Assembly (NCBI GenBank): GCA_003990765.1
Contig: RBNJ01000130.1
Coordinates: forward strand, 1-39,925
Source: Jimgerdemannia flammicorona
Taxonomy: Eukaryota
Length of the DNA stretch: 39,925 nucleotides
Direction: 5' to 3'
Shown: positions 1 through 39,925 of the stretch, piece by piece
Position numbering within the stretch: position 1 is the first letter of the stretch
How the letters are laid out: each line of letters begins with the position of its first letter
The notes under the pieces: generated by a model
What the model was told of the DNA's origin: nothing
The model's database searches: none
Seen by the model: the letters and a program-made list of their open reading frames with translations, nothing else
Position numbers and translations under genes: made by a program

Positions 1-1160
1 GATTTTTATTGGAAGGGAACCTAGACTATATAGGCCAAAACCCTCCCCCACCACCCACCAAGCACTGCCCCCCCATTAACCTAGGCTAGCTATTGTCCAG
101 CAGCTCAACCATGCCAGGCGCAGCAGGGCTGATAAGCCCGCACCTCATTCTGTGCACCATGCTCTCCCTACCACCAGGGGAAACCCAACCATATGCCAAC
201 GACTGAAAGCGCATGCCTGAGAACCCAACGTATGTATAAGGCCACGCCCGAGCTGAATAGAATAGCCCCTGCCACCCCAAAGAGAATGACAGGCAAAGAA
301 AAAAACCCTCATTAAAGCACAACATGGTGGGTAGGGCCTGGTTCTCCCAGTTGAGGTGAGTAAAGGACTTACATATGAGGCAGGAGGAAACCCCCAATAC
401 CCCACTACTCAAGCCTGTGGGCCTCGATCACGTTGCCATGTCAGCTCCCGGTTCCAGTTGAGTGCAGCCAAGACGCCTGAAATAGGTAGCCTCGGGCCCC
501 CCAACCTCCCCTGATGACTGGGGCCTCACTCCGCTACCCACCAAAAGAAGCCGAGAGTGACACCTACCACCTAACCACGCCGCACCAATCAAAAGGCCCC
601 ACCGAAGCAGCACCTGCCCCAGCCCCGACAACCGCCCCCAGCCTGGCACCCTACTGGTTCACCGTAATCGCCCTTCCACCTATCTGTGACGGCCATCTCC
701 CCTCCCATCCCGACAACACCTGAAAAGCAGTCACCTATGCCAGAACCGCGCTCGCCGGGAAGCTCGCCAAAGCCAGAGGGCCCCACCACAGGCACCGAGG
801 ACCTGCGGGTAACCTACACTGAGCACTTGACGCCCAAGGTCGGCCGACTCCCTACGTAGCCTGAGACACACCGAGACAACTCCTTGTTGGCAACGGCAAA
901 AGGAAGAAGGCACCGCACCAAAATGGGCACACCCCAGATGCAGCTGAAGGCACCAGAATCCACGAAAAAGTGGAGGAAGCACCGATCCGACACCGATAAA
1001 GGGGCAACTCAGCACCATTGCCCTCCTCCCACCATGCTCCTGTAGGCACAGCAAACCAACCCAAGGTAGAGGGGGTAATATTAGGGGAAAGGGAACTCGG
1101 AAGGTCACCTACCAAACCTTGTGACTGGTAAGGTAGCGGAGAAAGGAGCTGTACAAATAG
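1..1160 (-). mobile_element. GC-rich 3' portion of a probable non-LTR retroposon (LINE 3' region or SINE-like), copy 1; poly(A) end lies outside the window
   Basis: 1-362 is a direct repeat of 1240-1590, which ends in AATAAA plus poly(A) on the minus strand. No RT or endonuclease motif recognised. The right boundary is approximate (GC to AT transition). Confidence 0.5.
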
Positions 1161-1186
1161 TTTTTAATATACTCTGTAAATATAAA

Positions 1187-1188
<2 letters not shown>

Positions 1189-1223
<35 letters not shown>

Positions 1224-1590
1224 GACTCAAAGTCCTGCAGATTTTTATTGGAAGAAAACCTAGACTATATAAGTCAAAACCCTCCCCCACCATCTATCAA
1301 GCACTGCTCCTTCATTAATCTAGACTAGCTATTATCTAATAGCTTGACCATGTCAGATACAGTAGGACCTATATTGGCCTGTATCTTATTCTATATACTA
1401 TGCTCTTCCTACCACCAGGGGGAACCCAGCCATACATCAATGATGCCCAAGACCCCAATGTATGTATAAGGCCATACCTGAGCTGAATAGAATAGCCCCT
1501 ACTACCCCAAAGAGAACAATAGACAAAAAAAAATCCTCATCAAAGTACATCATGGTGAGTAGGGTCTAGTTCTTCCAGTTGAGGTGAGTA
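1189..1590 (-). mobile_element. 5'-truncated poly(A)-tailed retroposon, copy 2
   Basis: T run at 1189-1219 and TTTATT (AATAAA on minus) ~25 nt inside it. The body matches 1-362 with mostly C>T/G>A changes (ccacccacca>ccatctatca; ggaagggaac>ggaagaaaac). Confidence 0.65.
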
Positions 1591-3397
1591 TATCTTACAT
1601 TCTTACTGTATATCTCATCTATGAGTAGATTTTGTAGATATTTTGGATATATTTTAGAATACTTTTCAACTTGTGAAAATTCCTTAAATAGGATTTTATA
1701 TATAATTCTTTTGGTTTCTATATCTCATTAAGTGAGAGTATTAGGATAGCAACTTGATATACATATCAACATATGACTTATATATACCATTCTATCAGAT
1801 TTATATTATTTATCAATAATATATAAAATATACAACCTATGCAACTTTAATAAAGTATCTCTCTTTTACTATATTTATTACTATCAACAGATTCAATAAA
1901 CCAAATTTGTTTAATACAACTACTATATATCTTGAAAATATATATTGAAAGATGGCAATATTATTAACCTCAAATAATATCTTTAGAAATTCTACAATAT
2001 TATACTCTCACCTTTCTACAAAGCTCAAAATTCTCATCACAAGTCTAAAGAAGTTTTGAAATATCTTAGTTATAGTAACTTGATATATAGTAGTACAGCC
2101 TGACTATATTATTATACATATAAATATCATCAATATATATAAAAATATATAAGTTAGTATTAATAAACAAGGCCCTTCTTTCTCTCTCCACTCTTTTAAG
2201 TATTCCATAACAAGAAGATAATACTATAAGTATAGATAGAATTCAGGATAATATTAGAAAAAAAAAAAATATTAATTAATACAATACCTTATTATATATA
2301 TAGAAATTAATTACTAAGAACTTGAGTAATGTAAATTTTTATCAGTTAATTATCGACTTCATTATTACTGATTATCAATCATTTATATACTACTATTGAG
2401 AATGACTACTTTAAGAAACTTTTTTATATATATTTATTAATATAATTTTGTATATTATTGAAAGAAATTTTGACCTATATAATCTAAAGTAAAGACTAAG
2501 CTGACTCCAATCTAAGATATCTCTTACTCTTAACTACTAAACTTTAGAGATCAATACTAAAGTATTTCTAGATATAGCAGTATACTAGATTGATACTAAT
2601 TGGAGTATATATAATATTATTCTGAATTTTGTTAATATAAGTAAAATAATATATACATATAAGTATAAATCTTACAAAGTTACTAGAACAGATGATTGAT
2701 AAATTATTGTTATCTAGTAATGATAGAATTATTAGTATTATCTATAATAATGCTAGTAATAATGATACATTATTTGAAAATCTTCATTATCAACTTGTTC
2801 AAATATATTGTTTTGAATATATATTGAATTTCATTATTCAAGATGCTCTTTTTTTTATTAATAAATCTATTATAATATTATAGAAGATTATCTAGAAAAT
2901 TATAAATTTAGTATAACAATAGATATAACTAAAAAAAACTTGTGAATCTTCTGAAATTTCTGCTTTGAAGTCTCTTTTGAATATTTCAACAAAATTGAGT
3001 TCAACATATATAATATTAGTATATACTATAGAAATCTATAAGGTATATTTATTTTGAATTCTAACTAACTTCAGATGAAATTGGGAATTATTTTAATACT
3101 GACTAACTCTTTTGACTGATATGGCTTGAGTATTCTGTATATAATAGATAGATAGCTCAGTAATATATCTGAAGATATATAGCAATAATTTGAATTGATT
3201 TGCCAATTTCTCAAACCTTTTATCAAAGTGATGGCAGCTATATCAGTATCAAAATATCTTATAATGGTAGTTATAATTCTACTATTTAATTAGTTATATA
3301 ATTATCTTAATGATACTATTGAAAAATATAGATATAGTGAACAATATAATAAGATATAATTTTGAAAATAATTTGGAGATAATTTTAGAAGAATTTA

Positions 3398-3432
<35 letters not shown>

Positions 3433-4429
3433 TTTTATTTCCTTATAGACTATAGTAACTGCTGCTGAAAATGTTCATTTGAAACTACTCAAGTATTACT
3501 ATAAAGTCACACTACTATATAGTATTGCTGTAGTTTTAAATTTATATATTAACATGTATTATTTTAAATATAAAAAATAGAGCAAGAAGTTAATTAATAA
3601 AATGAAAGATATTTGGAAAAGGAATTATAAGCCTAGTAATACTCTTAGTATATCAATTCTTGATAATGATTTTCTTAGTTCAATTTATAAAAAGAAACAG
3701 TGCATCAGTGTGGATAATGAGCTTGAATTGTGAGTATTGGCTTTTGGATATATATACTGCCCAATATTGTAACCTGATATAAATGCTCATATATCTCTAT
3801 AATTTTCAGTTATTTTTTAGAATATTCTTTTGATTCAAGTATAGATATACTTGACTGGTGGTAGTAGAATTAAAATATATACCCAAATCTTTTCCAAATG
3901 ATATATAATTATCTTGCTATTTCTACAATATTGATTCCATCAGGACATATTTTTTCTATTACTAGTGAACTGGTAACTGTATATCAAAATAGTCTGTATA
4001 TAGATATAATTCATATATATATATATCTTGATTCCTGGTAGTTATCAGATATATTTCCCTTCTGATTATCCTGATGTTTGCACTAAATGGATTCTGAGAT
4101 TAGGTCTTGGGTCAGATTTCAGGTCAGGTTCAAAGACAGGTTCAAAGGTGAGTTGGTTCAAAAATGGATCAGGTTCAAAGATGGGTTAGGTTCAAAGACA
4201 GGTTGGGTTCTAAGACAGGTTGGTCATTTTTTGGGTTGGGTTTGCTGCTAGCTTGGCCATTTTTTGGATCAGGTGCATTGATGGCTTGGTCATTTTTCAG
4301 GTTGGGTGTGCTGCTGGTTCAGCCATTGTTCAGATTTCATAAATATCTGGGTCTGCTATTATCTGGGTCAGGTATGCTGCAGGGTCGGCTCAAACTTGGA
4401 CTTGGGTCAGCTTGGGTTACAGAGCTCTA
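1591..4429 (+). mobile_element. Degenerate hAT-family DNA transposon (left end not identified)
   Basis: Transposase relic, subterminal GGGTCAG/GTTCAAAG repeats at 4100-4410, and a TIR-like end gggttacagagctcta at 4414-4429 (reverse complement TAGAGCTCTGTAACCC). Confidence 0.8.
2030..4040 (+). pseudogene. hAT transposase relic
   Basis: Mutated hallmark motifs: KISLTLNY*T (SLTLDxWT, ~2515), IISIIYNNASNND (TDNASN, ~2730), QIYCFEYILNFIIQDAL (CxxH). C-terminal dimerisation domain DILDWW...YPNL...YLAISTILIPSGHIFS...LDSW at 3844-4040. Probable intron GTGAGT...TTTTCAG near 3730-3810. Confidence 0.85.
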
Positions 4430-5951
4430 GGCATAATCAATACATGTTTTGGTAGCCTTCATTTTCATAATTAAGTGCAAGTTTCGTGAAATTAATGGAG
4501 GCCATTTCCATACTAATTGAAATTTATTTCTCTTGAACTTTCATCCGAGCAATATTACAAACTCTCTCGGATGAGAAGGTTTCTCCAAGAACGACTTAAC
4601 CGTACGAGCTACAGGTGTACGTGTCTTTGGGCTATCAATGCTGACTCTTGTGTCAATACCAAGAAGTTCTATTACTTCGCTAAATCCGGCCCTATGCAAA
4701 ATCCAAGGGACCTGAAAAAACTCCAAAAATACGGTTTCGATGTCACTATTATCTTAATAATACATTTTTTGCGTGCGGCAAAGTGTCCTATGCGTGAGGA
4801 AGCTGGAACGTGAATTGAGGTAGAATTATGTGTGAAACGAATCTGGGTGTGGGGGCATGGGTTTGGCTCTAAGGAAGCATACGCTTCCGAAGGCATTCGT
4901 ATGCGAAGAGGCCGGGCACACATTTATTGTTCCAAAGGGGATGGGTGTGAGGGGTGCGTGAAATCGATTGATACGAATTACTAACGACGATTGCTAGAGT
5001 ATGTTGAATACTGCAGAATACTAAGTTCAGCTGTATGCCCCAAAGTTAGCGGCCACACACAAAGTACATTTCCCTCTAAGTTAAGATGGTGGATTGCGTG
5101 ATTGCATTGCATGAATGTTTGAGCGATGAATGTTTGAGCGATGAATGTCAAGCGCATGAATGTTAGGTTTGAACTGCATTCACAATTATATCGAGCGTGC
5201 GAGTCCCATCTTAATTACGGTCTCGCCACAGACATACACAACCTTTCTGGACTCGGGAAGGGCATCGTTTATTTCGTCCAGAAGGCGGAATGGGTATTAC
5301 ATTTGTCAAACATTACAAAGCGTCCGAACGACACTGTCTCAGTCAACCCACCTAACTTTGTGTTAGCACTTGGCGACATCTTTATCTCGGTGACTTTCGA
5401 TATCTGGGTGGAAACGGTGGAAGAGGTACGGTACAACATACTTTCCTCTTGGCATATTGGGCGATTTATACAGCATTTTTGCAAGCGTTTACGCCCTCCT
5501 GTTTATCGAGAGACTCGAGGGTTGGTTATGGAGAAAGCTCTGTGATTTCGATGACCTCAAAGGGGAAGCAAACGAGTCGGTGCCCAGCCACCTCCCTTTC
5601 AGCGGTACATGTAAGGGCGATCGTCGACGAAAGTGTGGTGGCACATCTGGGAAAGAAGGTCCCCCCGGAACGCGCTTTTGTGTGAGTATTACTTGAATAC
5701 CGAAGACATCGGCGAACCTATCAAGTCGAATGTATGATTGTAGCCTTTCCCAAATATTGTGAGCGAAAACACGACAGAACTTAGGTATTCCAATAGTGAT
5801 AAATAATAATATCGGCTGGGGCGGGCACGTAAATTACGTAATAGGCTTAACAAAGATAATTAAACACAAGAATTTTTCGTGTTCTATATTTCGTTTGTAA
5901 CAGCAAGGGCACGTTTGCGGAAATAATTGTGAGCGTACTTGTGACGTTCGC

Positions 5952-5984
<33 letters not shown>

Positions 5985-5986
<2 letters not shown>

Positions 5987-6365
5987 TGTCCACTTGCATT
6001 ATGTAAATGTTGGTAATTCCATCCGGTCTGTATTTAAACGCACGCGCTACAAGAAACTCTCCACTGTCCTATAGGCCATTGTGTAAAAAGACTCACATAT
6101 CAAGGCACATTGATTTTAATTTTCGATCATGCGGTAATCCCCGTGCATGACACTCATGATTTCGAAAGCCTTCAAAGCGTTGGCATTAAGGGACAGCGGC
6201 TGTTTCTCGCCACATGTTTCATGGCCACAAACGTCACATCATTTTCGGAATATCAAAAAGTATTCCAAAAGATCGGATTCTTGGCCCGACAAACTCATGG
6301 TACTAATACCTTATCTCATGACTGATGACTAACAAACGACAATTACGTACGGTGTCTGTGCCGTA
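5985..6365 (+). repeat. Diverged direct copy of the 5'UTR and first codons of the 7TM gene (8293-8665)
   Basis: Colinear matching blocks: gtccacttgcatt/gtccacttacatt; ggtaattccatccg/ggtaatttcatccg; taggccattgtgtaaaaagactc/taggccattgtgcagaagactc; taataccttatctcatg/taataccttctatcatg; caattacgtacggtgtctgtgccgt/caattttgcacggtatttatgccgt. Confidence 0.75.
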
Positions 6366-6579
6366 AACCAATGTATGTCAACATACGGCTTCTGAATCAT
6401 ATATATAGTTTCCGAAGAGAATGGTATATACAAAAATTCCGAGGCCGTTGGGTTTTGAATATCACAAAATGGACAGAGTCGCTATATGACAGGAGAAAAT
6501 TTAAGGTTTAATGTCGGGCTTAAGATGCGGTGCACCTTAGTCCTAAAAATTTAGTTATGCCTGTATGTATGCCTGTTCC

Positions 6580-7490
6580 GTATGGACATGCCCCTCCAAA
6601 AATAAACTTGACGAAACACGCTATTCTGCTCTGGGTTCTAAGTTTACGTCGTGTTTATGTGTGATATAAATATATTACATCCTGTATAACAAACAATAAA
6701 AATTTGTGCTAACCTTATAGACGTCTGCCACAATAAAAATAGCGTCTCAAAAATAGAACTTCCTTTGGAATATATAGTTGTGACGTATTCATTGATACGT
6801 CCTCGTTCTGTGACGTCGTTAGTCATTCTGCCTGCCAATTGTGCTCCGAACGAGACAAGACGAGATATCCCGAGTCTCAATAGATTCATATATGGCAGTC
6901 CACGATCAATTCCGTTGTTCACCACTTAGTATATACACGTTCGCACACCCGCGCATCCAGTCCACGTTCGAAATCTAGTTCAGGTTAGTTCGACAGTCCA
7001 TCGTCCAGTCCACCACATTCGCCATCTAGTTCACATTCACTCATTTAACCCCCGTTCGCTCATCAAGTCAGTCCACATTACACTCGTCCAGTCTACGTTC
7101 GCTCTTTCAGGCCGCGGTCGTTCCGTAGTCCACCATCCAATCGACGTTTGTTCAGTCCACGCTCACTCTGCTGGCCAAGATCACCAAGTTCACTCGCCAT
7201 TTGCTCGACAGTCTATCGTCCACTTTTAGTTGCGGAATTAATCTTCGAGTCCCTTTTTTTCGACAATCCAACGTCCTGTCCACATTCGCGCGTCTAGCTC
7301 ACATTTACTCGTCCAGTCCATGGTCGCTCACTAATACGTTCATCCGGCGACTTATCATCGCTCAGCGATCATCTCGTTCTGGAATCCATTATTGCTTACT
7401 GGTCAATTATTGCTCAAATATCTATCTTCAAAACTAAGAGTCAATTGGATATGCTTTATTTATAAGCACATTATTTAAATATGCCAAAGT
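6580..7490 (+). repeat. Left arm of a long diverged inverted repeat, with an internal CAGTCCACGTTCGC-type motif array
   Basis: Matches the reverse complement of 9805-10610, e.g. gccacaataaaaatagcgtctcaaaaatagaacttcctttgga vs gccacaataaaataacgtctcaaaaatagagcttcctttaga. Also shared: gtgctccgaacg, tatcccgag, aactaagagtcaa/aactaaaagtcaa, atgctttattt. Confidence 0.85.
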
Positions 7491-8220
7491 ATATATATAA
7501 AATAAATATTCTTTTCAATATATATTTATATATACCTCAAACATGGGTTGAGAAAATCTCAATTTACATGATAGTTCGCAAGTTCAAGTAAAAAATTACA
7601 AGTTTTGCCGGCAGCTGCATGATCGAAGTGGCGATGTTGGATGTGGGCGCATTCTCATGAAGAACAACGTTGTAACATTCCTGGTACCATGGAGCGCTAC
7701 TCGTCCACGGTTTGGGAAAAGGTTGCCACTTTCAAGAGTCAGGAGGGCACGCCCATCAGAGCCACATACCAATTATAAGTATATACACATCAATTATCAC
7801 CAAACAAAATCAGAGATTCATGGCATAATTATACCGACTCACCTTCTATAAACGATGTGAATTTTGTGTTCTCCTTCCGAAAATTACCGAAATTTCATAG
7901 CTGCTGCAGGTTGTTTTGAATGGCAGACGTCAAAAAAATAACGTTCGAATGGAAGCATTTCTTTATGATTGGTCCTATAAAGAAAGATACATGTGCCGTT
8001 GTCGGTGGTGTTTAGGAGCTCGTCGATGGTCGGTCGGAAACGGATCCGAAATTTCTTTCTGCATGTGAGCCACCCCCTAATATACTAGCCATTCCCCGTA
8101 GTATATACATGTAATGGTGAACGCGTGAGTCAAGGTACTATTTCCGGCCCATCAAGTTAAAAAAGTTACTTTCTTCCTGGTTTTTAAAAGTGGCTGGCTC
8201 ATATATAGGTTTAGTGCATA

Positions 8221-8370
8221 TATAAATAATCAAGCCCAAAATAGAATAGGAATCGACAACATTTCGGTTTCGGCCATTCCCGAAAATAACTTTTGTCCAC
8301 TTACATTAGGTAATTTCATCCGTCCTTTATTTGCACACATCACTACAAAATACTTTTCATAATCTTGTAG
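8221..8370 (+). promoter_or_regulatory. Putative TATA box (8221-8228) and 5'UTR intron (8310-8370) of the 7TM gene
   Basis: TATAAATA followed by AG|GTAATT...TCTTGTAG|G (61 nt). Both splice sites are retained in the paralogous copy (6013-6074, 62 nt). Confidence 0.5.
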
Positions 8371-8629
8371 GCCATTGTGCAGAAGACTCGCACGTCGTAA
8401 AATACAAGGATTTAGAAGGCTTCTCAAATTGGTATTTCTGCGAATGGTATTCATAATTTCAATTTATGTTCTTCAAACGATTATTTTGGTTGAAGACCTT
8501 CAAATTCTTCGTTTGTCGCCACGTTTCCTTGTGCTACAAACATTCGCATAATTTCCAGTATATTTTAGCGTGACCCGAAAGAAAAGATTCCTTGTCGGAA
8601 AAACCCCCTATTCATTAATACCTTCTATC

Positions 8630-9508
8630 ATGGAATTTGCAATTTTGCACGGTATTTATGCCGTTCTGATCTTCGCCGCCCTCTCATTTTTCCTCGTTTG
8701 CACCCTCCACTTGGGCCGCTTTGGCTTGTTATCTGCCATCCTCACTATCCATTCTGTTTGTTCAATATTGTTCTACATTCTAATCTGCGTTACCGACATT
8801 CAATTCTCTCTCTGGATTGAAGAAAATGAGGCCAAGTTGATTTTGGAATGCTGGGTCACATGGCTGACCTGCATCGCTGCCTACGAGGGGTTCCGTGGAT
8901 GGGTTGTCAACGTCGCTGGCAAGGCGACCACTGGCGCGTGGGCGGTGATCACGGTCATTTTGGAGGTCATCTTCCTCTGCCTAGCTCTGATCGAGGTTTC
9001 CTTAAGAATATCTATCTATCTGGGAATCAAGGCCAACTTGCTCCGAAAAGTAATTAATGGCTGCTCCGATATGCGGGTTTACGCGTTCCCAACCTTCGTT
9101 GCGCTGCTCTTGGGCATGGTCCTGTGTTTTTCCACCCGCGATGGCGCCCCCAAGTGGCCTTATGCCGCCGTAGTCTGCATCTACGCCATCCTTGTTGTCG
9201 GATCGTTCATTTCGAGTCGGTTCGGTGTCGACGAAATTATCCCGTCGCCGATTCTAGCTCCCCTGTGGATGGGTTTAAACGCCCAGACTGTGGTCGCGAT
9301 TATGGGTGGCAGAACTACCGCGCTCAGCGTCTCAGTTCAACCCCCTACATTGCCTCACATCGACTACGGCCAACTCGAAAATCTCTCAATACCTCAAGAC
9401 AACGGCGCCACATCTTCCTCAAACACTTTGCAAAACGACTTGGGACGTCATTCCACATCCACATCACACACGGATGTTTCCATACTCAACATACGCATTG
9501 ATGCGTAA
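8630..9508 (+). CDS. Orphan 7-transmembrane (GPCR-like topology) protein, 292 aa
   Basis: Uninterrupted GC/CpG-rich ORF. First ATG is at 8630 (the ORF track starts at a GTG). About seven hydrophobic segments over aa 4-225, then a Ser/Thr/Pro-rich hydrophilic tail. AATAAA at 9832. Family not recognised. Confidence 0.85.
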   Translation: MEFAILHGIYAVLIFAALSFFLVCTLHLGRFGLLSAILTIHSVCSILFYILICVTDIQFSLWIEENEAKLILECWVTWLTCIAAYEGFRGWVVNVAGKATTGAWAVITVILEVIFLCLALIEVSLRISIYLGIKANLLRKVINGCSDMRVYAFPTFVALLLGMVLCFSTRDGAPKWPYAAVVCIYAILVVGSFISSRFGVDEIIPSPILAPLWMGLNAQTVVAIMGGRTTALSVSVQPPTLPHIDYGQLENLSIPQDNGATSSSNTLQNDLGRHSTSTSHTDVSILNIRIDA

Positions 9509-9804
9509 TCACACCCACCTCAAGAGACCAGCCAGGTCTTGAATACATTCGGTTCGTCCCCAGCACACACTCTAATGCAGCCATTCAGCCATGTCACGAA
9601 CACTTCCAATTTGTCCCTGGAAAATATACAATACAGCCAAGATCATCGCATACGATCGTTGACGTGCCTAACCAGCAGAAACCATTATAGATGTAGCATG
9701 GAACAAGAATGTTTGTTAATGATTTCCTCTGACTTTACTTTGCAAAATTTCTTTTCAATTTGCAAAAGGATCAGATGTGTTCTACTGTGCGTTATCTTTA
9801 TAGT

Positions 9805-10610
9805 ATGGTATATTTAAAAAATGGATGATTAAATAAAGCATGTGATTTGACTTTTAGTTAGGAGAATTGGTATTTAAGCCAGTAATTGACAATGGATTTA
9901 GAAGCTAGGCGAATTGCTGAGTGATAAATCACCGGAGAAGAATGAAATGAGCGAATGCGCTCGAAGCAGCAAACCTGGAATCGATGATGTATTGGCGAGC
10001 CCCCATACACTTTACGAGTAACTGTGGACTGGACGAGCGAATGTGGGATGGGCGGGCAAACGTGGACTGCGGAGCGTCGACTGAACGAATGAACGTGGAC
10101 TTGACAGTGAATGTGACCATGATGAGCGAACGTGGACTGGACGATGGCTGGCAATGGCCAACAAACCTGAACTGGATTGCGAAAGTGGGCTGGATGCGCG
10201 GACGTGGGCGGGATGGGTGAGCGAATGAAAGTAGATAGACTGAATAGTGGACTACGGAATGAGACTAGTTGGTGAATTGCGGAATGAATAGTGGACTGCT
10301 TAGTGCGAACAAATATGAAACTAATGAGGCTCGGGATACCTCGTCCCGTTCGGAGCACTGTCGCCAGAAGGAACGAATGACGAATGACCCCGCAGAACGT
10401 TGACAAGTCACGTCTGCCTCAATGAAACATCACAGCCTCGATCGACAACTACTCTAAAGGAAGCTCTATTTTTGAGACGTTATTTTATTGTGGCGGACCT
10501 CTATGCAGTTATGTCATTGTGAGCTTGTTTTGTTACACAGGTATGTATACTTAGCACCCAGAGCCGAATATCGTGTTCCTTTTGGAGGGCAATGTGCGTC
10601 ATATCCATAC
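9805..10610 (-). repeat. Right arm of the long inverted repeat
   Basis: Reverse-complement match to 6580-7490, with repeated GCGAACGTGGACTGGAC-like motifs at 10020-10300. Similarity stops where the LTR-like TGTGAC begins (10611). Confidence 0.85.
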
Positions 10611-11075
10611 TGTGACGAACGAACATTATGTATAATATAGTGAAAACTGCATACAAAATACCTAGCATAGTTACCCTACATAGTTACCACATGTGCTACC
10701 AATTTGTATAAATAACCAGATGTACCAAATCAGGTATACTGATCTTCAGTGGAACACCCATTCTAAGTGGAACACTCATTTCATGCAGAAACACCTGTTC
10801 CATAAGGAATATCTTTTCTAAATTAACCTTTCTGCACATTCTATAATTACTCAGATAGCAACTAGATAGTAACCATACTTGTAAAATACTCTAGAGATTT
10901 GAGTGAATAAATCTTAGTTCAAAAAGTAAAAAAAAAACCAAAAACCAATTGTCTGATAAACTTAGGAGTAATGTTTGCCAAAAGCAACTTAATGTAAAAA
11001 AATAATTATAATACTTAGGAGATATATCTACCAATGAGTCACTGTTAAGAAATTGTGAGCTTTATTTCTTTTTCA
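10611..11075 (+). repeat. Putative 5' LTR of element A
   Basis: Starts with TG, contains TATAAATA and AATAAA, and ends near ...TTCA followed by TGGT (PBS-like). No second copy in the window to confirm it. Confidence 0.5.
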
Positions 11076-12381
11076 CTTTGGTCTACTTTCTGATATAAAG
11101 AAGACTGATTTTTATCTGCTTATTAGATAAAATCTAAAGAACTTTGAGATATCTACAATATTTTGGTCTGCTTGTTAGACAAAACCTAAACTTTCACTGC
11201 TAAAGTCTAAGTAAAGAACTTGGCTACTATTTAGAGAAATCTGCCAAAATGTTATATTATACAAAATCTATACCTAATAAAGAATTAGCTAAAATTATCT
11301 ATATTATATATATAAATAAAAAGAATTTAGACTTTTAGAAACTAACTGAATATTTTATTACTTTTTGATAAAGTAACTGAAAGCTCAAGCCAATCTATAT
11401 AGTTACTCCAACCTTATAATTTATCTTTATTAAGTCAGTATATTATATCTAGAAATATAACTAAGAAGATTTTAAAATTTATATAACTTTTTAGCTCACA
11501 GAACTCAATAGTCAAACTGGATATATTTGATATAATATTAATCTACTATTATAGAAAAACAAATCATCAGTAGTATTTAGATAAAAAGAGAAGTAAATAC
11601 CTCAAAACTTGCCAACTATCTATTATTAGAAGGATTCTAAAAAGAAGTCAGAATAGTATAGAATCTTCTACTATTATTAGCACAATTACTAAGTCTATAT
11701 ATAATAAATATATCTGAAGTATCTACAGACTTACTATTAAGAGACCTGATTCAGTCAGATCAATCAGACAATATAGATCTCTCTTCTCAAAATTTTAACA
11801 AACTTATATAAAAACTTAAAGACTATATTGTCTAATTCTGATTCTCTTTAGAAGTCTCATCTATTTTACCTTTATCAGAACCAGTAGACTCTGTAAGCCC
11901 AGCACTTTTAAAAATACTAAAAATTATATCTATATTCTAAAGACCAAGTATTATTTTTCAATACTCAGTATTTTAATCAGATTTAGTATACTTATTAAAA
12001 TAGTAATAGAAATAGATTTAGAAACCAAGAAAGAACTAAAGAACAGTGATGATAAAATAATAGTATTACTATTTATATTTACAAGATACTCTGAAGAAGA
12101 TATAAAAGAATTTCTAAATATATTTGAAAAAATTATAGTCTTAAAAGGCCTTACTTTCAGAAGACAGATTGTTATCTTCAAAGTAGAGTTAAGAGAACTA
12201 GCTAAAGGAATCTTTATCAAAACATCAAATAATCTGAACTCTGACTTAAAACAAAACCTAGCTATAGTAAACTACTACATATATAGATCAGTATGAAACT
12301 ATCTCTCACTAACTCATTGAGAAGTATATAGAAACTAAAACTTACTATAAAGCTCAAAAATCTATTATAGATATAAAGATG

Positions 12382-12397
12382 AATCTTGAAAAATCTC

Positions 12398-12429
<32 letters not shown>

Positions 12430-12442
12430 CTTGAAGAATCTC
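12382..12442 (-). mobile_element. Poly(A)-only retrotransposition scar with 16-bp target-site duplication
   Basis: aatcttgaaaaatctc (12382-12397), T27 plus AT, then aatcttgaagaatctc (12427-12442). Confidence 0.7.
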
Positions 12443-12982
12443 TATAAATATTCCTTATAAAAATTTAGAAGAGAATATATACTGCTGAATTCAGTACTAT
12501 CAATTAAAACATTATTAGTCCAATAATCTTTATAAATAGAATCTCTTTTAATATTACTCAGTATATCTATATTCTTAATATTAAGAGATCTGATGAATAA
12601 ATAGATACTATCTAAAAATACTTTGATATTAAGTAAGAAACTATCTAGAATAATAAAAAGAAAAATAATAAAGAGGACCTTTTGGTCAAAACTCTCTAAA
12701 AAATCCTTCAAGGAAACTCAAGAGAGAAGGAATCTATAAGAGAGTAGAAGAAAGATAAGAATAAAATTCAAGACATTAGTTTTAAACTAGACTAATTTAT
12801 CAGAAAAATAAAAAAAAACTCTATATATAAAAATTGAAGCTACTTATAAGATAACAGAGATTATATACTATAAGAAAACTAGAACTATCTATCTTGAGAA
12901 AACATAAGTTACTTATTAAGAGATAAAAGAAGCTATCTACTCTAGGACAAGACTTAAGTTTAATATTATAACTATGAATAGC

Positions 12983-13447
12983 TGTAATGGTTCTAGTTTC
13001 TTTAAGAGGAAGCAGCTAAATCTGGAAGTTCTGATTGGCCTAAAGTAGCTCAAAGAGATACTTAAAGATTTAAGTATTCTTGAAGAATTTCTGAGAGAAA
13101 ATATTCTGAGCTTTATTCAGATTGAGAATAAGGATATTTATATATAATCTAAAAGAAAGATCTGGAAGGATCTTGGAAAGAAAGAGAAATGCCAAGAAAT
13201 AGGTTCTTGGCAAAGCTGACAAATACTATTCTACAATGTTCCAAAAGGTTCTATAACTAACTGAGACAAAATACTTAGTGCCAAGGAAAGACAAGAATGT
13301 TCTAATAGTGTCTGAGTATCAAGAGAAGGTTTCTAAGCAAGTAGAAGGTACTAGAACATAGTAGAATATTCAAGAAATAATAAGAAAAGACTGACTAAAA
13401 GATGCAAAAAATGTACTAAGACTAAATATGACTGTGAAATTGTTACA
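12983..13447 (-). repeat. 3' LTR of element B
   Basis: Direct repeat of 18626-19090, adjacent to the PPT. Confidence 0.95.
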
Positions 13448-13779
13448 TCTGTCCCTCCTTAAGAACCAACATCCTCATTGAGTTCTTAGATAATATAAGG
13501 CTAGATATACTTAATAAAAATTTCTCAAACTTAAATTGGTACATTGGTGGAGACTGGTCATCCTCATATAGTGCAGAGGGCCTATTATCAGACTAACCAA
13601 CTGGGAGGGGTTTGAACCCAGCTAGTAGCTTCATTTTGGTAGACTTCTTGTTTATTAAATATTCTGCTAGTTCTAGGGTCCCAAAGTAAACTTTTGATAT
13701 ATAAGGTACTGGTCATTGCTATAAGTTGTCAATAATTCAAAGAAGTCACTATAGAGATTGGATAATGTATTTTATCTTA

Positions 13780-16700
13780 AAGTTTTGAACTAGATCTTGA
13801 GAGTTCTTAAGGTTGACCAGTGGTTCTCAGATAGTATCATATTCAGAATAACCCATTCACTTGACTAGGTATTTAGGACAGTAATAGTAGATTCATTTGT
13901 CAAGAATTTTCTCAGCTTCATACTTGATATGGTCTTCAATAATCACAGGGGTAGAAGGCTTAGAGATTCAACCAGGGTAGAGTGGTGACTGATTCCAGAT
14001 CTTGAGGTATAATATATGAAAGACTGGGTGTACTCTCATGGATTCAGGTAGCTTGAGATGGTAGGAGGATGTAGAGACTTGTTCAGTGATCTCAAAAGGT
14101 CTAATATACTTGGGTTGAAACTTGTTCAAAGAGTGGTTAACTTGAGATTATATCTTGAGGTTCTCAGTAAACAGTAGAACTTGATCTCTAACAGTATAAG
14201 TAACATCACAGCATTTCTTATCAGCATACTTGGCTTGATGCTGTTGAGTCTTCTGAAGGTTCATAGTAGCAATCTTGAGTAGTTTATCTATTTTGTCTGT
14301 AAGGTTCTTAGTGGTTGGGACTTATATTTGACTGGTTTTCTTGAAAGGGAATAGACTTGCAGGGGTCTTGGGATCTTGACCATGGAGTAACTGGAAAGGA
14401 GAAAGACCAGTAGATAATTGGACAACATTGTTGTATACAAACTCTGTATAAGTCAGATAGATGTCCCAATTATCTTACTCATAAGAAATATAGTTTCTAA
14501 GCATTTGTTCTAGAGTTCTGTTCATGCACTTGGTTTGTCTATCAGTTTGTGGATGAAAGGCAGTAGATATGTATAGCCAATTGGGTTCTCAGAGTCTTGA
14601 AGATGGTTTGCCAGAAGTAGCTGGTGAACTTGGGGTCATAATCACTAACAATTACTCATGGTAGACCATAGTGATGGAAGATGGACTTTGAAGAAGATTC
14701 TTGCAATCTCGAGTATAGTAGTATTAGTAGTGGTTGGTTCAGTAACTATAGTCTTGGTCAAGTAGTCAACAAATATGATGATAGCATCAGCACCAGATTG
14801 AGTTCATGGTAGTTGAGTTACAAAGTCCATAGTGACTTGCTTAAACTTCTTGATAGGAATTGACAGTGGTTGTAGCAAACTGACAGGTGCTTGGTTGGTA
14901 GACTTATTGTACTAATATAGATTACAGCTGGATAGTTCTTGATTTCCTTGACCATATTTGGCCAATAGTAGTAGCATTGGATATTCTTGATGGTCTTCTC
15001 AATTCCCAGGTGACTGGCAAGAGAAGAGTTATGGTGTTCTTGCAAAACCTTATAGTATATATTTATGTTTTCAGGTAGATAGACTTGGTCTTAATGATAG
15101 ATCAGATTGTTCTTGACAGTATATGTATCCTTGAGTTCATTCAAGAAAACTCTAATGGCAACTGTGTCTTCTTTATAAGCTTGCCTGATTTGGTCTAGGA
15201 ATTCTGATACTAAGGTGACTTGTATGATTATGGTGAGGTCTGGACACCTTGACAAGATATCTGGTACTACAAGTGTCTTGCCAGACTTGTAGATAATCAT
15301 CAGATTGAAGGTTTGAAGCTTGAGGCTTCACTTGGCTTATAGATATAATAGAGTAGATTGGATATTGATGTACTTGAGAGAATAATGATCAGTAATGACA
15401 TCAAACTCAATATCTTCTAGATAGTATCACCAGTGGTCTAGTGCATATATTATTGCTAGTAGTTTCTTCTCATGAGTAGCTAGCTTTTGTTCAGCTGGAG
15501 CCAGCTTGTGGGACTCAAAAGTAATAGAGTAATGTCCTTTGCCATCATCTTGTAACAGAACTACTCTAATAGCAAAATTTGATACATCAGTAGTGACTAT
15601 GAATTTTAGGCCTTGATCTGTATTATGCAGAACTGGGGCATGGGTCAGGTGGTTCTTGAGTTCTTGAAAGGCTTTTTGACAGAAGAGATTCCAGGTATAG
15701 GGTATATAGTGGTCTGAGTGTGAGGCCTTTCTCATGAGGTTAGTCAGTGGCTTAGCAATACTAGAGAAGTTTCTGACAAAGCAGCAGTAATAGCCAACTA
15801 GACCAAGAAAGGATTAGAGTTCTGTGAGGTTCAACAGAATGGGCCATTCTTCAATTGCTTCTATCTTGTATAAGTCTACTTAAATTTCTTATGCAGAGAT
15901 AATATGGCCAAGGTATTTGACTTGTTCTTTGAAGAATTCACACTTCTTGAGCTTAGTATAAAGCTTGTATTTTCACAGAATCTCCAGGACTATTTGAATG
16001 TATTTGAGGTATTCTTCTTTAGTTATACTAAAGATCAGGATGTCATCAAGATATACCAATAGGAAAATAAATAGTTGGTCCTTAAATATCTTGTTCATCA
16101 GAGTCTGAAATGTGATGGGTGCATTGGTAAGACTAAATGCTAAGACCAGGAATTTGTAGAGTCCAAAGGGGGTCATGAATACAGTCTTGGGAATGTCTTC
16201 TGGCTTGATTCAAATCTGGTGGTATCCTGACATGAGATCTAACTTGGTGAAGTACTTGGTATTCTTGAGAACATCAAAGATTTGATCAATCAAGGATAAT
16301 GGATAGTGGTTCTTGACAGTGAGTTTGTTGAGTGCACAATAGTCTATATATATTTACAGGGTACCATCCTTCTTCTTGATGAATAAGACTGGTGAGCCAT
16401 AAGGAGATTTGTTTGGCTGAATGGCTCCTCATACAAGTAGTTCTTCTAATTCCTTCTTGACTGCTTCTATTTTAAGTGGTGATATACAGTATATGTATTT
16501 CTTGGGTAGTACAGCTCGTGGGGTCAGTTCAATTTCATGATCAACTTCTTGTATTGGTGGTAGGCTAGGTAGCTTATCTGGAAAGACATCCTTGAATTCC
16601 TCTAGTAATAGCTTAATGCTTTCATTGACTGATAGTCTCTTGTCTTATTTCTTAAGGAAGATTATTACAATAAAGGTATGTATTGCCTTCTTGAGTGCTT

Positions 16701-18535
16701 TCTTATACTGTATAGCTGATAGTGTTGCAATCTGGATCTTACTCATGATCTTGTCTGTCTTAATCATAATATTGGCTCTATCTTAAAGTAGGGTGACTTA
16801 ATTCTTATACCAATCAATGTCTGGATTTTATTTCATAAGCCAGGGTTTTCCTAAGATTAGATCATGATCTCCTAATAATATAATCTCAAAGTCTACTCAT
16901 TTCCAATATTTCTGAATCTTGATAGACAGTTTTGTGGCAATTGACTTAATGGGGTGCAGAGTACCATCTGCAGTAACTATACTATTATTCTTGAGTACAG
17001 GCTTGGTAAGGATCTTGAGGTTTTTGATGAGATTCTAATTCTGATTGATGAAGTTCCCTGCAGCTCTGCTGTCTATGAGTATTTGAACTTCTTTTCCTTT
17101 GACTAGGCCTTTGAAAATGAGCATAGCTTGAGCTTGATTTTCACAAAGATTTGCTGCTTGATTAGTGCTACCAAAATCCTTTTGATCTCATTTGGTTTCA
17201 GAGAGTTCTTGGACTTCTGTAATCTTGAGTTGACTGGCTTTTTCCAGGATCATTTGCATGACTCAGTCTCCTTCTTTAACTGTGTAGTCTTGATCCTTCT
17301 GGTTGACAAGCAAGACTTGAACTTGTTCTTGAAAGTCTGGGTCAATGACACCAATGTCTACATCTAAATGATGTTTGATACTGAGTTCTGATTGCAGTAC
17401 AATTCTAGTATAATGTCCTTCAGAACATTGGACTGCAATTCCAGTAGGCACCAGAGTACAGCCCTTGACTGGAATAGTGATTTGTTTGACTGAGTGTAGA
17501 TCAAGACCAATGACTTCTTCTGTTTAATATTGAGAAACCTGGACCTTTGGATGAAGCTTCTTGACCTTAAGTTGACTAGTAGTGAAATTGACAGGTATGT
17601 TCTTGGACAATATGGTGACTGGTCTTGAGGGTTTGCTAGTCTTCCTAGAATATTTGGTTACAATGTGTCCTGTTTGGTAACAGAAGAAATAAGCTCTAGA
17701 TTTCTTCAGACAGTCCTTTTCTTCAGGGGTGAGCTTGGTATTCTTTTTATTCATAGTGTCTATATCCATTGATACCAGGCCAACTGTCCTTGGTTGATTT
17801 CTGTGATGGTTCTTGAAGTAGTTCTTTTTGTAGTATTCTGATTCAAAGTGGTTGTCAAAGATAATGATATCAAATCTATTGGTAATTCTCATGGCTTCAT
17901 CAAGAGTTTTGGACTCTTTTAGCTTAATCTTGACTTATGTATTTCTCTTCAGACCTTGGATATAGCAGTCTATCTTTTCATCCTCAGATACTGCTGGTAG
18001 TTTAAGTAGGATTGACAAGAATTGTGCATTATAGCTTTGTATAGACTTAAGTTACTTGACATTTGCTAGCTTGTCCCTGGCTAGCTTTGTGGCATTAGTA
18101 GGCTTGAACTGCTTGTGAAGAACTCTCTTGAAAGCTTCCTAATCTCTAATTTATGCATATGAGTGTACAGATATAACCATGATATAATTATGCCACCAGA
18201 TAGCTACATTTCCTCAGAGAAGTGTGGTGGCAAATTGGACTTACATATCATCTTCCATTCTTGTGAGCTCGAAGTATTTGGAAGGTCCATGTATCTGTAG
18301 ATAGTCCTCCTTGATGGCTATCAAAGATATCTGGCTTGAGTGGCTTGAAACTGACTATTACTACAGCAGGATGTAATGTTCTTATAGTTTGTGTTTTCTG
18401 ATATTCTAGTTGTGCTTTGAGTTCTTGAATTTGGTGGGCCATGGCATTGATCATATCTTCTATATTAAGCTGCAATTCTCCTACTTCTTCTATAGTAGAG
18501 GGGTCTGGCTGGTAGACTGTCTCTTTGTAGCTCAT
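13780..18535 (-). pseudogene. gag-pol relic of element B
   Basis: Knuckle relic YFFCYQTGHIVTKY; PR ILIDSRAAGNFI; RT LLVYLDDILIFS; RNase H TTDVSNFAI...HEKKLLAIIYAL; integrase EHHNSSLASHLG...YYWPNM; chromodomain YEAEKILDK...YLVK*MGY...*EPLVNL (13780-13922). Many transition-derived stops. Confidence 0.95.
17200..17570 (-). pseudogene. dUTPase domain of element B (between gag and protease)
   Basis: LKVKKLHP...GLDL...VPTGIAVQ...GVIDPDFQEQVQVLLVN...VKEGD, matching trimeric dUTPase motifs 1-4. Confidence 0.9.
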
Positions 18536-18625
18536 TTCGAATTTATGTGACTAGTTGTAATTGGTTTCCAAATTCATGTGAGATTTCTTAATAAGACAAG
18601 ATATAATGACACTACTGCTACCAAG

Positions 18626-19090
18626 TGTAATAGTTCTAGTTTCTTTAAGAGAAAGCAGCTAAATCTGGAAGTTCTGATTGGCCTAAAGTAGCTCAAAGAG
18701 ATACTTAAAGGTTCAAGTATTCTTGAAGGATTTCTGAGAGAAAATATTCTGAGCTTTATTCAGGCAGAGAACAAGAATATTTATATATAATCTGAAAGAA
18801 AGATCCAGAAGGATCTTGGAAAGAAAGAGAAATGCCAAAAAATAGATTCTCAGCAAAGCTGACAAATACTATTCTACAATGTTCCAAAAGATTCTATAAC
18901 TAGCTGAGACAAGATACTTGGTACTAAGGAAAGACAAGAATGTTCTAGTGGTGTCTGGGCACCAAGAGAAGGTTTCTAAGCAAGTAGAAGATACTGGAAC
19001 ATAGTAGAATATTTAAGAAATAATAAGAAAAGACTGACTAAAAGATACAAAAAATATACTAAGACTAAATATAACTGTGAAATTTTTACA
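18626..19090 (-). repeat. 5' LTR of element B
   Basis: Direct repeat of 12983-13447, adjacent to the PBS. Confidence 0.95.
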
Positions 19091-19887
19091 ATAGTTTAGA
19101 CATTATACTATAGAATATAATAATAGAAAAAATAACTAAAGAGATTAGAAACCACTCAACTAGAAAAATGTAATATAGTATAAAAGACTAAATCCTAATC
19201 TGAAAAAGATTATAAAAAAAACAACAGTAAAGACTATAGTAATTTAGACTTATATCTTACTAAGATTAACTTTAGAAAAATAGTCTACTCTATAGAGAAA
19301 AGAAAGGTAAACAAAAACAGACCAGTCAGAAGGCAGAAAAGGAGAATTGTTTAGAAAGAAGAAACTAAAGATCAGATTGATATACTCTCTCATTCTCTTT
19401 TATCTTTTATCTCTAGAATTGATGAACTGCTGTTAAGATCTGTAGATAAAGAAATAAAGCAAGAGAAATAAGAGTAAGTTTATTTCAAACCCTAAGAAAA
19501 AATATATCTGAAAGATTATACCCTAAGATATTTATAATAAAGTATGAAAAAAAAATTCAAGAAGTCAAGACAGAGATCTCTCTCTTATAGTTCTTATAAT
19601 TAATATCTATAAAACAAACTATTGAAGACCACTAGATATAGTATAGACTAAGTCTTAATTCTATAGTAAGAACTAATACTAATTACTATCCAAGTTATAG
19701 AGAGATATGTATATTAATATCTATCTATATTGAAATATTAATAGATAAAGGTAAAAATTCTCATTAATATAAAAGTAGCTATCTATATCATTATAAAAAG
19801 ATTTCTAGATATTCTCTAGTGGCCCATTGATGGGCCATCTAATCTCAGTATCATAGTAGTAGATAGAGCTTGAACTCAGTTCTTAGG

Positions 19888-21762
19888 TATAAGTATATAA
19901 TCTTCAAGTCATCAAAATTACACATTACCCTCAGAACAAATTCAGAAATCACATATAAGATTACAAAGCTGAGTCAAACTGAAGTTACAGATCATGAAGC
20001 TAAGTCAACTTAAAGTCATAAAATATAAGATATATAGAAATAGAATCTTACTAATTAGAACTAAAAGTATATATGCTGAATATATAATATATTAAAACAA
20101 AGAACTATAACAAACTAAAATCACAATCATAACTCTCAAATATATACTCAGATATGACTACTGAAGTCTATAACTATATCTATGCTAATATTTAGAATAC
20201 TTTTATCAACTGAGCCAAAGTACCTCTACTTTTTATAAATATCCATAGTCTAGTACCTCTCTATTTTATAGAAGTATAATAGAATGCCCATGCCCTAAAT
20301 ATGCTTAGTAAGGCTTACTGAATTAGACAAATCTCAAGCTACTACTAGATCAGCCATCTCTTGAAAGATATAGTTAACCACTATCATGATATAGATATTA
20401 CTAAAATATTACAATACTAGAAACTTATTATTTATAAATACTGAGAACTTTTCTATAAGTATAGCATCTTTATCTTCTGTCTCCAAGTTACTATTACTGA
20501 AATAGTTACTATTCTGACCTATAGCCAAATCAACAATATGGTACAAAAACTTGACTACAAATATATTGAGTATACCCAAACTACCAACAGACCCTTTCTA
20601 TACTCAGATAACTATATTCTGCAAATATCTTAAGTGGGAAATATCATAAAGGATATTTATAATATAATCCAGTTTGATAATAATGAAGCAAAAGACAATA
20701 ATCTCTCTGATACAGATATGACCTCTAGCTAAGAATCTCTGCCAACTCTAATTATTTTGCCAATCTTATTAATGAACTTATAATAGTTCATAACTGACTA
20801 TAAGACTTATTAGAATAATAACTACTAGTATAAATACTAATCTGTATTTATATCTAACTACTTCAACTATAAAAAAGAAATAGAAGAATATAATCTATAT
20901 CTCCAGACAACTCTTAAGATAGAATCAATGACCCTACTTTCTGAATATGAGTGATATGAAGAACAACTATCAGTCTACTATAACTCTACAATATATAATA
21001 CCATAATCTACTAAGGTATACAGATAGTGAATCTGATGAAAGTGAAGATGAAACACCTCTTCTCTATTCATTAATACTATATCTAGTATATACATATATA
21101 AAACTAATGAGGCTATTCTATAAAATGACAACTTTGTTCCAATATACTACTATATGAATAAATAGAGAGATATAATCCAAAAACTGCTCTTCTAGATAAC
21201 TACTTCATTAGAGATAATGTCATCAATAGTAATCTCATTGAAGAGTATCTAGATAGTTTTCTATTAGTATAAATATCCTCTCCCCCAGACCTCAGAAATT
21301 TAGACAAGAATACTGATAAGAATCAGATAAATACTTTCTCATATAAATATCTCTTCCACACTACTCTTAGTATTAACTAATAGTAATATCATAAATAGTA
21401 AATAAACCTATTTAATAATCTACAAACTACTCTTAAATAAATCTACACTATATTAGGTCTCACTTCTAAATAGATCCAGAAATTTCCTAATTGAGTATTG
21501 TTTATAATAATATATCAATTTAACTAAGCTGGTCTTAGTTTCTTAAACTCTCTGAAATAAGAAAATTCTGAATATCTAGAACAAGTCTGAAAAGGACTTT
21601 GGTTGAGATATCAACTCGATCTTAAAATCAATAAGTATAGAGGATATACTCTATATAAAATTGATCTTGATCTTAAGAAAATAGTCTTTTAAAATATCCA
21701 GAACTTCCAGAAATACTCTCTCAGAACTATATAACAGTACTCTAATAAAGTACTTTCTTATA
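19888..21762 (+). repeat. 5' LTR of element C (1875 bp), containing a relic of the U3 ORF from 20154
   Basis: Colinear with 32624-34662. Termini TATAAG...CTTATA are transition-mutated TGTAAG...CTTACA. Confidence 0.9.
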
Positions 21763-23099
21763 ACTTAATAGTAGTAGTTTATAATTCAATTCTACTTCAA
21801 GATACTTCCTCATCTAGCTATAACTCTCTGTAGAAATTTCTATAAGTTAGTATAAAGGCCAACTACTGAACTGGAATTTATTCTGAACTATTTGACAATT
21901 AGAAGTAAATTAAACCTGATATATAAGAATAATTAGATCTCTATATTTGCAACAAGTAGAATAAGCTTCATATATAAAGAAGTACTCTAATTAAATTAGC
22001 ATATAGATAAAACTCTATATACCAAACTTCTTATTCTATATCCCACAAGTCAAGATAAAGAAGGTCTTATAGAAGCCTTCTTTACTCTTCTCAATAAGAG
22101 TTATATAAGCTCTACAAATTTAAGTAATCTAGGACAACTAGCAGTTATCTTTCTAGCCTTAGTTCTTTATAAAGCCCAAGACTCTATAGCCAAGTAGCTT
22201 ATCTCTACTGACTCTCACTATACTAGGACCAAGACTGCTCTATACTACTATTTCCAAAATTGCAAGACCTGCTATATTCTTAAAGAAGAAGTCAGAAAAA
22301 CCCTTTATCAACAATCAGACCCTGAGTCAAAAGCAGGCTCAGTTAGAACCTTACCTAAATCTGAAACTGAACTGAAACCTAATCTCAAAGAAGCTTTTGA
22401 TATAAGCCTATCTAAAATCCAATATATATTAGATACTATTTACTTTAATACTAAATAAACCCAGCTATATAAAGATCAAAATAAAAAAGAGGAGGAGTAT
22501 CTTACTAAATTCAATCTCAGATATACTATTAAAAAAGACACATATATCTATCTTAGGACAAAATATATCTATAAAACAACAGATAGTTATCTATCAGACC
22601 CTTATATCAGATTCATAATAGTTATACTAATAACTTATATAAATCCAGAGAATACTATCACACTCTACACTAGTATCTCAAGTCATATCAGTAACCTCAT
22701 TATTAGTAGTTCAGCTATCTCTTATAAATAATATAGTAAACTAATAAATTCTAAACCTCATAGCTCAGATAGCTATTATAGTAGCTACTATTACTATCTT
22801 AGCTAAACAGACCTGGCTAACTAAAAGCCTGAGTCTACCTATCTTTAATAGTATTATATAAGAAGTCCAAAACTTCATTAGTATAATAGATATCAATTTT
22901 GAAGCTAATTAATAGACCAATGAGTGAGTTATTGACTATCTTCTGATAAATAACTAAGACTATACTATCAAATAACTCTTTACTACTACTATAGCTTATG
23001 TTTACTAAGTTGTTATATTCTTTCAGAGACCTGCTAAAGAATAGTGTCAAACTCTTCCAGAAAAACTTCTTATATAGAATATCTGCCCTATAGTCATTG

Positions 23100-26000
23100 C
23101 TCAAAATGCAGCCAATAATACCTCTAGATAGAGACTACCCTGTAGCTCCTAGACTCAAACAACTCAATATTATAGTGAAATCCTGATTGCTGAAACCTAA
23201 GTAAAACTCTACAACCTCAAATTTGATATATGTATATAGTAAGGAGGAATTTGAAACCTTCTATACAAAACTCAAGTCACTCCTGAACACTATTGGCCTA
23301 GAATATATTATTAATAATAAATTATGAAATAATATAAGAGTAGACTATTTATTCAATATACTACCAGAATAGTTCACAAAAAAGATCTGAGAACAAAGAT
23401 ATTCTATTAGTTATAATTATCAACAATTATGTCTGGCTAGAATCAAAACTATTGTCAAGTAAATTCTAACAGCTGGATCAATTTTATCTCAAAAACAATT
23501 TCATAATAAGAAAAAATTATGAACTAAGAAAGAAGAACTCAAGCATGAATCATCTAGAGCTTCAGCTACATCTACTTCTTAGATATCTTGAAATTCTGAA
23601 TCTATCCAGCCAAGTATCTTTAAAAAACTCACTAAAGGAGAAAGAAATAAACTCAAAAGAAGTAGAGTATATTTCTATTATCAAAAGATAGGAAATATAA
23701 ATAGTGTCTGTCCAAATTGGAAGCTCTAAATAACAATATAAGCAACTGTTACTACTCTGTACCACCTCAACAATCTGACTACTAGACACTAGACTTTATT
23801 AAGTTAAGAACAATAGCTATAGTCTCAATCAAAGAAAGTCAAAAAAACAGCTAAATATAATCTATATATAGCTAAAGAAACTATTGTTTTCAATCAAGTT
23901 AAGTAAGTCTATATAGGAATTAGCATTCAAATTCTCAAAGAACATATTGGAAGGATATACTATTATAGCAGCCTAGTATTAAAAGGACTCTCAGTAGAAG
24001 GAGGAGTCATAGATAAAGACTATATAGGCAAAATCATTATTCTCATCAGAAACTATAGTTAGATATCATTTAAGATCTCTATCGATATTATATTATTTAG
24101 ATACTATTTGAGAAAATTGAATCAACTCTGGCAGTCAAGGAAGTTCCCAAACTATCTGAGGATCCAAAGGGTTTGACTTATCAAATAAAGCCCTAGAACA
24201 ACTTACTATAAATAAGGAGGAATAATTCTATAGAAAAATAGAAGACAGATTCATATCTAGTGGCCAATATCCTCATGGTATTGAAATATATTTTTTCCAA
24301 ATAATAGATGATTACTTCTCTTGTATCAATGAGTTAGTCTAATAAAGAGCTAATAGAAAGAAACCTCTGATAACTGAAATCATTACTATTGGATCAGACA
24401 AACTACTTACTCTATAAGTTTTTATTAATTGAGCCTCTGTTAAGATTATAATAGACAGTAGTGCCTCAGGTAATTTTATCAATAAAGAAATAGCCAATAG
24501 ACTTAAAGTCCTGATCTCTTTAGTATAATAAACTCAAATAGTTGCTATAGCTGATAAAATCTCTTATATAATTAGTAAGGAAGTCTACAACCTATCCTTC
24601 AGAATTGGTAACTATTGAGTATATATTATCCTCTAAATAGTACTACTTCTAGATAATGAGATTATCTATGGGATACTATGGTTAAAATAAGAAAACCCCA
24701 TAATAGATTGAATGAATCATTCTCTGACTATTAAGAAAGGATACCATAATTTTAAACAGTAAGATAAAAGGGACCCACTCAGCTTTAGCAACCTAGGCTC
24801 AAAGATAATTTATATTAATAAACTATAACTCAAGAAATTAGTAAAGAAATGCTCTCTCTTTGCTATCTCTATATATCTATCTAAAGAAGAACTTAAGAAT
24901 CTCAAAGAAAACTTTTTCAAAGTTGACATTTATATCAGACTTCTACTCTAGAAATTTTGAGACATATTCCTAAAAAAACTTCCAAAAATACTATTACCCA
25001 AACAAGTAGTTGACCATGTGATCAAAATCATTTTAGATATCAAATCAGTCTTTAAGTCAATCTATTATATATCTCTTAGAGAAATTGATATACTTAAGAA
25101 AAAAAATTGATGAACTTCTAGAATAAGAATTTATTAGACCTAGTATATTACTATATAGTATACTAGTTCTCTTTGTTGTTAAGAAAGGAGAAGATCTATA
25201 AATATATATTGATTACTGAGACCTTAATAAATAGACCATTAAGAACTATTGCCCACTATTCTAAATTAATGAAATATTCAATAGGCTTATTAATCTACCA
25301 TTTATAAGCTCTTTTGATCTATAAAATAGCTATTGACAAATTGCCATAAAAGAAGAAGATATCTACAAAACTACTTTCTGAACTTGCTATAGACATTTTG
25401 AGTTTCTAGTTATATTCTTTGGTTTAACTAATATTCCTGCAACCTTCCAGGCTCTGATGAATACTATCCTATATCTATACTTAGATAAATTTGTTATCTA
25501 TATTAATAATATTTTGGTCTTCAGCAAAACTTTGGAGAAATATCTCAAATATCTTGAACTAGTACTACTGAAACTCTGAGAAAACTAACTCTTTATAAAA
25601 CTCAGCAAATGTGAATTCTTTCTAAAGGAAATTTAATTTTTTTGTATATATTATTACTCTCAATAGAATCAAGATAGACTCTAGCAAAATCTTTATAATT
25701 AAGAAATAGCTCAGACTCAAGAATCTGAAGACCTTCAGTCATTCCTAAGATTAGTAAACTATTATAAGTAATTCATTATGAACTTTACTAAGATCATTAC
25801 TACTCTTATCCAACTGATCAAGTATAGTAAAAAAAAAAGGACAACTCTGGACTACAAAGTAAGAGAAAGACTTTAACAATCTTGCTAAATGGGGACCTAA
25901 ATAAGATATAGCCTTTTAAGCTCAGAAAGATATCCTGATAACTACTTCAGTACTTCAAGTAGTAAATTTTGTCCTACTATATAAAGTTATTATCAATACC

Positions 26001-27835
26001 TCTGATCTAGCCATTAGAGCAATACTTATACAAGAAGAACACTTTGTGGCCTATTATTTTTACAAGTTTAATGATGCTAAAAGAAACTATATCATCTATA
26101 AGAAGGAAATGTTAGCCATCATAGACACTCTGATTATAGTATTTATATCTTGAAGAAGTATACTTTACCATATTAATAGACTATAAATTATTGATCAACA
26201 TCAAGACCCAGACTACTCTTTTCTAAAAGTAAGCCAGATGAATAAAAGTTCTTGTCAATTCTAACTATAAAATCCAATATGGCCCTAATAAGAAAAATAT
26301 TATTACTGATATAATCTCTAGATGACTATTCAAAGAAATCATACAGATCCTCACTCTGGTTATCAATTCTATTATAGAATAAATTATCATAGTATATACT
26401 AATGATAAAGAAGCTCAAGTACTTTAATTCTGAATAGTAATAATATCAACAAGTATCCCCAGTATCATCAATACTAATTGAAGGACAATACTATCTATTA
26501 TAAGAATAGATTATATATTTCTAACAATTGAGACCTCTGAAGGGCTATCCTATTTGAATATTATAATACTCCTATAGTTAGATATCTAGAATTTGACAAA
26601 TACTATGATATTATTTTCCAAAACTTCTATTAGCCCTATATGGCAGACTAGTTAAAGATCTAATCACTTCTCATAATACCTGCTAATACAATAAGTTCTC
26701 AACTCTAGCAAAATCTGGACTACTCTACTCTATTTCAGTACTATCTGCTAATTAGAAACAAATCTCTATAGACTTCATTGTATAACTACTCTGGACTAAG
26801 AACAGAAGATACAATTATTATCTTTATAGACTATCTTAGCAAAGAAACTCACTTCATACTTACTACTATATCTGCAATAGTACCTAAAATTGCTATACTC
26901 TTATTTGATAACATTTTCTTCTATCATAGTCTTCCTAAGATCATTGTTAGTAACTAAGATCCAATATTTAATAGTTACTTTTAGAAAGCTCTATACTCAT
27001 ATCTTAGAATGAAACTATAATATCTATAGTCTTTCACCTAAAAACTAATAGCCAAACTGAAAGGATGAATAGAACTCAAAAATAAATACTAAGAAACTAT
27101 GTTTTCTATTAATAGAATAATTGGTATAAATATCTTACTACAGTTGAGTTATCTATAATAATAGCAAATAAGCTTTTTTTAAAATATTTCTATTTTTTAC
27201 CAATATAGAGCAAACTCCAAACATTCTCCTAACTCTTATCAGAACTATAGCTGAACTCTCTACTATTGAAACCATTGAGGAATTCTTACTCTAAATATAC
27301 AACCTGAGCAAAATTATAATTGAGAACCTATTTTGAGCTCAAAATCGACATTCTTAGTATATTATTCAATATTATTGAAAAGAAACTTTTGATATTAATG
27401 AAAAGATTCTACTGAATATTCAAGGATACCAAGTTGATAATCTCAAGTACAGACCCTCTATAAAGCCAAACAGTAAGTTCATTGGATCATTTGAAGTCAT
27501 TATGTAAGATTCTCTAATATCTTACAAACTAGTCCTACTAGACACTATCAAGATTCACCTAGTCTTCAATATATAATATCTTAAGAGATATAATAATAAA
27601 AATAATGATGAACTATTTCCAAATTAAACTATAAAATCACTAGTACCTGTCATTATTAATAATTAAGAAGAATATGAAGTTGAGATAAATCTCAATAAAT
27701 ATAGCCATAAGAACTACTCTGAATATCTAGTCAAATGGAAAGGTTATCTAATTTATAATACTATATGGGAACTCAGAACAAATCTCCAGAATATCACCAA
27801 CTTGGTTCAGAAATATGACTCTTTAAACAACTAGT
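23100..27835 (+). pseudogene. gag-dUTPase-PR-RT-RH-IN-chromodomain relic of element C
   Basis: Knuckle relic VYFYYQKIGNINSVCP (~23670-23715); PR IIIDSSASGNFI (~24445); RT YINNILVFS (from YIDD, 25501); chromodomain EEYEVE...EYLVKWKGY...IWE (27667-27830). The gag start is uncertain. Confidence 0.9.
23800..24185 (+). pseudogene. dUTPase domain of element C (between gag and protease)
   Basis: GISIQI...GRI...SSLVLKGLSVEGGVIDKDYIGKIIILIRN plus a motif-5 relic (tgaggatccaaagggttt, from RGSKGF). Confidence 0.88.
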
Positions 27836-28291
27836 CAAACTACTCTGATATCTACTACTACTATACTATATATATTATACTTATAAATACTGTTAAAAGT
27901 ACTCTTATAATTATTATGAGCAAAATTGAAGACTCTACTATATCTTAGCAAAATAAGACAAAAGAAATACTATCTTTCTAGAAAAATAGCAAAATGAAAG
28001 TCAGTCTATTCTCCCTATATCATTGATGAGAAATAAGATATAGATATTTAAGAAGATTCCTTAAAGGAAATTCTCTAGCAGTAAAAATCATTAGAATCAC
28101 TTCCAGTACATAGTATCAAATATATGACCCTTTAATATATGAATTTAATACATTAGACAACTATACTATAAGTATATCACTTTTTGAGAAAAAAGAATAT
28201 TACTAGGCTTTTGACTATCCAAAGGATATAATAACACTAGACCAAATTAGATGACCTTAATGAGGATATCAAAAACTAAAAAGGAGAGAGT

Positions 28292-29167
28292 TATAAGTAT
28301 ATAACCTCTAAGCTACTAAAATTATATATTGCTCTTAGAACAAATCTACAAATTATATAAGATCATAAAACTGAGTTAAATCAAAGTTACAGATTATGAA
28401 GCTGAGTTAACTCAAAGTTACAGAATATAAGATATATTGAAATAAAATCTTACTAATCAGAACTGAAAGTATATATACTGAATATATAATATGTTAAAAT
28501 AAAAAACCACAATAAACCAAAATTACAACTACAACTCTCAAACATATATCTAGATATGACCACTGAAGTCTATAACTATATCTGTGCTAATATTTGAAAT
28601 ATCATTATCAACTGAGTCACAGTATTTTTATCTTTTGTAAATATCCATAGTCTAGCACTTCTCTATTTTATGGAAGTATAATAGAATACTCTGAATATAC
28701 TTAGTAAGACTTACTAAATCTGATAAATATCAAGCTACTATCAGATTAGCTATCTTCTGGAAGATATGATTAACCACTACTATGATATAGATATTACTAA
28801 AATATTATAACACCAGAAATATATTATCTGCAAATACTAAGAACTCTTCTATGAGTATAGCATCTTTATCTCTCACCTCTGAGTTACTACTACTGAAATG
28901 ATTGCTATTCTAATCTATGGCCAAATTGATGATATAGTATAAGAACTCAATTACAAATATATCAAGTATATCTAAACTTCTTGTACCCAAATGACTATAT
29001 TCTACAAATATGTTAAGTAGGATATACTATGAAGAATATCTATAATATAATTCAGTTTGATAATAATGAAGCAAAAGATAACAATTACTCTGATACAGAC
29101 ATAACCTCCAGCCAAGAATCTCTACCAACCCTGATCACTCTGCCAATTTTATCAATAAACTTCATAA
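28292..29167 (+). repeat. Truncated 3' LTR of element C
   Basis: Matches 19888 onward and 32624 onward up to the equivalent of ~33500, then similarity stops abruptly. Confidence 0.88.
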
Positions 29168-29823
29168 CTATCTATAAGTGTATATTTTATTTGTAATAGA
29201 AAAAAGATCTCATAATACAAGTTGTAATTAGTTATAAAAATTAAATCATGAGTATTCATATTGATTTCAGATATATCAAAGCTAGACAAAGCCACTTTTC
29301 TTAATTAGTTATCTATCTATCAAAGTGATTTATAACTTGATAAGCTGAGAGTCAGAATACTATTTCTTTAATAATATATATTTAGTATATTTAATACTAT
29401 TTAAAATAATCATATCAAAAATAAAAAGTATTTTAGTTTCAGTATTTCTGAAAGTACTAAGTATTCTCTTATTCTATCTATTCAATATTTATATATATAC
29501 TATAAGATACTCTTTATAAGCCTGTGGACTATTGTACAGAAGACTGTTTATTATAAAAAAAAAAAGTATTTAGTTCTCTCAATTAGGTATTTTGGTTAAT
29601 GTTGTACATATTTTCAATTTTATTTTCTTCAAATAATTATTTTGATTGAGAGCCATTAGGTGATTTTTTTGTTTATTTATTATTATAGATTTCTTTTAGT
29701 CCAAAAAGCCATTACATTCCACCTTGATCCAAAAGAACAAATTTCTTATTAGAAAAAGTTCTAGTATTAATATCTTATATTATAATTAATAATAAACAAA
29801 GGAGAATTGTAAATATTATTTAT

Positions 29824-30289
29824 TATAATGTAGCAGATGCTTACTCTTAAAAGTATGTTGGATTTCTGTATCTTGAAAACTTGATCTTCTCTGACTCCTC
29901 AGAGTCCTTTGAGTTGCAGGGGAGGGTGGATGAGTTCGAAGTGTATCTGCCTGCAGTCTTACTAGTTCCTTTGCTATCTCTTTGCTTTGAACTATTTTGA
30001 TCTGAGGTTTATTCACTCAAAGATACTGGGTTATTTATACAAGTTTGCTAGCTATGAGATAGTTACTAGGTTACATGGCTAGGTTATGAGTTATTTAACA
30101 CTTTGCTAAATATTTCACCAGTTGCGAAATGCTATACTATATCAAGAAGCTCAATCTCACACTTTGCAAAATATTTAGCAAATGGTGGAATTGAGGACTG
30201 CTAACTATGTGGCTATACTACTTTGGGACTGGGTGCGATCAAGTATCTATTCCCTATTTCCTTCATTCAAATCTGGCTATATCATCACA
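29824..30289 (-). repeat. 3' LTR of element D
   Basis: Direct repeat of 38095-38560, adjacent to the PPT. Confidence 0.95.
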
Positions 30290-30326
30290 ACTTCCTCCTA
30301 AATAGATGATCTCATCTCTGAAGCAT

Positions 30327-30788
30327 CTATTCAAACTCCCAAGCTTCAATGGTCTGTATGGTCTTGTATTGTGCGATTTGTTGCATTACTGTTTCCCAAT
30401 GGTGTCACCTGACTCGGTCGAAGTCTGAGGGAGTCACTCCTCACAGGTGGGCTAGTGCTGATTCATCCTCTCAGAATAGCTTGTGGATTCTCTTAGCAAT
30501 AATGATCTGGGAATAGGAGAGCTGGCATTCTGCAATCCAATTCTCTTTAGTCATTTCTGGGTCTTGGTTGAGTACTTGGCCAAGTTTGAAGTACTCTTGG
30601 AATTTATTTCGATGCTGATAGGTCTTGAAGTGTGAGATCTGAGAGAGATGAGTCTGTATGATGCTTTGGATACTGTCATAAGACTCCTCTATGGTTGGAG
30701 GCTTGGTGGTGCACCATTGTCTCTTGATGGCTCTTTGGGCAGTGCTGGTGATCTTGAGTGCCATTGCAGTACTTTTGTTACTGGCCAT
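30327..30788 (-). pseudogene. 153-codon accessory ORF of unknown function downstream of integrase (element D)
   Basis: The ATG overlaps the pol end (CATGGCCAGTAA). The frame continues past three TGA codons to ...IEAWEFE*. Same length and frame as 39260-39721. Confidence 0.8.
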
Positions 30789-32623
30789 GATATTTCTTGA
30801 GTCAGTTTCGGTAAATAGTAGTGGGGATTATTATGTCTGAGGGTTTTCGTAGCCAAAAGGTGGTCCCTTTTATATCTTGCACAAAATAAGGTCCTTCCCA
30901 CTTGGGCTCCAGTTTTCGTGACCATGAAGCTTTAACTATATTCTGATACACCAGAACTTTGTCTCCTATCTTGATAATCTCCAAGGGTTTATGGGTCTTT
31001 TCTGCATTCCTCCATTGTAGTATCTGCACCTTGATTATGTAATCCTCAGCCTTCTTCCTGATTTGGTGTAGTCTCCATATTTCCATGTCCATGCATTTAC
31101 ATATAGCATCTCCATTGGATGATAGGGTTCCCTGAGAACATTCTTCTCTGAACAGCATTTCTCGAGGGGTAAAGTGGGTACTTTGTGATTGGATATCCCG
31201 GAGAGCAGATAATGCTATTGGCAGATAGTGCTCCCAGTTCTCATAGTTATCACAGATCTTGGCAATAATATTTTTGAGGGTTTTGTTGGTCCTTTCTACT
31301 TGTCCATTTCCTTGAGAGTGATATGCTGTAGTCCAAATATGCTAGATCTTATACTTCTTGTAGAGAACTTCAAAGAACTGGTTTACGAATTCTGTTCCTC
31401 TATCTGTAGTTACTTGTGTGGGGGTCTTGAACCAGCAGATGATTTCCTTGTGGAAGAAATTGGTGATTGACTGTGCATTGGCTTCCATAAGGGGTCCTGC
31501 TTCTATCCATTTTATAAAAAGGTCTATAATGACAATGATGTATTGGTTGCCAGTCAAAGTCAAGGGTAGAGGGCTGATTATATCCATTGCAATGTGGGTG
31601 AATGGTACTAGTTCTATGTATGCTGATCCTGGGGCTTGATTTCATTGGTCTTGTTTCTGTTTCTGGCATTTGTTATAGATATTAATGAATTGTCTGATAT
31701 CTTCCTCCATCCCTGGCCACCATATTGTTCTTCTTGCCTTGTCATATGTGTTCATTCCTCCTAGATGGCCAAGTTCATGTACTAATTTCATTGCTTGCTC
31801 CTTCTTATGTTCTGGTATGACTAGTAGTTTTCCTTTCTTCAGTGTTTCTCCATCAGTTTCGAATTGTTTCCATATTCTGTTAATAATTGTTTGTGTCCAT
31901 TCTTCCAGATGTTGGAGCATCTTTCGCTATCCCAGGTATGTGATAATTCCATAGTAGAGCTCCTTATTCATGATGATTTTGTGGGGGTGGGGTCCTTCGG
32001 GGTGTCCGTGAGAGGGCATTGGCATTGGTATTGGTTCTTCCAGAGTGGTGTATAATGGTTACATCATAAGCTTGTAACTTCATTATTCATCTGGCATAGA
32101 TTCCTTTGGGTTGTCTAGTTGTCAGTAGCTAGGTGAGAGCTGAGTGGTCTATTTGGATGGTGAAGTGTCTTCCAGCCAAGTAGTAGTGGAACTTTTCTAC
32201 AGCCCAGATGACTGTGAGGCATTCCAACTTATAGGATTCATATTCTTTTTCAGCTCCTCGGGTTCTGCAGCTGAGGTATGTGATGATATACTCCACTTTA
32301 TCTTTCTTTTGAGCTAGGACTGCTCCTAGTTCTTGTGCACTTGCATCAGTCTGTAGGATGAATTCTTGAGTCCAGTCAGGTCTTCTGAGGATAAGTGCCT
32401 GGGTCAGTCTGACCTTGAGTTCATCAAATGCTTTTTGTTGTCTGCCAGTCCACTGGAACTTGGTATCCTTCTTATTAAGTTTATTGATTGGTCCTGTAAT
32501 ATTGGAGAATCCTCTAATAAATCTGCGATAGTAGGAGGTAAGTCCTATAAAGGCTTGAGCTTCTATAACAGTGGTGGGCCTTGGGTATACTGCTACCACT
32601 TGTATCTTGAGGGGGTCTGTGTG

Positions 32624-34662
32624 TGTAAGTGCACAACCTCCAAGCCACCGAAATTACATGTGACCTCCAAACAAATCTGGAAATCACCTGCTCGATCACG
32701 AAGCTGAGTCAAACCAAAGTCACAGTGCACAAAGCTGAGTCAATACGAAGTCACAGAACACAAGATCTACACAAACGGAATCTTACCAATCAGGACCAAA
32801 TGCATATATACTGAGCACTGAGACATGTCAAAACAGAGAACCAAAACAACATCAACTATAAACTTCCAAACACACAAACATGACCACTGAGATCTACAAC
32901 TGTATCCGTGCTGACATTTGGAATGCCATTGTCAACCGAGCCACACCCCCTCTGCCCCTCATGAATATCCATAGCCTGGCACCCCTCTACTTCGTGGAAG
33001 CCCGATGGAACACCCTGAACATGCTTAGCGAGGCCCACTGAATCAGACAAATCTCAAGCTACTATCAGATCGGCCGCCTCTTAGAAGATATGGTCGAACA
33101 CCACTATGATACAGACATTACCCAGATGTCTCAACACCAGAAGCTCATCACCCGCAAACATCGAGAACTCTTCTATGAGTATAACACCTTTATTCTCCGC
33201 CTCCGAGTCACTACCAGCGAAATGGTTGCTACCCTGTCCTATGGCCAAATCGATAACATAATACAAGAACTCAACCACAAGTACCTCAAATATGTCCAGA
33301 CCACAGACAGAAGCTTCCCGCACCCTGATGACCATATCCTGCAAATGCCTCAAGTCGGATATGCCATGAAGGACATCTATGATATAATCCACTTTGATGA
33401 AGATGAAGCGGAAGACAATAATCCCTCTGATGCCGACATGACCTCTAGCCAAGGATCTCTGCCAACCCTGATCACTCCGCCAACCTTGCCAATGAACTTA
33501 CAACAGTTCATAACAGCATATGAGACTTATTGGGACAATGACCACTAGCATGAATACCAACCCGCATTCACCCCCGACTACTTCAACTACAATGAAGAGA
33601 CCAGAGAATACAACCTGTACCTCCAGACAACCCTCAAGATTGAACCAACCACTCTACTACCTGAGTATGAGCGACATGAACCACAGCCGCCAGCTTACTA
33701 CAATCCTGCAACTCATAGTGCTGTAACCTATAGAAGGTATGCAGACAGTGAATCCAATGAAAGCAAAAACAATACACCCCTCCTTCGCCCACCAACACCT
33801 TATCCAGTGTACGAGACAGACGATGCTATTCTGTGGGACAGAGATGAAGTTCCAATGTATTATTATCTCAGCAAACAAGGAGAAGTAATCCACGAACCAC
33901 TATTCCTAAACGATTACTTCATCAGAGATGATGCAATCGATGGTGATGTCATTGAGGACTACCCAGATAGTACCTAAATCTATAAATAGCCTAGCAGTTA
34001 TAATATAGTTAGATTAGCATTGTACGACGTGACTGTGAACTGACTCAGCAGTCAGATGATCTCTTGACATGTCAGATCACACTTGTACTATGTGACTGCA
34101 TTCCAACTCAGCAAGGCACTTAGTGCTACATCTATATTTAGCATAGTCCAGATAGCTCCTCACTAGTATAAATACCCCCTCCCTCAGACCTCAGAATCTC
34201 AGACTTGAACAGACTCAAAACACAAGAATATTCCTGAATACTTCCCCACAATATCCCTTCACACAACTACTCCTAGTATAGCAATATCATGAATAGTGAA
34301 TAAACCTATTTAATAACCCACAAATCACTCTTAAGTAAATCTGCTCCCTGTTAGGTCCTACTCCTAACTCCATCACGAAATTTCCTAATTGGGTATTGTC
34401 TGCAGCGATACGCCAATTCAACTAAGCTGGTCTTAGTTTCTTGAACTTCCTGAAATATGGAAAATCCTGAACATTCAGAACTAGTCCGAAAAAGGACTTT
34501 GGTTGAGACGTCAACCCGATCTTGAAATCAATAAGTATAGAGGACATACTCCATACGAAATTGATCTTGACTATAAGAAAATGGTCTTCCAGAATATCCA
34601 GAACTTCCAGAAAACCCTTTCAGAACTACGTAATGGTTACCCTAAAAAGCAACCCTCTTACA
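32624..34662 (+). mobile_element. Solo LTR of family C (2039 bp), lightly mutated
   Basis: TGTAAG...CTTACA termini and a perfect 5-bp TSD gtgtg (32619-32623, 34663-34667). Removing it restores D pol (LGHIIN*DGTHT-DPLKIQVV). TATAAATA at ~34168, AATAAA at ~34299. Confidence 0.95.
32880..33977 (+). pseudogene. LTR(U3)-encoded ~365-aa protein of unknown function, with two premature stops
   Basis: Single frame from ATG 32880 to TAA 33977, broken only by TGA 33039 and TAG 33546, each one C>T from a sense codon. Includes track ORF 33090..33548. Relics are present in both LTRs of element C. Confidence 0.85.
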
Positions 34663-35514
34663 GTGTGTGTTCCATCTCAATTGATAATATGGCCAAGATA
34701 GGAGATCTTGATTTCTGCAAACTTGCACTTTTTGGGTTTGATGTAAAGGTCATGTTGTCTTAGTCTCTCCATTATCTGCTGTATGTGCTACAGATGTTCC
34801 TCAGGTGTCTTGCTGTAGATAATTATATCATCGACATAGACCATCATCCATCTTCCTATATCATAGTGAAAGATTTTGTTCATCATTCGCTGGAAACTTA
34901 CTGGTGCATTGCATATTCCAAATGGTATTCGTAGGTAGACATAGGTTCTATCTGGAGTGATGAAAGCTGACTTTTCACTTGCTATATCTGTGAGTCCGAT
35001 TTGGTAGAATCCTGAGTATAAGTCCAAAGTGCTGTAGTACTGTACTTCATCTCCTAGTATTATGAGGATATCATTGATGAGGGGCAGTGGTTGGCAATCC
35101 TTCTTGGTAACCACATTGAGCTTTCTGTAGTCAACACAGAGTCTTGGGGCGAATTCTCCAGGCTTACTACCTTTTTTCAGGGCTAGTATAACAGGTGAGG
35201 ACCAGGGGCTGCTGGCTTCTTTAATAATGCCAGCTTCTTCCATCTGCTTGATTTCTTCTCTAAGCCATTCTTGGTAGACTGGTGGGACAGATCTTGTCTT
35301 CTGATAAATTGGTTCGGTGTCTCCAGTATCTACTTTATGATAGTAGTGTGGGGTCTTTCCTTTGATGTCCTTGAAATCTGTGGCAAGGACATCTTCGAAT
35401 TTGTGGAGTATTTTCTTGAGTTCTTTCTTAAGTGGAAATTTATTTCCAATGGTGTAGCTGTGCTTACTTGTGTTTTCCTCCTTTTTATGCTTGAGTTCGG
35501 TGATCTTGGTGCTA

Positions 35515-35950
35515 GTGAATACTCCTCTTCCTGTGGATCCAAATTCTTTCTTTCCTCTTTTCGTTTCCTCCAGCTTCTTAACTTCTATGATCTTTGGTTG
35601 TAGGATCGAAAATATCAACATTTGCGCTAATCAGTCCTTCTTCTTGACTGGAAATGGAATTGTAGGATTGTGATTCCTAGCAATGAGTAGAATTTCTCCA
35701 GTATAGTCTGAATCAATAACTCCTCCTTCAATTGTGATTTTGCTTCTAGCCAGGCTGCTTCTTGTCTTGAGAATCCCAACATAATCCTTTGGGATGGTCA
35801 TCTCCAGTCCAGTTACAAGTAGGGTAGTTGTCTGGGGTTTCAGTACAGTCTCTTCTACTGTAGTGATGTCCATTCCGGCTGCATTTTCTGACTTGTATTC
35901 TGGCAAGACTGCATCAGGGTAAATCTTTCGAATCTTGATCTTGATTTCTT
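35515..35950 (-). pseudogene. dUTPase domain of element D (between protease and RT)
   Basis: AAGMDI...TGLEMTIPKDYVGILKTRSSLA...EGGVIDSDYTGEILLI...RGKKEFGSTG (motifs 1-5). Confidence 0.95.
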
Positions 35951-38094
35951 CTTCATCATCACTGTCCTCCAGGAGGGCTGGTAGTTCATCATCTTCCTTC
36001 TTCTCTTCTTCCCTGATCTGTTTTTCGAGAGCTTTCTGCCTTCTTTCCTGGTGGATCTTCTTGATTCTGATGGTGCACTGGTAGCAATCATTGACATGCT
36101 CCATACAGTACATCTTGATCCCATGAGGACAGACTCTTTGTGGGGCATAATCTTCTGTGATCTTCTTGTACCATTCTTCTTTACTTATCTATCCAACTTT
36201 CTTCTTCTTTGGAGTAGTCACCATATAAGCTTCCTCTTGCTCACTCTCTTCTTCCTCCATGTTGGGCAGGACTCCTTTGTTGATATTGATGAGAATTCGT
36301 ATCTTCTGTCCCCAGTAGGTGATCTGCATCTTCTGGGCATTGAGATCAATTACTGCCTTGGCTTTGTGAAGCCATTGATTGCCAATGAGAATGTCATAGT
36401 TGGTGGCATTGGTTACAATTACATCTACTGGGATGGTTGCTCCTCCAATCTTGATGGGAATATCTCGGATCTTTCCCAGAGGTGTGGCTCTTGTACCATT
36501 GGCTGTGATGAACACCAGCTTAGTTGCTTCTTCCACATCCCAACCTAGGTGGTCTGCTGCCTTCTTGCTGAGGAGACATCCTCCTGCTCCTGTATCAATA
36601 ATGGCTTCAAAGATTCTATCTTCGATTTGGCATATTGCATAAGCAGAGGTTTTGTAATTATCCTCACTTTCTTCTCCTGAGTCCTCTTGAATGTTATTGG
36701 CCTCAGTTATCTTCCATCCTTGTTTCTTAGTTATTTTGGCAAGTCCAAACCTCATTTGCTGTCTAAATGTTGGGATTTCTGTGAGCTGACCAAAGGTTGC
36801 ATTGACCTTTTGTTGACTGAGGTCCTTGAAGATATCATACTTGAAGGTCTTGGTCTTGCAAAGCTTCTTTTCTTTTTCTCCTTCACTGGCTGGAGTGGTT
36901 CCTTGGATAATATCTTGAACTACTTGTTCCAGCTCTATATCTTGGTCTGTCTCTTCAGCTTGGCTTTCAGTGGCTATTTCTATCTGCTTTTCTACTGAGT
37001 TCTTCTTGGGTCTTCCTGATGATCTCTTGTAGAGTTCTTTGCAAACATTCTTCTTGGTAGTCTGAGCAGGATAGGCCTCCCATTCTTCTTTATCAGAATC
37101 TCCAATTTTCTCGAAGGTAATTATATTAGCCTGCTCCTTGTTTTATATAGCATTACTTGGTTGAGCCTTATACTTGGTTTCGCTCATGCATTCATAGGAG
37201 TAGTGGCCTTCTTCTCTGCAAGTATAGCAGGTGCCTTTCCTCTTGTCTAAGATGGCAGCAAACTTCTGGACAGGGTGGCAGTCTCTTCCTTGAATTTCCT
37301 TTATCACATCTCCCAGGTGAGCAGTCATTTCGGTGAACCTTTTGGCAAGTTTCTCTATTGGATTGCTGTTCTTTTGCTACTCCATAGCTTTTGGCTGAGG
37401 TGTGTTTTGATTGATCATTATGGGTATCTTGATTCTGACTCCTGTGACCCTTTTCATTGTGTAGTCTTATGGATGTCTGGCTATCCAGTATCACTGAGCA
37501 TAGGTAACCTTCTGTAGCAGATCCAGAATCACTGGTGATGAGCGGATGGCCATAGCTATTTCTGGATAGACTCCTTTCATGAAGGTTGCTTTGGCTACTT
37601 GATCTCGGATAGCAGCAGCATAATCTGCAAGGATTATCTGATATCAAATTCTGATATAGAATGTGTTTGGACCCTCGCTTATTCCTTGGTATGTTGTGTT
37701 GAGCTGATCCTTCAGGACTTGCTTGATCTCATCTGTATAATATGTATTTCAGAGCCAGGTCTTCTGTGCTGTCAGTATAGTATCGGCATCATTTTCTGCA
37801 TAGGTTGTGGCTGTGAATGCTGCTCTGGCAGGACCTCGTAGGCTGAAGAGCATGAGGGCTACTTGCTGTGCTGCTGTCAGGGTCCTTATAGTAGCATACT
37901 GCTCAAAATTGTCAATGAAGGTGATGATTGATTTGTCTGAGGTATACATATCTGTGGAATACTGGTGGTCTCATATCCATCTTGTCTGGGTATTGGGGCT
38001 CAGTTTGTATGGTTGTTCAGGTAGGGGTGGTTGTTTGTTGTTTAGCTTGAAAGTGAGGAATTCATCTTGAATCACCAGCCAATGGGCACTAAGT

Positions 38095-38560
38095 TGTAAC
38101 ATAGCGAATGCTTACTCTTGAAAGTACATCGGATTTCTGTATCTTGAAAACTTGATCTTCTTTGACTCCTCAGAGTCCTTTGAGTTGCAGGGGAGGGTGG
38201 ATGAGTTCGAAGTATATCTGCCCACAGGCTTACTAGTTCCTTTGCTATCTCTTTACTTTGAACTATTTCGATCTGAGGTTTATTCACTTGAAGATACTGG
38301 GTTATTTATATAAGTTTGCTAGCTATGAGATAGTTACTGGGTTACATGGCTAGGTTATGAGTCATTTAACACTTTGCTAAATATTTCACCAGTTGCGAAA
38401 TGCTATACTATATCAAGAAGCTCAATCTCGCACTTTGCGAAATATTTAGCAAATGGCAGAATCGAGGACTGCTAACTATGTGGCTATACTACTTTGAGAC
38501 TAGGTGCAATCAAGTGTCTATTCCCTATTTCCTTCATCCAAATCTGGCTATACCATCATA
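38095..38560 (-). repeat. 5' LTR of element D
   Basis: Direct repeat of 29824-30289. Minus-strand TATAAATA at ~38303-38310 and AATAAA at ~38279-38284. Confidence 0.95.
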
Positions 38561-38745
38561 CTATACTATTCTGAACTTTACTACTTTTCATTTGTATTGT
38601 CCACTTAGACTACTTTGGCTTACTTCTCCATTCTTACTATCCATTCTCTATATAGGACAATATATGATATTCTTGAAGTTTTCTTTAATAATTAGTATTG
38701 AAATTTCTATTATTTTGATATCTCAATAATGTGGCTTATACATAT

Positions 38746-39925
38746 TGTAACATAGCAGATGCTTACTCTTGAAAGTACGTCGGATTTCTGTATCTTGAAA
38801 ACTTGACTGTTCTGACTCTCACAGAGTCTCTGGAAGTGGCAGGGGAGGGTGGGTGAGTTTGAAGTGTATCTGCCCGCAGGCTTACTAGTTTCTTTGCTAT
38901 CTCTTTGCTTTGAACTATTTCAATCTGAGGTTTATTCACTCAAAGATACTGGGTTATTTATACAAGTTTGCTAGCTATGAGAGGGTGGCTAAGTAATAAA
39001 TGAGTCATTTGGACTTTGTCGAAACATTTGGACAATGTTTAAACGCTATACTAAATCGGGGTATCCGATTTGGATAATGTCTAAAATTTAGATGATGTCT
39101 AAGAAATTTAGACAATGTCGAAATCGAGGACTGCTAACTATAATGCTATAGTACTTTGGGAATGGGTGCGATCAAGTGTCTATTCCCTATTTCCTTCTTC
39201 CAAATCTGGCTGTACTGTCACAACTTCCTCCTGAATAGATGGTCTCGTCCCTGAGGCATCTATTCAAACTCCCAGGCTTCAATGGTCTGTATGGTCTTAT
39301 ACTGTGCGATTTGCTGCATGACTGTTTCCCAATAATGTCTTCTCACTTTCTCGAAGTCAGTAGGGGTTACTCCTCTCAGGTGGTCTATCACTGCTTCATC
39401 TTCTCAGAATAACTTGTGGATCCTTTTGGCAATAGTGATCTGTGAGTGGGATAGTTGACACTCGGCAATCCAGTCCTCTTTGGTCTTTGCTGGATCCTGA
39501 TTGAGCACCTGTCCAAGCTTGAAGTACTCTTGGAATTCTGCGCGATACTGATAGGCTCTAAAGTGCGAGATCCGAGAGAGATGAGTCTGCATAATACTCT
39601 GAATATCCTCATAGAATGGCTCTATGGTCGGAGGCTCGGTGGTGTGCCATTGTCTTTCGATGGCTCTTTGGGCAGCACTAGTGATCTTGAGTACCATCGC
39701 AGTACTTTTGTTACTGGCCATGGTATTTCTTGAGTCAGTTTCAGTGAATGGTGGTGGAGATTATTGTGCCTGAGGGTTTTCATAGCCAAAAGGTGGTTCC
39801 TTTTATATCTTGCACAAGGTAAGGTCCTTCCCACTTGGGCTCCAGTTTTCGTGACCATGAAGCTTCTACCATGTTCCGATACACCAGGACTTTGTCTCCT
39901 ATCTTGATAATCTCCAAGGGCTTGT
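38746..39925 (-). mobile_element. 3' end of Gypsy element E (sister subfamily of D); LTR at 38746-39222; runs off the window
   Basis: 477-bp TG...CA LTR similar to the D LTR except for a U3 block, PPT at 39223-39233, accessory ORF, and integrase C-terminus (KLEPKWEGPY). Confidence 0.93.
39260..39721 (-). pseudogene. 153-codon accessory ORF of element E (one internal TGA)
   Basis: MASNKSTAM...YFKLGQVL...AKRIHKLF*EDEAVIDHLRGVTPTDFEKVRRHYWETVMQQIAQYKTIQTIEAWEFE*. Many synonymous differences from the D copy. Confidence 0.85.

Follow-up and report, generated by a model that had tools for sequence, protein, structure and literature searches.

A decayed third gene behind the integrase of Ty3/gypsy retrotransposons in Jimgerdemannia flammicorona and its probable relationship to an ORF inside chromoviral LTRs

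The window, by which we mean the whole stretch of 39,925 nucleotides of Jimgerdemannia flammicorona DNA that was analysed, is a nested array of decayed Ty3/gypsy retrotransposons; between 18 and 30 kb it includes AT-rich stretches (GC 0.26-0.31). The elements considered here are referred to as C, D and E, and their features are listed in Table 1. In element E, Pfam searches of stop-to-stop ORFs identified PR, dUTPase, RT, RNaseH, integrase zinc finger and integrase core domains, and a gag-like ORF lies upstream of these pol domains. Between the integrase and the polypurine tract of E lies a further minus-strand reading frame, hereafter ORF3. A post-integrase ORF in both D and E had been proposed in a first-pass annotation made from the letters of the sequence; it is real, and a second copy is present in D, whose pol extends past the window end. 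The amino acid sequence that the annotation gave for E is actually that of the D copy.

Table 1. Coordinates of the retrotransposon features discussed in the text (positions in the window)
Feature	Position	Strand	Basis or remark
5' LTR of C, RIP-mutated	19887..21760	+	ORF copy at 20154-21257
C internal region: dUTPase, PR, RT, RNaseH, SH3_Tf2-1, Chromo	21761..28289	+	full of stops
3' LTR of C, truncated, RIP-mutated	28290..29187	+	polypurine tract directly upstream; ORF copy from 28556
3' LTR of E, 465 bp, 93% identical to 5' LTR	29823..30287	-	LTR comparison
Spacer with polypurine tract AGGAGGAAG, from ORF3 stop to 3' LTR of E	30288..30326	-	L001 laid out alike
ORF3 of element E, decayed, 153 codons + TAG	30327..30788	-	ATG at 30788, TAG at 30329-30327
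pol/ORF3 junction of E	30778..30804	-	comparison with L001 and L002
gag-PR-dUTPase-RT-RNaseH-IN of E	30805..37728	-	C solo LTR interrupts at 32624-34662
Solo LTR of chromovirus family C, 2039 bp	32624..34662	+	TGTAAG...CTTACA ends, GTGTG target-site duplication
C LTR ORF, 365 codons, two internal stops	32880..33977	+	solo LTR positions 257-1354 of 2039
5' LTR of E, 465 bp	38094..38558	-	LTR comparison
LTR of D	38745-39215		beside D ORF3 (39721-39260)
ORF3 of element D, one internal TGA (39404-39406)	39260..39721	-	second copy, 78% aa identity

Both copies of ORF3 in the window are broken, so nothing functional is encoded there now. The E copy contains three internal TGA codons (30471-30473, 30441-30443 and 30405-30407), and a TGA at codon 106 is common to D and E. 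Each internal stop of the two copies corresponds to Arg in intact relatives or in the other copy. There is no third copy of ORF3 in the window: a six-frame profile scan detected no ORF3-like sequence in a third dUTPase element (12983-19090) and none elsewhere in the whole window. The ORF3s of E and D are dead copies of a live family.

The coding nature of ORF3 was evident from the pattern of substitutions. The D and E copies differ at 86 of 462 nt, with 52 of the differences in third codon positions, in agreement with the many synonymous differences reported in the first-pass annotation. That annotation had suggested dN/dS as a check, taking a value near 1 to speak against its reading; the value obtained for D versus E was 0.10 (Nei-Gojobori; dS 1.03, dN 0.10). 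When the same DNA was analysed in the two wrong frames, the ratios were 1.23 and 1.36. The ratio was 0.10 for the part ahead of codon 106, where both copies have a TGA, and 0.09 for the part behind it, and comparison of the E copy with that of an intact relative, L001, gave 0.11. ORF3 is a genuine coding gene on which purifying selection acted strongly during the active life of the element.

Relatives were found outside the window. Of 13 candidates drawn from 5.8 billion proteins by a word-indexed search, eight were relatives at E ≤ 0.01, among them an intact protein of 153 aa, and a cluster look-up added P0022 as a second intact family member of this length. A profile search of 1.84 billion representatives yielded six matches at E ≤ 0.001, namely three of the close family, one distant relative (P0016, 165 aa, 28% identical to P0004) and two internally repetitive proteins, which we regarded as spurious. 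In the six-frame scan of the window, the family profile scored 270.8 bits against E and 265.6 bits against D. The core of the family reads F-Q-x-Y-x-x-G ... I-A-x-R-x-x-x-L-F, within a protein of ~150-165 aa.

A metagenome scan gave two loci, L001 and L002, from 136 pattern matches. L001 (6.5 kb) carries an element of the structure gag(CCHC)-PR-dUTPase-RT-RNaseH-IN-ORF3-PPT-LTR in which ORF3 is intact; its polypurine tract and LTR start are as in E, and its pol is 65-78% identical to that of E. In L002, the integrase preceding the P0016 ORF ends with the same KLEPKWEGPY module. Both of these intact relatives hold ORF3 in the same post-integrase position, and in E, D and L001 the gene follows directly after the integrase and ends ~40 nt before the polypurine tract and 3' LTR. 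Scans of viral contigs with both the D/E and the C alignments confirmed no relative. ORF3 represents a real, new and uncharacterised family of accessory genes, and element E, which carries it, is a dUTPase-bearing Ty3/gypsy element without a chromodomain.

The start of ORF3 had been described as an ATG overlapping the pol stop. For the family as a whole this is right; for D and E it is not strictly so. The first pol-frame stop of E is a TGA (30804-30802) located 13 nt upstream of the ORF3 ATG; this TGA is common to D and E, whereas L001 and L002 have Arg at that codon. Read beyond it, the pol of E ends at a TAA (30780-30778) within ORF3 codons 3-4. In L001, the ATG precedes the pol stop and the two frames overlap by 44 nt, and in L002 the P0016 ORF starts ~56 nt ahead of the integrase stop. 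Together with the overlap seen when D/E pol is read past its TGA, these overlaps indicate that an ORF3 start overlapping the end of pol is a family feature.

The pol of E is split between RT and RNaseH by a solo LTR of another family, C. The GTGTG duplication occupies 32619-32623 and 34663-34667, and the alignment of the pol of L001 with E is colinear as far as 34662, picking up again at 32626. The solo LTR is ~70-77% identical to two LTR-like stretches of C (19887-21748 and 28294-29162), which flank a 6.5-kb region. These LTR-like flanks, the retroelement domains and the polypurine tract indicate that C is a chromovirus with ~2-kb LTRs and that the insert in E is a solo C LTR. The Chromo match in C (8.6e-06) scored 26 bits against a cutoff of 25.1. 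The distinction drawn in the first-pass annotation between a chromoviral and a non-chromoviral Gypsy lineage was borne out: C has Chromo and SH3_Tf2-1, whereas Pfam gave no chromodomain match in E, nor in L001, and RT identity between E and C is only ~30%. Counted against the solo LTR, the copy of C that spans 19.9-29.2 kb has 466 substitutions; C>T and G>A changes make up 328 of them and fall mostly in CpA and CpG, which is a RIP-like mutation pattern.

Each of the three LTR copies of C (5', 3' and solo) contains an ORF in sense orientation, so its earlier placement inside the LTR was correct. The ORF is coding: in the solo copy, its own frame has two internal stops, whereas the two remaining sense frames have 14 and 34. 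Public data include an intact 128-aa N-terminal fragment (P0019) that is 89% identical to the C ORF and a 247-aa C-terminal fragment (P0012) that is 64% identical; at the two stop positions, these intact relatives have Arg and Trp. The non-RIP sequences of the C family comprised P0018 and P0019 for the N-terminal domain and P0012 for the C-terminal fragment. The N-terminal ~130 aa form the putative ORF3-like domain. The tail (residues 141-364) contains 44 D/E versus 12 K/R, together with 30 aromatic residues and 24 Pro in 223 residues. Within the solo LTR, TATA-like motifs were matched at 32805 and 32857, before the ORF, and at 33981 and 34167, after it; an AATAAA motif was matched at 34299. 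As motif matches, the TATA-like sequences after the ORF would fit a location of the ORF in U3.

We next consider the properties of the two proteins. The maximum 19-residue Kyte-Doolittle average was 0.19-0.86 in five proteins, with no transmembrane or signal-like stretch; this lack of a hydrophobic segment indicates that ORF3 is not env, as the first-pass annotation had argued. A match to an already characterised family had been named there as another check, and none was found in Pfam, PHROGs or PDB sequences. The only rows were sub-threshold, namely Cactin_mid (E 0.073), TBK1_ULD (E 0.016) and two PDB rows (E 1.1 and 1.6), and no HTH profile of Pfam matched, searching at E ≤ 10 having given just two unrelated sub-threshold rows. 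The AlphaFold2 model of ORF3 consisted of helices only, in line with the earlier description of the protein as helical, at a poor mean pLDDT of 49.9; the best-supported part was residues 71-100, which contain the conserved motifs. The model of the C ORF was likewise all-helical and poor (mean pLDDT 56.8). With these low-confidence models, Foldseek returned nothing at E ≤ 0.001 (best E 0.78 and 1.1), and HTH proteins (the VirB core and CENP-B) appeared at E 4-5 only. The most conserved helix is basic, rich in K, R and H, and carries the I-A-x-R-x-x-x-L-F motif, with the Y-x-x-G helix ahead of it; residues 1-105 of P0004 have a pI of 9.0. The C-terminus is acidic and aromatic, the last 33 residues of P0020 (136-168) containing 12 D/E, no K/R and six aromatic residues. 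ORF3 encodes a soluble protein, 153 aa long in intact relatives and all-helical by prediction. In the ESM Atlas, the ORF3 and C proteins had the same nearest neighbour, an unnamed 127-aa cluster (0.95 and 0.93), and three more neighbours in common, which were generic helical or phage-like clusters; recognition of P0019 was below threshold, and we counted this result as a lead only.

The first-pass annotation had proposed, by eye, that ORF3 is homologous to the protein encoded in the LTR of C. Our recount of the quoted 50-residue block agreed with its 12 ungapped identities. In Smith-Waterman comparisons, P0004 and P0019 scored 59, whereas shuffled sequences scored 29.5 ± 5.1 and 1 of 2000 reached 59; the observed score was reached by 6 of 2000 shuffles for P0020/P0019, 4 of 2000 for P0002/P0018 and 73 of 2000 for P0022/P0019. 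Pairwise alignments across three families fell in one register, and that of P0020 with P0019 ran from residue 1 through to the end. A D/E profile (an HMM from the 14-sequence D/E alignment) gave P0019 14.3 bits and P0018 14.1 bits, values reached by none of 3000 shuffles (best 10.2), while its top score among 177,635 distinct PDB sequences was 12.5 bits. In the six-frame scan of the window with this profile, the C ORF was the best non-self match (11.8 bits, E 0.004), the next reaching 4.4 bits. Using hhalign, the D/E alignment matched P0019 with P = 7e-4 (probability 26%, score 27.3); none of 220 shuffles reached this score (maximum 24.5), and the reversed sequence scored 13.5. A joint MAFFT alignment was colinear over the whole domain with few gaps and added a common A-I-x(4-6)-T-x-x-x-P motif located between helices 1 and 2. 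Helix order is alike in the ORF3 and C models, at mean pLDDT of only 49.9 and 56.8, and acidic, aromatic tails are found in both P0020 and the C ORF.

Other comparisons were negative. When the D/E alignment was compared by hhalign with a four-row C alignment, two rows of which were RIP-mutated, P was 0.081 and the probability 0.7%; the annotation's own check, a non-significant profile-profile alignment, thus came out against homology here but in its favour with P0019. The C profile did not recover the D/E proteins, placing P0004 at rank 26 of 2878 and P0022 at 201, with P0016 and P0020 in effect unranked, and in the reverse window scan the D ORF was the best non-self match but at E 0.53. BLASTP of D versus C gave E = 0.053. 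Identity between ORF3 and C is 19-26%, and the profiles are shallow (Neff 1.5-1.9). The claimed homology therefore passed four targeted tests and failed two, those against the four-row C alignment and with the reverse C profile. Judging from these comparisons, we consider it probable, short of proof, that ORF3 and the domain at the N-terminus of the C ORF are homologous.

The statement that the domain occupies different positions in the two lineages (REINTERPRETING) was overstated. At the 3' end of C, the chromodomain lies at ~27.7-27.8 kb, the LTR begins at ~28290 and the ORF at 28556, so the C ORF in the 3' LTR is also downstream of pol, and it precedes the likely end of the transcript. ORF3 and the C ORF thus occupy topologically the same place, 3' of pol. 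What does differ is the order of the parts. C has its polypurine tract, which sets the LTR boundary, ahead of the ORF, whereas in D/E the tract follows the ORF. We infer that the two are one kind of gene, an accessory gene 3' of pol, in which the ~130-aa ORF3 domain would correspond to the N-terminus of the 365-aa C ORF, followed there by a longer acidic, aromatic and proline-rich tail. In C, the plus-strand priming site would have come to lie upstream of the ORF, making the ORF part of U3; placed there, it would be duplicated in both LTRs and kept in solo LTRs. Inside the C LTR, no relic polypurine run of at least 10 nt was found, leaving the idea of a shifted priming site without direct support.

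A complete sense ORF within the U3 of an LTR, 3' of pol/env and duplicated in both LTRs, is known as sag from MMTV, a vertebrate retrovirus in which it encodes a type II membrane glycoprotein. The geometry of the C ORF is the same, a complete sense ORF inside the LTR copies, but there is no sequence relation, and the placement of the C ORF in U3 rather than R is putative. Tas/Bel1 of foamy viruses and similar retroviral transactivators are small 3' regulators encoded next to or overlapping U3, in which an acidic activation region comes after the part that binds nucleic acid. The likeness of ORF3 to Tas/Bel1 would be one of function only.

In a regulatory role, the basic helical domain of ORF3 would bind nucleic acid and its acidic, aromatic tail would recruit host machinery; a subgenomic or a spliced RNA would serve for translation, or the gene would have a promoter to itself. 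The trans-acting function suggested in the first-pass annotation is plausible by inference, and a transactivator-like protein acting in trans on the expression of its own element is possible, although we put this forward only tentatively. A wider proposal would make ORF3 the fungal counterpart of the 3' regulators of complex retroviruses, moved between chromoviral and non-chromoviral gypsy lineages and swallowed by U3 in C, so that every LTR, solo LTRs included, would be a self-contained regulator gene acting in trans; we regard this combination as rather improbable. Overall, we favour, with some reserve, the reading in which the E locus is a dead copy of a real third gene that is probably linked to the C ORF as the same kind of gene and that may have had a regulatory role.

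The resemblance between ORF3 and the C ORF could instead be a product of chance, or of convergence in two proteins that are both small, amphipathic and helical, in which case both ORFs would be real but share no domain. The pair was chosen by eye in a repeat-rich window and shuffled nulls lose helical periodicity; one of the four pairwise tests was weak, and the BLASTP value, the reverse profile search and the hhalign comparison with the RIP-contaminated C alignment all fell short. The forward profile score, however, beat all 3000 shuffles and the best of the 177,635 PDB sequences, the C ORF was the single outlier of the six-frame window scan, and one register serves to align C with two D/E subfamilies that are mutually 28% identical. 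The agreement extends to the acidic tail, the order of the helices and the offset at the N-terminus, and we consider a chance resemblance unlikely, if by no means negligible. If the domain is indeed shared, it may have been passed on by recent module exchange (recombination or capture) between co-resident lineages rather than by co-descent from a three-gene ancestor. The RTs of E and C are divergent, yet the ORF3-like domains of C and D/E (19-26% identity) are nearly as similar as P0016 and D/E (28%), for which the integrase C-termini agree far more closely (23 of 39 residues between the L002 element and D/E). This is a hint of exchange on thin evidence, since the comparison involves 39 integrase residues and a saturated similarity near the detection limit. 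Moreover, ORF3 of the close family evolves at about the pace of pol (72% versus 65-78%), and no intermediate sequence was found. We regard recent exchange as possible but less likely than not.

The function of ORF3 might also be post-transcriptional or directed against host defence, as an adaptor for RNA export or packaging or as a suppressor of silencing or RIP. A small helical protein with a basic core and an acidic tail suits many adaptor roles, and the host genome mutates these elements heavily. There is also a precedent in Cer1 of C. elegans, an LTR retrotransposon with a protein needed for nuclear export of its genomic RNA (PMC10309623). Nevertheless, no protein of this sort matched ORF3 in sequence or in fold, and nothing separates this reading from the transcriptional one; taken by itself it is a doubtful proposal, and the two kinds of role are about equally probable. 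By its site between pol and the 3' LTR, ORF3 resembles the env-like ORFs of other gypsy elements, and it could accordingly be viewed as an env remnant, or as a non-coding spacer open by chance. Against this stand the hydropathy (≤ 0.86), a dN/dS of 0.10 compared with 1.2-1.4 in other frames, and the existence of intact relatives. We rejected this explanation as extremely improbable, dN/dS and hydropathy having already refuted it.

Extra genes have been reported in other LTR retrotransposons. Some fungal gypsy elements are drawn with 'additional ORFs of unknown function', and the dUTPase occupies variable pol positions in fungal Ty3/gypsy elements (Novikova et al. 2010, PMC2864245). These elements resemble ours in being fungal Ty3/gypsy elements with an extra ORF besides gag/pol, some with a dUTPase, but for such ORFs the available text of the paper describes neither a sequence family nor a test of selection nor a comparison across lineages, and its supplement may list a comparable one. 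In bdelloid rotifers, the same type of ORF3 occurs in unrelated LTR retrotransposon lineages (Rodriguez, Kenefick & Arkhipova 2017, PMC5408684). There, too, the third ORF follows pol, often in dUTPase-bearing lineages; the rotifer proteins can be identified as enzymes or as env-like (GDSL lipase, DEDDy exonuclease, paramyxovirus-type fusion protein), whereas ours is small and helical and belongs to no known family. The brtn gene of Boty-like elements of Botrytis cinerea is likewise an extra gene in a fungal gypsy element (Zhao et al. 2011, cited in PMC8365987), but it is described there as antisense, while ORF3 and the C ORF are in sense with pol. A literature search of openly accessible papers found no account of the ORF3 family and no LTR-borne ORF in a fungal retrotransposon.

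Extra genes of LTR retrotransposons show how simple elements gain regulatory complexity of the retroviral kind. To our knowledge, those of fungal LTR retrotransposons are almost unstudied. The present work defines an unnamed protein family that is rare (six matches at E ≤ 0.001 among 1.84 billion representatives), restricted to elements and under selection. Should the link to C fail, an ordinary uncharacterised ORF3 remains. If it holds, a single accessory domain is at work in two gypsy lineages with an RT identity of only ~30%, a move of the plus-strand priming site would have placed a formerly 3' gene within the LTR, so that it persists in solo LTRs, and ORF3 would offer a concrete protein for testing trans-regulation of fungal retrotransposons. 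If the regulator reading is true as well, each solo LTR would be a regulator gene scattered in the host genome and able to act on other copies.

Two in-frame TGA codons, one at the end of pol and one at codon 106 of the post-integrase gene ORF3, are common to E, a Ty3/gypsy element, and D, the second copy of its family. Relatives have arginine at both positions, and purifying selection persists downstream of each. Read-through of these stops may account for the shared codons. At two other positions, E carries TGA and D carries AGA, which makes parallel CpG decay the simple reading of the shared codons.

The pol gene of E is interrupted between RT and RNaseH by a 2039-bp solo LTR of the chromovirus family C. 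Its termini are TGTAAG...CTTACA, it is surrounded by a perfect 5-bp target duplication (GTGTG), and it retains a nearly open 365-codon ORF. Using this solo LTR as the reference, 328 of the 466 substitutions in the element C copy were C>T or G>A. The proportion of sites mutated was 64% for CpG, 49% for CpA, 37% for CpC, and 17% for CpT. The GC content of element C has fallen to 0.26–0.30. E and the solo LTR, which lie nearby, were spared (GC 0.40–0.45). The hypermutation of element C is RIP-like.

Between the truncated C 3′ LTR and the E LTR, 29188–29822 belongs to neither element. Within it, 29499–29649 is 72% identical to 8342–8493, and another repeat family is therefore present. The left end of the window holds a direct repeat of ~375 bp (1–374 and 1240–1600; 78% identity) with a spacing of 1.24 kb. 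In L001, a 6.5-kb metagenomic locus related to E, the LTR start (6396–6479) consists of a tandem 18-nt unit (GCAGATGTAGAGATCTTA), with copies reaching the contig end.

The 465-bp LTRs of a third gypsy element share 92% identity and have TG...CA ends. The element has near-identical flanks (ATAGC/ATAGT) and contains dUTPase, RT, RNaseH, and integrase zinc finger domains. Its RT and that of E share about 29% identity, and no ORF3-like sequence was found in this element.

Positions of features in the window
Feature	Position	Strand
Pol-end TGA, E	30802–30804	
Pol-end TGA, D	corresponding pol-end codon	
ORF3 codon 106 TGA, E	30471–30473	
ORF3 codon 106 TGA, D	39404–39406	
C solo LTR, including target duplication	32619–34667	
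Element C	19887–29187	plus
Third gypsy element	12983–19090	minus
dUTPase, E	35634–36188	
dUTPase, C	~23835–24078	
dUTPase, third element	17266–17523	

E, C, and the third element represent deeply diverged gypsy lineages within one window. All three carry a dUTPase, and its placement differs, lying between PR and RT in E and L001 and ahead of PR in C.

Follow-up and report, generated by a model that had tools for sequence, protein, structure and literature searches.

A candidate accessory protein gene within the LTR of a fungal Ty3/gypsy chromovirus

Can a solo long terminal repeat (LTR) be a gene, and not a promoter remnant only? The question is raised by a stretch of Jimgerdemannia flammicorona DNA, 39,925 nucleotides in length and referred to as the window, in which a solo LTR holds a single long reading frame of 365 codons. 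Two in-frame stops break the frame, and relics of it occur in both LTRs of another element in the window, element C. On balance, we lean towards this frame being an accessory protein gene, specific to its lineage, that belongs to a Ty3/gypsy chromovirus and is located inside the U3 region of an approximately 2-kb LTR, with probable expression from within U3 and, much more tentatively, activity in trans in the nucleus.

The LTR and the element that carries it

The solo LTR is located at the RT/RNase H junction in the pol of a separate, minus-strand Ty3/gypsy element, and the ORFs on either side match the Pfam families RVT_1 and RT_RNaseH_2. Removal of 2044 nt, corresponding to the LTR plus one copy of the duplication, places RT and RNase H in one shared frame; removal of 2039 nt leaves them out of a common frame. 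This arithmetic, together with GTGTG on both sides and the TGTAAG/CTTACA ends, confirms the solo LTR with target-site duplication that had been proposed in a sequence-only reading of the window. Its assignment as a 2-kb retrotransposon LTR is likewise borne out by its occurrence in three copies, by the target duplication, by the polypurine tract that precedes the 3' copy and by the retroelement domains of the internal region. The interrupted minus-strand pol has in-frame stops of its own near the junction with the solo LTR.

Element C (19888-29187) carries a dUTPase and a chromodomain, and its plus-strand domains follow the order Asp_protease (E 0.007, a weak match), RVT_1, RT_RNaseH_2 and integrase SH3_Tf2-1 (E 7.6e-5). 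The Chromo match just passes in this RIP-like mutated copy, with 26.0 bits vs a cut-off of 25.1. Pfam detected no integrase core (rve) in the mutated element C, and no recognisable tRNA-complementary primer-binding site was found after position 21762, where the sequence is heavily mutated. The TG...CA-type ends, the short target duplication, the domain order and the chromodomain point to a Ty3/gypsy chromovirus as the owner of the LTR.

From the solo LTR to the element C 5' LTR, we counted 170 C>T and 107 G>A changes vs 45 reverse transitions and 66 transversions. The RIP-type changes fall in CpA (134), CpC (57), CpG (45) and CpT (41) contexts, with context rates that are approximate because the background dinucleotide counts span a slightly longer stretch than the compared columns. 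Both the C>T/G>A dominance and the CpA preference follow the RIP pattern. This RIP-like pattern and the type of element, with its dUTPase and chromodomain, are the grounds for calling it fungal; a search with the single host-like ORF of the window (8630-9505) gave no match. Relics of the frame were located by tblastn at 20154-21257 (in pieces, 5' LTR) and 28556-29187 (3' LTR), as the sequence-only reading had indicated, and the frame occupies the equivalent position in 3/3 LTR copies of the window.

Table 1. Features of the solo LTR and of element C in window coordinates; element C domain positions were converted from residue ranges.
Feature	Position	Strand	Remarks
Element C 5' LTR, 1875 bp	19888..21762	+	Ends TATAAG...CTTATA (G>A changed); heavily RIP-like mutated
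Element C internal region	21763..28291	+	Pfam on three frames, X at stops; tblastn
dUTPase, element C	about 23832-24077	+	Pfam
RVT_1, element C	about 25268-25639	+	Pfam, E 7e-13
RNase H (RT_RNaseH_2), element C	about 25890-26132	+	Pfam, E 1.9e-11
Chromodomain (PF00385 Chromo), element C	about 27703-27819	+	E 8.5e-6; downstream of SH3
Purine tract AAAAGGAGAGAG	28279-28290	+	Ends one base before element C 3' LTR
Element C 3' LTR	28292..29187	+	Truncated, ends after about 900 bp
Target-site duplication GTGTG, left copy	32619..32623	.	Read from sequence
Solo LTR, 2039 bp	32624..34662	+	Ends TGTAAG...CTTACA; blastn and alignment to both element C LTRs
31-bp tandem repeat, 2 copies	32697..32758	+	TGAGTCA at 32705 and 32736; candidate enhancer of a U3-internal promoter, by motif
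TATATA	32805..32810	+	Candidate TATA box for an ORF-specific transcript, by motif; 75 nt 5' of ATG
365-codon reading frame, pseudogene here	32880..33977	+	ATG 32880; terminal TAA 33975-33977; two in-frame stops
In-frame TGA, codon 54	33039..33041	+	Arg in P0003; TGA in element C 5' LTR, TAA in 3' LTR
In-frame TAG, codon 223	33546..33548	+	Trp in P0002; also TAG in element C 5' LTR
~185-bp segment missing in element C 5' LTR	33957..34142	+	13-nt direct repeats at ends (33963-75, 34148-60)
Inverted copy of 31-bp repeat unit	34016..34049	-	TGACTCA at 34041; ~120 nt upstream of second TATAAATA
TATAAATA	34167..34174	+	Presumed principal promoter of the LTR, closely followed by the presumed U3/R border; retained in element C 5' LTR
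AATAAA	34299..34304	+	Presumed LTR polyadenylation signal (R/U5)
Target-site duplication GTGTG, right copy	34663..34667	.	Repeats pentamer preceding solo LTR

The 365-codon frame begins 256 nt inside the LTR and stops 685 nt short of its end. It is sense-oriented and lies wholly upstream of both occurrences of TATAAATA (33981 and 34167) and of AATAAA (34299); the coordinates thus agree with the proposed placement ahead of the LTR TATA and AATAAA, the U3/R/U5 borders themselves being inferred from the spacing of these two motifs. With the border drawn in this way, the complete frame falls within U3 upstream of the TATA and poly(A) signals, as in a sag-type gene. It is not found in the internal region, where the described additional ORFs (aORFs) of LTR retrotransposons are located, but inside the LTR.

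The tandem repeat upstream of the ATG is retained in both element C LTRs, RIP-type changes aside. Across the window TGASTCA occurs 13 times vs 6.7 ± 2.3 expected, and 13 was reached in 1 of 100 shuffles. Inverted-repeat arms were identified as I1 (34 nt, 74% complementary) and I2 (21 nt, 81%). The short motifs make the module upstream of the frame a candidate promoter. One upstream ATG, at 32825, is out of frame with the 365 codons. Three features fall in the segment missing from the element C 5' LTR: the ORF end, the first TATAAATA and the inverted copy of the enhancer-like repeat. A search of the window against Rfam gave no match.

Coding constraint and loss of the frame

The other frames over the same stretch contain 14 and 34 stops on the plus strand and 7, 25 and 24 on the minus strand. 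In 2000 dinucleotide-preserving shuffles the best plus frame had a mean of 17.2 stops and a minimum of 8, and two or fewer stops were obtained in 0/2000. Both stops of the 365-codon frame are of transition type, CGA>TGA at the position of an Arg in P0003 and TGG>TAG at that of a Trp in P0002 (C>T on the opposite strand). The direct reading, the shuffles and the Arg and Trp of the relatives together uphold the description of one long frame with two C>T-type stops. GC content at codon positions 1/2/3 is coding-like (0.53/0.34/0.52). The correlation of codon usage with the neighbouring pol is 0.56 in frame and 0.49 and 0.65 in the shifted frames, and leaves the frames undistinguished.

Only two relatives, P0002 and P0003, were found among about 15 billion proteins, both of them partial and open throughout. 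P0003 (128 aa) begins at the same Met and shares 89% identity. P0002 (247 aa) shares 65% identity (65.4%) in an alignment that comes within one residue of both ends, so that the stop positions coincide. Both alignment gaps with respect to the relatives are in frame. The two proteins are located on contigs of 998 and 1180 nt. Protein databases admit only open frames, which biases any argument from the lack of stops in these relatives, but not the tests of conservative replacement and codon position. A capture from a known host gene had been named as evidence that would speak against an element gene, and no such parent was found in the protein sets searched. There is no paralogue of the frame elsewhere in the window, and a pattern scan of prokaryote genomes returned 3 matches, none of which was confirmed. 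A further match, to the 1598-aa protein P0004 (E 4.6e-5 over nine stretches), was rejected as compositional, this protein being repetitive and of bacterial type.

Of the residues aligned between P0002 and the window, 84.1% are BLOSUM62-positive, compared with 76-77% (sd 1.7%) in neutral simulations, whereby the window's own codons were mutated to the identity level of P0002. The observed value was reached in 0/1500 simulations at each of three transition/transversion ratios (0/4500), and 0.4-1.1% of the simulations at P0002 divergence remained without new stops. The equivalent comparison with P0003 has no power: the observed positives were attained in 19% of 1500 simulations, and 48% remained open. 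Over codon positions 1/2/3, the transversions that separate the solo LTR from the element C 5' LTR are distributed 11/7/29, compared with 15.1/15.6/16.3 expected from base composition (p=1.4e-4); RIP makes transitions only and has no bearing on this test. The element C 3' LTR yields 5/4/10, a comparison without power (p=0.065 uniform, 0.15 composition-corrected). These findings support the view that the frame behaves as protein-coding under past purifying selection. At the level of sequence comparison, they demonstrate that it stayed open under amino-acid-level constraint while the family diverged. As with aORFs, a common position in several copies (3/3) is combined with coding-like conservation, seen in two relatives and in the constraint tests.

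In the window the gene is dead: the solo LTR has its two transition-type stops, and the copies in both element C LTRs are destroyed by RIP-like mutation. Both solo-LTR stops recur in the element C 5' LTR, and the first is present as TAA in the 3' LTR. The sequence-only reading had held that stops fixed in the family would count against an element gene, and this is partly touched: all comparable copies in the window carry both stops, the window being the extent of the comparison. The copies may therefore descend from a master in which the gene was already broken, which would make it dispensable in cis; the sharing implies either that the gene is not needed in cis here or that RIP hit the copies in parallel. 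With a background RIP-type rate of 46% and 43%, and 7/11 diagnostic sites shared in each copy, parallel RIP and an already-broken master are equally possible sources of the shared stops.

Origin and possible function of the frame

The frame could be a passenger, i.e. a host or foreign orphan gene, or a fragment of one, captured into U3 by template switching and carried without use to the element, with the constraint stemming from its life in the host or from soon after capture. We consider this unlikely. Gene capture by LTR elements is established, with maize Bs1 and the retroviral oncogenes as examples. The frame shows neither a recognisable retroelement domain nor resemblance to the neighbouring element's gag region (hhalign probability 0.14%), and the stops common to the comparable copies mean that transposition may have continued with a broken gene. 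However, no host paralogue was found among about 15 billion proteins, and the sole relatives are on ~1-kb contigs, which is where repeats tend to end up in assemblies. The third-position transversion excess was measured between two LTR copies and so arose after the frame had entered the LTR; P0002, moreover, is 35% diverged yet open to the same stop.

It is quite improbable that the upstream module (about 32830-32870) is where the element's transcription begins, such that the frame sits in a very long R/5' leader as the first ORF ahead of gag. The R region would then measure about 1.5 kb, which to our knowledge far exceeds any known R region, and gag would need reinitiation after a 365-codon ORF. 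The canonical TATAAATA at 34167 is placed 132 nt before AATAAA, a normal U3/R/U5 spacing, and is conserved in the element C 5' LTR. Such an arrangement would nevertheless suit the tandem repeat and TATATA just 5' of the ATG, and in plants an ORF0/ORF1 is known to precede gag in some elements, for example in Retrosat2 according to the accessible text of PMC3485330.

Very improbable, in our view, is an arrival of the frame with a small mobile element nested in an ancestral LTR of short length, such that the terminal inverted repeats of this element would be those seen at 32703-32736 and 34016-34049. The 34-nt arms, 74% complementary, do flank the frame, and fungal chromovirus LTRs usually span a few hundred bp in the accessible parts of PMC10787394 (crapaud, 339-443 bp) and PMC2864245 (SM-Tcn1, 440 bp). 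However, no target duplication was seen outside the arms on reading the sequence, and Pfam identified no transposase-like domain. The left arm, for its part, is tandemly duplicated, as is typical of U3 enhancers, and the right arm is within the segment that one LTR copy lost by deletion between direct repeats. Either way, the frame now belongs to the LTR in all three copies.

A last reading is that there is no gene, and that the long frame is a by-product of an A+C-rich, G+T-poor strand (A 32%, C 29%, G 17%, T 22%), a skew that lowers the stop frequency; codon-usage correlation with pol fails to single out the frame. This reading is close to refuted by shuffles that never fell below 8 stops (0/2000), by 14 and 34 stops in the other two plus frames, by relatives that are open with matching start and stop, and by replacement and codon-position tests that both reject neutrality.

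For an accessory gene of the element, as we favour, the sense location in U3 means that reverse transcription copies the frame to both ends of each insertion and that it persists in solo LTRs. On the genomic RNA the frame is downstream of gag-pol and untranslatable from there, hence the messenger is most likely a short U3-initiated transcript. This transcript would start inside U3, with the 31-bp repeat and its two TGAGTCA (32697-32758) and TATATA at 32805 as candidate signals, and would terminate at the AATAAA of the LTR itself (34299). Every LTR would then be a gene cassette complete in itself.

The N-terminal ~140 residues of the predicted protein (P0001) look helical, and the C-terminal part is probably disordered. 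Structure prediction, suggested by the sequence-only reading, was carried out with AlphaFold2 on a three-sequence alignment and returned low-confidence helices at 3-19, 27-52, 58-76, 85-115 and 121-142; the model as a whole is unusable (mean pLDDT 31.5, pTM 0.18). The ESM Atlas model of P0002 has a pLDDT of 0.39, with no feature match and structure matches at TM<=0.30, and P0003 provided no lead, with a recognition of 2273, which is under the guide value, and no more than 155 shared features. Pfam contains no family for P0001 at E<=0.1, nor for P0002 or P0003 at E<=1. A PDB profile search retrieved no relative, the only hit being SKA1, as two chains of one unrelated protein (E 0.53).

The C-terminal half (146-365) has a pI of 4.1, with 43 D+E vs 11 K+R as well as 21 Tyr and 24 Pro in 219 residues; the pI of the N-terminal part is 6.65. 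This composition matches the acidic, Tyr/Pro-rich C-terminal half described earlier, and the peptides quoted at that time are present in the translation. Tiles of 39 aa with a net charge <=-7 and >=6 W/F/Y/L, thresholds that are our own choice, account for 31/327 in P0001 and 61/209 in P0002, the last P0002 tiles reaching a charge of -10 or -11 with 11-12 W/F/Y/L. Acidic regions with interspersed bulky hydrophobic or aromatic residues are linked to transcriptional activation. Among the hallmarks of an acidic activator, the acidic/aromatic region is present, while Pfam found no DNA-binding domain in P0001, P0002 or P0003, and no basic cluster fit for a nuclear localisation signal was seen, only RK at 92 and RR at 285. 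Of the features examined, only the acidic/aromatic composition would suit a transactivator or anti-silencing role.

We tentatively suggest that the N-terminal helical module (~140 residues) might bind a partner, with no direct DNA binding, and that the acidic, Tyr/Phe/Leu/Pro-rich and probably disordered tail could resemble acidic activation or histone-binding regions. The protein might then work in trans on the element's own copies, affecting their transcription or chromatin in the nucleus. A bolder proposal, which we rate as decidedly unlikely, is that the LTR is a mobile and self-sufficient gene cassette, made up of enhancer repeats, TATA, the 365-codon gene and a poly(A) signal, with which the chromovirus seeds the genome with a trans-acting nuclear factor. 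The acidic aromatic tail of this factor would keep family LTRs transcribed or counteract silencing linked to heterochromatin or RIP. As an insertion contributes two copies and a solo LTR retains one, the factor's dose would scale with family copy number. If true, this would represent the first U3-encoded regulatory protein outside retroviruses.

The frame would offer a natural case of gene dose tracking transposon copy number, and a candidate means by which an element might influence host silencing or its own transcription. Frames of this kind are hidden by gene finders and repeat maskers. The database relatives are only two in number and consist of fragments on contigs of ~1 kb, which suggests that similar LTR genes may be under-reported.

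Comparison with known systems

The superantigen gene in the 3' LTR of MMTV was reportedly described by Choi, Kappler and Marrack in 1991. Like the frame presented here, sag is a complete sense frame in the U3 of an LTR of more than 1 kb and is duplicated at both ends of the provirus. MMTV sag is expressed from spliced or internal-promoter RNAs. The two differ in sequence, as our frame has no similarity to sag (no Pfam family at E<=0.1), and no hydrophobic membrane anchor is evident in the 365-codon translation. A superantigen role would furthermore be meaningless for a fungus-type chromovirus without env. The nef gene of primate lentiviruses and bel/bet of foamy viruses are similarly accessory, non-structural and fast-evolving, and are located at the 3' end, partly in U3. 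However, these frames start upstream of the LTR and merely overlap it, whereas the frame described here is wholly inside. Pfam and PDB profile searches gave no relation to Sag, Nef or Bet.

With respect to the type of element, a parallel is offered by brtn, said to have been originally reported by Zhao et al. in 2011. In the accessible portions of PMC7264820, PMC8365987 and PMC4227169, brtn is described as an extra gene in the Boty-like (BcGypsy1) chromodomain Ty3/gypsy elements of Botrytis cinerea and Sclerotinia, and thus, as here, of a fungal chromodomain element. It is antisense and located between pol and the 3' LTR (PMC7264820), in contrast to the sense frame within the LTR, a distinction that is made on the published description. 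A limited literature search, covering freely accessible article text, found no published fungal LTR-embedded gene, which agrees with the earlier statement that fungal chromoviruses offer no precedent.

The plant aORFs comprise ORF0 of Retrosat2/RIRE3/RIRE8, Ogre ORF1, Grande, and the antisense ORFs of RIRE2 and Retand (PMC3485330, PMC7264820). As far as the available text of these sources extends, they encode family-specific, fast-evolving orphan proteins that are conserved within the family, as appears to be the case here, and Retrosat2 also has very long LTRs (>3.2 kb). All are described as internal, either ahead of gag or in the interval from pol to the 3' LTR, and not in the LTR. In the Cassandra TRIM of plants, the LTR does contain a gene-like unit under a promoter of its own, such that each LTR is a transcription unit; according to the part of 10.1101/2023.07.14.548913 available, this unit is a pol III 5S rRNA gene fragment in a non-autonomous element, as opposed to the protein gene proposed here. 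Extra genes of LTR retrotransposons are therefore known, and U3 genes are known from a few retroviruses; a conserved gene located wholly in the LTR of a fungal chromovirus would combine both.

Position of the reading frame within a solo LTR

The LTR location of the 365-codon frame (the LTR frame) is established. The solo LTR that carries it splits the pol of a minus-strand Ty3/gypsy element, and the RVT_1 and RT_RNaseH_2 frames of this pol join after excision of 2044 nt (the LTR plus one copy of the duplication) and not of 2039 nt. A stop at 32859 bars upstream extension, so that 32880 is the first ATG; the remaining two plus-strand frames contain 14 and 34 stops. In element C, a full Ty3/gypsy element (19888-29187) with LTRs of the same family, tblastn located relics of the frame within either LTR, from 20154 and from 28556. 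The sequence-only reading had described the frame, its two stops, the solo LTR and these relics, and these observations were confirmed throughout. No paralogue was found elsewhere within the window.

Like element C, the interrupted chromovirus-type element encodes a dUTPase (35631-36188, minus strand, E 1.6e-17), located between its protease and RT. A second LTR type is present in three copies (93% and 62-85% identity) among segments 29823-30467, 38094-38558, 38746-39400 and 39738-39923, and a window-end fragment shares 84% protein identity with the integrase-side ORF at 30802-31341; the element hosting the solo LTR is thus nested among its own family. The first bases of the solo LTR, T-GTAAGT (32624-32629), contain the fungal 5' splice-site consensus GTAAGT, probably a chance effect of the inverted terminal repeat. 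The ends of a third Ty3/gypsy element (12983-18925, minus strand) are 300-bp repeats of 92% identity (12983-13282 and 18626-18925); in RT/RNase H the element shares about 30-33% identity with the other family. The sole candidate host gene in the window is a 318-codon open frame (8552-9508, plus strand) for a hydrophobic, multi-pass-membrane-looking protein, with no Pfam family and no relative at E<=0.001 in the protein set.

Features of the LTR frame, the solo LTR and element C
Feature	Coordinates	Strand	Remarks
LTR frame	32880-33977	+	365 codons, two in-frame stops
First in-frame stop	33039		TGA
Second in-frame stop	33546		TAG
Solo LTR	32624-34662		2039 bp; starts TGTAAG, ends CTTACA
GTGTG flanking solo LTR	32619-23 and 34663-67		on either side
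ORF of interrupted pol	34788-35630	-	RVT_1, 1.2e-19
ORF of interrupted pol	32129-32653	-	RT_RNaseH_2, 2.8e-32
31-bp tandem repeat	32697-32758		upstream of ATG; TGAGTCA in each unit
TATATA	32805		75 nt 5' of ATG
Inverted copy of 31-bp unit	34016-34049		with TGACTCA; ~120 nt upstream of TATAAATA at 34167
TATAAATA, conserved	34167		presumed main promoter of LTR
AATAAA	34299		downstream of TATAAATA
Segment with inverted copy, first TATAAATA and final LTR-frame codons	33957-34142		bounded by 13-nt direct repeats
Element C, 5' LTR	19888-21762	+	same LTR as solo copy
Element C, 3' LTR	from 28292, broken off near 29187	+	purine tract immediately before
Element C, protease		+	weak match
Element C, dUTPase	23832-24077	+	3.3e-10; between protease and RT
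Element C, RVT_1		+	7e-13
Element C, RNase H		+	1.9e-11
Element C, integrase SH3		+	7.6e-5
Element C, chromodomain		+	8.5e-6, barely over cut-off

Relatives and coding tests

A set of 5.8 billion clusters was searched twice (at near and at shorter lengths), together with an exhaustive HMMER search over 1.84 billion representatives. The combined search yielded only two relatives, both partial and open. P0003 (128 aa, 'hypothetical protein', on a 1180-nt contig) shares its initial Met with the LTR frame, matches it at 89% identity across 128 residues and has Arg at the window's TGA. P0002 (247 aa, on a 998-nt contig) is 65% identical from residue 115 onward and has Trp at the window's TAG; its alignment, with two in-frame gaps, reaches the last-but-one residue in both proteins, so that the stops coincide. 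A third match, P0004, was set aside as a repetitive bacterial-type protein.

Protein databases admit open frames only, which makes the openness of P0002 and P0003 biased evidence, and two coding tests independent of openness were therefore used. In the first, window codons were mutated randomly down to the observed 65.4% amino-acid identity at kappa 1, 2 and 5. BLOSUM-positive pairs with P0002 reached 84.1%, compared with 76-77% in the simulations (sd 1.7%), and 0 of 1500 runs attained the observed value at each kappa; runs without a new stop made up 0.4%, 0.6% and 1.1%, respectively. For P0003 the result was not significant, 19% of runs attaining the observed positives. As repeat-induced point mutation (RIP) produces transitions only, transversions between LTR copies track ordinary divergence, which is the basis of the second test. 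When the solo LTR is compared with the 5' LTR of element C, these fall 11/7/29 at codon positions 1/2/3, against 15.1/15.6/16.3 expected from base composition (p=1.4e-4), a third-position excess that is the signature of purifying selection while the frame was already within the LTR. The 3' LTR gave a non-significant 5/4/10 (p=0.065, corrected 0.15). G+C per codon position is coding-like (0.53/0.34/0.52), and codon-usage correlation with the neighbouring pol did not single out the LTR frame. Two independent tests support the coding nature of the frame, and we regard a protein-coding gene inside the LTR as highly probable.

RIP-type mutation and the state of the copies

The internal region of element C was translated with X at its numerous stops. 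The domains found all lie on the plus strand, so the 'chromovirus' label is valid and the LTR frame is sense-oriented; that label, applied in the sequence-only reading, is borne out by dUTPase, RT, RNase H, integrase SH3 and chromodomain. Passages of PMC2864245 report dUTPase in fungal Ty3/gypsy elements of Phanerochaete, Postia and Tuber. The G+C of element C is 25-30%. Solo LTR and 5' LTR of element C differ by 277 C>T/G>A changes, most frequently in CpA context, 45 reverse transitions and 66 transversions. Such transition dominance is the RIP pattern of ascomycetes, and the LTR differences of element C show it. The 3' LTR ends mid-relic of the LTR frame. An AT-rich stretch of ~630 bp (29188-29822) with no relation to this LTR then extends to the next element's LTR. 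A ~360-bp segment (1-362, 57% G+C) recurs 1.2 kb downstream (1240-1590, 78-88% identity); the second copy differs almost entirely by C>T or G>A changes, and this looks like a further RIP-type pair.

Within 32880-33263 the solo copy differs from P0003 at 14 amino acids, 11 of them through a single C>T or G>A on the window side, two in reverse and one by transversion, which indicates that the solo LTR, though GC-rich, short and isolated, was mildly struck by a RIP-type process. Both of its stops are RIP-type changes. The 5' LTR of element C also carries both; in the 3' LTR the first is TAA, the second position lying outside the aligned portion. Each element C LTR has the derived base at 7 of 11 diagnostic sites, set against background RIP-type rates of 46% and 43%, so that inheritance from a broken master and parallel RIP are indistinguishable. 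Were the stops inherited, the LTR gene would be dispensable in cis for transposition. The copies in the window are pseudogenes.

Expression, possible function and comparison with known systems

The analysis demonstrates a coding, formerly constrained frame upstream of the presumed main LTR promoter. By this position it is doubled with each insertion and retained in solo LTRs, and, lying 3' of gag-pol, it would require its own messenger. The candidate repeat and TATA module upstream could supply it in combination with the poly(A) signal of the LTR, and each LTR would then be a gene cassette; alternatively, the messenger may arise by splicing of the genomic RNA. TGAGTCA, found in the 31-bp repeat, is the AP-1/Gcn4-type site; TGAGTCA/TGACTCA-type motifs number 13 in the window versus 6.7 expected, a mild enrichment (13 was reached in 1 of 100 shuffles).

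The acidic, Tyr/Pro-rich C-terminal half was recovered as described (residues 146-365: pI 4.1, 20% D+E, 10% Tyr, 11% Pro); in many 39-residue tiles, at least 6 W/F/Y/L occur together with a net charge of -7 or lower, and the protein contains no basic cluster. AlphaFold2 with a three-sequence alignment gave an unusable model of the protein (pLDDT 31.5), in which a five-helix run (residues 3-142) over the helical-looking N-terminal domain was the sole consistent feature. With low confidence, the protein may act on transcription or chromatin through its acidic aromatic tail and bind a partner through the helical module. The earlier proposal of a transactivator or anti-silencing factor is a hypothesis drawn from composition only, and we consider a regulatory function unlikely.

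The frame could be a captured passenger gene. Its sequence does not resemble the gag of the neighbouring element; Pfam has no family for it, P0002 or P0003, the PDB no relative of it and the ESM Atlas no lead for P0002 or P0003, and the third-position excess would place constraint inside the LTR. Alternatively, the R region or leader may be very long and include the frame, as a start near the upstream TATATA would imply; the conserved TATAAATA lies downstream of it. A nested small element may have brought the frame, which the 31-bp units bracket as inverted repeats; the 5' LTR of element C lacks the segment holding the inverted copy. Least probable is a compositional artefact: the A+C-rich strand by itself lowers stop frequency, yet the best frames of 2000 dinucleotide-preserving shuffles had a mean of 17.2 stops and a minimum of 8, against two in the LTR frame.

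Genes overlapping U3 occur in lentiviruses and foamy viruses, and sag of MMTV is a U3 gene reportedly described by Choi et al. in 1991 (a reference of PMC2119259). Extra ORFs are widespread in plant LTR retrotransposons, and passages of PMC7264820, PMC8365987 and PMC4227169 present brtn of Boty-like elements as a fungal case; there brtn is antisense and between pol and the 3' LTR, whereas the LTR frame is sense and inside the LTR. Retrosat2 ORF0, according to PMC3485330, is likewise unlike it in lying upstream of gag, outside the element's 3.2-kb LTR. A figure legend of PMC2864245 marks an unspecified 'add. ORF' in fungal elements, and the passages of PMC10787394 on Podospora crapaud give a variable U3 of <200 bp and no LTR ORF. 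A full-text search, with subscription journals, Repbase and some supplements outside its scope, returned no protein gene described inside a fungal retrotransposon LTR.

Follow-up and report, generated by a model that had tools for sequence, protein, structure and literature searches.

We found that the U3 regions of two sister LTR retrotransposons of Jimgerdemannia flammicorona, elements D and E, carry arrays of inverted repeats upstream of the TATA box, with half-site TTTMGCA in D and TTTNGACA in E on one shared scaffold. Both elements lie in the window, the whole 39,925-nucleotide stretch of contig RBNJ01000130.1 (GCA_003990765.1) that was analysed. Judged by their sequence, the arrays are probably promoter-proximal U3 sites for a dimeric DNA-binding protein. 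They would thus act as control sites of a dUTPase-carrying Ty3/gypsy family, each unit presenting an inverted repeat with arms of 7-8 bp, and we tentatively take their reader to be a host factor.

Element D (29824..38560, minus strand, delimited by its LTR pair and the Pfam order) is a degenerate Ty3/gypsy (Metaviridae) LTR retrotransposon, as identified by its LTRs, its polypurine tract and the domain order gag(CCHC)-PR-RT-RNase H-IN. Its two 466-bp LTRs are 93% identical and have paired TG...CA ends (TGTGA...GTTACA). Pfam domains on the minus strand follow the order zf-CCHC, aspartyl protease, dUTPase, RVT_1, RT_RNaseH_2, Integrase_H2C2 and rve, and the element contains gag CCHC, PR, dUTPase, RT, RNase H, IN and an accessory ORF, ORF3. 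The coding region has many in-frame stops and a nested insert (32623-34648); an alternative genetic code was ruled out as the source of the gag-pol stops, which include TAA, TAG and TGA. An alignment of three LTRs, all on the minus strand, placed the D 5' LTR at 38095..38560, the D 3' LTR at 29824..30289 (preceded by a polypurine tract at 30290-30299) and the E 3' LTR at 38747..39222 (polypurine tract at 39223-39232), with the remainder of E beyond the window. All three copies are decayed. The polypurine tract AGGAGGAAGT precedes the 3' LTR in both elements and adjoins the LTR end nearest the array, confirming the U3 placement proposed in the first-pass annotation. The TATA box, TATAAATA, lies on the minus strand at 38955..38962 in E, at 38304-38311 in the D 5' LTR and at 30032-30039 in the D 3' LTR, and AATAAA follows about 26 nt downstream of it. 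Among named sequences, the closest relatives of a pol fragment share no more than 35-44% identity with it, and fungi as well as animals are represented. A homologue search with a 318-aa ORF at 8552-9508 gave no match, and scans of bacterial and archaeal contigs, guided by protein or by conserved LTR pattern, gave no relatives of the family.

The array in the D 5' LTR (38365..38461) consists of four 17-bp units, at 38365, 38384, 38426 and 38445, with the half-site TTTMGCA(A). Its counterpart in the D 3' LTR (30094..30190) has the corresponding four units at 30094, 30113, 30155 and 30174, which have decayed further than those of the 5' LTR, through transitions. In E the array (39008..39123) has five units, at 39008, 39027, 39069, 39087 and 39107. 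All nine units previously annotated in the D 5' LTR and E were recovered (9/9), and unit length and outer bases are kept as described, with 17 bp and TTT/AAA ends in both elements. When the window was searched with the D-type pattern TTTNGCANNNTGCNAAA, allowing at most two mismatches, nine matches were obtained, compared with a mean of 2.55 in shuffled sequence (0/100 shuffles reached nine), and seven of them fell in the D LTRs (38365, 38384, 38426 and 38445; 30094, 30113 and 30155). The E-type pattern TTTNGACNNNGTCNAAA gave seven matches, five of which lay at 39008-39123 (shuffle mean 2.39; 2/100 reached seven). The two types never crossed: the E array had no D-type match and the D arrays had no E-type match.

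The palindromes are imperfect. None of the units is perfect, and 3-6 of the 7 arm pairs are complementary in each. Pooled over the nine units of the D 5' LTR and E, 48/63 arm positions pair, against an expected 0.26 per position, the units being related by descent and hence not independent trials. Arm position 4 is complementary in 4/9 units only. A motif-blind scan for 17-mers with at least 5/7 arm pairs gave 989 matches, with clusters elsewhere in the window that were equally dense; at this threshold palindrome density is uninformative because the window is AT-rich. At a threshold of at least 6/7 arm pairs, the E array was the densest cluster of the whole window.

The arrays occupy the same place in the two elements, as had been claimed, and align through their conserved flanks and an internal anchor motif. 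They also lie within the proposed distance of about 170 bp upstream of the TATA box (46-168 bp in E and 54-150 bp in D), forming repeated motifs upstream of TATA in U3 on the minus strand, as in the enhancer/promoter repeats of LTR U3 regions. D and E share a 19-bp period and conserved anchor motifs. E has exactly one additional 19-bp unit, seen as a 19-column gap in the alignment, and the cluster spacing of 61 bp in D becomes 80 bp in E, that is, 61 plus one 19-bp unit. Adjoining the array on the TATA side is ATGAGTCAT (39000..39008 in E, 38357-38365 in the D 5' LTR and, with one change, 30086-30094 in the D 3' LTR), a putative AP-1/Gcn4-type palindrome. The conserved 9-mer TAGTATAGC (sense strand, here minus) lies between the unit clusters (39045..39053 in E and 38402-38410 in D), and a second copy is located distal to the array (38483-38491 in D and, with one change, 39145-39153 in E). 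The conservation of the blocks TAGTATAGC, ATGACTCAT and TCGAT inside or beside the array shows that replacement affected the cores specifically. Half-sites recur every 9-10 bp, a spacing that places them on one face of the helix.

No other stretch has diverged between D and E as far as the array: its identity is 47%, whereas five of the other seven segments have 81-90%. The core switch had been ascribed to transversions in both half-sites. CA/AC and TG/GT swaps were indeed present in both arms; the whole array shows 22 transitions along with 20 transversions, and elsewhere transitions dominate (for example, 18:1 and 49:12). The description of the rest of the LTR as highly similar corresponds to 85-87% identity, and two further patches are diverged, one between array and TATA (65% identity) and one near 38814-38854 (60-70% in 40-column windows). 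High divergence is also seen in the coding sequence. At codons for identical amino acids, synonymous changes were found at 8/52 in the IN C-terminus, 3/25 in ORF3 codons 1-30, 32/72 in ORF3 codons 31-127 and 6/24 in codons 128-153, so that synonymous divergence in the centre of ORF3 is about threefold that of its flanks (IN versus codons 31-127, Fisher's test, p = 0.0008). The ORF3 centre and the array are thus two islands of divergence in a mosaic; the roughly 200 bp between them are 87-92% identical.

ORF3 begins 14 nt past the stop codon of IN, and about 40 nt separate its end from the LTR. In E (39263..39721, minus strand) it spans 153 codons, of which codon 106 is an in-frame TGA; in D (30330..30788, minus strand) the 153 codons include three in-frame TGA. 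It has nine homologues, including an intact protein of 153 aa with 80% identity. The comparison of D with E gives a dN of 0.10 and a dS of about 1.0, hence a dN/dS of about 0.1 that indicates purifying selection; by these sequence criteria ORF3 encodes a genuine protein of 153 aa that is under selection and belongs to an orphan family. The D and E proteins are 80% identical, with about 30 differences spread along their length. The first-pass annotation had singled out ESALAH/EAVIDH and SDFDR/TDFEK as local differences, but these residues do not stand out: ESALAH of D is the common form in the family, and the D/E differences are found throughout. Within the window, ORF3 and the arrays are confined to one and the same family, and the related element C has neither.

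We then asked what kind of protein ORF3 encodes. Homodimer prediction gave a score of 0.47 versus 0.00 for the best control, with three runs agreeing in at least 70% of contacts and a partner pLDDT of at least 63; in calibration, the mark was reached by 21/30 solved homodimers and 0/23 solved monomers from microbes, and by 17/29 homodimers and 0/30 monomers from eukaryotes, but by only 1/7 of the eukaryotic homodimers that have no older solved relative. The predicted interface (residues 40-94) covers the invariant core of the family (residues 42-85), and the predicted self-pairing fits palindromic sites. No recognisable DNA-binding domain or fold was found by Pfam, PDB sequence or fold matching. 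Pfam had no match at E values up to 10 for three homologues, nor at E up to 0.01 for the pieces of ORF3 in the window. The only match among PDB sequences was an asparaginase at chance level (E 0.062). A profile search against 1.84 billion representatives returned only the family itself, in three clusters, none of them fused or longer, and look-alikes in the ESM Atlas were confined to unnamed or unrelated clusters. Pfam, PDB sequence and profile searches likewise gave no homology to a known transactivator family of the Tas/Tax type. The AlphaFold2 models were of low confidence (mean pLDDT 51.2 and 58.6). The DNA-binding domain fold of Sap1 occupied the top three places with the first model (E 0.33-0.86, TM 0.19-0.27), and this was not reproduced with the second, for which Sap1 ranked 37 or lower (E 7) and no match of any kind was better than E 2.6. 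Helices 81-88 and 92-113 resemble a helix-turn-helix by eye only, with no profile or fold match, and residues 84, 87-90 and 94 of this region fall in the predicted dimer interface. The pI of ORF3 is 6.8.

From the arrays we infer binding by a dimeric protein, encoded by the host, that would affect transcription. A host reader, which we favour only tentatively, is supported by the precedent of Tnt1/Retrolyc1/Retrosol, whose subfamilies are defined by U3 hypervariability (PMC1838419). The presumed AP-1/Gcn4-type site beside the array and the absence of a DNA-binding signature in ORF3 speak for it as well, and steroid-receptor elements show that inverted repeats of one geometry with two differing half-site positions can be read by paralogous factors. 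D and E would then be read by two related host proteins of equal dimer geometry. The new core most likely originated in a single unit, with duplication of units or conversion carrying it across the array; 16-20 separate substitutions would be an unlikely origin. A change of host factor is the usual route by which LTR subfamilies diverge in U3, and a switch between paralogous host factors with equal dimer geometry would look the same as co-evolution. The D unit resembles the NFI site TTGGC-N5-GCCAA, and the unit centres resemble the HMG/Sox cores CAAAG/CAATG, but both resemblances are short and partial, which counts against this explanation. So do three observations. The arrays occur in the window only in the family that carries ORF3, element C having neither; divergence is unusually high at the ORF3 centre as well as at the array, which a purely host-driven model does not predict; and all three LTR copies are decayed, with no perfect unit.

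The first two of these observations count in favour of ORF3 itself as the reader. ORF3 would then be an element-encoded dimeric activator or anti-silencer acting on the U3 palindromes, with a matched protein/site pair that differs between D and E, a possibility that we regard as real but doubtful. The homologues and the purifying selection of ORF3 (nine; dN/dS of about 0.1) argue for a functional gene, the predicted homodimer, with an interface spanning the invariant core, would suit a palindrome, and Tas and VANC, as described in PMC3185757 and PMC5735166, offer precedents. Moreover, islands of deep divergence in a younger background, at the ORF3 centre and at the array, are expected if mismatched recombinants fail. 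ORF3/site pairs could perhaps represent matched 'specificity types', kept diverged while recombination homogenises the rest of the element, a reading that we regard as equally doubtful. However, ORF3 has no Pfam family, only a chance-level PDB match and a profile that finds its own family alone; its models are of low confidence (mean pLDDT 51 and 59), and the best fold match, to Sap1 (E 0.33, TM 0.20-0.25), was not reproduced. The pI of 6.8 also counts against it, as does the 80% identity of the D and E proteins, whose changes form no cluster in any identifiable reading surface. In addition, a single swapped cassette fails to explain two islands some 200 bp apart with 87-92% identity between them, and the co-evolution comparison consists of one lineage pair, D versus E.

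The arrays might instead be a hypervariable, neutral repeat patch that arose by templated mutation and slippage in reverse transcription, the D/E difference being drift, which we judge improbable. Templated mutation at quasi-palindromes, together with slippage, would both create and homogenise such units in the absence of selection. The extra 19-bp unit of E shows that duplication has occurred, the units inside one array are alike, and a transition/transversion ratio near 1 suggests that sequence was replaced and not altered by point substitutions; the 47% identity is also about the neutral level if neutral divergence equals the dS of ORF3. Nevertheless, unit length, outer bases, period, cluster spacing and position relative to TATA were kept in both lineages despite the core change, conserved anchor motifs are interleaved among the units, and palindromy in E reaches 8-bp arms in most half-sites (A at position 8 in 8/10).

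Least probable, and very unlikely in our view, is that the palindromes work as hairpins in the 3' U3 of genomic RNA or in single-stranded intermediates, serving packaging, export, stability or strand transfer: both arms changed together, as compensatory changes in a paired stem would, and sense-strand array RNA folds better than its shuffles (z of -4.5 for E, -4.3 for the D 5' LTR and -3.4 for the D 3' LTR, with 0, 0 and 1 of 200 shuffles, respectively, folding as well), but any palindrome array must fold well and these scores do not discriminate, the stems are short and AT-rich, the predicted fold is not conserved (one long hairpin joining the clusters in D, several local hairpins in E), arm position 4 is unpaired in 5/9 units and most mismatches are not sense-strand wobble pairs. 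The degeneracy of arm position 4 is more readily reconciled with a protein half-site than with a stem.

Several known systems resemble the D/E arrays in part. As described in PMC1838419, U3-targeted hypervariability defines subfamilies of the Ty1/copia elements Tnt1, Retrolyc1 and Retrosol of Solanaceae, which, like D and E, share their coding sequence and most of the LTR and differ sharply in U3 regulatory sequence. These elements, unlike D and E, have no accessory ORF. The repeated boxes of the Tnt1 type are direct repeats under host stress pathways, whereas the D/E arrays are inverted repeats of a single geometry with swapped cores. Steroid-receptor elements, such as those in the U3 of the MMTV LTR, are inverted repeats with a 3-bp spacer, and paralogous steroid receptors read elements whose geometry is identical and whose half-sites each differ at two positions. 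Nuclear receptors are known only from animals, and steroid-receptor half-sites do not match those of D and E. In HTLV and BLV, the Tax-responsive 21-bp repeats are few and imperfect, with a palindromic core, and lie in U3 upstream of TATA; the accessory protein to which they respond is encoded at the 3' end and is to some degree virus-specific in its action, and Tax does not read DNA by itself but works via host CREB. The HTLV/BLV Tax system and the D/E elements showed no homology.

The foamy-virus protein Tas (Bel-1) binds specific sequences in U3 and in an internal promoter and activates its own U3, according to PMC3185757. Like ORF3, it is the product of a small accessory gene that a retroelement carries at its 3' end, but the searches showed no similarity of ORF3, in sequence or fold, to Tas or to anything else, and host and element class differ. 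The region upstream of ORF3 yielded neither an internal promoter nor additional sites. VANC of Arabidopsis binds short motifs (YAGTATTAY) arrayed in non-coding parts of its own VANDAL21 family, and the target arrays vary between related elements with their units diverging together, as set out in PMC5735166. The pattern is similar here: D and E have different cores, E has gained a 19-bp unit relative to D, and each array is made of units that resemble one another. The likeness to VANC that had been drawn is nonetheless conceptual only: ORF3 has no Pfam match and lacks the DUF1985/DUF287 domains of VANC, the sites are palindromes and not same-orientation 9-mer motifs, and the carrier is a Ty3/gypsy LTR element and not a Mutator-type DNA transposon such as VANDAL. 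Finally, the sections of PMC5408684 on bdelloid rotifer LTR retrotransposons describe the pol order PR-dUTPase-RT-RH-IN followed by family-specific extra ORFs, typically expressed from spliced messages; D likewise has the order PR-dUTPase-RT-RNase H-IN and an ORF after pol. The bdelloid ORF3 types given in those sections are env-like, GDSL, DEDDy, coiled-coil and transmembrane, and none is linked there to U3 arrays.

The general view is that LTR retrotransposons rely on transcription factors borrowed from the host. Elements that encode a sequence-specific regulator of their own are known among complex retroviruses (Tas, Tax) and in a single group of DNA transposons of plants (VANC). In a narrow literature search, no case of an LTR-retrotransposon factor that acts on its own LTR was evident from the titles and opening parts of abstracts among the matches listed. 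The family described here is a compact test case, in which a short, regular array with a lineage-specific core stands beside a conserved orphan protein that is predicted to pair. If ORF3 reads the array, retrotransposons would be able to evolve private regulatory circuits with switchable specificity, ORF3 would represent a new small DNA-binding fold, and the ORF3/U3 pair would be the counterpart, in a eukaryotic retrotransposon, of phage immunity regions, Tas or VANC. If the reader is a host factor, as we tentatively prefer, D and E would provide a clean case of a promoter retargeted between related factors through a concerted change of the whole array.

Elements D and E are neighbouring Ty3/gypsy retrotransposon copies of one family, and their array, LTR and ORF3 features (ORF3 being an accessory ORF downstream of integrase, IN) all lie on the minus strand. 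D was placed at 29824-38560 and the E 3′ LTR at 38747-39222 by self-comparison and by aligning the three LTRs, with the E body extending beyond the window; the E LTR lies upstream of the D 5′ LTR in the same orientation, across a gap of 186 bp. Read in the sense direction, the LTRs extend from TGTGA to GTTACA, and a polypurine tract (AGGAGGAAGT) directly precedes the 3′ LTR of both elements. D encodes gag (CCHC), protease, dUTPase, reverse transcriptase (RT), RNase H and integrase, and is a dead element: its frame is broken by all three types of stop codon, and an unrelated AT-rich repeat of ~2 kb is nested in RT. Its two LTRs (466 bp each, 93% identity) differ at 35 aligned positions; transitions account for 33 of them, and C>T or G>A changes for 26.

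The first-pass annotation had described 17-bp inverted repeats (units) clustered as arrays in U3, in two core versions, D-type and E-type. All nine units were confirmed in position, and the D 3′ LTR carries the same four units as the D 5′ LTR. When up to 2 mismatches were allowed across the whole window, the D-type pattern gave 9 matches versus 2.55 expected (attained by 0 of 100 shuffles), 7 of them inside the D LTRs, and the E-type pattern gave 7 matches versus 2.39 expected (attained by 2 of 100 shuffles), 5 of them inside the E array. No D-type match fell within the E array and no E-type match within the D arrays. Pooling the half-sites gave TTT[C/A]GCA(A) for D and TTT[A/G/C]GACA for E, and the core difference reported for both half-sites was recovered as a CA/AC swap with the mirror TG/GT swap in the opposite arm. 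Individual units are imperfect (3-6 of 7 arm pairs complementary); the D 5′ LTR and E units pooled (n = 9) paired at 48 of 63 positions versus 0.26 expected per position, a count in which the units are not independent trials because they share descent. The common form of each type is palindromic at its three core positions despite the different cores, which is a stronger argument than the pooled count. With a lenient cut-off, a motif-blind palindrome count did not discriminate in a window this AT-rich; once ≥ 6 of 7 pairs were required, the densest cluster was the E array. The feature itself is real, and its original description was good.

The arrays also lie where they had been placed, within ~170 bp upstream of the TATA box (TATAAATA), at 46-168 bp in E and 54-150 bp in D. 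The units recur with a period of 18-20 bp in clusters of 2+2 in D and 3+2 in E, and the alignment gap in D relative to E is exactly 19 columns, or one unit plus spacer; the extra unit in E indicates that duplication operates in the array. Half-site centres, as read from the sequence, are 10 bp apart inside a unit and 9 bp apart between adjacent units, which places all half-sites on one side of the helix. Conserved blocks are found on the distal side of the units (GCAGTCCTCGAT), between the unit clusters (TAGTATAGC, with a further copy distal to the array) and adjoining the array on its TATA side (AAATGACTCAT). On this TATA side, the sequence next to the array at 39000-39008 in E and 38357-38365 in the D 5′ LTR is a perfect palindrome, ATGAGTCAT; the D 3′ LTR version (30086-30094) differs by one transition. 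We take ATGACTCAT to be the optimal AP-1/Gcn4 palindrome, and the presence of such a palindrome beside the array suggests that the LTR receives input from host bZIP factors. E alone carries a palindrome of opposite polarity in the spacer between its unit clusters (39053-39071, AAATCGG-GGTAT-CCGATTT), and the D sequence at that place is unrelated. The D TATA box is flanked by a 13-nt direct repeat (AGATACTGGGTTA / AGTTACTGGGTTA, 38292-38304 and 38332-38344), the distal copy of which is replaced in E by a 9-column gap.

Identity between D and E was 89.7% in the IN C-terminus, 80.6% and 82.6% in ORF3, 86.5% from the ORF3 end to the LTR, 87.1% in the distal U3, 47.4% in the array, 64.7% from the array to the TATA and 84.6% from the TATA to the LTR end. 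Transitions and transversions stood at 22:20 in the array, whereas transitions prevailed outside it (for example, 18:1 for IN and 49:12 for codons 1-105 of ORF3); therefore, the array was rebuilt rather than eroded by ordinary mutation. One changed unit probably spread concertedly through the array, a much more parsimonious course than 16-20 transversions in parallel. Where D and E encode the same amino acid, synonymous changes were present in 8/52 codons in the IN C-terminus, 3/25 in ORF3 codons 1-30, 32/72 in codons 31-127 (30407-30698 in D, 39340-39631 in E) and 6/24 in codons 128-153. Synonymous divergence in the ORF3 centre was thus ~3-fold that of the IN C-terminus and the ORF3 ends (Fisher p = 0.0008 against the IN C-terminus), while the LTRs outside the array diverged by only ~13-15%, so that the backbone is fairly recent and the ORF3 centre and array are much older. 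The synonymous excess indicates a mosaic, recombinant history of D and E, which is absent from the first-pass annotation. Between the ORF3 centre and the array lie ~200 bp at 87-92% identity. In retroelements, recombination between co-packaged RNAs is routine.

ORF3 comprises 153 codons, starting 14 nt past the integrase stop and ending ~40 nt before the LTR. Its protein was under strong purifying selection during D/E divergence, with dN/dS of ~0.1 (dN 0.10, dS ~1.0). Both copies contain an in-frame TGA at codon 106 (39404-39406 in E, 30471-30473 in D, minus strand), a sense codon in 8/8 homologues covering the column, and D has two additional in-frame TGA codons downstream. Public protein sets hold nine homologues: one is intact (153 aa, pI 6.8, 80% identity to each window copy), and the remainder are encoded on short contigs. 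Across 1.84 billion representatives, a profile search recovered the ORF3 family alone, in 3 clusters, with no fused forms, and ORF3 was not found in the related element C or in other window repeats. Searches with ORF3 returned no Pfam match at E up to 10, a chance-level match only in the PDB and no informative look-alike in the ESM Atlas. Two AlphaFold2 models were all-helical and of low confidence (mean pLDDT 51.2 and 58.6), and neither had a Foldseek match at E ≤ 0.001. The top-ranking likeness of the first model, to the DNA-binding domain of fission yeast Sap1 (E 0.33-0.86, TM 0.19-0.27), was given no weight because the second model did not repeat it. The homodimer prediction passed, scoring 0.47 over three runs, whereas the highest-scoring of three controls reached 0.00, with at least 70% contact agreement among the runs and partner pLDDT of at least 63. 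The mark was reached by 21/30 solved homodimers and 0/23 solved monomers from microbes, and by 17/29 homodimers and 0/30 monomers from eukaryotes, there by only 1/7 homodimers without an older solved relative. The predicted interface (residues 40-94) coincides with the invariant core of the family, and a symmetric dimer would fit palindromic sites. Pairing is frequent among small helical proteins, and the case for ORF3 reading DNA is thin.

Element C (12983-19090, minus strand) is a Ty3/gypsy element with a dUTPase and without ORF3, and its LTRs (465 bp) are 92.5% identical. Its U3 contains a different 27-nt inverted repeat (TATTCTACAATGTTCCAAAAG.TTCTA) with GAAnnTTC-like words; the vocabulary of U3 repeats is thus particular to each family. 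In both D (35631-36188) and C (17263-17523), on the minus strand, the dUTPase domain follows protease and precedes RT, an order reported for bdelloid rotifer LTR elements (PMC5408684); dUTPase with retroelement domains is also described as enriched in Entomophthora muscae (PMC11105155). The AT-rich repeat that splits the D RT (32623-34648) has further copies at 19885-21748 and 28289-29167. A heavily degraded dUTPase/RT remnant (23832-25822, plus strand, in DNA of ~27% GC) retains 28-45% amino-acid identity to relatives of D pol and is an old, strongly AT-shifted copy. Direct repeats at 1-374 and 1240-1600 (78% identical, ~1.2 kb apart) may be the LTRs of an element, either small or truncated, that lies at the edge of the window. 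A 318-codon open frame (8552-9508, plus strand, 44% GC) had no Pfam match and no homologue at near lengths among 5.8 billion proteins.

That a host factor reads the arrays is the leading but tentative reading, to which we give somewhat less than an even chance. A likely host bZIP site adjoins the array, and inverted repeats that share one geometry but differ at two positions of the half-site can be read by paralogous host factors. The response elements for glucocorticoids and oestrogens differ in just this way on identical geometry, so a new core on the same scaffold does not alone point to a private factor. Hypervariability that targets U3 and defines subfamilies is also the documented norm (PMC1838419). 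The earlier proposal of the ORF3 protein as a co-evolving, VANC-like reader is conceivable and, in our estimate, rather unlikely. In the window, the arrays accompany ORF3 in a single family, D and E are unusually far apart in both, the protein is a predicted dimer, and a matched protein-site pair would yield two islands resisting homogenisation. There are precedents for an element-encoded reader. Foamy-virus Tas binds to specific sequences in U3 and in the internal promoter (PMC3185757), and VANC21 binds motifs set in arrays, the units of which diverge jointly from one related copy to another (PMC5735166). The two diverged islands may also coincide by chance, the comparison involving one lineage pair and a background from only 204 nt of pol. 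Neutral repeat turnover is an improbable account of the arrays. Action as nucleic-acid structure is rated lower still: each array as sense RNA folds better than shuffles (z -3.4 to -4.5), but this is inevitable for an array of palindromes, the predicted folds differ (one long hairpin in D, local hairpins in E) and arm position 4 is unpaired in 5/9 units. Some probability is assigned to none of these four accounts. Protein-site co-evolution is alive as an explanation and gains some strength from the mosaic and the predicted dimer, short of demonstration; the arrays themselves are best seen as subfamily-specific U3 control arrays.
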